Part shown: positions 1 through 64,000 of the stretch, one piece after another
Layout: each line of letters begins with the position of its first letter
How positions within the stretch are numbered: position 1 is the first letter of the stretch
Source: Takakia lepidozioides
Lineage: Eukaryota; Plantae; Bryophyta
Reading direction: 5' to 3'
Assembly (NCBI GenBank): GCA_030704615.1
Contig: CM060733.1
Span: 45,632,001 to 45,696,000 of the forward strand
DNA length: 64,000 bases
Program-made: the position numbers and the translations under genes
Notes under the pieces: generated by a model
The model's input: the letters and a program-made list of their open reading frames with translations, nothing else
Told to the model about the DNA's origin: nothing
Database searches by the model: none

Positions 1-1253
1 ATAACACTGGGCCTCTCCATGCCCGTGCTTGCCACAATGCCCACACTGCAACTGTGCAGGCTGTGCATGTGCCGGCCCTTTGCCTCCCTCTGGGCAATCC
101 TTCTTGACATGGGGTCCTCCACATGTCCAGCACACCACATCCGCCCGTTGTTGGCCAGCAAATGAAGGGAGAGACCCCTGCATCTGAGGTCCTCTCTGCC
201 CTTCCCTGAGCTTCACCTGAGCCCCCTTGTTGCCTTGAGCACGTTGAGGTAGTGGTTGGCTAGGAGCACCACTACCCCGTGGTGTCTCCTTAGCAAATCC
301 CACCATGACCACTCGTTCCTCCACCATGTTGAGCTCTATCCGCTCTGCCAGCAAAAACACATTTGCTAAGGTGGGTTGGGCCGCTTGTAGGAGAGTTGCA
401 TCCCGCACCCTTCTCCTCAGCTCCTTGTCCAATATCCCATACCAGAATTGGACTGCCTGAGCTTCCGTAACCCCTTGGGTTACATTTATCAAGCGCCTCA
501 TGCGAGTGAAAGCCTCCCTCAAGCTCTCGGTCGGCTTCCGTTGGAACTCTTGCAAGCTCCGCAACTTCTCTGTCCTCACCCCTTGGTAGTTCCCTCTCAA
601 CTCTTCGAAGAACTCCACAACAGGGTTGAAGGCAGGCACGGGTGCTAGTGCTGGTGCGGTAGTGGCTTGGGTGGACGTCGTAGCTACTGTACCACCAGTC
701 CCACTGCTGCTTGCTGAAGCTGCCGGTGCAGCGGCAGGTGTAGCCACTGCCCTCGTGGCTCTAGTGCCCCTAGTGATGGAGACATAGTCGGGTGACCAGT
801 ACATCCTCCACTCCTCGATCTCAACCTCATGCCCCCGCCTGAACTCATGGTAATCATCCATAGGCGGCCCCTCAAGGTGCTGAAACAGCCCTTCCATGCC
901 ATGAAAGGCGTAAATAGTTGTGGATTGCGCATTTGCTGCAAATCACACCAACTATCAAACTCTTGGATAAAATCATCCAACTCGATGGTGCCCACCGCCC
1001 CAGAGTACCTTCGTGGCCCCTTGGTAGCTCCATACATCTCCTCCATTGTGTCCCACAACAATGGCAAAGAAACAACTTGCACCGCCGGTATGAGTCCTCC
1101 TGATTCACAATCCGAATCAGAACCTTCCGTAGAAGACACAGGAGGTGAAGGTGGCCTAAACCGCACACCTCGTCTCGTGTACCCACTAGTATCGCTAGTG
1201 CTCGAACCGGCACTGTCCCCAGCAACTAGTGGCACCTCCGTGTTGACACTCAA
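1..1253 (-). pseudogene. gag (frameshifted), including zinc-knuckle region near window start
   Basis: ORF 684..1253 matches copy-2 gag until a frameshift near 885. Nucleotides 1-640 align to about 55560-56200. Confidence 0.85.
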
Positions 1254-1959
1254 CCGGTCATGAACATGTCCCTAACCCCCTCTCCACAAGGTAACCGGGT
1301 AGAGAACCTGTTGCGGCTTATGGTTTGGAATACTAAGTTCCTAACATAGCCTACACCTGTACCTGCATCCACCGCAAGCACTCCTATGGTTGGCTGGTCA
1401 TCACCTCCAACCTCACCACAGGAGAAACAATGATGGTCTGGCTGGTCATCACCCCAGCCTCACCATCGACAGCATGCTCTAGGACTGGCCGGTGATCAAA
1501 TCCGGACCAATCACCTATAAAAACAAGCGCCCACACAAAACTAGCATGGCGCACAGTCAAGCATGCAGGTATGGAGGGGATCCAAACACAAGAAATCAGA
1601 ACGACAACTCCCCCACACCAAAAACAACTCCACGGTGTTGCTCCTGCAAGGACACCCCAGCCCAAACCCGGACTGACTCTTGCCTCCACCTACGGAAAGG
1701 TCTTGGCCTAATGAGAGGGTGGAAACTACGAGGAAGAGAAGCTAAAGCAATGCCTAACCCCAGCATGCTCTCATCCCAACACTCTGCCTCTCCTCTCTTC
1801 CTCACTTGCATGACCATGGGAATATCATGAAGATACTCCTCAAACCGCCCTCCACGAGCTTCAAAATTCGGCCTTCCAGACCACATGCCAGTCCTTAGGC
1901 AGTCCACCAGTGCCTCCACGAGTCAGCACAGGCCGTCCACAGGTCAACACGGGCCACCA

Positions 1960-3560
1960 CAGACCAGCACAGGCCCACACAGCTCACTGGTCACAGCCGT
2001 CACAGTCCCACAGGCCACTGGGCACAGCCTGTCGCAGCCCCTCACAGCCTGTCACAGCCTCAAAGGCCTCAGGCACGGCCTGTCACAGCCCCTCACAGCC
2101 CCTCACAGCCTCAAAGGCCTCAGGCACGGCCTGTCACAGCCCCTCACAGCCCGTCACAGCCCCAAAGGCCATGGGCACGGCCTGTCACAGCCCCTCACAG
2201 CCCGTCACAGCCCCAAAGGCCTCAGGCACGGCCTGTCACAGCCCCTCACAGCCCCTCACAGCCCCAAAGGCCATGGGCACGGCCTGTCACAGCCCCTCAC
2301 AGCCCGTCACAGCCCCAAAGGCCATGGGCACGGCCTGTCACAGCCCCTCACAGCCTCACAGGGCACAGGGCACAGCCTGTCACAGCCCATCACAGCCCAT
2401 CACAGCCTGTCACAGCTTGCCACAGCCCATCACAGCCCGTCACAGCCTCAAAGGCCTAGGGCACGGCCTGTCACAGCCCCTCACAGCCCCTCACAGCCTC
2501 AAAGGCCTCAGGCACGGCCTGTCACAGCCCCTCACAGCCCGTCACAGCCCCAAAGGCCATGGGCACGGCCTGTCACAGCCCCTCACAGCCCGTCACAGCC
2601 TCAAAGGCCTCAGGCACGGCCTGTCACAGCCCCTCACAGCCCGTCACAGCCCCAAAGGCCATGGGCACAGCCTGTCACAGCTCGCCACAGCCTGTCACAG
2701 CCCGTCACAGCCCCAAGGCCTCAGGGCACAGCCTGTCACAGCCCCGCACAGCCCGTCACAGCCCCAAAGGCCACTGGGCACAGCCTGTCACAGCCTGACA
2801 CAGCCCGTCACAGCCCCACAGGGCACAGGGCACAGCCTGTCACAGCCCATCACAGCCGGTCACAGCTTGCCACAGCCTGTCACAGCCCCTCACAGCCCGT
2901 CACAGCCCCAAAGGCCTCAGGCACGGCCTGTCACAGCCCCTCACAGCCCCAAAGGCCACTGGGCACAGCCTGTCACAGCCTGACACAGCCCGTCACAGCC
3001 CCACAGGGCACAGGGCACAGCCTGTCACAGCCCATCACAGCCCATCACAGCCTGTCACAGCTTGCCACAGCCTGTCACAGCCCGTCACAGCCCCACAGGC
3101 CACTGGGCACAGCCTGTCACAGCCCGTCACAGCCCACAGGCCTCAGGGCACAGCCTGTCACAGCCCCGCACAGCCCGTCACAGCTCGCCACAGCCTGACA
3201 CAGCCCGTCACAGCCCCACAGGGCACAGGGCACAGCATGTCACAGCCCCTCACAGCCCGTCACAGCCCAAAGGCCTCAGGCACAGCCTGTCACAGCCCGT
3301 CACAGCCCCACAGGGCACAGGGCACAGCCTGTCACAGCCCATCACAGCCCATCACAGCCTGTCACAGCCCGTCACAGCCCCACAGGCCACTGGGCACAGC
3401 CTGTCACAGCCGTCACAGCCCCACAGGCCTCAGGGCACAGCCTGTCACAGCCCCGCACAGCCCGTCACAGCCCCAAAGGCCACTGGGCACAGCCTGTCAC
3501 AGCCTGACACAGCCCATCACAGCCTGTCACAGCTTGCCACAGCCTGTCACAGCCCCACAC
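1960..3560. repeat. Tandem array of ~10-bp TCACAGCCYN units with ~40-50-bp higher-order blocks, inside the retroelement 5' leader
   Basis: Directly visible. It generates the spurious low-complexity ORFs 1885..3198, 1910..2983 and others. Confidence 0.95.
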
Positions 3561-5077
3561 ATGGCCGCTCTGGCAGTTTAGCCATTTCTCCAAGGGGTTT
3601 AGCCACGCCAAGCTAGGGTTTGTGTCTCTTGGACTCTAGGCTTCTTTCCACCGAGCTATGGTGGCTGTGAGGAAATCAGCAAGGTATCCTTGCTCTTTCG
3701 GCTCCCACACACCACCATAGTAGCCCTAAGCCATGAGGTGGTTGCCACAAACCAAGCCTTCTTTCTCACTTAGCCTCCCCAAACACGCCACTAAACTCAA
3801 TGGCAAACAACCAAGCCCTGCTGGTTCCCAGCCCTTGTGAGCACTCATTCAAGCACTCCCCTCATTGGCCATAGCATCTGTCTTAGAGCCTATTCCAGCC
3901 CTCTACACCTGTTGCTTCAAGAGTTGCGCTCCCTTCAAGCTTGAAGTTGAAACCCCAACTCACATAGGCCCTACAAGTGCTGTTCTTTCACTCCAAGTGG
4001 AAACCAGCCCTAGACCTTCCGTTCTAGCTCTCTAAGGCTTGAAAACAAGAGCCTCAATGGGCTGAAGGCATGCTCCACACATGCCCCACTCTCACCATAA
4101 GAGAATCAGCTCCTTTGCTTCATTTCTTGCACCCACAAACCTGATAATACAAGCTTCAGCAGGCTGAAAGCATGCTCTACATGCCCTACAGGGAAACCAG
4201 CCCCTTCCTTCCTTTCTTGCACTCCCACACCTAAAAGTGCAAGCCTTCACCAGGCTGATAGCATGCTCCACACATACATTGCCCTCACATAAGGGAAGTC
4301 AGCCCTTCCCTCTTCCTTGCTTGCCCTCCAAGCTTGAAGATGGAAGCTTCAATGAGCTGAATACATGCTCCACACATGCAACCTCTTCACACAAGAGATA
4401 TCAGCCCCCTATCTTGGCTCCTTGGCTCCTTGATGCTCTCTAAGACAAGACTAAGCACTCCACAGCCTTGCCAAGCTCCTGAAACCCTAAGGCTTACATT
4501 TCCAGCCACAAGACACTTCTCTTGTGGTGCAAGAGCTCTTCTTCCAAGCTCTGAAACCCTAGGTGCACATTCCATGGCCTTGCCGCACCTCTTAGCTCCT
4601 GTTCCAGCCCTGCTCTTGCCATGACAAGAGCCCTCTCAATGCTGAAGCTCGAGATTGAAACCCAATCTCACCATACTCCACAAAGTGCACTGATTTGCCC
4701 CAAGCCAAATCAGCCCTTTCGCTTGGTCTTGCAATCCTTCACACAATGAAAGCTCGCATTCCCAAGTCCAGTTCTCAGCTTTGCCACCAAAGCCACTATA
4801 ACCTGCTCTTGACTGGTCCTCTTCCCAATCGTGCTTGCTCATGCATGTACACAATCTGAAACCATCAAGGTGCTCTGGAATTACCTACAGTATGGTGCTT
4901 TCATCTCTGAAGCTGAAGATCGAATGCCAAGGTTTACCACCTCGTAACCCACATCGCCTCCGCTTCTAACAACCAAGAGCTCCACGGTGCTCCTTGCATA
5001 ACAACTTGGTTTCTCTCATTCTCAAGCAAAAACCACAAGTGCTACAACTAACTCGTATCTAGCACTCATAGATACGA

Positions 5078-5093
5078 GCTCATCTTTCTCGAG
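5078..5093 (-). promoter_or_regulatory. Primer-binding-site position, complementary to LTR-internal sequence 5259-5274 (self-priming type)
   Basis: gctcatctttctcgag (5078-5093) is the exact reverse complement of ctcgagaaagatgagc (5259-5274) and abuts the LTR end. Confidence 0.8.
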
Positions 5094-5420
5094 TGATAAA
5101 GAAGAAGAATACAAGCACAAGCTCATGCGAGCTCACAAAGCTGAAGCATAAACTCATGCATATATAACCTCATCACTCAAATACAAGTCAAGCCAAGTGC
5201 ACCCCACGCCATGGGGAATCCACACTACGGCGCCATAGCTAGGCGCGGTGAGGCTCAACTCGAGAAAGATGAGCCTCCCGCGCTTGCCGTGAAGATAACC
5301 ACTCCAGGGCCTAAATCTGCCTTGACCCCTGGATTGACACTTGGGCCAATCCCAAATGTCAATATGTAAAAGCTAGCTATTTCCTAGCTAGTTTCACACT
5401 AGTGGTAAAATAACTTGACA
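5094..5420 (-). repeat. 5' terminal repeat (segment B, TG...CA, 327 bp) of retroelement copy 1
   Basis: TG/CA ends. Shares ggctcaactcgag, cgtgaagataa, tttcacact and taacttgaca with copy-2 segment B. Confidence 0.85.
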
Positions 5421-5664
5421 GATGTCTTTATCGTAAATCTGGACAAGTGCCACTTGAGAGGTAGTTGGCTCATTACCATTCTCCTTGTCTGATGACTCAG
5501 CTGATCCGTCCTCTGAACTCTTCGATAAAGGAACTGCTAGGAGCATGTGTGCCACACTCGCTGCCTTCTCAAGGTCATTAATACTGGCAGATTTTGTCTG
5601 CCCACAATGCATTAGGAAAGAAGCCAAGGCTATTTGGAATGCACCCCTAGCTCCTGTTACCAAA
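5421..5664 (-). CDS. Exon of an unidentified host gene interrupted by the retroelement insertion
   Basis: An open frame (VTGARGAFQIALASFLMHCG...VALVQIYDKDI) follows an AG acceptor at 5665-5666 and is cut exactly at the LTR end 5420. A further possible exon lies near 7027-7260. Confidence 0.45.
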
Positions 5665-7303
5665 CTATTGATTATAGGAGGACAAGAAAAAAATCAGATT
5701 CACGTTCCTTGCATGCATCATGTATGATATTCACATTCCTTTCACATGATGATGACAAAAAGAAACATAGTAATTTAAAAAAAACAAGTTCAAAAATGTT
5801 CCCAATGAAAAGTACATGTACAAATATAAGAGATGTGAATCAATAGAAGTGAGTCACATATAAAGGTAGATGATCCCAAAAGTGTCACCAATAAAAAGAG
5901 CCTATACAAGTATAGAGATTAAAGCTCAGACTGATTTAAGCCTAAAATTTCTTTGACCATATAGCAAAAGCCTGAATGTTACAGCCTACAACGTGTGTCT
6001 TTTATATATGGTTGATACCTAAAAATTCAATTACTATACATGTTGACATGAATTAAATGTCTATTAAATGTAATAATTTGATAAATCAAACATTATATTT
6101 TGTTTATAATTCCTATACACCTATCTCTTTGGTATTATAATTACACCTCAATTTCAAAATTCCTGAAATGGAAAAACATTGAATATTTTGAGAGGCAAAA
6201 TCGAATTTTTACAATCCTCTCTTAAATTTTTACTTTTATTTTGTTTTAACTTTAAATTTTACAGTATATATATATATATATATATTAAAAAAAACAATGA
6301 TGTTTTTAAGCTAAACTTCTTTTTAGAATTTTCACATCAGGGTTGTCTAGATTCTTTCAATTTGCACATCTAAACATGTTCATGTATCACACCCAACTTC
6401 TAAAATCTGAATGGCTGCTGAGGCAAGTTGATATACGTGCATGTAAGTGGTTCCTCTTGTAAATCTTATAGGATTGCAAAGAGAAGCTCAGAAGAGACAA
6501 TTTTAAGCATTAATCAAGCATGATCAACACAAATATGTGAGGAATGTAACTTACATTGTTTCAGACGTGATATGATTGCATTGCAATACACCTGATATTT
6601 AAAGCATTGCATTGTTGCAAGATCAGAGCAGTGGAGTGGAGTGCAAGTACAAGTGCGGAGATAGAAGATTGTCAAGCGGAGTGTTAGATGTGGAGGCAAA
6701 GGCAGAGAAGTGAGGGAAATGAAGGTGGAGCAGTGGAGGGTGGAGCTGGCGTCAAAGGGAATGGATGGTGGAGGTGCTTCAAATAAAGTTATACCAAGCC
6801 TGAGACACTCAGACCACTGAGCTAGGCCAACCTTGGGACCACCTCCAAGACCCCTTACTACTATAAATATAAATATAAAAAATGAATGAATGAAGAGCTT
6901 CATTGGTTTCAAAAGGTTCTTCATTTGGTCTTCTCTTGTTTCTTAGACTTTCAGTGTTTTGAGTGGCTGGGTTGTCCAATGGTGCAGGTCATTATGTGCA
7001 TTGAAGTAAAAATAAGTAAACAACCGTCATGAGTGCAAGTTAGTAAAAGCCTTCCTCCTTGAGCTCTTGGGGTTTCTCCAATTTTCATTCACCTCCATGA
7101 TTGAATGTACTGAGCACCGGGCTTGGATTGCTAGTTGTTTATCTGATGACGGCAAGTTCAAATCTCGTAGCCAATTGATTGAAGGCCAAATTGAATGATG
7201 GTATGATTGAAAAAAACATTGACAAACCTCAGAGCACTTTGGAGTCAGGACACACACAGATTCAAGTAACAATTTCATATCAATTTTTATAAAACCTATT
7301 TAA

Positions 7304-8019
7304 CCCCTAAGCGCCGGGAGCCAAATTGGAAAACAACCCAAAAATGGGACCCACTGTCATGAATAACCTTGTATTTGCCAGCAAGGGTTCATCCAGGGAA
7401 TTGAACCGTACTAACTGGTTCTCACCTAATCCACGCAGCTACTAACCAAATTTCAGAAGAAATGACCGTCAATTTAGGGAGATTATAACGAATTACCATG
7501 GTGGATTTATCAAGTCCAAGCAAGTGTGGACAGAAAAAATCACTTTGACCAAGGAAATTTACCATCACAATTTTTTTTGCTCAGTCCCGGACCAACCTCA
7601 GACAGATTCCTTGGTGGGTTAGAATTAGAGGACCAAATTCCAAAAAAATCTACTAGTTGGTTTGTATGTGCAATTAGGGGGGGTGCACTTGGCAGTGACA
7701 GAGAAAATGTTGCCAGTGCCCAAAGGTGAACAGGAATGTGAAATTGATTTTAGAAAAATCCAAAAGCACAAGTGTAGATGGATGCACACAGTACTGCCAC
7801 GTGGCAGGTCAATGGGCCCTGGCCATGGATTTGAGGGCTTAGAAAAATCGTGGTGGCCTGAGATTTTGTCCGATGGGGGTGCATTAAATTCCCTTGTGCG
7901 CAGCTCCACGCCGCGCTCACTTTTCCTTTGGCGACTTTTTTCATCCAAGTACATCCACAAAAGCTATCCGTGGATGAAAATGGTTGTGTCCCGATTCGGG
8001 TCGCGCCGGCCTTTAGGGG
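7304..8019. mobile_element. piggyBac-like non-autonomous element (MITE)
   Basis: TTAA at 7300-7303 and 8020-8023. Termini are cccctaagcgccgg and ccggcctttagggg (imperfect TIR, CCC...GGG). Confidence 0.8.
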
Positions 8020-8342
8020 TTAACCTTTGAAGACGAGGGTGGTTTTTGGAAAAATCGTGTTTTACATTGATTTTTTGACGTTGACAGATCCTGCCAAAAA
8101 ATAAGACGCCTAAATGCAGTATCTAACCGTACCATACAATAGTCAATACAATATTCCTCGTATGTGAAAAAAGTTGGGAACATCTAATGGTGCTATTGAA
8201 ATCTTATAATGAGTATTCGCAACGTATTTTGTGGAGTTCAAATGTAATTTTTGAAAAGGGTTCTGATTTGGCAACAGATATATTCTTTATCAAATTTTCT
8301 AAAATACAATTATTGAGGTTCAGAAATATTTTATCTCATAGG

Positions 8343-9079
8343 TTTATTTATTTATTTATTTATTTTATAACAGGGGTCTGGCCCTGGAAACTTTATTGGA
8401 ATTATTTGAAGGGAAAAAAATTAAAACCCTTGGAGTGCCACAAGGCTGATTGCACGGAGACCGTGCCGGATGACTAAGAACCATAACTGAGAGCCATTTA
8501 CTTGGGCCTGTCCTAGACCATAGAATTTCAGAGGCAATCTAGCCTAGAATATAGAGTTATGAACGTCATGAAGGGTACTTGCAACAGTTTGATACAAAAG
8601 AAAATAAGCCAACCCAAGTCAAGCTTAGACTGCACTACGCTGTGGGAAGGGACTAGGGTTGGAGCCCTAAGGAGATCGAGCCCTTGTAGGGATTCGGACT
8701 TGTTGGCGATTATGGACACCGTTGCAGGATTTGAGGCTGGGAGTTGAACTGAACGGAGCAACGGAGAGAGAGGGGGGGGAGGAAGGGGAGCGACGAAGTG
8801 GAGGAGACCGGAACGGATCAAAGAGACAGAAGAGATTTGCGAGCAAGATGCTTATCAGTGGAAGTGAAGATGAGCAAAGGAGGAGGATCTGACATGCTTC
8901 CAATTGACTTCAGAGCGCTCAAATTCTGGTGAAGCCGAATAAGTGGTTTATGTACTCCTGCCAGCAGGAGGGGATGCTTTCTGCCCATGAATAGGTGAGA
9001 TCGTGATTGCAGCTACAAATGATCCCGTCATTGGCCCAAGTGGCTTTGAAAGTCTGGAGTAAGGCGAACTTGCGCTCGG
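8343..9079 (-). mobile_element. 3' end of an L1-like LINE (ORF2 C-terminus, 3' UTR, (TAAA)n tail); continuation of 21987-23090
   Basis: The reading frame ...LLCAAIAGK at about 21990 continues as PERKFALLQTFKATWANDGIICS below 9080. A (ttta)n tract at 8343-8365 is a likely tail. Confidence 0.7.
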
Positions 9080-9509
9080 GTTTCCCGGCCAGCGTAGCTA
9101 CGGCATGAGCCCAGCCCCGTGAGCCTGGGAGCTGAGCTCACGTTGAAGCTTTGAAGCGTGAGCTGAGCTCACGCTTCAGGGAAGCGTGAGCGGCATGAAT
9201 CTGCTGGAGAAGCAGGTCCTATAGGCGAGGATTGCAGGAAGAGGGCCTATTACCGTGGACAAAACAAAGGAGGCCACCATGCACCATGTCTGCAATGCGT
9301 GCCAAAAAAGAGGAATATGTAAATATGGCAGATTTGAGCTCAGAATGATTGACACAGTTTATTTCAATTCACAGAGAGACGCTTACAATGAATCGCAAGT
9401 GCATTTGCCCTGGTTCCGTGAACGAAATGTATATGTTTGTCATAAAATGAAAAGTCTTCACACGGCAACCTGGAAACCAGCATGGGAAGCGGGCATGGCT
9501 CGTATGTGT

Positions 9510-12500
9510 TCAAAGAGAAGTTGGCGGAGCTCTACGCGAGGTGTCCCGCTGCAGAAGGGTGATGACTTCTCCGTAGCCTAGTGTGGCTTGGTGAATGAAT
9601 TGGTCTCTCTTACCGTCGCAACACATAATTACAAGGTATATGTAATATTGATGCTTGCAGGGGACCCACTTCCCTCTCATGCCGAGAGCGCCCTCACGCA
9701 TTGTTACAAAATCCGGACAAGTGCACGATGGGAAATTCCCGATGGTAACCTGATATTCTTTGGCATGAAGAACTGAGCCAATTGACAGCACTGTGTAAAT
9801 CCGTCCATACCCCGGGGAAGGGACTTCGGTGATACGAGTCACCCTAGCCTGCAAAATTCTAGCCGATTCCATCTTGCATTCGTGATCTGCACCCGAAGCA
9901 ACACGGCGCACTGTTTTTCCATCTCTTTTTGTTGGGTGGGAGTCGGCACCGGGTGGAGGCATTGTCGGAGCATGTGGCACATCTGTGCCGACAGTGCATA
10001 AGGGCACCACCCGGGACCGTGCAAGACAAAACCCTCCCTCCTCCAGCATGCTTATCTCGGTTGAGGACAGCGATGTCCCAATTTTCACAGGCCAAATTGC
10101 GGGGGGAGGGGGCTTCATTATCACGGAAGGACGAACTGTTCCCTTCACGCATCGTGCCATATCGTCTGGGCAGAACCAAAACTTGTGCTCTTTTGACTCC
10201 CCACTATGGTAAGGTCGGAACAACCCTGTGAATGTTGGAGCTGGAGTCCCCCTGGAGCCTTTGCATATTTTTGATTTGCATTTCTTGAATGAGGGGGTCC
10301 GAATTGCCATGCAAGCCACTCTAGATCCCGGTGGGGTGCGTTCTATATGCCAGTCACTATCAATGCAATCAGATTCCTGCACCATGGCCACCACCTCCTC
10401 CAATGGGATTTCCGCTGCTATGCTTGCATGTTCTGCACCTGCTCCACAGGAGGAGGACCCACCTGGGAAGGGGCCGGCACAGGACTTAGTCTGCACTGGA
10501 GACACCTTTGGCACAGAGAAATTGACCCTGTCTGGCCTATGGGAATCTCCATCTGACCCTGGAAGAGTGTTTAATTTCCTTTTGCATGATCCAAATCTTT
10601 CCTCGCCTTCCAAATGGGGGAGCCTGGATTGCAGAGGGGAGCCTTCAGTGCACCTGTTTAGAGCTCTGGCCATCTTTGACGGGTCTCCGGACCTACTCGC
10701 AGCCCTTAGCATCAACAAAGTCGTATCGGGGCCCTTCCCTCCACCCCGTCCCATCAGAAAATTGCGGTACCTGGTTTGTTGTGTAAGTGCCCGCACCATG
10801 TCATCAGCAGTGGCCACATACAAGTCACGACCTGCTTTGGTAGACTGTTGCATCCAGGCGTTGTGAACAGTCTCTGCCAAATTACACGATGGCATGTCGG
10901 CCAAGTCCTCCAAGGACATGTCCTGCAGGAGGCATTGCATGGAAATGTGAGGAAGGAAAAGAAATGGTAGAGGTTCTTCAAGTGACAATCGAACAACCCC
11001 AAATGAACAGGCACGATGCAAAGTGCAATTTGTGTTTAAGGAAAACTTGTGAGGCTTACCGTCGTCATGAAAGCTCCCCACTGTCTGTACCTGAAGTGCC
11101 AGAAAACCAACCAGTCCTCCAACTCCTTCAGGTGGATACCTGTAGCAGCACCAGAGGAGAACCACCAAGCCCGGATTGCCTGGTAAGTGCTCTCAGCTTC
11201 TCCCATTGAGGTGGCATTCTTGTACTTCAGACAGAGCCTTCTATGCTCCAACTGAAGGTCAGGGCGAATGCAGCGCTTTGTATGACGTGCCAGAGATTGA
11301 CTCCAATGGAAGAGGCATGTGCGCTCCCTATTTTCCATTGGGACCCTAGGATCCCCCGAAACAAACACGCGCCGCACTGCATTGAAATTTGCCTGTGCAC
11401 TATCAGCCATGAAGCCCGCAAAATTTGTGTTCTGTATTCCATTGCGCTGCATGACGGCCAGGAGGGAATTCCACATGAGCATCTGGGATTCAGTGTCCTC
11501 CGACTGCATATCACAAATTGCTATGGAGAGCACACGCTGGTACGCTGGATCATACACATGGCACGCCATGGTTGTCCAACCCTTCACCCGTTTGCAGTGA
11601 TCAAACATTAACCAACATTTAGCCAAATCTCCTCCAGGTTGCATTCGGCGGACAATGCTCACACCACTGCCTTGGCCCACAGCGGACATCTTGAACAAAT
11701 ACACTTTGGACGAGCCCTGGCCAGGGAACATACTGTTTTGAATGAATTCATAGCGACTCCTCCGTTTGAGGTCCATAATGTTGTCCATGAATCCAGCAGT
11801 GCCTGTGCCCATTCTGAGTGCATTCACCTGGTTTCGAATATTGGGAGAGCTCAACACGGAGAAATGGTCCATGACTGCCTCAAGGGAATCTGCATCCAGC
11901 ATTGGCTGTGTCGCATCCCCTTCACCCAGTATGTGTTTTTCCAGGAATGCCTTGCTAGCTGCAAGCGCTATAGCAGAAGGTGTTGCACAAGGGGCATTGT
12001 GGAACTCTTGCTTCAGTAGATTTCTAGCGATGTCCACGCTATCCCTGCAACTCCCTTTGGACACAGGATGCTCGTGTGCACCCATATGAATGCAGGCACA
12101 AGTCATTGTCTTGCATCGATGTGCCACCTGATACATACGAGCGTGGCAAACAGAAACACAGGACGGGGAAAGTTTGCAGAACCTGCACACAAAAGTATTG
12201 GTCTTGGGAGGTGCAAGCCCTGGGGTGAAAGGATTCAGGGGCACACCTTCCCACTCACTTTCATTTGGCTGAGCGCTGTTTCTCAGCCGAGGGCAAGAAA
12301 TATTCAGGCACTTGCAATGCCCAACGCAAACCGACATCCGAAATTTCAAGCCAATGTCGTTATGGATGTTCAACGTTTTTGTCCTGCACCAAGGATGTCC
12401 GTCATGTTTCTTGTCCATGCCCTGCAGAAGCCCAGCCAGTCCACTGGAAGACGTGGGAGGGTTGAGCTCAAACAAGATGTCCCCATCAAACTGAGCTGGC

Positions 12501-13090
12501 ACGTATTGAACCCGTTGCACTGGAAGGGACTCCCAATCAACAAAACGTAGCTCGCTCTTGCACCCAGGCACACCTGCGAGGGCTTTCAATTTTGGAATGA
12601 CACTTGTTATCTCTTGCAATTCGTCATCATGCAATAAGGGAGTTTGCACTGGCGGAGGAATCTCAGAAACATCCTCCGAGGACGAGTCCGAAAGAGTCAC
12701 GAAGGTAGTGGATGTGCTCACCTCTTGTTTCACAGGAACTGTGCCCTTCTGTTGCACGACCGATGCTGCAGTGCCAGGGGTAACGACTGATCCTGCTGAT
12801 TGTCTTCTCTCTTTTCCAAGGACACGGTATGTTCCTGGAAGGACTCTCCACTTCCTTCCACACTCGCCAACCAAGGGTTTCTCCAAGTGCCCAGAATCCA
12901 AATTCCCATCATCGTCATACACCTCTTTCTGAACAAGCAGAGAACCCAACTCCAGCGGGAACACTGTAACCAGCTCATCCTCATGAACAACTGCATACCC
13001 ATCGTCGTCTGCAGTGGCAGTCAGTGGAAGAGTACCTGCATTGGAATGGAATCGAGCGAGTGCATCTCGCTCCCTCGACATGTTTTCCAT
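9510..13090 (-). CDS. MULE-type DDE transposase with Cys/His-rich N-terminal zinc domain and C-terminal SWIM finger; 2 exons (13090-11060, 10922-9510)
   Basis: Motifs MFDHCK, FMADSAQANFNAV, CLFHW (MULE CxxH), CNLAETVH (third acidic residue) and SWIM CTCPDF...CKH. A phase-0 GT-AG intron at 11059-10923 joins ORFs 11036..13504 and 9510..11168. The start codon is uncertain. Confidence 0.88.
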
Positions 13091-14023
13091 CACTGAACGA
13101 AACTGGCGATTCAGAACGGAATCCCCGAACTGAGAGCCCGTAATTATCGAAAGTGGAAATACCACCAGCAAACTGAGGTCAACAAGGGTAGCACCAAACC
13201 AAAGGCTGCCGGCGATGCATGCCAAGGATGTAGGGATGACGTGCACCTTCACCTCCCACCAACCAGAAAAACCGTTTTGAAAGACCAGAGCCACAAGAAG
13301 CCGTGCTGTTTTTGGATGGAAAACAAACCCTGAAAATGACATGAAACCATCCATTATGAAATGACGGCAACAACCCTGGAGAGCAGTAAACAGGAAGATC
13401 CGATTGTAATGAGATTGTGTTGCGCCAGAATAGCACAGAACAAACACTGACACTCCAAGAGATACCTCGCACGAATGTGTGCAACACATGGTCATATCCG
13501 ACAAAATCCTTTATACCGAATGACCCCATGGGGACGGTCACGGCATAAAAAAAACCACAGGGCATGCAGTACAACACACGTGGATGCATATGTGAAGCAT
13601 AACAATTATTGCGAATCTGGAAGAACTGCTCGGAATTGAAAAAGCACTACATTTCTACGACACATTCGAATTTGAAAGAAGGCAAGGAGGCCGCCATGTA
13701 TTGGCAGGCGGCGAAGTACATCTGACATATATCGCAAATGCATGCAACGGATGTTCTTTTTCTTCGGCGCTTTATTAGCTGGGTAATACAAAGACGCCAA
13801 AATGGATGAATTCCGTTCGCACACAATATCAACACCCGCATCCAAATACGGTTGACAACGTCCATTTTTATTTTTGTTACATGCGATACCAGGACTTGTT
13901 GCAAACGTCAAACTGGAGAGCTCCAGGGGCATCGTGGGGAGCCCTTGTTTCCAGCGGAGGAGAAAGAGAAGGAAGTCATTATACTTCACGAGTTCCAGAA
14001 ACAGGAATAGAGCTAGATATAGA

Positions 14024-17000
14024 ATGAGGATGGAAAGAGTGGAGGAAGAGGAAAAGGAGGAAGAAGAGGGAATACAGGAAAGTGTGGCGATGGAGGAGCA
14101 GGAATCTGGAGAAGAACAACAACCCAACATAGTTCCAGGAACAGGCGAGGAGGACACTGCGTCTGAGGGAGAGACAGACGACATGGAGGAAGATGTTGAC
14201 ACTGGCCTCAAGAAGAATCTGACCACGGGAAAGAGGAAGGGGGAGAGGCTCACCTACATAGTCGGCGAAGAGAGCAGCCCGAAGCGGAAAGGGTCCCCGG
14301 CAACTGGGGAGTCTTCTCGAGTACCTACGAAAAAGGTAAAATCTACAGGACCCACATTTGTGAAGAATTCGGCTTTCAATGGCAGGTATTTGAGAAAGAA
14401 AGAACCATTCAGTGGCAGCTCAAACAGTGTGCGTTGCCGCACACTGTTTGAGCTGCACAAGTCACTGTTTAAGGGTGCAAAATTCTTCCTTCAACGACAC
14501 CTTTCTGAGGATGAAATGAACCCCGCACTTCCAACTCAAACAGTGTGCGGCAACGCACACTGTTTGAGCAAGTCTTCTCAATGTTTTAGGGTGCAAAATT
14601 TGGCCTTGGAGTCAGTTATCTGCGGGTGAAATGAACCCTTCACTGCCAGCCCAAACAGTGTGCGGCAACGCACACTGTTTGAGCTGAACATTTCAATGTT
14701 TTAGGGTGCAAAATTTGGACTTCAGGGGCACCTTTCTGAGGATGGAATGAACCCTGCACTGCCAGCTCAAACAGTGTGCGGCAACGCACACTGTTTGAGC
14801 TGAACATTTCAATGTTTTAGGGTGCAAAATTTGGACTGCAGGGGCACCTATGTGAGGATGAAATGAACCTTTCACTGTCAGCCCAAACAGTGTGCAGCAA
14901 CGCACATTGTTTGAGCTGAACATTTCAATGTTTTAGGGTGCAAAATTTGGTCTTGCTGTCTGTTATCTCAGGGTGAAATGAACCCTTCACTGCCAGCTCA
15001 GACAGTGTGCGGCAACGCACACTGTTTGAGCTGAACATTTCAATGTTTCACGGTGCAAAATTTGGACTTCAGGGGCACCTATTGTAGGATGAAATGAACC
15101 CTTCACTGTCAGCCCAAGCAGTGTGCGACAACGCACACTGTTTGAGCTGAACATTTCAATGTTTCTGGGTGGAAAATTTGGACTTCAGGGGCACCTATGT
15201 GAGGATGAAATGAACCCTTCACTGTCAGCCCAAACAGTGTGCGGCAACGCACACTGTTTGAGCTGAACATTTCAATGTTTTAGGGTGCAAAATTTGGTCT
15301 TGCTGTCTGTTATCTGAGGGTGAAATGAACCCTTCACTGCCAGCTCAGACAGTGTGCGGCAACGCACACTGTTTGAGCTGAACATTTCAATGTTTCAGGG
15401 TGCAAAATTTGGACTTCAGGGGCACCTATAGTAGGATGAAATGAACCCTTCACTGTCAGCCCAAGCAGTGTGCGGCAACGCACACTGTTTGAGCTGAACA
15501 TTTCAATGTTTCTCGGTGCAAAATTTGGACTTCAGGGGCACCTGTTTGAGGATGAAATGAACCCTTCACTGTCAGCCCAAACAGTGTGCGGCAACGCACA
15601 CTGTTTGAGCTGAACATTTCAATGTTTCTGGGTGCAAAATTTGGACTTCAGGGTGACCTGTTTGAGGATGAAATGAACCCTTCACTGTCAGCCCAAACAG
15701 TGTGCGGCAACGCACACTGTTTGAGATGAACATTTCAATGTTTCTGGGTGCAAAATTTGGACTTCAGGGGCACCTATGTGAGGATGAAATGAACCCTTCA
15801 CTGTCAGCCCAAACAGTGTGCGGCAACGCACACTGTTTGAGCTGAACATTTCAATGTTTTAGGGTGCAAAATTTGGTCTTCAGTGTAACATTTCTGGGGA
15901 TAAAATGAACCCTTCACTGTCAGCTCAAACAGTCTGCGGAACCGCACACTGTTTAGGCAGAACATATCAATATTGAAGGGCGCAACCTTCGGCCCTCATG
16001 GGCACATATCTGAGGATGAAATGAATCCTTTACTGCCAGCTCAAACAGTGTGCGGCAACGCACACTGTTTGAGCAGAACTTTTCAATGTTCTTTCCCTGT
16101 GAAAATCGAGAACATAGGGAAGGTCCGTGAGGATCAATGAACACTTACCTGGCAGCTCAAAGAACACTTACCTGTTTGATCCCACTTTTTCATGCATCAG
16201 TCGACATTTCATTCCTCTTTTATAAGAATTTGAGTGAAGAACCTTGCAGGAGAAAATGCAAAGTGTGGCGGATGAGGTCCCTCAGGGTCAGGGGAAGGAG
16301 ACCATAGTTGATGTACGTGGCAGCTCAAATAGTGTGCGTCAACGCACACTGTTTGAGCCCAACTTGTCATTGTTTATCGGCCACATAGGGCATGTATTTG
16401 AGGTTCAATGCAGACTTACCTGGCAGCTCAAACAGTGTGCGTCAATGCACACTATTCCAGCCCACCATGCCATTGTTTTTTTTTATCTGAAAATCGGCCA
16501 CACAGGGCATCTCTTTGAGCGTCAATGCACACTTACCTGGCAGCTGGCATTTTAGAATCGACCACAAAGGTCGTCTCTGTCAGGTTCAATTCACACTTAC
16601 CTGGCAGCCCAAACGGTGTGCGTCAACGCACACGGTTTGAGCCCCTGACGATGAGTTTTATGAAAGCAAAGCCGCTGAGATGCTGGGGGGTCAAAAGGTG
16701 AACTCTCAGCTTGTGGTTCAAAGTATGCTTGCTCCTGGTGGGAGGTTGAAGATTCCCCTGTGTAGGTTGGTTTCCATGCCCGTCGTTCGTCCACCCCTTG
16801 TCAAAGACATTCTCAAGCTGGAGGCCGAGTTTGTTCATGGGTATTTGGATGGATCCGCAGTCTTTTACGTTTCTACTAGGGATTCTAGAGGTAACGAGCT
16901 CCTTGTGGATGAGTCAATCGTCGACTCCTGGGACCCCATTTGGAGACAGGTGAACGAATCCTTCGAACTTCTTCTCTCCAGGAAACCTTCCACCCAGGTA

Positions 17001-20000
17001 TTCTCGGGGAAGTTGTTTCACGTTTGGGATGGCAACCACCGGTTGCTTGCATGGATGGCTGTCATTGGGAGGCTGCACTCACAGGAGGAAGAGTGGCATT
17101 ACTCTGTTCGATCGATGGTGCTTGATTGTGACGACAACATGATGGGTCTTCTGACGGCAATGAATGATGTGAACAGGTTGGTTTCGCATTGTACATGTTG
17201 CACTTCTGGTTCCGTTCTTCCTTGATTCAAGTCCTTGAATTACATTCTGAAATTCAGATATCATTCTGCAGCCGAGGAACTCCACAATCCTCTCCCACAC
17301 TGGTGATGGCTTGCCCTTGTAATCAGATTTCCTGGACTCCATCATGGCAAGGAACCCGACGTTGGCCATCTCCAACCTGGTAGGGCGAATGACCCTCGTG
17401 GGATGTTCCACTGCATGGTACGGGTCCTTGGGATCAACCACCCCCTTGTTCTTTCTCCCGGATCCCCTACCATGCGATGGAGTCTGCTGGACATGCACCA
17501 CATGGCCAGGTTCTGCAACACTTCCCTGCCCACCTACCTGCCCTTGTGCCCCCTTCCCCCTACCCCTTCCTTTCCCCACACCACCAGCAACTTCTTTTCC
17601 CTTTGCCTTTCTACCTCTACCCGGGGTATCCTGAGCGGGAGGCTCCTTCTCTACAAGAGTCCTCAAATTTCTATCATGAATGTCGAGGTCGGCTGCTGCG
17701 GCGGTGGCTGCTATACGCCATTCTCTCTTCTCAAAGACACCTCCTGAGCTGGGGTCTCAGAAGGAGGGCAATCCGAATACCATGGGAGTTTTGACAACTA
17801 TAGGAGTTTTGAGCATGCATACTGGCCCTGTTAGGCCCAATTTCACATAGAAAAACAAGCACAGAGGGGGCTCAAAACAGTGTGCGTTGCCGCACACTGT
17901 TTGAGCTTCCAATAAGGGTTGGATTCAACCTGCCAGAGTGGCCCCAGGGGACCGATTTTAAAATAAAAAGAAATCACATAAGGAAGCTCAAACAATGTGC
18001 GTTGCCGCACATTGTTTGAGCTTCCAATAAAGGTTGGATTCAACCTGCCAGAGTGGCCCCAGGAGACCGATTTTCACATCAAAATCAATCACATAAAGAA
18101 GCTCAAACAGTGTGCGTTGCCGCACACTGTTTGAGCTTGCAATAAGGTGTGATTTTAATATGGCATAGTGGCCATAAGTGGCCAATTTGAAATAAAAGAA
18201 AAAGCAGTGAAGGGGGCCCAAACAATGTGCGTTGGCGCTTCAAGACCATCATTTCGGCAGAGATGTATAAGAAATGCGAAAGCTCCAAGACTTCGGAAAC
18301 ATGGTACTCGTTGACCCGTGAGGCTTTCATGGAGTACATGTACACGGTGAGATACATCTTCCTTCATCTGGCCTTTCCATATTCCTGCTTCCACATGTTT
18401 GTTTCTGTCTGTCTCCCTTGACCTTGGATTGATGCAACTCTCTTGCATTCCCTTGCAGCAAGACATTGCAGATGCAGGGGAGCGTGGCAAACTGGAATAC
18501 TATAGCTCTACCCCTGAGGAGAGAAGGACAGCAAAGGGGGTTGAAAGTCACATCCAGAAGGAGATGAACGCTACAAGAAGGACAATAATGAGTGCTTTTG
18601 TGAAGCAGTTGAGAATGGCCGACCCATCATTCGGGCCGCAGTTTCTCCTGGAGATAAAAAAACCATTATAACAAGCCAGGCAAGCCGGAGATGGCCCAGG
18701 AGAAGTTGCACAGGTTGTCTACCGCCGTCGTGTCTTCTGAACAGAAGGTGAAGTGGCTACAGATATGGAACTCCGATCCCACAGTTAGGGATACCCACAT
18801 GTTCCCAAGGCCAGAGAAAGAGAAGAAGACCCAGCGTGTCGTTCCTGTCAGTGACAATGTGCTGGACACCTGGCTTCACAAGGCCACTTACTGGAGCCAG
18901 GTGTGATGTCCTCTCGTATCTCACTTTCTTTTCTCTTTTCCTGTCCTTCTCTTCCCATTGCCTCTTACATTCGCTGTGACTGTTTTTGGGTTCATTCTTC
19001 CATTTCAATTGTTTTGCAGTTGGAAGAAAGGGCCCGATCGGTTCTGCATACTCAGCTGGCTGACTATGGCATCACTATGACAGCTCCGAAGGTCTCCTTC
19101 GAAGCTTACATGAGGAAATGGAGAGCCACAGTGTGGCACTCTGGTTTCATTAGAGAGTTCAGCAAGGAGGGTGGCATCAGTCGAACAAATGAGCTTGACC
19201 AGCAGGAAAAAGGAGAGGAAGCCTGGAAACGATGCCTTTACAGGTGCACACCCTTGCACTCTTTACTTGTGTTGTGGTTGCAATGTGTTGTGTGGCATAC
19301 TGTTTAAGGGGGTCTTCCTGGTGTGTTGAAAAAGCTGGGACACAATATGTGCACTGGAAAATGAGGCTGTGTCTGTTCCTGCAGGTACATTAGGTTTGTT
19401 CTCTTGGAAGAGAATTGCTTGGACAAACATCCAAATTTCGTGGACCTTTGGCTTGTCCCTGCTGGCAACTAGACCATGTTCACTGCTGGGATCTTGCATG
19501 ACTGGGGCCCAGACCATCTTTCTTCTTGTGGTTGGTATTTGGATTGCCCTCCTTCAGAGACCCCAGCTGTAGAGTTGTCTTTGAGGAGAGAGAATGACCG
19601 TATTGCAGCCACTGCCGCAGCAGCGGACCTCGACATTCATGAGCGTAATCTGAGGACTCTTGCAGAGAAGGAGCCTCCCGCTCAGGATACCCCGGGTAGA
19701 GGAAGAAAGGCAAAGGGAAAAGATGTTGCTGGTGTTGTGGGGAAGGGAAGGGGTAGAGGGAAGGTGGCACAAGGGCAGGGAAGTGTTGCAGCTATTGGCC
19801 CTGTGGAGCATGTCCAGCAGACTCCACCGCATGGTAGGGGATCCGGGAGAAAAAACAAGGGGGTGGTTGATCCCAAGGACCCGTACCATGCAGTGGAACA
19901 TCCCACGAGGGTCATTCGTCCAACCAGGTTGGAGATTGCCAACGTCGGGTTCCTTGCCATGATGGAGTCGAAGAAATCTGATTACAAGGGCGAGCCATCA

Positions 20001-21199
20001 CCAGTGTGGGAGAGGATTGTCGAGTTCCTCAGCACGGTGCGTGTTCTCTTTGGGTTCTGTGGCTTCTGCTCTCTTTGTCTGCTGTGGGCATGGATCGTTT
20101 ATAAACTTGTCAGAATTCCATTGTATTTTTGTTTGCAGGCTAAAATGACCAAATCGTGGGTGAATGGGAAGGAGAAGCCATATGCAGCGGAACTCATCAT
20201 CTTGGACATCCCTGATGGGTTGGTAGTCCCGGATATCCCTCCATCGGGTGCTTGTCCGGGTTGGAATGCATTTGATGAGCGCTACTGGCGGTGGGTTTTT
20301 TCCTTTTGCAACTTCTTCCTTTCCGATGCAGGTGTTTTGGTTCTCATCCAGTCCATCGATGTTCGGTGTCGCCGTGCCCTTGCCAGCTATTTGAAAGCCT
20401 CGGGCATGAGAGTCGTGAAGACATGGAATTGTGTGAACAGCATGTACCTTACGAAGGGGGATCGTCCGGGAGAGATGGTGAGTTTCCCTTCTTCTTCCTC
20501 TTCTTTTTTGTTCTGGGATTGTGTTGTATAGGTCGCTCGAACTCATATGTAGGGGCCCGATTTCATTTTGGTTCTTAGTTCCTTGTGGATGTCATGTTCG
20601 CAGACTCGTCTGTTTGAAGCTGTTTGTCTCGTCCGGGTGCATCCACCAACGACTCCGGCCGGCATTACGGAGTTTGCCATCACTCACGGGGGCAAGTTCA
20701 TAGATGACAGGACAGATCCTCCCACGGATGACATGCATCACAACTACGTCGACAGCAACTTGTGCTTGCGAAGGGGGAATGGGGTTCCTTGGAGAGGGGC
20801 GAGGGAGAGGAGCCCGGCTTTCATTCAAACGATTGTGGAGTGCTGCACCTACACAGACGCCAGAGTTCTGGATTTGTCGATGGGCACAGGTTCGTCTCTT
20901 CAACATTCACATTTCATGAGGTTTGATTGAGCTTGCACTTTCAGCACTTTCCACCGTTCCGAATGTGTCTTCAATGTCTGCTTACTTCATTCTATTCCAC
21001 TGCAGGTGCTTCGTACCACGCTTGCAAGGCCAGTGCGCGACATGTCTTTGGGATTGAAGGGGATGCTGAGATTTACAAGAACCTCCTGATGGGTTTGGGT
21101 GGACACACTTCTCAGGTCCTTCCGAAGCCCCGTCCCGCTGATACTGGTACAGAGGAGACTTCTGACAAGGAGCTGGACTCCGACTTTGCCTGTGAGTAA
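14024..21199 (+). CDS. Multi-exon cargo gene: acidic N-terminus, ParB/Srx-like domain, beta-class amino-DNA-methyltransferase-like domain (possibly disrupted)
   Basis: ParB-like exon at about 16680-17177 (IPLCRL...VVRPP...VWDGNHRL). MTase exons at about 20139-20477 (LIILDIPDG), 20604-20889 (ERSPAFIQTIVECCT...VLDLSMGTG) and 21006-21195 (ASYHAC..SARHVFGIEGD). The order motif IV before motif I indicates the beta class. An apparent frameshift lies in the A-run near 18660. The intermediate exon chain is inferred. Confidence 0.72.
14416..16075. repeat. 15 tandem ~116-bp units, each with the 36-bp palindrome GCTCAAACAGTGTGCG-N4-CGCACACTGTTTGAGC
   Basis: Palindromes start near 14418, 14534, 14649, 14765, 14881, 14996, 15112, 15228, 15343, 15459, 15575, 15691, 15807, 15923 and 16039. 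Confidence 0.95.
16320..16645. repeat. Further intronic copies of the same palindrome
   Basis: Copies near 16323, 16426 (partial) and 16605, with unrelated flanks. Confidence 0.85.
17270..17782 (-). repeat. Inverted duplicate of cargo-gene exon region ~19532-20032
   Basis: ORF 17079..17666(-) repeats the peptide KEPPAQDTPGRGRKAKGK...PSPVWERIVEFL of 19476..20531(+). Confidence 0.92.
17868..18240. repeat. Third intronic cluster of the palindrome, ~116-bp spacing
   Basis: Copies near 17870, 17985, 18101 and 18216 (partial). Confidence 0.88.
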
Positions 21200-21986
21200 G
21201 TTCAACCTGTGCATGCTTGCATTGTTGTTTCAATATCGAGAATCGCTGTTCTTGAGGCAAAGTGCACATGGGAGACATCCTCTTCGTTGGACTTGTGCAT
21301 TGCATCATTGTGTTAAAAATGGGATTTTGTGGACATGTGTAGGAGTCCGCGTGCTTCCACTTGCCCTCCTGGGCTATCACACCTATTTGGATTTGTTTTC
21401 AGTCCTCCTCGGTCTTGTGTGCTACCTGTCTATGCGGAGGCACTCGCAGCAAGCATGTCCGTTCATGGCACTCAGAGTCCACCTTGCGATGGCCTTCGTA
21501 GAACACGTGGTGTTGGGGCCAGAATCTTTGTAGATGACATAGCACAGGAGGTGGACACTGATTGTGATGACTGCGACTCTTGATATGAAGTATTCTTTTG
21601 GTTTAATTCTGGGACAAATTTGAAATGGGATGGTTGTGTGTCCTTATTGTCCTCTTTGCAATGTGTGCGTGGAATTCACATTCATGGTTCCAAACTATTG
21701 TTGGAGATGGGGGTTGCATGGACTGCCCGGATTGTTCCTTCAATATATTTGTTGTTTTGTGGACCTCACAGACTTGAGTACATTGCAAAAACAAACAAAC
21801 CACTTTGTTCTCAATTCTCAATTCTCCCCACATCAACCCGCGGAAATAGGTGACACCACTCGGAAATAGGTGGCATCCGCGGAAATAGGCACTGTTTGCA
21901 TGCTGACGTGGCGTGAGCCTGTGCTGGGCTCACGCTTTCCTGGGCTCACAGGCTCACGCCTCCAGGCTCACGGAATAGCACCCCCC

Positions 21987-23090
21987 GTTTCCCGGCAATT
22001 GCTGCACACAGTAGGGCCCAGGCTTTCTTAGCAGCAATTGTAAGATAAAAAAAGACCATAGTAAGGATTGTTGTGGCATTACTGTTCTCCCTATCGAGGG
22101 TCCAAGCACAACAACTTTTCCACAGATTCCAGAGCACTGCTCCTCTTAGCGATTCAAAGACTGGGCAGTCAGAAGCCTTGGTTTTTCCTTGTTGATTGTA
22201 GTTAAGGAGAATGTTGACCGAAGTGGATGGCTTGACCTCCAGGGTGTGTAGAAGGTCCGAACCAAAGGCCAGATGGTGCGGGGAGCTTGGCAATGTCTTA
22301 GACTATGCTCCAGCGATTCATTGGTTTGAGTGGAACAACATTGACAGAGTAGGGCCTCCTCAAAATTCAGATATTGGCCTACCTTGAGAACTATGTTCGC
22401 AACTTGCCAAAGAAAGGCACTAATCTTGGCTGACTTTGATTTTTCCCATACTTGAGCCCGAATCCCTTTCCAGTCCTCTTCTTTGAAACCTTCATGACTC
22501 CATTTGTCATTCCACTTTGTGAAAAGTGGCCTGGCACTTAGCAAAGCTCTGTAGCCTCTTTTGGCCGAGTATGCGAAGAAAGGTTGTTGTTCATCCTGGA
22601 AGGACCAAGACCATTCAGCGGGGTCCAGTTGCAACGAACAGATGCCTGAGTGCCCGAATAGGACAAAGGTTTCTTTTTGTAACCAGGAAAGGATGGGAGT
22701 TCCTCTGGGAGCAACTGGGTTGAAGGTTTTTTCGGGAGTGGACCAATGACCGATTCTAGCATGCGAGACATTGAAAGCTAGGAGAATGACAACGTCCCTA
22801 CCCTTAAAGGGGAGACGACCTGAGAGGTCATCTGCCTGGAAGCAAAACCCTTTTATGAGTGGTGCTCTCCCAAAGATGCTTGACAGAAGAAAACCCCTTG
22901 GATTCCCAAGCTGCCCATCTCTTTGCTAGCCCACGATCTTCCATTGAGGGGGTGGGGGTGTTAAGGAACAGATGTTGCCTCAATGTTTCAGAGACTGTGG
23001 TAGGCTCCTTTTTTAACAGAAAACCTCTTAGGCTGTTCCAAGATTTCTAGATGGAAGCCCAGAGAGGAGAGCCAGGGGACTTATGGTATT
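21987..23090 (-). mobile_element. L1-like LINE ORF2 C-terminal fragment (zf-RVT-like region), degenerate
   Basis: WSW..., KISAFLWQVAN, C..C...ESLEH and LWNLWKS motifs in ORFs 22146..22634 and 21946..22293. Confidence 0.75.
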
Positions 23091-23689
23091 CTAATGTCAT
23101 ATGCACCAAATTTACAAAGGATTTTCAACTGCCACGTACGTTGAACCTATATTGTTTGTCTAAAATTGTATACATAGAAATGTTGACAAATATCATAGAT
23201 CCATTCTAATTACAACACATTCAGTCCACAGAGAAGAATTTATTCCCCAAAAAAATTGAAAAAATCAATTCCAAGTGTGAGATATACAACAATGTATAAT
23301 TGTTGTATTAGAAGGTATTATGTGTAAAAGCAAACACCACTGTACATGGGAACACACTAGACATAGGATGTGAGTTGAATGCGTGCGTGCCAACCTGCCG
23401 GTACGGTTGCCGGGGCTTGCTGGAGCCGGGACGCCTTGGCGGGGCCCGTAGTCAAATCCCCACCCCCACGCAGTGCCGTTATCATTGCCTATATTATAGT
23501 ACAAAACATAAAAATACTGAGGGTGTGCAAGAAAGTGGCGGGAAGCGTGGTGGCTGGATGCATTAGCCTACATTTGCCAGGTTCAAATCTCGCCTTATGG
23601 TGCGGTGAGAGTCGTATGTTTAAGGATTTAACTGAAATACCATGAGATTTTTGCATCTCCAAAAAATTTCTAAGTCCCTCAAGCGGATC

Positions 23690-24010
23690 TCCGCTCCTTT
23701 GTTCCCAATCACTGCTCCCATGTTCCCCGCTCCCCTGTTTTCCTTGCTCCCCTGTGTTATTGCTCCCCGCCGCTCCCTTGTTACTGCTCCCCTGTTACTA
23801 CTCCTGGCTCCCTTGTGCTATTGCTCCATTGTTTTATTGCTTCGCCGCTCCAATAATAGGGGAGCGGAGGAGCGGGGAGCAATAACAAGGGAGCAGGGGA
23901 GCGGGGAACAATAGCAGGGGAGCGGAGAACAGAGGAGTAGAGGAACGGGGAGCAATAACAGGGGAGCGGAGGAGCGGGAACAGGGGAGTGCCGTAGTGGA
24001 AACGTGGAGC
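23690..24010. repeat. Imperfect fold-back of GCTCCCC / GGGGAGC short repeats
   Basis: gctccc-rich arm at 23690-23850 and gggagc-rich arm at 23858-24010. Confidence 0.7.
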
Positions 24011-27000
24011 ATGGGACCCTCGGATGGGCGTGAAGCATACACGAGGGAAGGGGGGGGGGGGGGGGGGGGATTTGACCGCAGGCCTAGGGGGGCACTCCAG
24101 TTAGCTCCGCGGATAAACCATGAACGTCGGATGAAGCCATATCCTTGCAGACTGCTTAATCTTATTGATTAAGACCAATCTACAGTCTCTTAAGCATAAA
24201 AGATCTTAGTTGAAAGGACTGAAGCCTCTTGGTTCATACAAGCAGATGGTAGTCAAGAGAAAACAAGATCTATTATGAGATGATACACATTATCACCATC
24301 TCACGTTCACTCTACACAGAGATACTTCGAATAGCATGGCTTTACTTTAGAGCTCGTCACATCATCACAGAAGTATACAGAATCACTCTGAGTTCCTCTA
24401 AATACATATTGATCACTGATACTCCTACCGCACACCTTCTGAGTTGCGTGCAGTCTTTTTATACTATATTCGAAAGAGTCGTTACAGCCTGCGGTCGTTA
24501 ATGACCATTTGTCTAACTGCCTACGCAACCTAAAAGGTTTGCTAAAAAGTGGCTCGTTGTAGTGGTCGTGAGCCATAGTGGTAAACGGTCCACTACTCCC
24601 TCTATTGGTTAAAGCCGATGCTATCGTGACCGTGTGATATCGTGGTTCACGGCTCACGGTTACTACACTACCCCTTACTGCTCTCGTGATAATGTACCCT
24701 TGTCCCGCCATTGGCTAAGTACCGCGTACTTATTCTAAACACTAAACACAAAAATAGATCATGGATTTCTATGAAGCTTAAAGATTTTGCCCTTTATCGC
24801 ATTTTTACGGTTCAATCATTTCCAATGAAAGAGAGCTTAAGTTATTAAAAAGATGGGTACATTAAGATTGAAGTATGTACTTTTGTTAACATAGAAACTC
24901 TAAGCTTGACCTCAACATATTATATGTCATCCACTTAAGAGCACAAATGTATGCAAGCCATCTTTATACCATCTTATACTCTACCATCTTTAAACCACCT
25001 CTAAGCACAAGTTTATACTCTACCTCAAGTAACAAAGAGGGCGATCCAAAACCTTGAAGCAAGAAAACACCTAGAGAACCATTAGCCCTTATGTTTCTAG
25101 AATAGTGGAATCCCTAATTATGAGATCTTATCTTAAAAGTGGATGGCTCAATCTGCCTCAGCCATCCACATTTGAGGCAATGTATGCCTCACAAGTCACA
25201 AGCCACCACGTCAAGTAGTGGCAGCGGAAGGCGGGTTGTGGGAGGGCGATGTGGCGGATAGGGAGGCAAGGCGTGGGCGTGAGGGTGGGCGCTCAAGGCT
25301 TGGGGGCAGGCGGGCCCCACGCGCCTGCGTGACACTGAGGAATGGGGAGTCAACGGGAGAGCGGGAGGGTTGGGCGCGGAGGACGTGGCGGGGCGGGCAG
25401 TTTTTGCCCGGGCACCCAACACTATCCCTCAAAGTATATGGAACATAGTGCCGAGGGTAGCCGGCCTAACTAAGAGCCACTTCACCTTGCAGCTACTTCA
25501 GTAGTATGTTGTGGCTCCATGAATGGATGGGTGTATAAGGCTCCATGTACAGCTACACCAACTGTTTTTCCATCTATTTATGCACATCTTTAACGGGAGG
25601 AAATGTGGGAATTGGTTACCCCGCGACAACTTGGTAGTAGGATTGAACCCAGAATCACCTCAATGATTCTCAGTAGCGTACTGACTAAGCTACTTAAATT
25701 CGATAAATTTCTTGATCCAAACCATTTACAGCCTTCACCAAAACCGAATAATACACCTTGCTCGGCTTCTCATTCTGGCGTTCCTCCACCTCGTCAATGT
25801 ATGCCATTCGAAGTGATGGATTGCTGCCACAGAGATGACTGTCAATCCAAAGATCGAAAGGTACAAAACTACAGCTAGTGCAAAAACAATATTTGTACTT
25901 TGATACCTAGTAGAAGCTCACTATCAAAGCTATTAGTATTGATTAAGATTAGTTTTCTAAAACTGCATTGTGACAAGTCAAGTAGAAAGTCCAGAAACGT
26001 ACTTGAGCATGAGTTTCAATATCTCGGTAGCACTGTGATGACCTTGACGTTTCTGTTCACCATACATTGGACAAACAACAACATACATGAAAAAAAAGTA
26101 AAAGAAAGTATGACGCCTCCCGAAGGAAGCGTAATTTATGGAGTCACTTCACCCCGAAGGGCTACTGCCTTCCACTAGGAAGATGGACACCTTTATGACA
26201 CACCAGACCGTGGTTTGAACCCACAACCACATCCAACGTGGTATGTGCCCATTACCACTGGGCTACATGAACTTCATACGTGAAATTCATATCAGCAAAT
26301 TCATATCACTTCGCGTTGCTCCGCACTACTAGCGACGAATTCTGAGAACTACGTTCAATTTTTCACAAAAAGAGGTGGGTCATCCCCATGGTGTTACATA
26401 CATACATCCCATAATTCATTGTTTTCCGGAAGAAGAACGGCGGAGTGTTGCCGAAGCTATCATATTATGTTTATTTTTCAAAGGAAAGAGGGCCAAAATC
26501 CTGCTGGTCCTTCCTCTTCGGCATCCCCATAGTTTGGAAACATAAAAAAGGGTGGGTCATCCCCATAGTGTTACATTCATACATCCTGCATTTCTTTGTT
26601 TTTCAAAAAAATGGTGGTGTAGAGCAAAAAAAGAGGGCTCCTGCATATTCTTCTTGTTCACTCATGCATTGTGGTTAGTTGGATGACACAAGTGACACCG
26701 CAGCGAAAGAGAAGATATCACCTACGCCATCTAGCATGCTATCCTAGAAGTTCTAGTGAGTTTCTTCTCTTATCCTATGTGTATCTCTCTACCATACAAA
26801 CTGAATTGAATGAGCATAAACCACTCTGCGTTTGACCTGTAACTGAAGAACTATGCTGCTGATTGGAGTGATGTTGCGAGTAGGGGCCCGACCAGTGATC
26901 TACACAAGGAAGGGAAATGCAGGTGGAAGACATCGTTGCAAGGAAGAGCTGCCTGGAGACTAAATGCTAATCTTGAACCACATGTGACTACATAATGACC

Positions 27001-27599
27001 ATGTCTGCAGCTCAAATTAGCATTGGAAACCAATTAGACTCAAGTCTGGACACCTTGCATACACTTGGGAGGCACTAACATTTCTCACATGACTGCAGGA
27101 GAGAAAAAAATAGATTGAACAACTCCAAAACCCTAAAGTAGGTCAACTACGTCAACCCCTCACCGACAAAAGGTTGAAAGGTCAAACGATTCTCCAATGC
27201 ATTGTTCAATGCAGGGGCCCACATCTGCCCTCAACAGTTAGTGCGAGTTGTGGGCAAACCCATGGACCACCGTCACTTACCCTAATTCTGTCTGCAAGAT
27301 TCTATGTGGCTAGCACCATTGTGGAATCATGCAGGTGAGTTAGGCATAAGCTCAGTCGACAATGCTGCTAGAGAGAGCCCCGACATGATCATATGACAAG
27401 AATTAACTTGCTTATCCAACAAGCAGTTGACTGCTTGACACTACAGCCTCAAACCCCCCAGCATTGTCATTGAGCAACGTCTAATTAACATCTACTGATC
27501 GAAGTTTGTGGAGTAGGAGGGTTCAATCATGCAACAAAGAAGATTATAGCAGTTTTTCAAGTAGAGTGTCTCTGTCATTGGCCAGGCTCCATGGTCGAA

Positions 27600-27870
27600 A
27601 CTAATTGAAAATTGAAAAATATCATATAAAGAACATTCATAATACAAATCTGTCAGTTGTATCAAAACCTCCCGTTCATTTGTATTCTCATGCATGTGTC
27701 AGCCAAGTAGCCCTGGAAAAGGGCAAAGAGGTCAATGCTGACATCACCCAAGCTGGGATTGCCCGAGATATCATTCTGGAGACTACTCTAGTTGACATGT
27801 ATGCCAAATGTGGGAGTATGAAGGATGCATTCTCAGTGTTTGACAGAATGGCTAAACAAGATGTGGTAGC
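27600..27870 (+). pseudogene. PLS-class PPR fragment
   Basis: ALEKGKEVNADI...LETTLVDMYAKCGSMKDAFSVFDRMAKQDVV is paralogous to 33100..35454. Confidence 0.85.
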
Positions 27871-28749
27871 CTCCGCAACAATCCATTGTAGGGCAATAAC
27901 AAGTGCTACGATTTTGAGCTGCGATTTTCAAGCTAAGTGTCTAAGTGTCGGGGCTCAGGAAGAAAACAATGCAGGGATGAAAAGATGACTGGATGGATGC
28001 TAAGGTGGCGTACAACATCCAGTGGGAATATTTAAGATGACGTGCGGATGAACGGACTCGACAGTTGGTCATCACTAGCTGGATGGATAAGTAAGCATAG
28101 CTGGATGACAAATAGATGAATGAAGGTGGTAATTAACATAGAAAGGTGTGCTTATTCATCCGTATGGATGAAAAGAAGTAGCTGCAGAAAATCTAGGGAT
28201 GCACGAGTATTATCAGCGTGTAGACGCAAGGGAGATAATTACCCGCGATCTGCCAAATAAAAAAAGCCGAGAGCGATGGGTTAGCCATGGAATTAGCGGT
28301 CTCTCAGCGCACCGTCCGCTGTGGATAGGGGCACCGGGGAAGAATATAAGCAAGTGGTAAGCATGAATCAGGAGCTTGGACTTGTGAGCAATGTGTGAGA
28401 GATGGGCTGATACAGTCCAGACTGAGTGAAATGGTGATTATTTGGTGCATATGGCGAAGGTCTTGTCTCTTGAGATGCAATGTTTGGAGCATATAGATGG
28501 ATTAGATGCTTAAGGATTGGGGGTTTGAATTTGAGATAGGGACCCATCAGATTATGCCAGAACTAAAGCAGGTTGATGACAAGATCTTCAAATTATTGTT
28601 TTGAGGGAAAGCATCATGGGCACTTAGAGCACAAATAGTTAATCGGACCAAGAGTATACTCATGGCAACTTATAGGTGTTTGATTCATTTCCATAATCTA
28701 CAATGGAGATGGAAAACCCTTGGAATCATAATGACAAGTAGTATAGATC

Positions 28750-30800
28750 TTGGGCACTTGAGAACACAAATGAACGTAACGTTGTTGGGTGTCACCCCTT
28801 CCTGTATCATTTGATCATAGATATCTAAAGCCTCCACACCAAACCCATGCAAAGCATATCCTGCGATCGACATTGCGTTGGGATTGCGCTCCATGATACC
28901 ACATCTTGCTCAGCCATGTTGTCAAACACTTCCCGTGTATCCTTTAAGCTGCCGCATTTAGCATACCTATTAAAAAATGCATTTTCTAAGGAGATCTATG
29001 AGGCAATTCCATCTTTGATGATGTCAGCATGGACCTCCTCCAGGGCTGTTATGCTAGCACATGCATTGAGAATGGAAATGAACGTGACCTTGTTGGGCGT
29101 TATGCCTTCCCGTATCATCTGCTCATACATCTCAAAAGCCTCCATCATCGCACTCCATGAGACCACATTTCATTGAGACGTTTTGTCAAAAACTAGTCTG
29201 GCATCGTTCAAGCTCCCATACTTGGCATACATATCGACAAGGGCAGTCTCCAAAATGATGTCAGCTCATGGACCTCTGTACATTTTTGATGATTGTCACC
29301 ATGGACCATTTTCCAGGGCTGCCAGGCTTGCACAAGCATTACAAACGCACACAAACGTGATGTGGTGGCACTTCATCCGTTCCCCTATCATTTGCTCATA
29401 GGTTTCCAAGGCCTCCGTCCTGCGCCCCTGCTGTGCAGATCCTGCAAGCATCGCGTTCCACGACACCAAATCTCGTTCAGCCATATTTTTGAACACTCCC
29501 ACCGCATCCTCAGGCACATATCCCCAAATGAGGTTGAGGTGCCTGATTCTATCAACTGTGCTGCTGCAGCTACTGCCTTTAGTTGACCATCTACCCATGC
29601 AGGGTTATTGTAGCTATTGATCCACATGGAATCATAGGTCATCTGGAGCTTGAAGTCTGGCCCTCTTGGATGAATCTATCCACCCACATGCTATCCCTGC
29701 TCCTTCAGCTATCCATGCCTCTGCACAAATCATACATACATCCTTGCCTTGCTGCTATCAACTGACAATGACAGCCTAGATTTGTTCTAGGAAGCACCCA
29801 ACTCAACTTATCACACTAGTTCCTATGCTCAATTGCATCTGCTACTCTCTGTAATCCAGCAGACATTCACCTTTTGCCTCCATTGTCGGGCCACTATTGA
29901 CTTGGGTTAGAAAAGTATTCATTCCACAACCTCTCCTCGTCTCTATTACCTGTTTCTAGATACTTCCCTGTTGTCACATTGGCAGTATCATGTCAAAGTC
30001 AACCTCCAAACTATCAAAGGTTCATTCAACCAACTAACTTGCAAAATTCAACATGAAAATTTAGGGCCGATTGTGATAAGAGGGAAAAACAGGGTGAAAT
30101 GTGTTGAAGAAGGTGCCTTCATTAGCAATGCCTGAATTTATCAATTGTATGTGGCTTCCAGTTGACCATCTACCCATGCAGGTTTCTTGTAGCTATCATT
30201 CCACAGAGAATCATAGGTGATCTGGAGCTTGAAATCCGGCCCTCTTCGATAAATCTGAATCCACATCTCAGGGTCGAATTTGATGAGAAGGCAAAACAAG
30301 TTGACATAGGTCGAAGAAGAAGGTGCCCTCACCACATTGTCCTTGACCTTGTTTCATTGACCCATGGACACATGCTAGCAGCTGACACTGACCAACCCAA
30401 TTCTGAATTGTATCTGCTTCTCTCTATAGTCCAACAGGCATTCACCTTTTTGTCTCTATTGTTCCACCATTGACTGGGGTCGGAAAAGTGTTCATCCCCA
30501 AAACTTCTCCTCATCTCTGTTATCTGTTTTTGGATATTTTCCTGTTGCCACAACGACAGTAACTTGTCACGGCCGAGTCTGAGAGAGGGCAAAACAGGCT
30601 GAAATAGGTCGAAGAAGAAGGTGCCCTCACCACATTGTCCTTGACCTTGTGTCATGACCCATGGAGGATTTGGCCGACCATCAACCCAAAAGGACCTCTG
30701 TGTGTGTTGTTTGTGTCTGTAGTCAGGTAATGTCAGATTGGTATGTGAGAATCGCCACGATGTAGCTGAGCAGGCAGAGATTGAAACACGGCCTGCTAAG
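28750..30800 (-). pseudogene. Rearranged paralogue of the PDF-motif/PPR gene
   Basis: PPR fragments at 28750-29500. PDF motif pieces FSDPSQWWNNRDKK, GPDFKLQITYDSLW...PAWVDGQL and WVDGRPNPPWV. Internal duplications (about 29580-29680 versus 30160-30260). Confidence 0.8.
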
Positions 30801-32819
30801 ACCAAGCTGAATCTCCGAAGAACCTTGTAAATATCAGGAAGAATACCAAATCATGGTACTAAGAGCCCACATTTGCAGGATGGACAAACTTCTTCACATA
30901 GTACATTAAGAAAAGCCACATCTTGCGATTGCGGTTGTCCCACCATCGTGAGAGCTCCTGCTGTGTACTCGTAATCTGTGAATGTCTCCATCTGTGAATC
31001 GCGATCGGCCTGTGAAACCCCTCCTGCAGTCAAGAAGATAAAGAAACGGGCACTTTGGGCAGTTTCGAAAAACTTGGCGCGACGAATCCATTGGCGTTTT
31101 TAGGCGGGCAGTCTGGGCAGATTGAAAAACATTGGCGACGATGACGTGGTGACAATGACGTGGCACTATGGCACCCTATTCCTGCTCTACGCTAAACTAG
31201 CTTCCGACCTTCTGTCGTCGCTAGAATCACGAGGATCAGATGCTTGGCAGCATACCTGCATAAAGGGTTCTCTTAGACAATCCCTTGAGCTCTAGTTGTG
31301 GGCTGTTTGTGGCCCCTCTCTTGTTTCATTTTCCTCTTGTCCCATGAGCTCTTTGAACTTCTCGCGGACGTTATAACGTACCATTTCATTTCATAGTGCA
31401 TACTGAGTTTCTCCTGAAATTTGTCGAGGAATCTAAAAGCGGTTTTGAATAGTAAAATCCCAAGAACCACATCAATCAAGTTGCGGCGACGACCATCATT
31501 TGTGCCACTCTCTAATAAGAAAACATCTACACAACCATGGCTCAAGAGCCAGAGTATATCAGATTCGAGGTCGAAGTGATGCATACGGATTTCCACCTAC
31601 TACATCAGCTCCTCTATATTTGGTCACAGAGGTGAAAGTGACCTTAAAGCAGTCTTATGGGAAACAAAATTTGCGGATCCGAAAGATTTCCGAAATCAAC
31701 CAAGGCCCTGTCGTCTAGTTCCGGTCATGCGAGAGGCCTTGCGTCGCGGATCAAGGGGCCGGGATGTAGTGAGAAAGCGGCAGAGGATACATTTTTTGGT
31801 CCGTGTACTTCCAACCCCGATGCCAGAATCGATCGCAACATGCTCCTGTATAGATGGGAAACGATCATCCAGCTTCAAGGATCACGCACAAGAGGTTCTT
31901 TGGATTGAGGATTGGTTGAATCCTCTTTGGGTGAAAGAGAAGCTAATTGCAAAGAGTCAAGATCGAAAACAGTCCGGCGATGGTGGGAGGATGTCCGAGT
32001 GCGATTCCGATTTTGGAGTGGATGGCGGAGCTCCTTCGAAGCCTGGACATGAAAGTGAGTATGACTGGCAGCCTGATGAAAGGGCAGCATTTGATGCACA
32101 AGTTCGTTTAGTATCTTCAATTGTGGACATGTTTGCATGTTCCTCATTGTGTTGCTTCAGATACAACCTAGACTGACTCGATGAATGTCAAAGCTAAATT
32201 AGCACTACTCCGTAAAGAACCTAACGTTTCGGTGCTCTTGGATTTCCGGCATGAAGGTCAACCGTAGAGCATGGGACAGCGTTGGCAAAAGGTTTATAAA
32301 ATTCCTACAAAATGGTGGGACAACAGCGGTGGCAAAGTGCGTCTTTTTTCATGCATAATGTGAAGGAGTATGTTCCTTTTCCTGTCGGTACCATAGGTTG
32401 TTCTTCTTAAGCAGGCCATGAATATATGTTGCCCAAGGGATTTTTCCTCATGTTCGCAAGCTATTTGGGAGGTTCAGCTTGGTCTGAGGAGGCTGTGTTT
32501 AAAACCATGGCTGATCAGCTCCTCCACCCTGTTTTCACAGACCAATCAAAGAGCACCAGTAGACATATTCAGCGCGCACAAGGGAGCAGAAGGACTCCTT
32601 TTGATTGAGGGTTGGCTAAAATCTCCATGGGTGGAAAAGCTAGTTGCTGCAATGACACAAGGTCAAGCACATTGTGGTGAGGGCACTCTCTTCTTCCAAC
32701 ACACTGAGGCTGGTTTTGTCCACTTTATCAGATTCATCCCTGTTTTGTAATCATGGGTTTTGACAGTTAGCCATTTGGGTGACTCTTTGACATTTTATTA
32801 CTACCTGTGGGAATTGCAG

Positions 32820-35454
32820 GGAAATATCCAAAACTAGGGAATAGAGATGAGGAGAAGCTTTGGAAGGAATATGTTCCATGGGACAATCAAGGCAGAAAGG
32901 TGAATGCCTCTTACTTTACACAAACGCAGAAGCAGATGGCAACTTTCTTGCAAATTGTCATCCTCCCTCTCTCCCAAACACACATTTTTGAAGTCTTGTC
33001 AGTAATAGCAAAGGAACTAGTATGTGGTAAGTAGGGGTCAAGTAAATCCTGGGTTGTCATTGTCGGCTATTAGTAGCAAGAGGGAGGATCAATGTATTAT
33101 TGTTGTCTGAGCCAGGGATAGATGGAGGCAGGAATGGAGTGAGGGTGCAGATCGATCCAAGAGGACTGGATTTCAAGTACAGGAGTACACATGAGGCAGT
33201 GTGGATAGACAGCAACAAGATATCTGCATGGGTAGATGGTCATCTGGAAGCACCTGCAAGACAGTTTACAGAATCAGGCACCTCTGCCATGACCGCTCCT
33301 AAAAATGGACCAAGAGATGGAGTCTGCAAGATCTCTTCTGCCACTTGTAGGCATGTGAGGATTCTATGTAAGGCAGGACACCTGAAAGAGGCTATGCATA
33401 TTTTGAACCGAGGGGGCATTTCAGCAGACTCTAATACGTATGTGTGTCTTTTGCAAAACTGCATGAAGGTGAAAGGCCTAGCCACGGGAAAGCAGGTGCA
33501 CGCCCACATCGTCCAAAGTGGATTTAAGCCAAATGTATTTCTATACAACACCCTTCTCAACATGTATGTCAAGTGCAGGAGCATCATGCATGCACACAGA
33601 TTGTTTGATAATATGCCTGAACGAAATATGTTCTCGTGGACTATAATGATGGCAGGATACACTGAGCATGGGTGTAGCAGGAATGCCTTGGAGATTTATG
33701 AGCAAATGATACAGGGAGGAGTGACGCCCGACCAGGTGACATATATATGCGTTCTCAAGGCGTGTGCCAGCCTGGCAGCCCTGGAAAAGGGCAAAGAGGT
33801 CCATTCTGACATCATGAAAGCTGGAATTGTACCAAACATCATTCTGGAGACTGCCCTTGTTGACATGTATGCCAAATGCGGAAGCATCAAGGATGCGAAG
33901 GGAGTTTTTGATAACATGGCTGAACGAAATGTGGTCTCATGGAGTGCGATGATCACAGGATATTCCCAGCAGGGATGTGGGATGGAGGCTTTAGAGACAT
34001 ACAGACAAATGATCCGGGAAGGGGTGAAGCCCAACCAGGTCTCGTTTGTTAGCATTTGCAATGCGTGTGCAAGCTTGGCATCCCTGGAAAGGAGCAAAGA
34101 GCTCCATACTGACATTAGGAAAGCTGGAATTGTACCAAATGTCATTCTGAACACTACCCTAGTAGATATGTATGCCAAATGTGGAAGCATTCAGGATGCA
34201 AAGACGGTGTTCGACAACATGTGTGAACGAAATGTAGTCTCATGGAATGCAATGATCGCAGGATATGTCCAGAATGGGTGTGGGATGGAGGCTTTAGAGA
34301 CCTATGAGCAAATGATACAGGAAGGGGCGAAGCCCAGCCAGGTTACGTTTGTGGGTGTTTGCAATGCGTGTGCCAGCCTAGCAGCCCTGGAAATTGGCAA
34401 AGTGGTCCATGGTGACATCATGAAAGCTGGAATTGTGCCTAATATCATCTTGAATACTGCCCTCGTGGACATGTATTCCAAATGTGGGAGCATCAAGGAT
34501 GCAGAGGGTGTGTTCAACAAAATGTCCACACAAAATGTGGTGTCGTGCAATTCGATGATTGCGGGATATGTCAAGCATGGTTGTCATACGGAGGCCCTGC
34601 AACTATTTGAAGAAATGGGAAAGGAAGGCTTGAAGCCAAACAGTATCACTTTAGTATGTGTCCTCTCTGCTTGTAGTCATGTCGGCCTATTAGATGAAGG
34701 TAGACACTACTTCAATTCCCTGAGTCAAGATGATGGCCTCACCATGGAGCACTTCGGTTGCATGGTGGACCTTCTTGGCCGTGCAGGGCGATTGGATGAG
34801 GCAGAGGATTTCATCAACAAAATGCCAATTGAACCAGATGTTGTTGTGTGGGGGGCCTTGCTTGGTGCCTGCAGAATCCATGGTAATGTAGATGTAGCCG
34901 AACGTGCGGCAAAATCCATTCTCAAGTTGGATCCGCAGGATGTTGGAACTTATGTGTTGCTATCAAACATCTATGCAGCAGCCAACAGGTGGGACGATAC
35001 CGCAAAGGTGAGAAAAATGATGAAGGTCAGAGGTGTCAAAAAAGAGCCAGGTCGCTGCTCCATTGAGGTCAGCGACAAGGTGCACACCTTTATTGTTGAT
35101 GACAAACTGCATCCACGAATTGAGGAAATCCATGCTGAGGTGAGAAGATTATCTGGGCAGCTGAAGGAGGCGGGGTACGTGCCTGACACGCACTTTGTAT
35201 TGCATGATGTGGAAGAGGAGCAAAAGGAATTTTCTCTTTGCCACCACAACGAGAAGCTGGCCATTGCCTTTGGGCTGATCAGCACAGCCCCTGGGATGCC
35301 CCTCCATGTCATCAAGAACCTTCGTGTGTGTGGTGACTGCCACACGGCCACCAAGTTCATCTCCAACATTGTTGGCCGAGCAATTATTGTACGGGATGCC
35401 AACCGATTTCACCACTTCCAAGATGGGGTTTGTTCTTGTGGGGATTACTGGTGA
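32820..35454 (+). CDS. PLS-class PPR protein with E/E+/DYW deaminase domain (organellar C-to-U editing factor type), N-terminal OSB-type PDF motif(s); true start further upstream
   Basis: Repeated P/L/S motifs, then KKEPG.., HNEKLA, CGDCH and terminal DYW. A phase-0 intron 32900-33150 joins EEKLWKEYVPWDNQGRK to IDPRGLDFKYRSTHEAVW. Confidence 0.93.
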
Positions 35455-35879
35455 GAAAATGTTTTCCTTGGAAGGTGTATATGACTTGCTTAATCCATTG
35501 ACTCTGCAGCTGTGTGGTACATTTAATGTTCCCTGGGGACATAGGTTATGATATACTGATTTGAGAGCATTTCCTGAGTTGTCATATCTACCCTGCAAGA
35601 GCCATGCCATCAACTAATCATACAGCCTGCACTGAATTTTCAGATCAGAACTTGTCTGTGTAATTCCCATGTGAAAATGAGGTGCAAAGCCTGGTATAGA
35701 TGTTGAACCCAAATGAACACGACTTGTCACAAAAAAGAGAGAGCTGTGGTGGTGCTCCATAGCTAAGCCTTCGGCTGCTCTGGCAACATGGCTGGCTGAG
35801 CCCTTGGAAGTCTCATATAACACAAGTTGATGCCTACTGCTACTGCTACTGAACTTGCGCGAATTGTTCGCGAACAGTT

Positions 35880-36480
35880 GCCAGTCAGGAGCATGACTAG
35901 ACAGCAAACAATGTTCCAACGATTTCATTATCCCCGAGCTACAACAGGTGCATAAAAGAGCTTCCTGAAACTCAAGCCATTCCCCCACTTTTAGAACGCC
36001 GTTTGCTATCTGCCATAAGAAGGCTGAGATTTTAGCTGGTCTTGACTCAAGCCAAACAGAGCCCCAGATCACATTCCAGTATTTGTCCTGAAACCCATGA
36101 AGATCCCAGCGCTCATTCCAGTTGGTCTGCATAGACTGAGCCTGGGTGAGTGCCTTGTAGGCCTTTTCTGTGGTATAGGAGAAAAAGGGGTCCTGAGAGC
36201 GAGCGAATGTCCAAGACCATTCCTTTGGGTCGAATTGGAGTTCCATCAGAGGCCTTCCAGAGATCCAAACGAATCGATAGATCTTTCTTACTTATCTCTT
36301 GGGCATATGGACAGGGTGTGCATCTTCACAGCCGCATATTGCAGCATAGACAGCCATAATATAAACATCCCCGGCTTTAGAACCAAATTACCAAAAGCAT
36401 CCACCAGTTCAAGCCACTTACATACAGGCATGCCCATACTAGTGCTTTGGGTTTCCTTTCAATGAAGGTAAAGTTGTGAC
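35880..36480 (-). mobile_element. LINE ORF2 fragment related to 21987-23090
   Basis: FDPKEWSW...KISAFLWQIANGVLKVG...CTCC...SLEH aligns with ORF 22146..22634. Confidence 0.8.
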
Positions 36481-36753
36481 CTTGTCTTCTAGAGGCCTCC
36501 CACCTAACTACAACCAGTGAAATAGGTTCAGTAAGCATTACCAAAAAGGCTCCATAACGTCAACTCAACGACGAGGACTTGCGTCACAACTCACAACCTA
36601 TATGGCAGGGCTTGCATGTATTACATGCATTTGTTGATGTTTACCAGGAAGTTACACAAATCAACCAGTTCTTTAGTTGTCAAGGCTACTCAGTACAAAA
36701 AAATGCCTCTCAAAACTCCTGCAAATCTGGCATCTACCAATGCACATCAATAC

Positions 36754-36960
36754 TCAGTTCATCTGGCGGATGAGAGCATTCAGCTTGTCCTCGCGGTTTC
36801 CAGCATCTCCGGACTCAATGTAGTGATTGCGCTTCTTCTTCAACCCGCCCAAAGGACAGCTCAAGTTGAAAGGCCAAAGGAAGTTGTTGGCCTCCTTAAA
36901 ACGAGTGCAGATTTCATGAATAAGATCCTCAATACGTATGATCCCGTACCTGCCAAGTGC
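36754..36960 (-). pseudogene. RPL7: Orphan last exon of 60S ribosomal protein L7 (uL30)
   Basis: [17 protein letters not shown]...[48 protein letters not shown]. Preceded by an AG acceptor, has a small internal deletion, and no upstream exons are seen. Confidence 0.85.
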
Positions 36961-37904
36961 CTGCAAGGTACCCACGATCAAGACTGTTTTCACAAGAGAA
37001 TTTTCAATTTCGTCTGAATTATGTATGACACAATCTTGAATGGACTGCTAGAAAACAAGGTTAATCACAATATTTCTTACCCATAGGTGCATAAGGTTCA
37101 ACCCTGCGCAACATGTTCACGGTCGCCTTGTTGACCTTCATGAGAGAGCGACCCCAGTGGATCCAGTGGCATGGAGTGGGCACCTTCTTCTGTATGAACG
37201 CTGAGAGGGGGATACGGGCCTAAAGGTGAAGGGGAGAGAACTCTCTCTGACCTGCCTTGAGGGCCAGAACCACCAGCCATTGTCTGTGCTTGGTGTGCCA
37301 AAGAAAAAGCCTGTGCCGGAGGAAGGTTGTGACCCGTTGTTAACTGGGGGCTTGGAGAAGCTCCTGTTGATGCGGTTCCAGGCCTGACCCCTGAGGCATA
37401 GATGAGCATTACTATTAGGACCCATTGCAGAAGCTGAATGCAGAGTACAGCTGGGTGACAAGAGCTAGGAACAATCAGGCTCACTAGGAATGGTGAATTG
37501 CTCCTAAAGTATTGTGGATAGGCCTGGGAGGGGAGCTCACAAGGAATGGGGAATTGTCTGTATAACTGCTGCGAAGAGGATTAAGTGGGGAGCTTGGTGG
37601 AGCTTAATATAGGTTCGCTTGTCCGAGGAGAGGTTAGCGGCAAGAGGCCGATCATAATGCATGGTGGCAGAGAAGATTGGCCATCATCAATAAGGTGGCG
37701 GCAGCGTAGATTGGATAGGGGCAGGGATTAAAAACCTTCATCCCTCAAAGCTTGTTGTAGAAGCTAGTTTTCTGTTGACCTCTGCTAATTGTGCAAGCAT
37801 TAATTGCCATTCTTAGTATTTCTTGTTGAACTTGAGAATCCAATCAGGTGCTCCTGCCTGAGTCAGCAGTGCGGTCCCTTCCTGCACCATCAAAATTCCT
37901 GTAT

Positions 37905-40287
37905 TCACCTCAGGTGGGACTGATAATTCCTCCAGTCTTCTGGTTTCAGGTCCACGTCCATTGAGTCCAAGTCCAACCCTGCGGGCCTCTTCTCCAACAG
38001 GCGCTCATCACTATCTTGGAGGAGAGCCTGGAAGTAACTGCTCTGTTGCATTTTGAACTCAACCCGGAGTGATTCCAGCTCACTGTCTGTCACGGCCAGC
38101 GAGTGTATTGCACCCTCCTTCTCCAAAAACCTCTTGAGAGCATTCATGAAGATGTCTTCACCACTCTCAGTACTTTCATAGATGTTAGATGCCAGACCAG
38201 GACCTGAAGGCACGAAACGCCAGAGCTCATTACAAGACAAGTGCTCTGTAAAGTTGCCAAATGAGGCCAGAGCCCAGTGCCGCTCCCTCAATACCATATG
38301 ATACAGATCCCAAAGGGCTTGGGTTGCTGGATTGCCTGGGTCCTCAGGAATGTCAAACGTACTCAAGCTAGCAAGATTCTGCAAGAGCTGGCTTCAATGC
38401 CTTGGTCTCCTTATAAGGTGCTGACATGGCCAGATCTCGAATCTTTATGAGAAGATTTTCAAGTGTGTTTGGGCATACCTTCTGTTGTAACAAGAAGCAG
38501 CTGATGTGCAGGATGGGCATGATGTTATGTACACTGCAGTATGGATGGCTGCCTCCGGCTTCTTGTGTAATTGCATCAAGGGTCAGTTTCTTGATCTCTT
38601 GAATATTCTTGGCATCAAGCATTCGACCCTCCTTACTGAATTAAGCAAAACCCCCCGTTAGATTTTGCAGGAAAGTAAACAAGTAGGATTAATGGGCTGT
38701 ATAGATAAGCATGAAAAACATCACATCAACAAGGCAGGCAAGTCTAGGAGGGACAGGGATGTACCCTTTTTTGCCAATGTAGACAGAAAATAACTTAGGG
38801 ACTACATCTGCAGGAGGTGGGGGAATGATGAGGAATAAATCAGCAATTGCACTCACCATTGACGAAGAAGCTCAAGTAAACACCACATGGCATCCTCCTT
38901 CACAGGAGAAGGACTTAAATCCATGCAATCTATGCTCTCCTTCCTTTGAGAAAGGCGTCTCCCAGCAGCTAGACAATGTTTTAACAAGCTGAATGAAGGC
39001 TTCTGGAGGCTGTCAGGTAGAAGGCCAAAGGAAAAGCCCCCTTCCAAAAAGAGCCGTCGCACCTCTTGCTGACAATGAGGATGTAAAAGGGTCCTTATGA
39101 AAGGCAAGGTTATATAGGTGCGAGGCGATTGCAGAGGGACCAGCTTGACTGACATTAAACCAACCGAGCCAGTCTCTTAAGTGGCTGCTGTGAAACCTGT
39201 CGAGCATTGTGATGCCAGAGACTGGAGAAGAGAAAATAACGAGGAGATGTGTCCTTGAATCAGTGCAAGCTCACTATGCCGTGCAACGAAGCACCAAAGC
39301 TCCATGACTAAGTCGCCACAGAGAGCACAGGGGTGGAGGGTATTCTGGAAGAGAAATTGCTCGATCTCAACCCACACTTCACTGGAGGAGGCAGCGACAG
39401 CAGAAAAGGTCTCCAGTGCTCGTAATGTCCAAACATACATCAGCTGCCATTGTGTCTTCAAAGACGAACCGGGGCTACTTGCAGGGTAAACTTGAAGCTG
39501 TAAAATTGAGACGTACATCCCCTCTTCGGCCACTGCTCCTAGTAACCAATCCAGCCTCTTTGCGAGTTCCAACAGAACATCTGCCCCGTAATCCATAGAA
39601 CTCTGCAAAAGGTTCAGAAACAGCACCACATGGCCCGCTCTGAAAAGCATTCCTTCCTGAAGTATATCATTTGGTTCTTGCTCTTTAAAACCTGAGTTCA
39701 GGTGTTCAACGTTGGCATGTCCTCGCCATTTGTCACTATGCCTTGCAAGAGCTCGACCTTGAACTTGATGCTGATGTCAGAGTTGAGTAAGCAATGAATA
39801 AAGGCCGTTGGTGCTACGACTTCATAGAGATTCTATAGTTGTCATCTCTTGGGGTAGAAGCAATTGCCACTGTGCTTGGAGATTGTGGATACCCTGTCTC
39901 AGCAGCTTGCTTCAATGACTGTGCAGCATGAGAAATCAAAGATGTGATGAGCCCACCATTGTTGCGATCAACATGCGACCTTCTTCAGCCTGTGATAACA
40001 TAGCAACAATTCTTCTCCAACAAAGATTTAGCAAAGCAAAGTTCTTATCACCAATAACATGAAGTTGTCCCCATGCTACCCTTGCCGATCGTGTCCCCAT
40101 CTCCTGGAGAATTTGTATTGCAGATGCCACAATCTGAAGAGTCTCTGGCACTACTTGACCATTGGAGTGCCGTGGATCGACCCTTGTTGTACTCGGAAGG
40201 AATTTTGTTAACAGCCCGAAGGGCTGCTCCAAGCAGCTCCACGCCTGCCTTGTGCATTTCTACTGCTTGAAGGTCGCTTCTCTGCAA
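37905..40287 (-). pseudogene. FLIP: FLIP/C1orf112(FIRRM)-like gene (FIGL1 partner), frameshifted
   Basis: LWDLYHMVLRERHWAL...SCNELWRFVP...FMNALKRFLEKE and ELWCFVARH are recalled from plant FLIP homologues. The gene is split across several frames. Confidence 0.7.
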
Positions 40288-40406
40288 TCAGACAAGGAAA
40301 GGGATCACCCAAATCCAAACTTCCCTAGCTGACTGACTATCTGTTGTTATTGGATCACGTGTACATGTCAAAGCCAAAAAAAATGCATTCTTCACCATCT
40401 AGTTAA

Positions 40407-40756
40407 CCCTTAAACGCCCAGTAGCCCGATTGGGGCTTTGGGTTTAGAAAAACCTGAATAACTTCTTACATTCTCCATGGAATTGTGTGAAAAAAAAATA
40501 TAGTGTTCTTGGGTACCTGGCACACCAAGATTCATTGCCCCATTGCCTCGGATCAAGAGGGGGGTCACGATTTGATAAAGGTAATTCTCCTTGTTTCATT
40601 CTTCACACGTGTGAGAGAGGGAGAGAAACATGGGAACATGCATTGGCCAAATTGGATGCTTTTTGGCTTGTTGGATGAGGGATCTCAAGGGGATGAAACC
40701 CTGCTAATTTCGCCTCAATCTGAAAAAGTCAAACTATGGCACTGGGCGTTTAAGGG
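40407..40756. mobile_element. piggyBac-like MITE (350 bp)
   Basis: TTAA on both sides (40403-40406, 40757-40760) and a perfect 16-bp TIR cccttaaacgcccagt. Confidence 0.9.
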
Positions 40757-41299
40757 TTAAAGGCCTCAAAGGCCTCAGTACTGTGTGAGGTAATTCATTT
40801 CCTGCTCCGCTCTACTTTGTTGCCTTTTCCGGTTGATTTCCAGAATTCTGAACCAGCCACGCTTGTCATTGCTTGTGTTAATTTGCGATGATTCTGCAGA
40901 AATAGCGTGGTTTGCTCAAGCCATCGTCTAGATTGCGTTGTTCTCGAAACTGGAGGCAACAATTGGGGTTGTACCTATGTAAAGGGATTTCAACTCGTAG
41001 TCAAGTTCGGTGGTAAAGGGTCCAGTGTGAACGATTTCACCAGAATTGATTCTCACAAGTAGACGACGTATCTAAACCCAAGTGTAACACGTTTGCTTCC
41101 ACAGGTTTTAATAAGGATATAGTGCAGTTGGAGGTTTTTGCAATTGTTCCCCAGATGTTGTTACTGATTGTTTGAGGATTCAACCCTCAAAAGAACAGCC
41201 CCCGAAACTGCCTCCGGTGGGATACAGGCTTGCGAAGTAAACATCGAAGAAGGTACTTGCACGGAATCCAGCTTCGGAGAGAGAAACATCAAGCTGGCC

Positions 41300-41821
41300 A
41301 TGGCTGGTGCACGGGAAACGAAAACAGAGACTGTGACAGAAGGAGCTGTGATGTTGCCAGGGACGGAAAACCCACTGGTGATCCGGACTGACTTCTCGGA
41401 TCAACAAGCATGGGAGGCCATTGTGATGGCCATCAGGAAAACCAGCCCCGACGGTTTTGAAGCGTATGTGGAGCTCCTGGACGATCCTGCCTTCCAAGGC
41501 CTAACGACGGCGCAGGTGCTGGGGTTGGCCTCCGAGGAGTACACTTCTCAGCACTCGTTCCTGATGATTGTGGACCACGTCACCATCAGTGACCCAGAGC
41601 ACCCAATTGTTGTCGTCAATCTGTACCACGAAGAGGACCATGAAGAGGCCGACGAGGATGATGAACCAAAGGAATCACAGTTTCGTGCCGTTCCGGAGGC
41701 AATTCAAGGCATCGAGAACAACCTGTCGATCTCCAACATGGACTTCGAAGACTTTGCTGACGCCATCGACGAAGACGGGATATTCCGGAATTTTGATGCG
41801 CCGACCACAGTTGGCACATAA
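41300..41821 (+). CDS. Intronless protein resembling a bacterial DUF6924-type family
   Basis: LVIRTDFSD..AW...DDPAF.G...D..T....EHP.VVV.L...FRAVP....IENNLSISNMDFEDFAD..DEDG.FR.F. The family name is from memory. Confidence 0.7.
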   Translation: MAGARETKTETVTEGAVMLPGTENPLVIRTDFSDQQAWEAIVMAIRKTSPDGFEAYVELLDDPAFQGLTTAQVLGLASEEYTSQHSFLMIVDHVTISDPEHPIVVVNLYHEEDHEEADEDDEPKESQFRAVPEAIQGIENNLSISNMDFEDFADAIDEDGIFRNFDAPTTVGT

Positions 41822-41871
41822 ACGTCCACTCAGTGAAAGATTAATACTGCTTTGACATGTAGGCTTGGATA

Positions 41872-42956
41872 CAGTCGACCCTGGATAAATGTTACCTGCT
41901 TTTTTGTTATGTCACCATTAATGTTATTAAAAACAAATGTTATAAAATCTGCTCTGTAAAAATTTACACTTGAAAAATGGCATCAGAGCCTTATTTGATA
42001 TCAATATATGAAGCAAAGCGATTGTTTGTTTGTTTTGTTTTGTAGCGTTGAGATGTCCCGAACCGCAAGGCCCCAGCGCTGGTGCTTGGTACCGTTGGAA
42101 AGCCCTTGACGAGGAGGGGTGCACCGGCTTGGTCTCATGATTTTTGGACATGTGGTATGGGAGATATGAAATTCCTAGTACTTTTGGTCGCTGGAAATTC
42201 ACAAAAATAGCAAAAATGGCAATTCCGGGGACAATGGTTGGAGCCTCGACGGGAGAGATATCAAGGAAAAGGTCTCCAGTTCAAATCTGGTCGTAGGCTC
42301 TCTGAAAAATAAAATAAAAATGATCAGATATGGGATTGCAGTTGGACTTAGATGACATTGGAACAATTCTTCACACATGGGCCTTGACATAGGAGATGCT
42401 ACTTGAATACATAGGGGATTGCACTTGGACTTAGATTTCATTCTTAACCCATGGGCCAATGGCGCCTAGATCTCCGAAACAGGAGGGTCTCTAGATACAT
42501 AGGGGATTGCACTTGGACTTAGATGACGATAGACACATGGGCCAACGACGCAGACTACCCTAAATATGGCTCTCCTCTTTGTTAGCACACATCCATAGTT
42601 GTTAGATCTTATGCGGAGCCTTAATATAGTTGGTTTGAGAAAATATTCATCCACTCTTATCATTCATCACTCTCAATATCCATCCACTCTTATCATTCAT
42701 CCATGTGTATTTTCAACCCTCTAATGAATAAATATTGTATTCTGTTGGATTGAAGAAATACTTATGCAGTGAAAGTTGTATGTACTAAACTCTAAACCTT
42801 TCCAATTGTTACTTTTGTTATTTTTTACCCGCTTTATTGTTTTTCTCTCAAATGTTATGTTTTGGATTTTGACCTCTATTTCTGTTATCTGATAGATCTA
42901 CATAAATGTTATAATTTTTCTGCTCTATAGGCATAACAATTATCCAGGGTCGACTG
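41872..42956. mobile_element. Tc1/mariner (pogo-like) non-autonomous element
   Basis: TA TSD and 17-bp TIR cagtcgaccctggataa / ttatccagggtcgactg. Confidence 0.88.
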
Positions 42957-43639
42957 TAATAGGCCAGTGTTGAATCCCGTTTCTCCTTGATCCGTCCTCT
43001 AAAACATGGAGCGAAGTCAAACTATAGGGGTAAGTAATATATCATCAATGCTTTCATATGCTTCATGAACTTCATCTTGTTTGTTGCTACAGTTACTTAC
43101 TACAGTAGCTTTTAGAATATTCAAAATGAATATTTGCCCGGTCTAAATCAACATGCAAAATTTTGAAGGAAATATTCTCAGGCATATGGGCCTAGCACCC
43201 TAGCACCCTATGTGCTAAGAATGTTATGCACATAGCCAAAACTTACAATTTACATAATACTTAACCCTTTGGAGGCCCGGTGACCACTTTCTGGTTGTAG
43301 ATTTGACAAGGATGCTTATAACTCTAGATCTCTAATGAACTCGGTTTCTTAGACCAGTTTTCGATTTTCTTTGATATCACATATATTCAACGCCACAAAT
43401 TGCACTCAATTTCGACTATTGTAGATCCGTCAAATACATGCATGTATAGGGTTTACACTAGACACAGGATGGGAGTTGAATGCGCGTGCAAGGCTTGTCG
43501 GTACGATATCCTTAAAACGATTACTTCGTAATTGTTTCTGAAAGCATACCGTCGGACAACCTCTGTTGCATGTCTTAGGAAATGGGCAGTAGTGTTAATA
43601 GCCTGTTTTGTCTAAGTCATAAACCAGCTGTTAACACAT

Positions 43640-44220
43640 TTGTATGAAGAAAGAGAGGGAGAAATAGAAATCCTAGAGGAACCAGCCACTGTGAGTTTAC
43701 AAGATGAAGTAGTGGCTGGATGGACAATCACAGCTGAGGAGCAGGTGAGAGAAGTGAATGTGGGAACTAAGGAGGAACCAAGAATGGTAAAAGTGGGGGC
43801 TGACTTGGAGCCAGAATTCTTTGAGGAAGCTAAGGGCCTATTCATCAAATACAGAGATGTATTTGCTTGGAGCTATGAGGATCTGAAAGGGATACCACCT
43901 GAGATTTGCCAGCATAAGATTGAACTGGAACCAGGGTCAGTACCAATCAAACAGGCAAGGTACAGGATGAATCCCAACTATGCACAGAAGGTTGGGGAAG
44001 AGATCAAGAAACTGGCTAAGGCTAAGTTCATATACCCAATAGAGTATACAACTTGGTTGTCACCCATTGTGATAGTTCCCAAGAAGAATGGCAAACTGAG
44101 AGTTTGTGTGAACTATAAGAAATTGAATGCTTGTACAAAGAAAGATCCATTTCCTTTGTCATTCACAGAAGCTGTACTGGACACTATGGCAGGCCATGAG
44201 ATGTACTCATTCATGGATGG
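43640..44220 (+). pseudogene. Ty3/Gypsy reverse transcriptase N-terminal fragment (different family)
   Basis: VFAWSYEDLKGI...WLSPIVIVPKKNGKLRVCVNYKKLN...DPFPL...YSFMDG; truncated. Confidence 0.88.
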
Positions 44221-44759
44221 TGACGAGCCCTGAGCGCGCACGGTCAGGGTGACGGCATAGTAGTCTAGGGGGGCCAAGGTAAGTTGCGGTGTAGGTTGGG
44301 CTCACTGAACCGCCTACCCGACTGCGATTAGTGCAGGGGGTCCGTGGTCGTACGTGGTGGCTATGTTCACTATCTAAATCCTACCGGCAAAGAGAAATCA
44401 CGTACTCCTCTTCACAAGGCGAGTTTGCATTTCTAAGTCCTACGGTATCCTCTAATCTACTCAGTAATTGCCTTCCAAGTCTTTTTGTTTTATTGTCTAA
44501 TTCCTACCGCCTAGGCCCCCGAGCCGCCTATAGCCAAGACACGTTTTAATCCCTTCACAAGGCACCTACCGAGTATATGACTCATTGGGTCTCACTTTCC
44601 CTCATTTTGCTCACACGTCGTAATACAACATATTTGGTGCAAATCTCATCAAGGGTCATCTCTAATGCCTCATAAGCAACATTATGAACTTCGTTCCAGA
44701 ATTTGGATTTGATACATATCTTGTATGTCTCAATACATTGCTTAATGAGTGACATTGCT

Positions 44760-45220
44760 TGATGTAGTTTCTTTGCCTTTGTAGCACTGTACTGAGATCG
44801 TTTCAGATATTTCATGGTATCTGTAGCTAATTGCATGCAATGGGACAAGAATCTGTGGTCTCTATTTCTATTCAAGTGCATTTTTGTGTTTTTGTTGAAT
44901 GATGTGTTAAAGGTTACGTTGCTCGCAGGAAATGGAGCGAGACTCATTTGTGGCGCTTTCATTTCAAGATGTAGTTTGCAATACTATAATCAGATCATTT
45001 GAGGTATTTCATCGTACATGTAACAGCTAATTGCAAGTAATGGGGCAAGAGTCAGTCGTCTATGTTTCCTTTCAAGTGTATTTCTGTGTTTTTGCTTAAT
45101 GATGTGTTTGAGGCTACACTGCTCGCAGGGAATGGAGCGAGACTCACTCGTCATTCTTTCATTTCAAGATGTAGTTTCTTTGCCTTTGTAGCACTGTACT
45201 GAGATCATTTCAGATATTCC
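44760..45220. repeat. Degenerate ~200-bp tandem duplication
   Basis: gatgtagtttctttgcctttgtagcactgtactgagatc occurs at about 44761 and 45168. gctcgcagg.aatggagcgagactca occurs at about 44921 and 45121. Confidence 0.75.
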
Positions 45221-45739
45221 ATGAAGGTAATTCTCATCTTATTGTAACTGCGTTGTTACATTCCACTGAATTTCAATGGCTTCTATAGATAGATGGAGGC
45301 TGCAAGTCTTTCCACTTTGTTACTTCGATGTTGTCAAGCAAATTTGAAATCTTTCTAATGTCATAGAATGCCTATGGTATTATGGAAACATAAGGGGTTC
45401 TGTGGAACTGAATGTGTGCAGTTTTACATGCAAAATGATTCTCATCCTGCTTCATGACACTGAAATCAGATACGTTCATGCAAGAAGTGGAATGTCAAAC
45501 TTTCATTGTCCATCTTTTTCTCTAGGTTTGAGTCCTTCTGAAAGAGAAAATGATGTCTCTGCAGATATGTCAGAGATAAAATCAAAATGAGCACATTGCT
45601 TTGCCTGTTGACTCAAATTGTAATGAAGCCTTGAATGCAATGATCTTAAAGTCTAATAATGATCAGCCATATCTTGATACTACTCTTGAGCCAAACCTTA
45701 ACAGTTTCCAGTCAAACCCTGAGCATATTTCAGAGGACA

Positions 45740-48290
45740 TGTTGCCATAGTATCTTGAATGGATCAGACGGTGACATACCACTGGATGAAAATCTCTCTA
45801 AGGGATTCCGTATTGTGAGCAAGGAAGAACTTGAGAATCTTGAGAATGGAGGTCGACGAAGAAGTTGGAAGTCTCAGAATTGGGCAAGGTCCCGGTTCAA
45901 TGATTGGAGAGTTCTCAACAAGTTGTCTTTGACAGAATCAATTGAGGAAATCTCAGATCGTGACATAACATTGCTAAATAACATGCTCACAACCTTCTTT
46001 GGTCAAGTTTTGAAGAAAAATGGTGATATGTATCCTCCTGAGATGTAAGCTGGAACCTCTTAGTAATATGTTTTATTTGGTTGATCTTTTTGTCCGTTTT
46101 TAGTAGGTGTGTGCCTTTATGTCCTCAGATTTGTTGCTACAGAAATTTTCTTAGATATCATTGTTTGTTATCCATTTTGATCAATCTGGATAATTGTCTG
46201 GGATTTTGTGTAAATGGTCTAGTTTATCCACAATTAATGTATGTTTTGGTGTATATAGGTATGGATCTTTGCTCAGATCAATCGGCAGGATTATCCGGAC
46301 CACCAAGCAAAACGAATTGTGAACACAGGTGTTTTAGAAGAGAAATTCAACATCTCCACAGACCCTCGTTTTCGAAAATCTCAAGTAGCATGTAACGAAG
46401 CCATGATTACTGCTGCCAAATTGGGATTGGGGAAACAAAGGCGATAACCTGAAACTTTATCTGTTACCACGGAAGCAAAGTTATTAGGTTTACCAATCAT
46501 GCAGCAAATTGATGCCAAAGGACAACCATGCGGTTCTTCTATTTCTGTATTAGAAATTTTTGCATTCGTGGATGTGCCGAGCTTCGAAAATTAAGCATTT
46601 CAGACTTGACATGTGGTAGAGACATGAGCGGGAACTTTGTAAGGTATGTATAATCTGGGCATGACATATTTTATAATTCTTACATTAGATATTATTTTCT
46701 TAGAACTTCTTTATTTTTGTAAAGCTCTGATTCTGCTTAGTCTTTGATCTGCTTAGTTATTTTTTATGGTGGCTCTTCCTGGTTTTTAGGGCTGCCTGGT
46801 AAGAGCACTTAGGATTGCAGGCTCTTTGGCTATGCTTCTTCCCCATTATTGCTGGCTTTTTGGACAGCCTGGTAGGCTGATTTACAATTGCAAGCTTACT
46901 GGCTATGCTCCCCTTGTAGCTGGCTGCTCGTGTTTCTTAGGGCAGCCTGGTAGGCTGATTTAGGATTGCAGGCTCACTGGCTAGGCTTCTTCCCCTTGCT
47001 GGGAATTTGTTCTTCTGTTTCCTCCCTAGTCTTTTTAGTTTCAGCACTCATGACAGTCTTCTTGGCTCGCTGCCTTCATGACTTTGAAGCTGCCTTTGTT
47101 AGAGCTTGCCCCTAGGTGACATGGACTGGGTGTTACCCACTCACTAAGTGATGTAAGCCTTAATGGCCTTCTATCATGGTTATTTTTTCCATGATTTTTC
47201 TATAATATGACTTAAAGGGCTTCTCCCCCTTCCTTTCTGATATTAATATATATATTAATGTTTTCTTACTAATCCATATAATATGTTTTTGTAGGTTTGA
47301 TGAAACCTCTTCCAAGAACTATAAAATAGATTTGCAGCACTGTCAACCCGAGAAGTTGAGACCCCCTGTATCATGGTTCGATGAAGATGTTGTTCATACT
47401 TTCAAGGTTTTGTCTAAGCATTATCTTGTTTGGGGTCCTGAGGATCAACCACCTCCCTATCTTCTGTTTCTGACCAGTCATAAGAAAAAGGGTGCGAGCT
47501 ATCAAGTAAGTATTAAATTTGATGTATGCATGCATGTATATTATTATATTGAAATGTAAATATATAAACTACATGAATTTCTTTGTTTCTGGTTTTTGCT
47601 ATGTTGCCACTATGACTGTCTTTTTTTCTTTGTCTGTAAATATCATTTGATTTCTAGTAATGTCTTTTTCTAACACTAGGTGGATGTTTCAGTGGTATAA
47701 AAAATCTCCAGTTGGTGAGAAGACACTTGCAAGTTGGCAGAAGAGAATTTGTGAGGAAGGAGGATTGGACAAAGAGTTCTTCACGAACAAATCAGGCAGA
47801 ATCACAGCAGTGACAAGGTAATTAGCTACACTTCACTTTGAACTATTCCAATTGAGCTTAACGTAAGGTATAAATTCTAAAAATTATAATGGAATGATCC
47901 AAGTTTTAATTTATTATTAGTGTTTGTACTTACTAGCTTATTTGTTCCACACTGACACAGAATGAACCATCAAGGTGTTTGGGCTGAAATTGGAATGAGG
48001 ATCACAGGTCACCGTGACCAGAAATCATATGGAAGGTATTGTTCGACAACTGAAGATCAAGTTAATTCATTTGATAATTGTTTTTCAAGTTTAGGGTAGT
48101 ATGAAATTTTGATAGAGAACTCTAGACTATCATAGTAATTATGTAAGTTTTATGTTTTTAATTAAATTATCAGTTGCATATTATGTTGTGACAGATATGA
48201 TCAAGACAAATTAAAAGCCATGACACTGCAGAAATGCTTATCTTACACCAGCTTGATCATTTATGAAGCTCCTCGACTAACGCAGCAGCT
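45740..48290 (+). pseudogene. Intron-containing Crypton/DUF3504-like tyrosine recombinase, decayed
   Basis: Exons give WARSRFNDWR...KKNGDMYPP, FCIRGCAELRKL (R), SSKNY (K), WYKKSPVG...FTNKSGR and ITGHRDQKSYGR|Y. There is an in-frame stop at 46445 and frameshifts. Confidence 0.78.
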
Positions 48291-48732
48291 GTTTGCATCG
48301 GTGAGGGGGCTGCTATTTCATGAGCCATGAGCGGCATGAGCCATGAGCAGAGTCGTAAGTGTGGAAAAAAACATGAGCAGCACTATTTTCCGAAAATGAG
48401 TGTCCGCGGGAATAGGGTTTAGGGTGCCACGGTCATAGGGGGAGAAGGACCTCCCGATGAAGGAGGTTCGGCAATGTTATTTAGAATTATATATTGAAAG
48501 GCAATGTTTCGCGAATGGAAGGGTGGTACTGCTCTGTACAATGGGGGCCCATTTCAGCCTACCAGCCACTTGCAAAATCCACCCACACTCCCAATCCCAA
48601 ACGAAATGAGCAATGACGCATTCTCGGAACGATGGACATAGAATAGAATAAAAAGAGGGCACAATGAGGTTTTTATTGATCCACATTAATTGCATTTGAA
48701 GCACGTCTACTGTGCTGATTGTGCAATCAATT

Positions 48733-49254
48733 TGTCGTGCGCATACATATCGCTACACAACTACATCGCTGTCCAAACCACACCACACATATATGCACAA
48801 TAAAGTAGTCTACCACAATGATAAGAAAACTCAAACCACACTGTTCACACAAAATATGAAATCCATCAACATCACTCTTTAATATAATAGTCGAGCCAGG
48901 GGCACCCCAAGCTATGGGGACTCCACCCCACAACAACCTATACCCCTACATAAGCACACTCAGATTCTAAAGCATGAAGGAGCTCGGTCGCGCAGGCTCA
49001 ACTCGAGAGAGATGAGCTGCGCGACTGCCGCTCTCGTGAAGATAAGACGGACCAGGTGTCAAACTAAACTTGACACCTGATTTAACACTTGACCTAAATC
49101 CAAGTGTTAAATACAAATAACTAGTTTTATGCTAGCTGTTTTCACACTGTGCTTATTTAACTTGACAGCTGTCGTGCGCATACATATCGCTACACAACTA
49201 TATCGCTGTCCAAACCACACCACACATATATGCACAATAAAGTAGTCTACCACA
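48733..49254 (-). repeat. 3' terminal A-B-A repeat block
   Basis: The A copies (85 bp) differ by 1 substitution. The B copies differ by 1 substitution and a 4-bp indel. A purine-rich AGGGGGGCG on the minus strand lies at 49257-49265, next to the inner A. Confidence 0.95.
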
Positions 49255-49513
49255 ATCGCCCCCCTAGCTGGTGGATAGGTCCCTCTACCTCCAGATAGCT
49301 ACAAGACGTAATAGCCATAGCCGTACTAAGTCCTGTATCACTGTCCCTATCGTACTCAAACTCTATAGACCAAGAGGCCGGGTGCAAGAGTAGCCCCATC
49401 GTTAGTCGCCGTCTTGCAATCTGTGAACTTGAGCCAGGACTTCGTGTATTCAAGGTCTCCTGTAGCTGGGCCTTGCGTTGCTTGTTAGCCTCCCATGGTT
49501 GTATCCACTCCCA

Positions 49514-50806
49514 CTATCCAATGCATTGTGGACATAACCAATCCCCATTTGGAACCATCTCAAGAGGTGGAGTCAAGCACCCCATATGCCAACCTCTAGA
49601 GCATCGATCACACACCAGCATGGTGGCTGCCCCTTTAGCAGACCCACACAACATGCACCTCAAACCTGCAGATACCACTGCCAGGTTTGGGTCAATCCTG
49701 CCATCGACATTCGGAAGGTGACATGGCGCACAATTACGCACATGGTCCTTCCAAGTTATGCCATCCCGACCCTCCAAGACCAAGACGCCTGAGGGCAAGA
49801 CCTCTCGAACCCTCAAAATAACACGTCCTGCAGTCACATCCAGGGTCGTAGGAGCAGTCTGCTGCAGATAGACATAGTCACCAGGGTTGAATCTCCGAAC
49901 CCCAGGACGATAGCCCCCACCACGTATGGTAGCATACCTCAACGTATCACGGTGTTGTGCAATGGCAAGGTTCTCGAAAGCCATGGGCATGACTCTCTTG
50001 AACAACTCTGCACGCTGCTCACATGCACGTGCCCACACGTCCGGATCATCAAGGTTAAGAACTGTAGCAGCTTCTCTGCGAATGGATGTAGGCAAATCCG
50101 GCTCTCGGCCAAAGAGAAGAAAGTATGGTGAGAAGGAGGCAAGTGATGCTTGCTTGATGAACCTGTAGCCCATGGCTAACCAGGGTAACTGAAGGTCCCA
50201 ATCTCCTAGGTGTCCCTTCTGCAAGCCATACTTGCGCAAACCCCTCTTTACTGTCTGAACAACTCTCTCTGCCAAGCCATCGGCTTCAGGATGATCCCGA
50301 AAAGTGGTGCGGTGGTCTATCAAGGCCTTGTCACACAAAGCCTGAAACTCCCCCAAGAACTCTCTCCCTTGGTCCGTGAGTACCTCAGCTGGAGCACCGA
50401 ATCGGCTAAGCACACAATCCAGGAATGCATACGCAGCTCCCTCACTAGCCTTATCAGGCAATTGAACCAATTCAATCCACTTGGAGAAGTGCTCCACCAT
50501 CACCAACACGTACTTGTTGTGGCGCATGGTCAGTGGCAACGGCCCTGCGAAGTCAAGACTCCACTTGTAGCCCAATCCCATGATCGGAAGAGGGTGCAAT
50601 TGTGGAGTAGGGGCGTTGAATGAAGCACGCACCCTGTCACACACCATGCACCTAGCCACAAATTGTTGCACCTCTGTGTGCATACCACGCCACCAATACT
50701 GCCCCTGCAGTAGACTATGAGTGCGTCGCACCCCAAAATGCCCCAACTCCTCATGGGCATGCCGCACTAACTGTGCCCGCTGTGTTGGGTGAGGCACAAT
50801 CCTCAC
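49514..50806 (-). CDS. DDE integrase with HHCC zinc domain and C-terminal PHD finger
   Basis: HEELGH...CMVC, SLDFAG, LTDQGREF and GLAERV, then CMLCG...CDRCSRGWHMGCL...WLCPQC. Confidence 0.93.
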   Translation of the reverse strand: MRIVPHPTQRAQLVRHAHEELGHFGVRRTHSLLQGQYWWRGMHTEVQQFVARCMVCDRVRASFNAPTPQLHPLPIMGLGYKWSLDFAGPLPLTMRHNKYVLVMVEHFSKWIELVQLPDKASEGAAYAFLDCVLSRFGAPAEVLTDQGREFLGEFQALCDKALIDHRTTFRDHPEADGLAERVVQTVKRGLRKYGLQKGHLGDWDLQLPWLAMGYRFIKQASLASFSPYFLLFGREPDLPTSIRREAATVLNLDDPDVWARACEQRAELFKRVMPMAFENLAIAQHRDTLRYATIRGGGYRPGVRRFNPGDYVYLQQTAPTTLDVTAGRVILRVREVLPSGVLVLEGRDGITWKDHVRNCAPCHLPNVDGRIDPNLAVVSAGLRCMLCGSAKGAATMLVCDRCSRGWHMGCLTPPLEMVPNGDWLCPQCIG

Positions 50807-51493
50807 TCAACCATCCTCCCACACTCGGAGCAGGTGTGTCCCCTCCCACCTGAACCTCTTGGCTCGTTGTAGGATCCGATCCCTCTCCTTGGCAGTCATA
50901 GTGGCTGCCGTGTCTCCACTGCGGAGGTAGTCCAACACAACTGAATCCTCATGTATATCTTTGGCGCCACCCTGCTCATTGCTGGCCTCAGGGTCCTCAG
51001 ACACTTGATCTATAGTCATCCCTGTTGTAGGTCCAACCTGGCCTTCCGCTGCCAAGATACACAGAAATGCAGATGCATGCCATCCGGGCACCATCTCCTC
51101 GTCCGTCTCACCATGCCACCGAGCTCCAGTGTCATCCTGCTGGCTCGTGCATGGATTGCGACTCAACCCATCTGCATTTCGATTGACCAAACCCGGTCGA
51201 TGCACCACCTGAAAGTCATACTCTTGAAGGATGAGTGCCCACCGTGCAAGCTTCCCCGTAAGCTTGTCTGACTCCATCAACCACTTGAGTGGTTGGTGAT
51301 CCGTGACAAGGGTGAAAAGATTGCCGTATAGATAGCACCTGAAGTGTGCCACGGCCCACACTGCAGCTAAGCATTCTCCCTCATATGAGCTATACTTAGA
51401 CTCTGCAGCATTGTTCGAGCGGCTAGCATAAGCCACTACGAACTCTCTTCCCTCATCATCCACCTGTGTGAGCACCGCCCCAGCATGCTCCAA
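50807..51493 (-). CDS. RNase H region of pol (frameshifted from RT; stop at 50807)
   Basis: GAVLTQ...VVAYASR...YSSYEGECLAAVWAVAHFRCYLYG..FTLVTDH.PL. Confidence 0.9.
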   Translation of the reverse strand: MEHAGAVLTQVDDEGREFVVAYASRSNNAAESKYSSYEGECLAAVWAVAHFRCYLYGNLFTLVTDHQPLKWLMESDKLTGKLARWALILQEYDFQVVHRPGLVNRNADGLSRNPCTSQQDDTGARWHGETDEEMVPGWHASAFLCILAAEGQVGPTTGMTIDQVSEDPEASNEQGGAKDIHEDSVVLDYLRSGDTAATMTAKERDRILQRAKRFRWEGTHLLRVWEDG

Positions 51494-52700
51494 TCTGTAT
51501 GCAGCTGAAAAGGACGCCCCCTGATAGGTCGTCTCAAGATGGGCGCCGAGGTCAACCTCGCCTTGAGCTCTTGAAAAGCTTGTTCTTGCTCATCTTCCCA
51601 CTGCCACTCCTGGTCCACCTTGGTCAGCTTGGTTAGAGCCTTTGCAATGGCACTAAATCCCTTAACAAACCGTCTGTAATAGTTTGCTAACCCCATAAAA
51701 GCTCGAACTCGGCTCACATCCGTGGGGCGTGGAACCTGTGCAATGGACTCTACCTTAGTCTGCTGTACCCCCAATCCTCCTGGATATATCATGTGACCCA
51801 GATACTCAATCTGGTTGTGGAAAAACTTGCACTTGCCCGGATGTAACTTCAATCCGTGCGTCCTCAAGCGCTCAAATACCCCCTGAAGGTGTCTCTCATG
51901 CTCCTCCACCGTAGCACTAAAGATGATGATGTCATCTATGTAGCACCGAGCAAACTCCACCCCTGCTAGAATCCTGTCCATGACTCTTTGAAACTCAGCG
52001 GGAGCGTTTTTAAGCCCAAATGGTAAGAACCGCCACTGGTATAGGCAATCCTTCCCGTGCTCATTGATCCCCCAGAATGCCGTCTTTTGCTTATCCGCCT
52101 CCTTGATCGGCAACTGGTGATATCCGGATCGTAAATCCAACGTGCTAAAGACCTTGGAATGCCCAATGGCATCAAAGATCTCCTCTGGTGTTGGCATGGC
52201 ATACCTATCGGACTTGGTCTGACGATTTACAGGCCGGTAATCACCGCACATACGTCTCTCCGTCCAATTGCCATAGACATCCTTCTTAGCTGGCATCACT
52301 GTGGCTGAAGCATACTCTCCACCAGAGAGCTCCACCAAACCTGCCTCCCAGAGATCTTGAGTCCTCATCTGAATCAAAGACCTCTCCATGTCACTGTATC
52401 TATAGGGTCTCCGAAAGATTGGCGTGTCAGTGGCCAACTCAATACGGATCTCTTGACCCTTCAGTGCTCCCAAGTCCTTCAAACTGAAGGCAAAGCAATT
52501 CCTATAAGCCCTCAGGAACCGCCGTATACGTCGTCTCTCTCCTCCGGTGACAATGGGTCCAATGTCAGGCTCCCAATTGTCCTCCGTAACTGCAACCTTA
52601 AGTCCAGTGGGCTTAGAGGTAGAGGACGCGTCCCGTGGTTGCTATGCTGCAACCTCTTGAGCAGTACCCCCTTCCTGCTCAGTCAATGACAAGGCCTCAT
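51436..52700 (-). CDS. Ty3/Gypsy reverse transcriptase
   Basis: RMCGDYRPVN, LDLRSGYHQ, LPFGLKNAP and YIDD. Confidence 0.95.
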
Positions 52701-52709
52701 CCTGCCCCA

Positions 52710-55700
52710 TCATCTCATCATTGAGAACCTCCTCATCCCGAGAAGAATCCCAACCTCATCCATCACAGCTGCCTTCGCTGCCAACTCCCTCTGAACCTCG
52801 AGCACCTCCCACATGTGCCATGGATGTCTACACCTCGTGGTCCTCACCGGCTCGCCCCCACTCGCTGCCTGTACCGTCTCGGTAGGCAGAAAGACCGTCA
52901 AGGGAAGTGCACTCCGCACTCTACGTTGCTCAGCCATAGCCAAGCTGACAATCCAGGTCAAGCAATTGAGATCCATTGCTTGCCCCAACACCTGACGACG
53001 TGATGCCTCAGAAAGAGAAGGCACCGCCGTGGTCCCAGTGGAAAACCCCATAGCCCGCTCTCGCTCGTCGGCATTAGGCTCCACTAACTGCTGCAACTGA
53101 GCATCCCACAGGAGGCCAGGTCCACCATCCCGAAAAGCATGGGATCCTGGGAAGCTGAGCAGTGTAGGTAATGCTGCTCGTGGTTGACCCACCCTGTTGA
53201 CCACTGCCAAAGGCAAACGGTCATCGTGTCTCACACGTTGAGACTGTCTTCCTGTGTCCAAAATGCCATCCACGGTGAGGTGTGCTGGCCGCTGCACCCC
53301 ATCAAATGCACGCTTGAGCAGTGCGGGTGGCATCAAGTTAGTCCACCATAGTCGTGGACGATGAGCCCGTGACCCCACTACAGCTGCATCCAGCAATACT
53401 GCTGACCCAAGCCACGACCGGACTTGATGCACACTGGCCATCACCCTGGCCCGAGAATCACCCATCAGTGGTACATTCTCCAAGATGTATGCTGGAGATA
53501 CAGCTTGATGAAGCTGCAAGCAGCGCAAAATCCGCACCATCTCCCAAAACAGACCCGTCCTCGAGTCTCGCAATCCATTGCCATGCCCGGCTGATGAATG
53601 CCCTTGGCAGGGCCAACCTGCCACTATCAGATCAATGGAGCCAACCTGCTCCAAATCTTGCGCCCCCAACAAGGAAATGTCTGCTGGCAAGGCTTGTTGG
53701 TATCCACGAACTGCAGACACAGGCAACAAGTCAGGGTACTGCTGTACCAACTGAGCCACATGGCGCAGTGAGACGCGTCGTGCAGTCTCATCCCTCTCCA
53801 CATACAGGTAACGCCTTACCCGCACACCTGCCTGTAGCACAGCAGCCAATCCGGTGCTGATCCCGCCAAACAAGTCCAGAAGGCAAATGCCTTCATCCGG
53901 CCGCTGCCACACAAGAGGTGTGGTGTCCAATGGCGACAACTGAGGTGGCCCTGGTGCAATCACCGCACTCTCCTCCTCTCTTGACGGTACAAAAGCTTCT
54001 ACCCAAGCTTGTTGCACCCGTCCATCAGCAGCTTGCTGCAAATCCTTGCTCGTACCCCACAACGGAGTGTGAGCAACCATGGCAGGCAACTCCGCCGTAC
54101 CATGCATGTCATCCTGCTCTGCTGGAGGTGGCACATCCTCTGCATGGGCATTGCCTTCCAGCAACTCTCTAGGCCAACTAACTGCAGCTGTGAAGGCGGC
54201 TAGTGTTGGCATCTTGCCCCGCTGAGCAGCTGCAATACCCCCAATGAATGTCACAGGGAGCTGTGCACGGCGACCATCCCCTGACTGCCATCCAGGCCTG
54301 TAGGATGCTGACTCCTCCCAGAAATCCAGGGTGAAGCCCATGGGGTATAACACTGCCCCACCAACGAGGACATCGTAAGAGACCGCATCTGTCACAATGG
54401 CCTTGGCTCGCATCACTGAGCCATCTACAGGATGATCCGGCTGCAGTCTAATAGCCAACTGATGTCGTGTCATGCCGCGAGCCTGCTCTGATCCTCCCAG
54501 AGATGTCTGTATCTGGAAAGGACAAGGCTCCATATCCGCCTCCATGAGGTCCAAACCTGCAATAGCAGCTCTGCCCAACATCAGTGGCTGAGCTCCTGAG
54601 TCCAACAAGACCCGCAGTGGCCGGTACTTCTTGCCTGCCGGTCCACTCAAAGTGAAAATGCCTCCCTGGTTGTCTAACAAGACAACTCCAGGTGTCACCA
54701 TGGCGCGCTCAATGACTGGCCTAGCTGGCAGCTCCGTTAACCTGGCAGCTGCAACTTGCCATGGCGCAGCCGTGGCAGTCTTGACCCTCAAATCCGAGGA
54801 TCCCTCTGCCACTACACCTTCTACTAACTCCGCAGAAGATGAAGTGACCTCCCCACTCTCACAGAGTGTTGCTGCTAGTCTGAACACTGCAGCTGGTCTC
54901 ACCCCCGGCATCGCAATCATTGTTGCCGAGAACAGTGGGGCCTGACACACAGAGGTGGCTGCCCCCAATAACACACCGGCCGCACTAGCCTTGGCAGCAG
55001 GAGTCAATGCTGCACGTGTAGCTCTCCCCAATGGCATAGTAACCTCCGCCTCGGTAACAGTCGGGCGAGAACTAGGTGCCATGGATGGCGTCGACACAGT
55101 CTCCGCCAATGTGAATGACTGAGGAAGCCTTGCCTGACGGCTTGCCTCCCCACGCTGTGGATCCAATTCCACCTCTGCACCTCGTGGCTCAGGAACTCGT
55201 GCTGCTCCTCGAGTCACGGCTGCAGCAGACTCCACCTGCTCTAGTGGTAGTGCTGCTCCGCACATAAATCCCATGCCTCCCATATCTCCTCCCTCAGGAG
55301 CAGGAGGTGGACCATCCCGCCTGGGAGCCGGTACCGCCTGAGCTATAGCCATGGCAGCGAGCCTCTGCTCTAGCTGCTGAAGCCGGTTGGCCATGCCTTG
55401 ATCAACACCCTGACCTCCGCGTCCTTGGCCATGTTGAGGTTGCCCTTGGCCTGCACCTTGTGACCGACCACCTCGTCCTCTCTGGGCTGGTCCATTTCGC
55501 CCCCGGCCACCATTGTTCCCTTGGAACTGGCCTGGGCGCAACTCAGGATGCAAGTCATAACACTGGGCATCTCCATGCCCATACTTGCCACAATGCCCAC
55601 ACTGCAACTGTGCAGGCTGTGCTTGTGGCGGCCTTCTGCCATTCTCTGGGCAATCTCTTTTGACATGGGGTCCTCCACATATCCAACATATCACCCCTGG

Positions 55701-56843
55701 TTGCTGTTGGCCTGCAAAAGATGCCACGGGCCTCTGCACCTGAGGTCCCCTGTAAGCTCCATGGAACTTGGGCTGGGCAACCTTGCCCCCCTGACCACGC
55801 TGTTGGGCAGTCCCTTGTGCCTGTGGGCTGACAGCTGTGCCCCGTACAGGCATGTCCTTGCCAAATCCAATTGTAACAACTCGCTCCTCCACCATGTTGA
55901 GCTCAATCTGCTCAGCCAGCAGAAACACATCTGCTAAGGTGGGTTGGGCTGCTTGTAACAGGGTTGCATCTCGCACCCTTCTCTTGAGCTCCTTGTCCAG
56001 AATTCCATACCAAAACTGGATTGCCTGAGCTTCAGTAACCCCTTGGGTCACACTTATCAAGCGCCTCATACGAGTGTACGCCTCTCGCAGGCTCTCACTG
56101 GGTTTGCGCTGGAAGTCTTGCAAACTTCGCAGCTTCTCTGTCCGTACACCTTGGTAGTTCCTCCGCAACTCCTGGAAGAACTCCACCACCGGGTTGAATC
56201 TAGGCACATGTGTTGTAGTCGTGGCAGGAGGAGTAGTAGCACCTTTTGAACTGGTACCACCTGCAGAAGTACCAGCACTACTTGCTCCACTACTAGTGCT
56301 GGCAGTGGGAGCTATTGGTACTGATGCAGCTACTGGTCGCGTCGTGCCTCGAGTAATGGAGACGTAGTCAGGTGACCAATACATCCTCCACTCCTCAATC
56401 TCTGCTTCATGTCCTCGCCTGAACTCGTGGTAATCGTCCATAGGCGGGCCTTCCAAATGCTGGAACAGTCCCTTCCACGCCATGAATGGGGTGAATAGCT
56501 GTGGATTGCGCATCTGCTGCAAATCACACCAGCTGTCGAACTCCTGGATAAAGTCATCCAACTCAATTGTGCCCACAGCTCCAAAGTACCTACGAGGCCC
56601 CTTGGTAGCTCCATACATCTCCTCCATGTCGTCCCACAACAATGGCGAATGAAAGTGCACACCTGTTGATGAAGCCTCCGAGTCTGTGTCTGACTCTACA
56701 GTAGTTGAGGGTGGCGGTGAAGGTGGTCTGAACCGAATACCTCGTCTTGTGAACCCACTCTCACTGTCACTGCTTGTAGCCGTACTCCCCTCAAAACCCT
56801 TGGGTAACTCCATAATGACACTCACAATGTGCACCTCCTCCAC
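52710..56843 (-). CDS. Gag (two zinc knuckles) - aspartic protease - C5 cytosine DNA methyltransferase polyprotein
   Basis: CWICGGPH...C, CGHCGKYGH....C and LLDSGAQ. MTase motifs LDLFGG, E (YVE), DI, AGWPCQ, ILENV, RPRLWW and LGQAM lie at about 53890-52960. Confidence 0.93.
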   Translation of the reverse strand: MEEVHIVSVIMELPKGFEGSTATSSDSESGFTRRGIRFRPPSPPPSTTVESDTDSEASSTGVHFHSPLLWDDMEEMYGATKGPRRYFGAVGTIELDDFIQEFDSWCDLQQMRNPQLFTPFMAWKGLFQHLEGPPMDDYHEFRRGHEAEIEEWRMYWSPDYVSITRGTTRPVAASVPIAPTASTSSGASSAGTSAGGTSSKGATTPPATTTTHVPRFNPVVEFFQELRRNYQGVRTEKLRSLQDFQRKPSESLREAYTRMRRLISVTQGVTEAQAIQFWYGILDKELKRRVRDATLLQAAQPTLADVFLLAEQIELNMVEERVVTIGFGKDMPVRGTAVSPQAQGTAQQRGQGGKVAQPKFHGAYRGPQVQRPVASFAGQQQPGVICWICGGPHVKRDCPENGRRPPQAQPAQLQCGHCGKYGHGDAQCYDLHPELRPGQFQGNNGGRGRNGPAQRGRGGRSQGAGQGQPQHGQGRGGQGVDQGMANRLQQLEQRLAAMAIAQAVPAPRRDGPPPAPEGGDMGGMGFMCGAALPLEQVESAAAVTRGAARVPEPRGAEVELDPQRGEASRQARLPQSFTLAETVSTPSMAPSSRPTVTEAEVTMPLGRATRAALTPAAKASAAGVLLGAATSVCQAPLFSATMIAMPGVRPAAVFRLAATLCESGEVTSSSAELVEGVVAEGSSDLRVKTATAAPWQVAAARLTELPARPVIERAMVTPGVVLLDNQGGIFTLSGPAGKKYRPLRVLLDSGAQPLMLGRAAIAGLDLMEADMEPCPFQIQTSLGGSEQARGMTRHQLAIRLQPDHPVDGSVMRAKAIVTDAVSYDVLVGGAVLYPMGFTLDFWEESASYRPGWQSGDGRRAQLPVTFIGGIAAAQRGKMPTLAAFTAAVSWPRELLEGNAHAEDVPPPAEQDDMHGTAELPAMVAHTPLWGTSKDLQQAADGRVQQAWVEAFVPSREEESAVIAPGPPQLSPLDTTPLVWQRPDEGICLLDLFGGISTGLAAVLQAGVRVRRYLYVERDETARRVSLRHVAQLVQQYPDLLPVSAVRGYQQALPADISLLGAQDLEQVGSIDLIVAGWPCQGHSSAGHGNGLRDSRTGLFWEMVRILRCLQLHQAVSPAYILENVPLMGDSRARVMASVHQVRSWLGSAVLLDAAVVGSRAHRPRLWWTNLMPPALLKRAFDGVQRPAHLTVDGILDTGRQSQRVRHDDRLPLAVVNRVGQPRAALPTLLSFPGSHAFRDGGPGLLWDAQLQQLVEPNADERERAMGFSTGTTAVPSLSEASRRQVLGQAMDLNCLTWIVSLAMAEQRRVRSALPLTVFLPTETVQAASGGEPVRTTRCRHPWHMWEVLEVQRELAAKAAVMDEVGILLGMRRFSMMR

Positions 56844-59800
56844 GTGACACTATAAGGCTCTAGTACTAATCTAATAGTGACACGGGTGGGCACCTGTTGC
56901 AGTCTAAGGGTCATATCCCAATGGCTCAGGGCACCTGCACCTGCATCCACCGCAAGAACTCCTATGGTTGGCTGGTCATCACTCCAGCCTCACCACCAAC
57001 AGCATACTCTAGGATTGACCGGTGATCAAATCCGGCCTAATCCCTATGAAAGCAAGCGCCCACACAAAACCAACATGGCGCACAGTCAAGCATGCAGGTG
57101 TTGGGGGGGATCCAAACACAAGAAATCAAAACATCAACACCCCCACACCAAAATCCAGCAGCAACGCTGATCCTGCAGAATATCCCAGCCCAAAACCCCG
57201 GACTGACTGGCCTCCACCAAGAGAGGCTTTGGCAACTACAAGTACAAGGTAATGAAAATAGTACAGAGATGGAGGGGAAGAACAGAAGCCCGCCCAAGCA
57301 AGATCTAATCCTGATCTATGCTATCAACTTCCAGACTTCTCTCAAAGTGCCTCGCTCTGCTTGATGGTAAGGTGTAGGAGGTATATCTATGTCCAGAAAC
57401 CTGCCACTAACCTTGTCCCAAGCTACAGTAGCTCGCTCTAATCAACCCTCCTCCTCTTTCTGCCAGGTAGAGACAAAGCAACACTCTACTATCTCCCGCT
57501 CACTGAACACTAAAGAAAACAAAGGTAGGGTCTGATAGTCTCTCAACTCGAAAGCTTTGAGACGGTTGCGGGTGTCCTCATTGCGAATGACTGCATCTCC
57601 TTCACGCACAACAAACATGTCATTGCTGATGAACCCCCGCTCGTGGTTGCCCTGTGCAGAGCGTATCCGGCTGCAACCATGTCTGATTGCACAAACTTGT
57701 GTAGCTCCTGCTCCTCTGCTCCAGTACACCACGGCCTTGTGGCTGAACACCTTGGTCCCCGGGGCTGTCTTTGGCTGTGTTCCAAGCCTAGCTTTCACCC
57801 ACTTTGGTATTTCACCTACAGCTGCAGAACTGCTGGCTCCAACAGAGTTCTGACTGTCCAAGGCGATATTGAGGCCCTCAATGCCAACTACAGCAGTCTG
57901 TTGTCTACTGCTAATGCCTGACTCCCAGTATGCAATCAACTCGTCCAACTGTTCTCCACCCAAATCAGTCTGAGTTCCTTGGGAAACATAAATCCTGTCC
58001 CCTTGTGTGCACAGGCTAAGAGAAGAGACCTGCCCTTCAATTACGTCCTCATTTCCCCCAGCCATACAAGGAGTACATCCACAGATTTGTCTCTAATATA
58101 GACCAGCACAGGTTCTAGAAACAGGATTGTGGATCTTTCATGACACACTCACACTCTAAAAATTCCATAGATTTTTAGCAGAGTCCCAAAAACAGAAACC
58201 AGGTCTAGATAGGTAGATTTCCCCTTTCTGCAGCTATCCCCTCAAAAACTGAGTCAAACGGAGCTCATTTGACAAAGATATGACCAACCAGGCTCTTTAA
58301 ACATTTAAATTAGATCAAAAAGGTTTTTTTTTTTTTTTTAACACCAAAACGCTTTTGCCATTACAACCTGTTCCCAGGTTATCTACGAGTTCCCGAGGTC
58401 GTTCCCCTCCAGGATTCTCCAGGCACCAAGAGCTCGTTAATTCCAAAACTCGACCTCAGTTATGGATGGGGTATCACACCCTAGGGCGATTTCAAGAGCA
58501 GGTCAAGAGATGCACTGCGCAGCACCTTCATGGCTTATGGACAGGCGGCCTGCAATCGAAAGATTCGTGGATGGTTGCTGGACTTGCACAATACATCTAC
58601 CACATCGGAGGTGAAACCGAGGAACTGACTCCCACATATGACATTGCCAGTGTGAGAGGAAAAACAAGTTGTCCCATTGGTGGATCCCTTCGATATCACA
58701 GAGCTTTCAGGTGCACTTGGCTTGACGGCGAGAGTATTTGGCAGAACATCTCTTCCCTGTTTCTGTAAAACCCTGCACCTGCTTGCCATTACTTCTGCCA
58801 ATTTTTCCAGTCTCTAATTCTAGTTTAGAATCCTGCTTTGCACCCATATCCTGATCGTCCTCAATCTCTTTGGCAATATGGTGTGTACTGCCATCTTTGA
58901 TTCCGACATCTGCATTTAGTTCTTTGCTTCTCCTTTTTGTATCCCCTGATCCTACATTGTTCCGGTTAGTGTAAGTAGAAATTGGGGAGCTGTTTTAAGC
59001 GCCTGACAATGGGGAGCAATGGACCAGGGAACACAGGAGTAGCTGCGTGGCCTCGTACACCTGAAGGAATCAACCGAGATCTTCTCAGCTGCTTGGCACC
59101 AGCCCTGGAAAATATGGGTGGGGAATCACTCACAGGACTCAAAGGATCGTTATGGCCCACAGCTGGCCTAACCACTGCAATCACAGGCTCTTCGGCTACG
59201 GCATTGCTTTTCGGCGTTCTCTCCACATGTTGCATTCCATTTAGAGTGTCATTGTAGTGGTAGCCAATTGGCACTCCTATAATCACGCCTACGTTGAGCC
59301 AGGCTCGCCATGCATGACTCTCAGCCCCATCTCAGCAGTTGGTGACTAGCATCAACATCTTTCAGTTGACTCTCTCTCTATGTACGAGGCTTTGATTTAG
59401 CAGCCACAACTTATCAGCGTCGTTTCCCGAAATGATAGGGTCTCGCCGAGAGATCACATAACGACTCCTCGGCGCATGGCAATGCCTTAGTTGACTTCAA
59501 CCTGCCCTCCAGGCCAAGATTGTCCAGAACAAACACACCCCCGAATCACTGCCTGCCGCTGCACACTCAGATGTACCCAAGATTTTATTGCTCTCTTCAG
59601 CAACCCAACCGGATCAGACTAGTCAGCCAGACTCAGGCTGCACAACTCAAATTTCTCCAGACCATCCCTGCACACTCGATGATTTCCAAGACTCCGGAAA
59701 GAGCCTCCTCCTGCAAGAACCCCAGCCTCTCTCTGGCTTTCGGAGCGCATGCGTACAAATCATTGCGACTTCCTCAGTCTCTCGCCATCCAAAATCACAA

Positions 59801-60127
59801 CTTTTCTTCGCGTTTGAGCTCTCAAAATTCTGCAGCGAACTTGTCTGCTACAGAACTGGCCATATCTGTTTGGTAAGCCCGCAGCACCCGCAACCTGCAA
59901 TTGTCAACCACGGAAGAGTTCAACCAAGCACGCAGCGCTCATCGCTGCACAGTCAGCGGAGCTCGTTCCGCTCCCATCTCCTCCCCCACCACCCAGAAAC
60001 CAAAGATGATCGAAACCTGCATGTTTCTTTTTTGTTTATTAAGCTTATTAAACTAAGCACTACTTACACACAGGTAATCATACAAGTGCTAACCCTCAAC
60101 TCCTACCTTGCACTCACAGGTAAGAGG

Positions 60128-60141
60128 TCATCTCTCTCGAG
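60128..60141 (-). promoter_or_regulatory. Self-complementary primer-binding site
   Basis: tcatctctctcgag is the reverse complement of ctcgagagagatga at 60321-60334 (and 49002-49015). Confidence 0.8.
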
Positions 60142-60486
60142 TGATAAGAAAACTCAAAACACACTGTTCACACAAAATATGAAATCCATCAACATCACTC
60201 TTTAATATAATAGTCGAGCCAGGGGCACCCCAAGCTATGGGGACTCCACCCCACAACAACCTATACCCCTACATAAGCACACTCAGATTCTAAAGCATGA
60301 GCTCGGTCGCGCAGGCTCAACTCGAGAGAGATGAGCTGCGCGACTGCCGCTCTCGTGAAGATAAGACGGACCAGGTGTCAAACTAAACTTGACACCTGAT
60401 TTAACACTTGACCTAAATCCAAGTGTTAAATACAAATAACTAGTTTTATGCTAGCTGTTTTCACACTGTGCTTATTTAACTTGACA
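60142..60486 (-). repeat. 5' terminal repeat (segment B only)
   Basis: Near-identical to 48819-49167; TG...CA ends. Confidence 0.95.
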
Positions 60487-60518
60487 AAATCTTTAGCCCT
60501 GTGCCTACTGAATACAAG

Positions 60519-61349
60519 TCACGTTGTCAATGGGACTTCGACTGCTCTCAGAACTAGCTCATGAGTCATGGGGCTCCTCCAGGTAAAGTCGATTGCAGCC
60601 GTTGTACTGCCCCTAGTGATGTTCACCACAATGTCCTGCCCTTCAATCATACCACCATCGAATATGGAAATCTTCACGTTTTCGTCGTCCACACCAATGC
60701 GAATGTCCCTATACAATGGAGAAGAGGAGCACACTCCTTCAGGAGAATAGGTCTCTCCGATGGAGTCCACCCACGTCCAGTGGCAGCAGTTCCACCGCAA
60801 CAGCATAGCAGTGCGCCTTCTTCTGCATGGGTGACCGTCGTAGCTGGGAAAATCGGAATCGAGGATGCACAGGAGCCACGGACTCCTCAGACCAAGATCG
60901 TCACCCCGCTCGAAGGCGTAGTGGCCTAGGATATACTCAAAAGCCACCAATGTTTCCACAATCGAACCAGTATCTTCTCTGTAATCTGTGTACCAGATAA
61001 CAATGTCTCCCGATGTGGCCGAATACATTGCATAATCGATGCCTCCAAATGGGCAGTCGTCCCGGTTCCGGAAGCACGACATCCTTGCAAAGGAGGACCT
61101 GAGGACGACTTGGATGCCGATGACCTTGCGAACAGCTACGAAGCCCTTAGATTTTGGAAATGATGCGAAGCGGAAGAGCAGTCCGGCCTCCAATAATGGA
61201 GCATCTGGGTCCCACGTACCCACCGACGGAGGTGGAACGTGTTCATCACGCCAGCGGTGGATGAACCCATACATCTTTCTCATCAACAAGTTATAGTTTG
61301 AGATCTGCCACCGAAGTCCATCCCCCCGGATGGAAATTCGGCGCCGCAT
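60519..61349 (-). CDS. Unknown protein (MULE copy-2 cargo)
   Basis: 276-codon open frame with an inverted paralogous fragment at about 61600-61790. Confidence 0.5.
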   Translation of the reverse strand: MRRRISIRGDGLRWQISNYNLLMRKMYGFIHRWRDEHVPPPSVGTWDPDAPLLEAGLLFRFASFPKSKGFVAVRKVIGIQVVLRSSFARMSCFRNRDDCPFGGIDYAMYSATSGDIVIWYTDYREDTGSIVETLVAFEYILGHYAFERGDDLGLRSPWLLCILDSDFPSYDGHPCRRRRTAMLLRWNCCHWTWVDSIGETYSPEGVCSSSPLYRDIRIGVDDENVKISIFDGGMIEGQDIVVNITRGSTTAAIDFTWRSPMTHELVLRAVEVPLTT

Positions 61350-61859
61350 TTACATCGAAGAGGGGATGGACTTCGTCGTGTCCAGTGGCTATCGGCCCAC
61401 CTGGCAGTGACTGCCCATAGTTTGCATGGCAGGGTAGGAAACTGAAACGGCTACATTCATGCAGCAACCAATCTTCATCGGTCCAGGATCCTGTAGGGGG
61501 GAAATTTAAATGTGCCCTGGAGTGTTTGTGAGGAATTGCAGCGTTAGCTTGAACTTTTTCCAGCCACCGCGCTGCTCCTCCTCCATCCGGGAGCTGCTGT
61601 CATTGAGCGTACTCCGCTACTCTTTTTCAAGGATGCCGTGCCGCCGAAATCCAGCCGACTGCCCTTATCATGGCCACGATTATGCTATGTTCAAACCAGA
61701 ATTAGGAGACATCATTGTCTGGCTCTCTGTTTTCACAAACGCTGCTGGAATCAAGCAAGAGCCGCAATGGAGTCAACCGCTTTCGAGGTGAAAAATGAAA
61801 ATTGTTTCGTTACACGAAATACCAACACGGGTCTATAAATTGGACAGAAACGAGGTTGG

Positions 61860-62432
61860 CATTGCAAATGCGGCGACGCATTTCCAGCTTGGCAATGGAA
61901 ACTTCTTTTTGGACAAGGGAATGCGGTGCCGCATTTCCGTCCAACACTTCGAAAAGTGCACCTATTTCCGACCAGCGCGATGGAATGCGTTACCGCATTT
62001 CCGTGAGAGGGTCTGCAAATGGACAAATTGCGATGTCCGTTCTGGAAATGCGGCGCCGCATTTCCATGTCCGTCATCGACTTTTTTTTTACAATGGAATG
62101 CGGTGCCAATTTTTGCTGATGGGCCTGCAGTTCGAACAACGACCATCCCCAATATGGAAATGCGGCACCGCATTTCCAATTCCGCCATCTCGACCTCCTT
62201 GTTCGACCTCTGTAAGCGTGGTGGCATCCATGCAATGAGCGGGAGAGGCCAAAACTGGTGTGGACAAAGGAAATTTTGGAAATGCGGCACCGCATTTCCA
62301 ATCGATTACTTTTTACTATGCCAACATTGAAATGGAAAATTTAGTCCCTCCCCTGTTTTGGAAATGCGGTGCCGCATTTCCAAAAGAGGTTTTTAGAGTT
62401 GCCAAAATTTTGGAAATGCGGTGCCCCATTTC
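61860..62432. repeat. Cluster of palindromes TGGAAATGCG-N4-CGCATTTCCA
   Basis: Copies near 61865, 61918, 61981, 62043, 62093 (half), 62155, 62277, 62359 and 62411. Outliers near 61331 and 63736. Confidence 0.9.
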
Positions 62433-63138
62433 TGATTTTGGGAGCGTCGTGGTTTGGGCGATTGTGTGGCTGGAATGCACACTGGAGAGGGGTCACGAAT
62501 GTCGGGCAGAATTTCCTTTATATACTCTGGAAGAGAATTTACATTTACAGAGACTTCATTAAAATTCTATTAATCTTGAAAATCATCCGAATCCTCATCC
62601 TGTTCTAGACTGTCCTGCTCCGCCTCCACCCCCTCAGTGCCTTTCTCATCTCCAGCGGACTGCTCGTTGGCCAGGCTTTCGAAAATCCCATCTTCCCCTT
62701 GCGGAACTGTCCATCTCACCTCCGTTGGGTCGTCTTCCTCCCTGTCTGCGTCGCTCTCATCCGCTGAATCACATATGTACTTTCGTACCCGTCTACCTGT
62801 CTGAGCTGCTGCCAACTCTTTCCTTATCCTTCTGTCCTCCCTAGCCCTCTCCAAAATCTGCTCTACTTTACTGGGATTCTCACTTCTTCTAATCGCTGTA
62901 TTTGCGAGTTTAGCTGCATAACTAGGAAGGGAGTAGTCCCTCACCGGGCTCGTCATGAAGTCGGCCCTCGCAAGAACGGGACATTCTTCCTGGCAGGAAG
63001 TGTAGGCCCTACATGTTTCGACCCGGACCCTGCAATCCTGCACATGACAATCATCAACGAGACTAATGAGAACCACAGTCGGGAAATTCGTTTGACAAAA
63101 ATGACCCAGAAGGCTTTGCAAACTTACAATGTTTGCAC

Positions 63139-64000
63139 TCACTCGTATTCCGGGTTCTCCTCCGCATCAATGTCCACTGTGTCTTCCTCGGACTCCGACG
63201 AATCCGAGGAGACTTCCGCTCTGTTGGGAGCCTTAACATTCCGTTGCAGCCCTTCCAGATGGGATCCCCACACGGATGAATCCTCCTCGTAGGCAAAGAG
63301 GTGCCGGTCGGAAAACCGCCCAGCCCACATTGAGGCACCTGTTACAATGCCATCCACACATTACCACATGGCGCTTCAGATGTTGCGAACTACATCCTAA
63401 CGAGAATTTGCAGAACAGCATAGATCAAGATTCTGCATACCTGTCCCACAGATGAGGTCGAGCACTGTGCCCTCCACGTCTGTGCATGTCTCCATAATTG
63501 TCTGAATGAAGGCAGGGCTCCGAGTCCGTGAGTACCGCAGGGGTTCCGTTGAAGTGAGGCTATGAGGGAGAAGTTCCTTGGGAACGTTGTTGAACAGAAC
63601 GTCGTAATCGAGGGGGTCGCAGTTCGGGTCAACCTTTCCTCCCTCCTTCCGGAAAGCAAAGGTGGAGTTCTCCTTCACAAAGCAGTATGCATCGAACTGC
63701 TTCGTCTGCATACACAGGGGGAACGATTAGAAACCGAATGCGGCACCGCATTTGAAAACACCCAAGCAAATGAATGGACGAGTGCCAGTGTCGTAATCAC
63801 CTTCTTCCCTTCCGACCGAAGGCCCAGTGTGTTGATGCACGTCCACTTCTTTTTCAGAATCGGGACGGCGCTCTTGCGGGTCCACTTCGCAATTCCTGTC
63901 TGAGTGTTTTTTCCTCTGCTCGCCAGGACAACCACACAGCCTCTGTCGTCCAACACCATGCGGGCAAGCCCGAATCCTTTCTTCCAAAAGTCCTCCGAGT
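63139..64000 (-). CDS. 3' exons of the amino-MTase-like cargo gene of MULE copy 2
   Basis: LDDRGCVVVL...WTCINT, QTKQFDAYCFVK...RSPAFIQTIMETCTDVEGTVLDLICGTG and ASMWAGRFSDRHLFAYEED, with the same intron positions as 20139-21195. Confidence 0.82.

Follow-up and report, generated by a model that had tools for sequence, protein, structure and literature searches.

The window, the 64,000-nucleotide stretch of Takakia lepidozioides DNA analysed here, contains an 11.75-kb Gypsy-type element on its minus strand (48733-60486) whose long terminal repeats are split, and this split layout is a real, family-wide feature of the clade to which it belongs. The element reads A1-PBS-gag/PR/DNMT-RT-RH-IN-PHD-PPT-B1-GC-A2-B2, where A is the long repeat at the element 5' end and B is the short repeat, following the DIRS convention. 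Its two ends, TGTC and GACA, are the two halves of the palindrome that links B1 to A2 inside the element (Table 1). Most likely, the DDE integrase uses this internal palindrome as its att site, a reading drawn from the family layout, a 4-bp target site duplication (TSD), the A|B joint, a recopied B2 and a fold-back copy. A first-pass annotation, whose labels are the reverse of ours (its B is our A, its A our B), had proposed the order A1-PBS-gag-pol-PPT-B1-GC-A2-B2, and this order holds in the window and across the relatives.

Table 1. Parts of the window element, from the element 5' end to its 3' end
Feature	Position	Strand	Remark
Target site copy, 5' end (AAAT)	60487-60490	.	From sequence; empty site from contigs
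A1, long repeat, starts TGTC, element 5' end	60143-60486	-	
15-nt self-priming site in A1, complementary to PBS	60320-60334	-	Equivalent in A2 at 49001-49015
Self-priming-type PBS adjoining A1	60128-60142	-	
Long 5' region, ORFs without Pfam match	56850-60127	-	
gag, aspartic-protease-like motif and C5 cytosine methyltransferase (DNMT), one ORF, 1379 aa stop to stop	52710-56849	-	
Reverse transcriptase and start of RNase H	51436-52641	-	Frame change near 51480
RNase H	50807-51589	-	In-frame stop ahead of integrase
DDE integrase (HHCC, D-D-E) with C-terminal PHD finger	49514-50806	-	
Polypurine tract (PPT) adjoining B1	49257-49266	-	
B1, short repeat, ends CACGACA	49170-49256	-	
Palindrome GACA-GC-TGTC (GACAGCTGTC) linking B1 to A2, putative att site	49164-49173	.	
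A2, long repeat	48820-49167	-	
A2|B2 joint	48819-48820	-	One shared base, assignable to either side
B2, short repeat, ends GACA, element 3' end	48733-48819	-	
Target site copy, 3' end (AATT)	48729-48732	.	One mismatch to AAAT

Coding content and priming

The coding region is that of a Ty3/Gypsy element. Its domains follow the order PR-RT-RH-IN with a DDE integrase, Ty3 Gag-Pol is the top match in the PDB (E 2e-18), and a PBS and a PPT flank the internal region, the PPT adjoining B and the PBS adjoining A as the first-pass annotation had placed them. That annotation had also called a DDE integrase in place of a tyrosine recombinase; consistent with this, 27 of the 28 element-region ORFs of at least 100 aa gave no tyrosine recombinase match, the remaining ORF lying in the flank. 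The gag region shows a weak Pfam match and zinc-knuckle-like motifs. At the C-terminus of the window element's integrase no chromodomain match was found, and a PHD finger occupies this position instead. The DNMT region is 74% identical to a Marchantia protein, and a DNMT match recurs in 37 of the 41 family loci long enough to show one. The pol of the window copy is broken, with a change of frame in the reverse transcriptase and a stop before the integrase. The broken pol, the DNMT domain and the self-priming PBS described below are additions to the first-pass annotation. The window also encodes a PPR-DYW gene, in line with a land plant as its source.

For the proteins alone, relatives of the integrase-PHD pair are named from Haematococcus, Pleodorina, Volvox and Tetrabaena, and relatives of the DNMT from Marchantia and Sphagnum. 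A search of a viral collection returned no integrase match and no alignment. In a quick integrase tree the layout occurs in two subgroups, and one family sits next to a Sphagnum fallax protein; this tree is unrooted and lacks a named reference clade, and so leaves the family unplaced.

Rather than being tRNA-like, the PBS is the 15-nt complement of a site within A, which would mark the transcript start region. The same pairing is retained with different sequence in a second window element (17 nt) and in locus L005 (17 nt), giving 15-17 nt of pairing across three subfamilies. Among 12 old loci, four show no exact self-priming match of at least 6 nt, and another two show one of just 7 nt.

Ends, target sites and repeats across the family

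With the window integrase as query, we collected 80 metagenome loci (46-84% identity) and two further eukaryotic-looking contigs with an integrase match from a bacterial assembly. A usable downstream B was present in 50 of the 80 loci, which collapsed to 36 independent insertions scored at their 3' ends; the other 30 ended on a short contig, were interrupted or were too divergent (L017 stops at B). L019 and L020, truncated at the 5' end, were excluded before counting, as were L080, which lacks the palindrome motif, and L076 (46% identity), which has insufficient flank. L040 (a single B by eye), L025, L027 and L081 also stand outside the 36. TSDs were scored in 14 two-ended copies, three of them paired across contigs at 97.7-99.5% identity. 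The layout evidence comes from inserted copies, and it is from these that we infer the circle, the cDNA and the integrase cut.

Of the 36 insertions, 15 end in B-GC-A-B, 19 in a single B and two are aberrant; a canonical 3' end, closing at A, was found in none. L082 adds one more B-A-B copy beyond this set. At the 5' side, B stood upstream of A in none of 13 independent ends (one 15-nt match is attributable to chance, and the flank of L059 is just 48 nt). Whole identical LTRs at both ends, bounded by the PBS and PPT borders as in ordinary Ty3/Gypsy elements, are therefore absent, and split direct repeats in the order A1-B1-A2-B2, as in PAT and Ngaro, stand in their place. The layout is present in 16 other independent insertions, whose integrases are 53-80% identical to that of the window element. 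In sequencing run X1, from the window organism, the palindrome-derived end is followed by unrelated flanks in 22 contigs (agreement 0.39), and nine contigs carry the B|A joint. Contig depth over B in this run is about twice that of the internal region, a ratio we do not take as copy number. A one-off rearrangement or assembly artefact, which the odd layout alone and the existence of short-read chimeras among the loci (L009) might suggest, is refuted by these other insertions and by the organism's own contigs. Also rejected were two nested elements with the short and the long repeats as their respective LTRs, since the repeats are always coupled through the same palindrome.

The window copy, whose flanking sequence is repetitive, has a 4-bp TSD with one mismatch. 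An empty site with AAAT was recovered on contigs that run from the left flank (48730) directly into right-flank sequence, in three of four runs (at least eight contigs in X2, at least five in X4 and at least two in X5). Across the family, a perfect 4-bp TSD borders 10 of the 14 two-ended copies, and perfect TSDs of 3, 5 or 6 bp border none; L056 has no TSD match. The end of L041 is damaged. The first-pass annotation had seen no clean TSD, a view that does not survive a duplication length of 4 bp instead of 5. Ordinary LTRs with 5-bp TSDs, which it had named as the outcome that would speak against it, did not appear, with no canonical 3' end among the 36 insertions and no perfect 5-bp TSD among the 14 copies. 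TG...CA ends with a TSD fixed within the 4-6 bp range are those of a Ty3/Gypsy element.

The palindrome occurs once in the window. Since 10-bp palindromes are not rare (the window holds 68), its significance rests on conservation in relatives and not on palindromy itself: it is kept in 19 of the 20 loci checked, allowing up to three mismatches, with the spacers GC (9), AC (6), GT (2) and AT (2), the variants being one or two transitions away from GC. B is just 61-67% alike between subfamilies. The ends defined by reverse transcription vary among subfamilies and are not TG...CA in L001, L059 and L082. As first proposed, the element ends derive from the palindrome; its 2-nt spacer is lost.

Judged by its sequence, the A2|B2 joint is a fusion of the PBS-defined and PPT-defined ends; in the window it corresponds to the retained short|long junction of the first-pass annotation, and it falls at 48819/48820. 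In one family the A|B joint is base-exact in 10 of 12 independent copies. The two exceptions are L006, which retains one extra PPT base, and L011, which has four PPT bases and a 17-nt insert, 13 positions of which agree with the nearby end of A.

The near-identity of the repeats noted at first reading is confirmed in the window, where B1 and B2 share 85 of 86 bases, and A1 and A2 share 344 of 345 aligned bases with one additional 4-bp gap. In L082, B1 and B2 are identical over 106 of 106 bases. Among older copies, B1-B2 distance is 0.068 within a copy versus 0.085 across copies (permutation p=0.0026), and no alignment column separates B1 from B2. Because a copy's own B2 is the nearest to its B1 in just 2 of 11 cases, homogenisation leaves no more than a modest signal in the old family. 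Within-copy similarity, the lack of a fixed difference and near-identity in young copies together suggest that B2 is recopied from B1 in every cycle.

Single-B and B-A-B copies are intermixed on the tree and are similarly diverged (0.113 versus 0.108, p=0.39, 27 copies), a pattern that fits formation of the single-B class at insertion. Later B-by-B recombination or short-read assembly could also be a source of such copies: L009 is 99.4% identical to the B-A-B copy L006, yet has a single B and a different flank. L081, a circular contig with a 127-nt overlap, has the order PPT-B-GC-A-PBS, as does L025. Either one-LTR circles or a canonical 5' LTR could give rise to this order; we counted it for neither side because repeat collapse yields it too.

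One copy, assembled from L077/L079 and L078 (99.5% identity over 2755 nt), is folded back on itself. Its 5' end consists of its own 3' region in inverted orientation, closing with B; its 3' end continues, beyond A and a copy of the primer, with the first half of A, likewise inverted. Together the inverted pieces make up one continuous stretch that is split at the palindrome and lacks both spacer bases, and a perfect 4-bp TSD flanks the whole. An end therefore arises wherever the palindrome is, even when inverted, and the remainder of the molecule had connected the two halves. This is the sole copy of its kind, and cutting before joining fits it as well.

From reverse transcript to inserted copy

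In the standard LTR cycle, the positions of the PBS and the PPT set the ends of the reverse-transcribed DNA. With the PPT adjoining B and the PBS adjoining A, reverse transcription should yield [B-GC-A] at both ends. We propose that the RNA would start in A1, self-prime at the PBS and end in A2, and that LTR reverse transcription would then produce [B-GC-A]-internal-[B-GC-A], whose ends would carry no conserved att. The two ends would be fused to give the A|B joint, which is seen in inserted copies and whose formation we would place at this stage. Integrase would cut GACA-GC-TGTC after CA on each strand, generating processed ends with 2-nt overhangs, and insertion would create A...B-GC-A|B with a 4-bp TSD, the product observed. 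One-LTR circles would yield A...B copies, which would be dead ends because they have no downstream R.

The choice of palindrome is not symmetric. Among the seven single-B copies with a visible 5' end, none is the mirror product A-B-A...B and all start with plain A (p about 1e-5, taking an expected share of about 80%). A closed two-LTR circle contains the palindrome twice in identical form, and its opening at the downstream copy would produce A-B-A...B, which should be as frequent as A...B-A-B. A plain symmetric circle would therefore be insufficient, and an additional bias towards the PBS-side palindrome is needed. The upstream palindrome may be used because its duplex is completed first: the upstream LTR duplex would be finished just after the second strand transfer, well before the plus strand spans 9-11 kb, and integrase could load there first. 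Of the original proposal that a circle is reopened at an internal palindrome, the origin of the ends stands and the symmetric circle would need such a bias; closure before insertion is our reconstruction.

Our best explanation, to which we give about an even chance, is that ring-closed cDNA is opened by integrase at the PBS-side palindrome and not at the ends made by reverse transcription. At the level of the clade, we regard it as an evenly balanced proposition that this is an old green-lineage Gypsy group in which the att site moved inside the LTR, circular cDNA became the obligatory precursor and the upstream palindrome is selected. On that same balance, the split-repeat design of tyrosine-recombinase elements would have been reached with a DDE integrase.

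The order of cutting and joining may be reversed, a possibility that we hold tentatively. Integrase would cut the upstream palindrome on linear cDNA and hold both new ends, leaving the free ends of reverse transcription as a break inside the inserted element; host end-joining would convert this break into A...B-A-B, and annealing of the two B repeats would convert it into A...B, making a closed circle unnecessary. This sequence of events would account for the missing A-B-A...B copies, for the mixing of single-B and B-A-B copies on the tree and for their similar divergence, and the templated insert at the joint of L011 is in keeping with it. Yet it requires a double-strand break for every insertion while 10 of 12 joints are base-exact, the fold-back copy is simpler as a one-LTR-type circle, and the age test is weak at 27 copies. 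Joining before insertion stands at about even and joining after it is somewhat less likely, a pair between which inserted copies do not discriminate. Cutting first and closing the ring first share all of the palindrome and TSD evidence, and we are fairly confident that one or the other applies.

An unlikely alternative is that the A-B tail is inherited in the RNA or comes from a third template jump of reverse transcriptase, such that linear cDNA already ends at the palindrome halves and integrase performs normal end processing only. The mostly exact joints agree with this, and if the plus strand jumped end to end, the upstream palindrome would be the first it met, which would give the asymmetry. 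Pure inheritance, however, predicts separate B1 and B2 lineages, whereas the two show no fixed difference and track each other in pairs. Moreover, the TGTC 5' end has no adjoining PPT, so at least one palindrome cut would still be required.

TG...CA ends, a 4-bp TSD of variable sequence and loss of a 2-nt spacer are signatures of a DDE integrase. The element shows all three, with integrase motifs and no recombinase match in the ORF scan given above. These features make a DIRS/PAT/Ngaro-like route, in which a tyrosine recombinase supplied in trans recombines the circle junction into the target, very improbable, although the text consulted (PMC4157794) defines PAT and Ngaro elements as having this A1-B1-A2-B2 arrangement.

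Relation to known systems

The closest description in print is KnitGypsy-Dnmt3 of Klebsormidium nitens, for which the legend of Fig. 4c in De Mendoza et al. 2018 (PMC5890265) gives DIRS-type repeats with Gypsy domains. Like the window element, which combines a C5 DNMT in a Gypsy polyprotein with DIRS-like repeats, KnitGypsy-Dnmt3 has Gypsy domains and a cytosine methyltransferase in its polyprotein and repeats in the order A-coding-B-A-B; the parts of that account available to us describe no TSD, palindrome, priming mode or mechanism (PMC5890265). The likeness is one of description, the host here is a land plant, unlike Klebsormidium, and no Klebsormidium-named protein is among the matches listed for the window element's proteins. 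The first-pass annotation had presented the element as a candidate new mode of replication and integration. Its novelty does not extend to the layout, which is in print once, as a remark on KnitGypsy-Dnmt3 in the text seen (PMC5890265); it would extend to the mechanism, in that the literature searched (outside Repbase, subscription papers and figures) yielded no account of an internal att site or of this mode of insertion. Nor did we find in print the 4-bp TSD, self-priming, the single-B class, the asymmetry or the fold-back copy. An opinion paper states, in its accessible text, that DNMT-carrying Gypsy elements are absent from land plants (PMC6338049); the present family places such elements there.

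In Tf1/Sushi and Tcn1, as described in the portions consulted of PMC6317226 and PMC2864245, the PBS is likewise complementary to the LTR and not to a tRNA, and the order is PR-RT-RH-IN. Unlike them, the window element has a PHD finger in place of a chromodomain, a DNMT and split LTRs. Gypsy-7a_cRei of Chlamydomonas is a PHD-finger Gypsy element, active in laboratory strains, with LTR subparts noted in the legend, and its left LTR stops 8 bp short of where the right one ends (PMC9940879, in the part seen); its likeness to the window family, by description, is a lead only. Element finders that need a whole LTR at either end, like those of the REXdb survey (PMC6317226, going by its available text), would probably miss the clade or misplace its boundaries.

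Circles of LTR elements were once proposed as integration precursors, remained unsubstantiated and later came to be viewed as dead ends, according to the text consulted of PMC1180852. Foamy virus integrase is described there as cutting the junction palindrome after CA on both strands, with 2-nt 5' overhangs (PMC1180852), and HIV-1 two-LTR circles can act as a reserve, as the accessible part of PMC4372172 puts it. In both viruses, on these partial accounts, the palindrome is the joint of the ends made by reverse transcription, and cutting it is a side route that restores an ordinary provirus (PMC1180852, PMC4372172). Here, by contrast, the palindrome is internal to the LTR, and all usable copies have their ends at it. 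Inserted copies would themselves document cleavage of an internal palindrome as the standard route, and the question becomes testable.

PAT, Toc, Kangaroo and Ngaro share the A1-B1-A2-B2 split direct repeats, as set out in the consulted part of PMC4157794. Unlike these elements, the window element has a DDE integrase, TG...CA ends, a 4-bp TSD, a PBS and a PPT, and no tyrosine recombinase among its scanned ORFs. Split repeats, hence, do not imply a tyrosine recombinase.

A second element of the clade

The window holds a second element of the clade of the main element, the DNMT- and PHD-carrying Gypsy-type retrotransposon. Its 5' end, at 5420, is a plain A (the long repeat found at the 5' end of the main element), while its 3' end falls beyond the window, and its self-priming PBS spans 17 nt. 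Read across the end at 5420 and into the flank, the sequence is GACA-GA-TGTC, a near match to GACA-GC-TGTC, the palindrome that joins B1 to A2 in the main element. Within the flank, this palindrome-like sequence is not followed by B, the short repeat.

Features of the window and their host

Features of the window, with strand where assigned
Feature	Position	Strand	Remarks
Second element of the clade	1-5420	minus	~70% identical to main element
Tandem repeats, 51-bp and related units	1870-3580		Within 5' region of second element
Two long ORFs, 824 and 560 aa	9510-13510	minus
116-bp tandem array	14360-16090		Adjoins the two long ORFs
Inverted repeats, ~510 bp, 90% identity	17271-20033		Flank a 352-aa ORF
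PPR-E-DYW-related fragments	27670-30665		Inverted in part
PPR-E-DYW gene	33046-35454

By eye, the 824- and 560-aa ORFs look like Mutator-type transposase, and their sole match is a weak one to SWIM (E 0.1). The inverted-repeat unit is likely a DNA transposon, whose 352-aa ORF returned no Pfam match. The PPR-E-DYW gene points to a land-plant host with organellar RNA editing. The main element itself is inserted within another high-copy repeat (48300-48732 and from 60487 on), in which the ORFs at 60519-63166 likewise gave no Pfam match.

Relatives in other genomes

Among loci related through the integrase, L076 is a GC-rich, distant relative with a DNMT match. Its ORF extends beyond the PHD, and this extension, ~800-1100 nt downstream of the integrase, appears, from inspection of the DNA, to hold motifs of a second, amino-type methyltransferase. 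Two contigs of the clade, L081 and L082, come from the genome assembly of a cyanobacterium, where they probably represent contaminating eukaryotic DNA; of the two, L081 was assembled as a circle.

Gypsy transposons with DNMT have been described as absent from land plants (PMC6338049). Against this stand the DNMT-carrying Gypsy proteins of Marchantia and Sphagnum (P0121-P0154), relatives of the DNMT in the ORF at 52710-56849, with identity reaching 75% in Marchantia. In Chlamydomonas, the active Gypsy-7a_cRei carries a PHD finger, and the last 8 bp of its right LTR are missing from the left, as the legend to Fig. 6A of PMC9940879 describes; on that legend, Gypsy-7a_cRei may be a relative with a split LTR whose B is very short.
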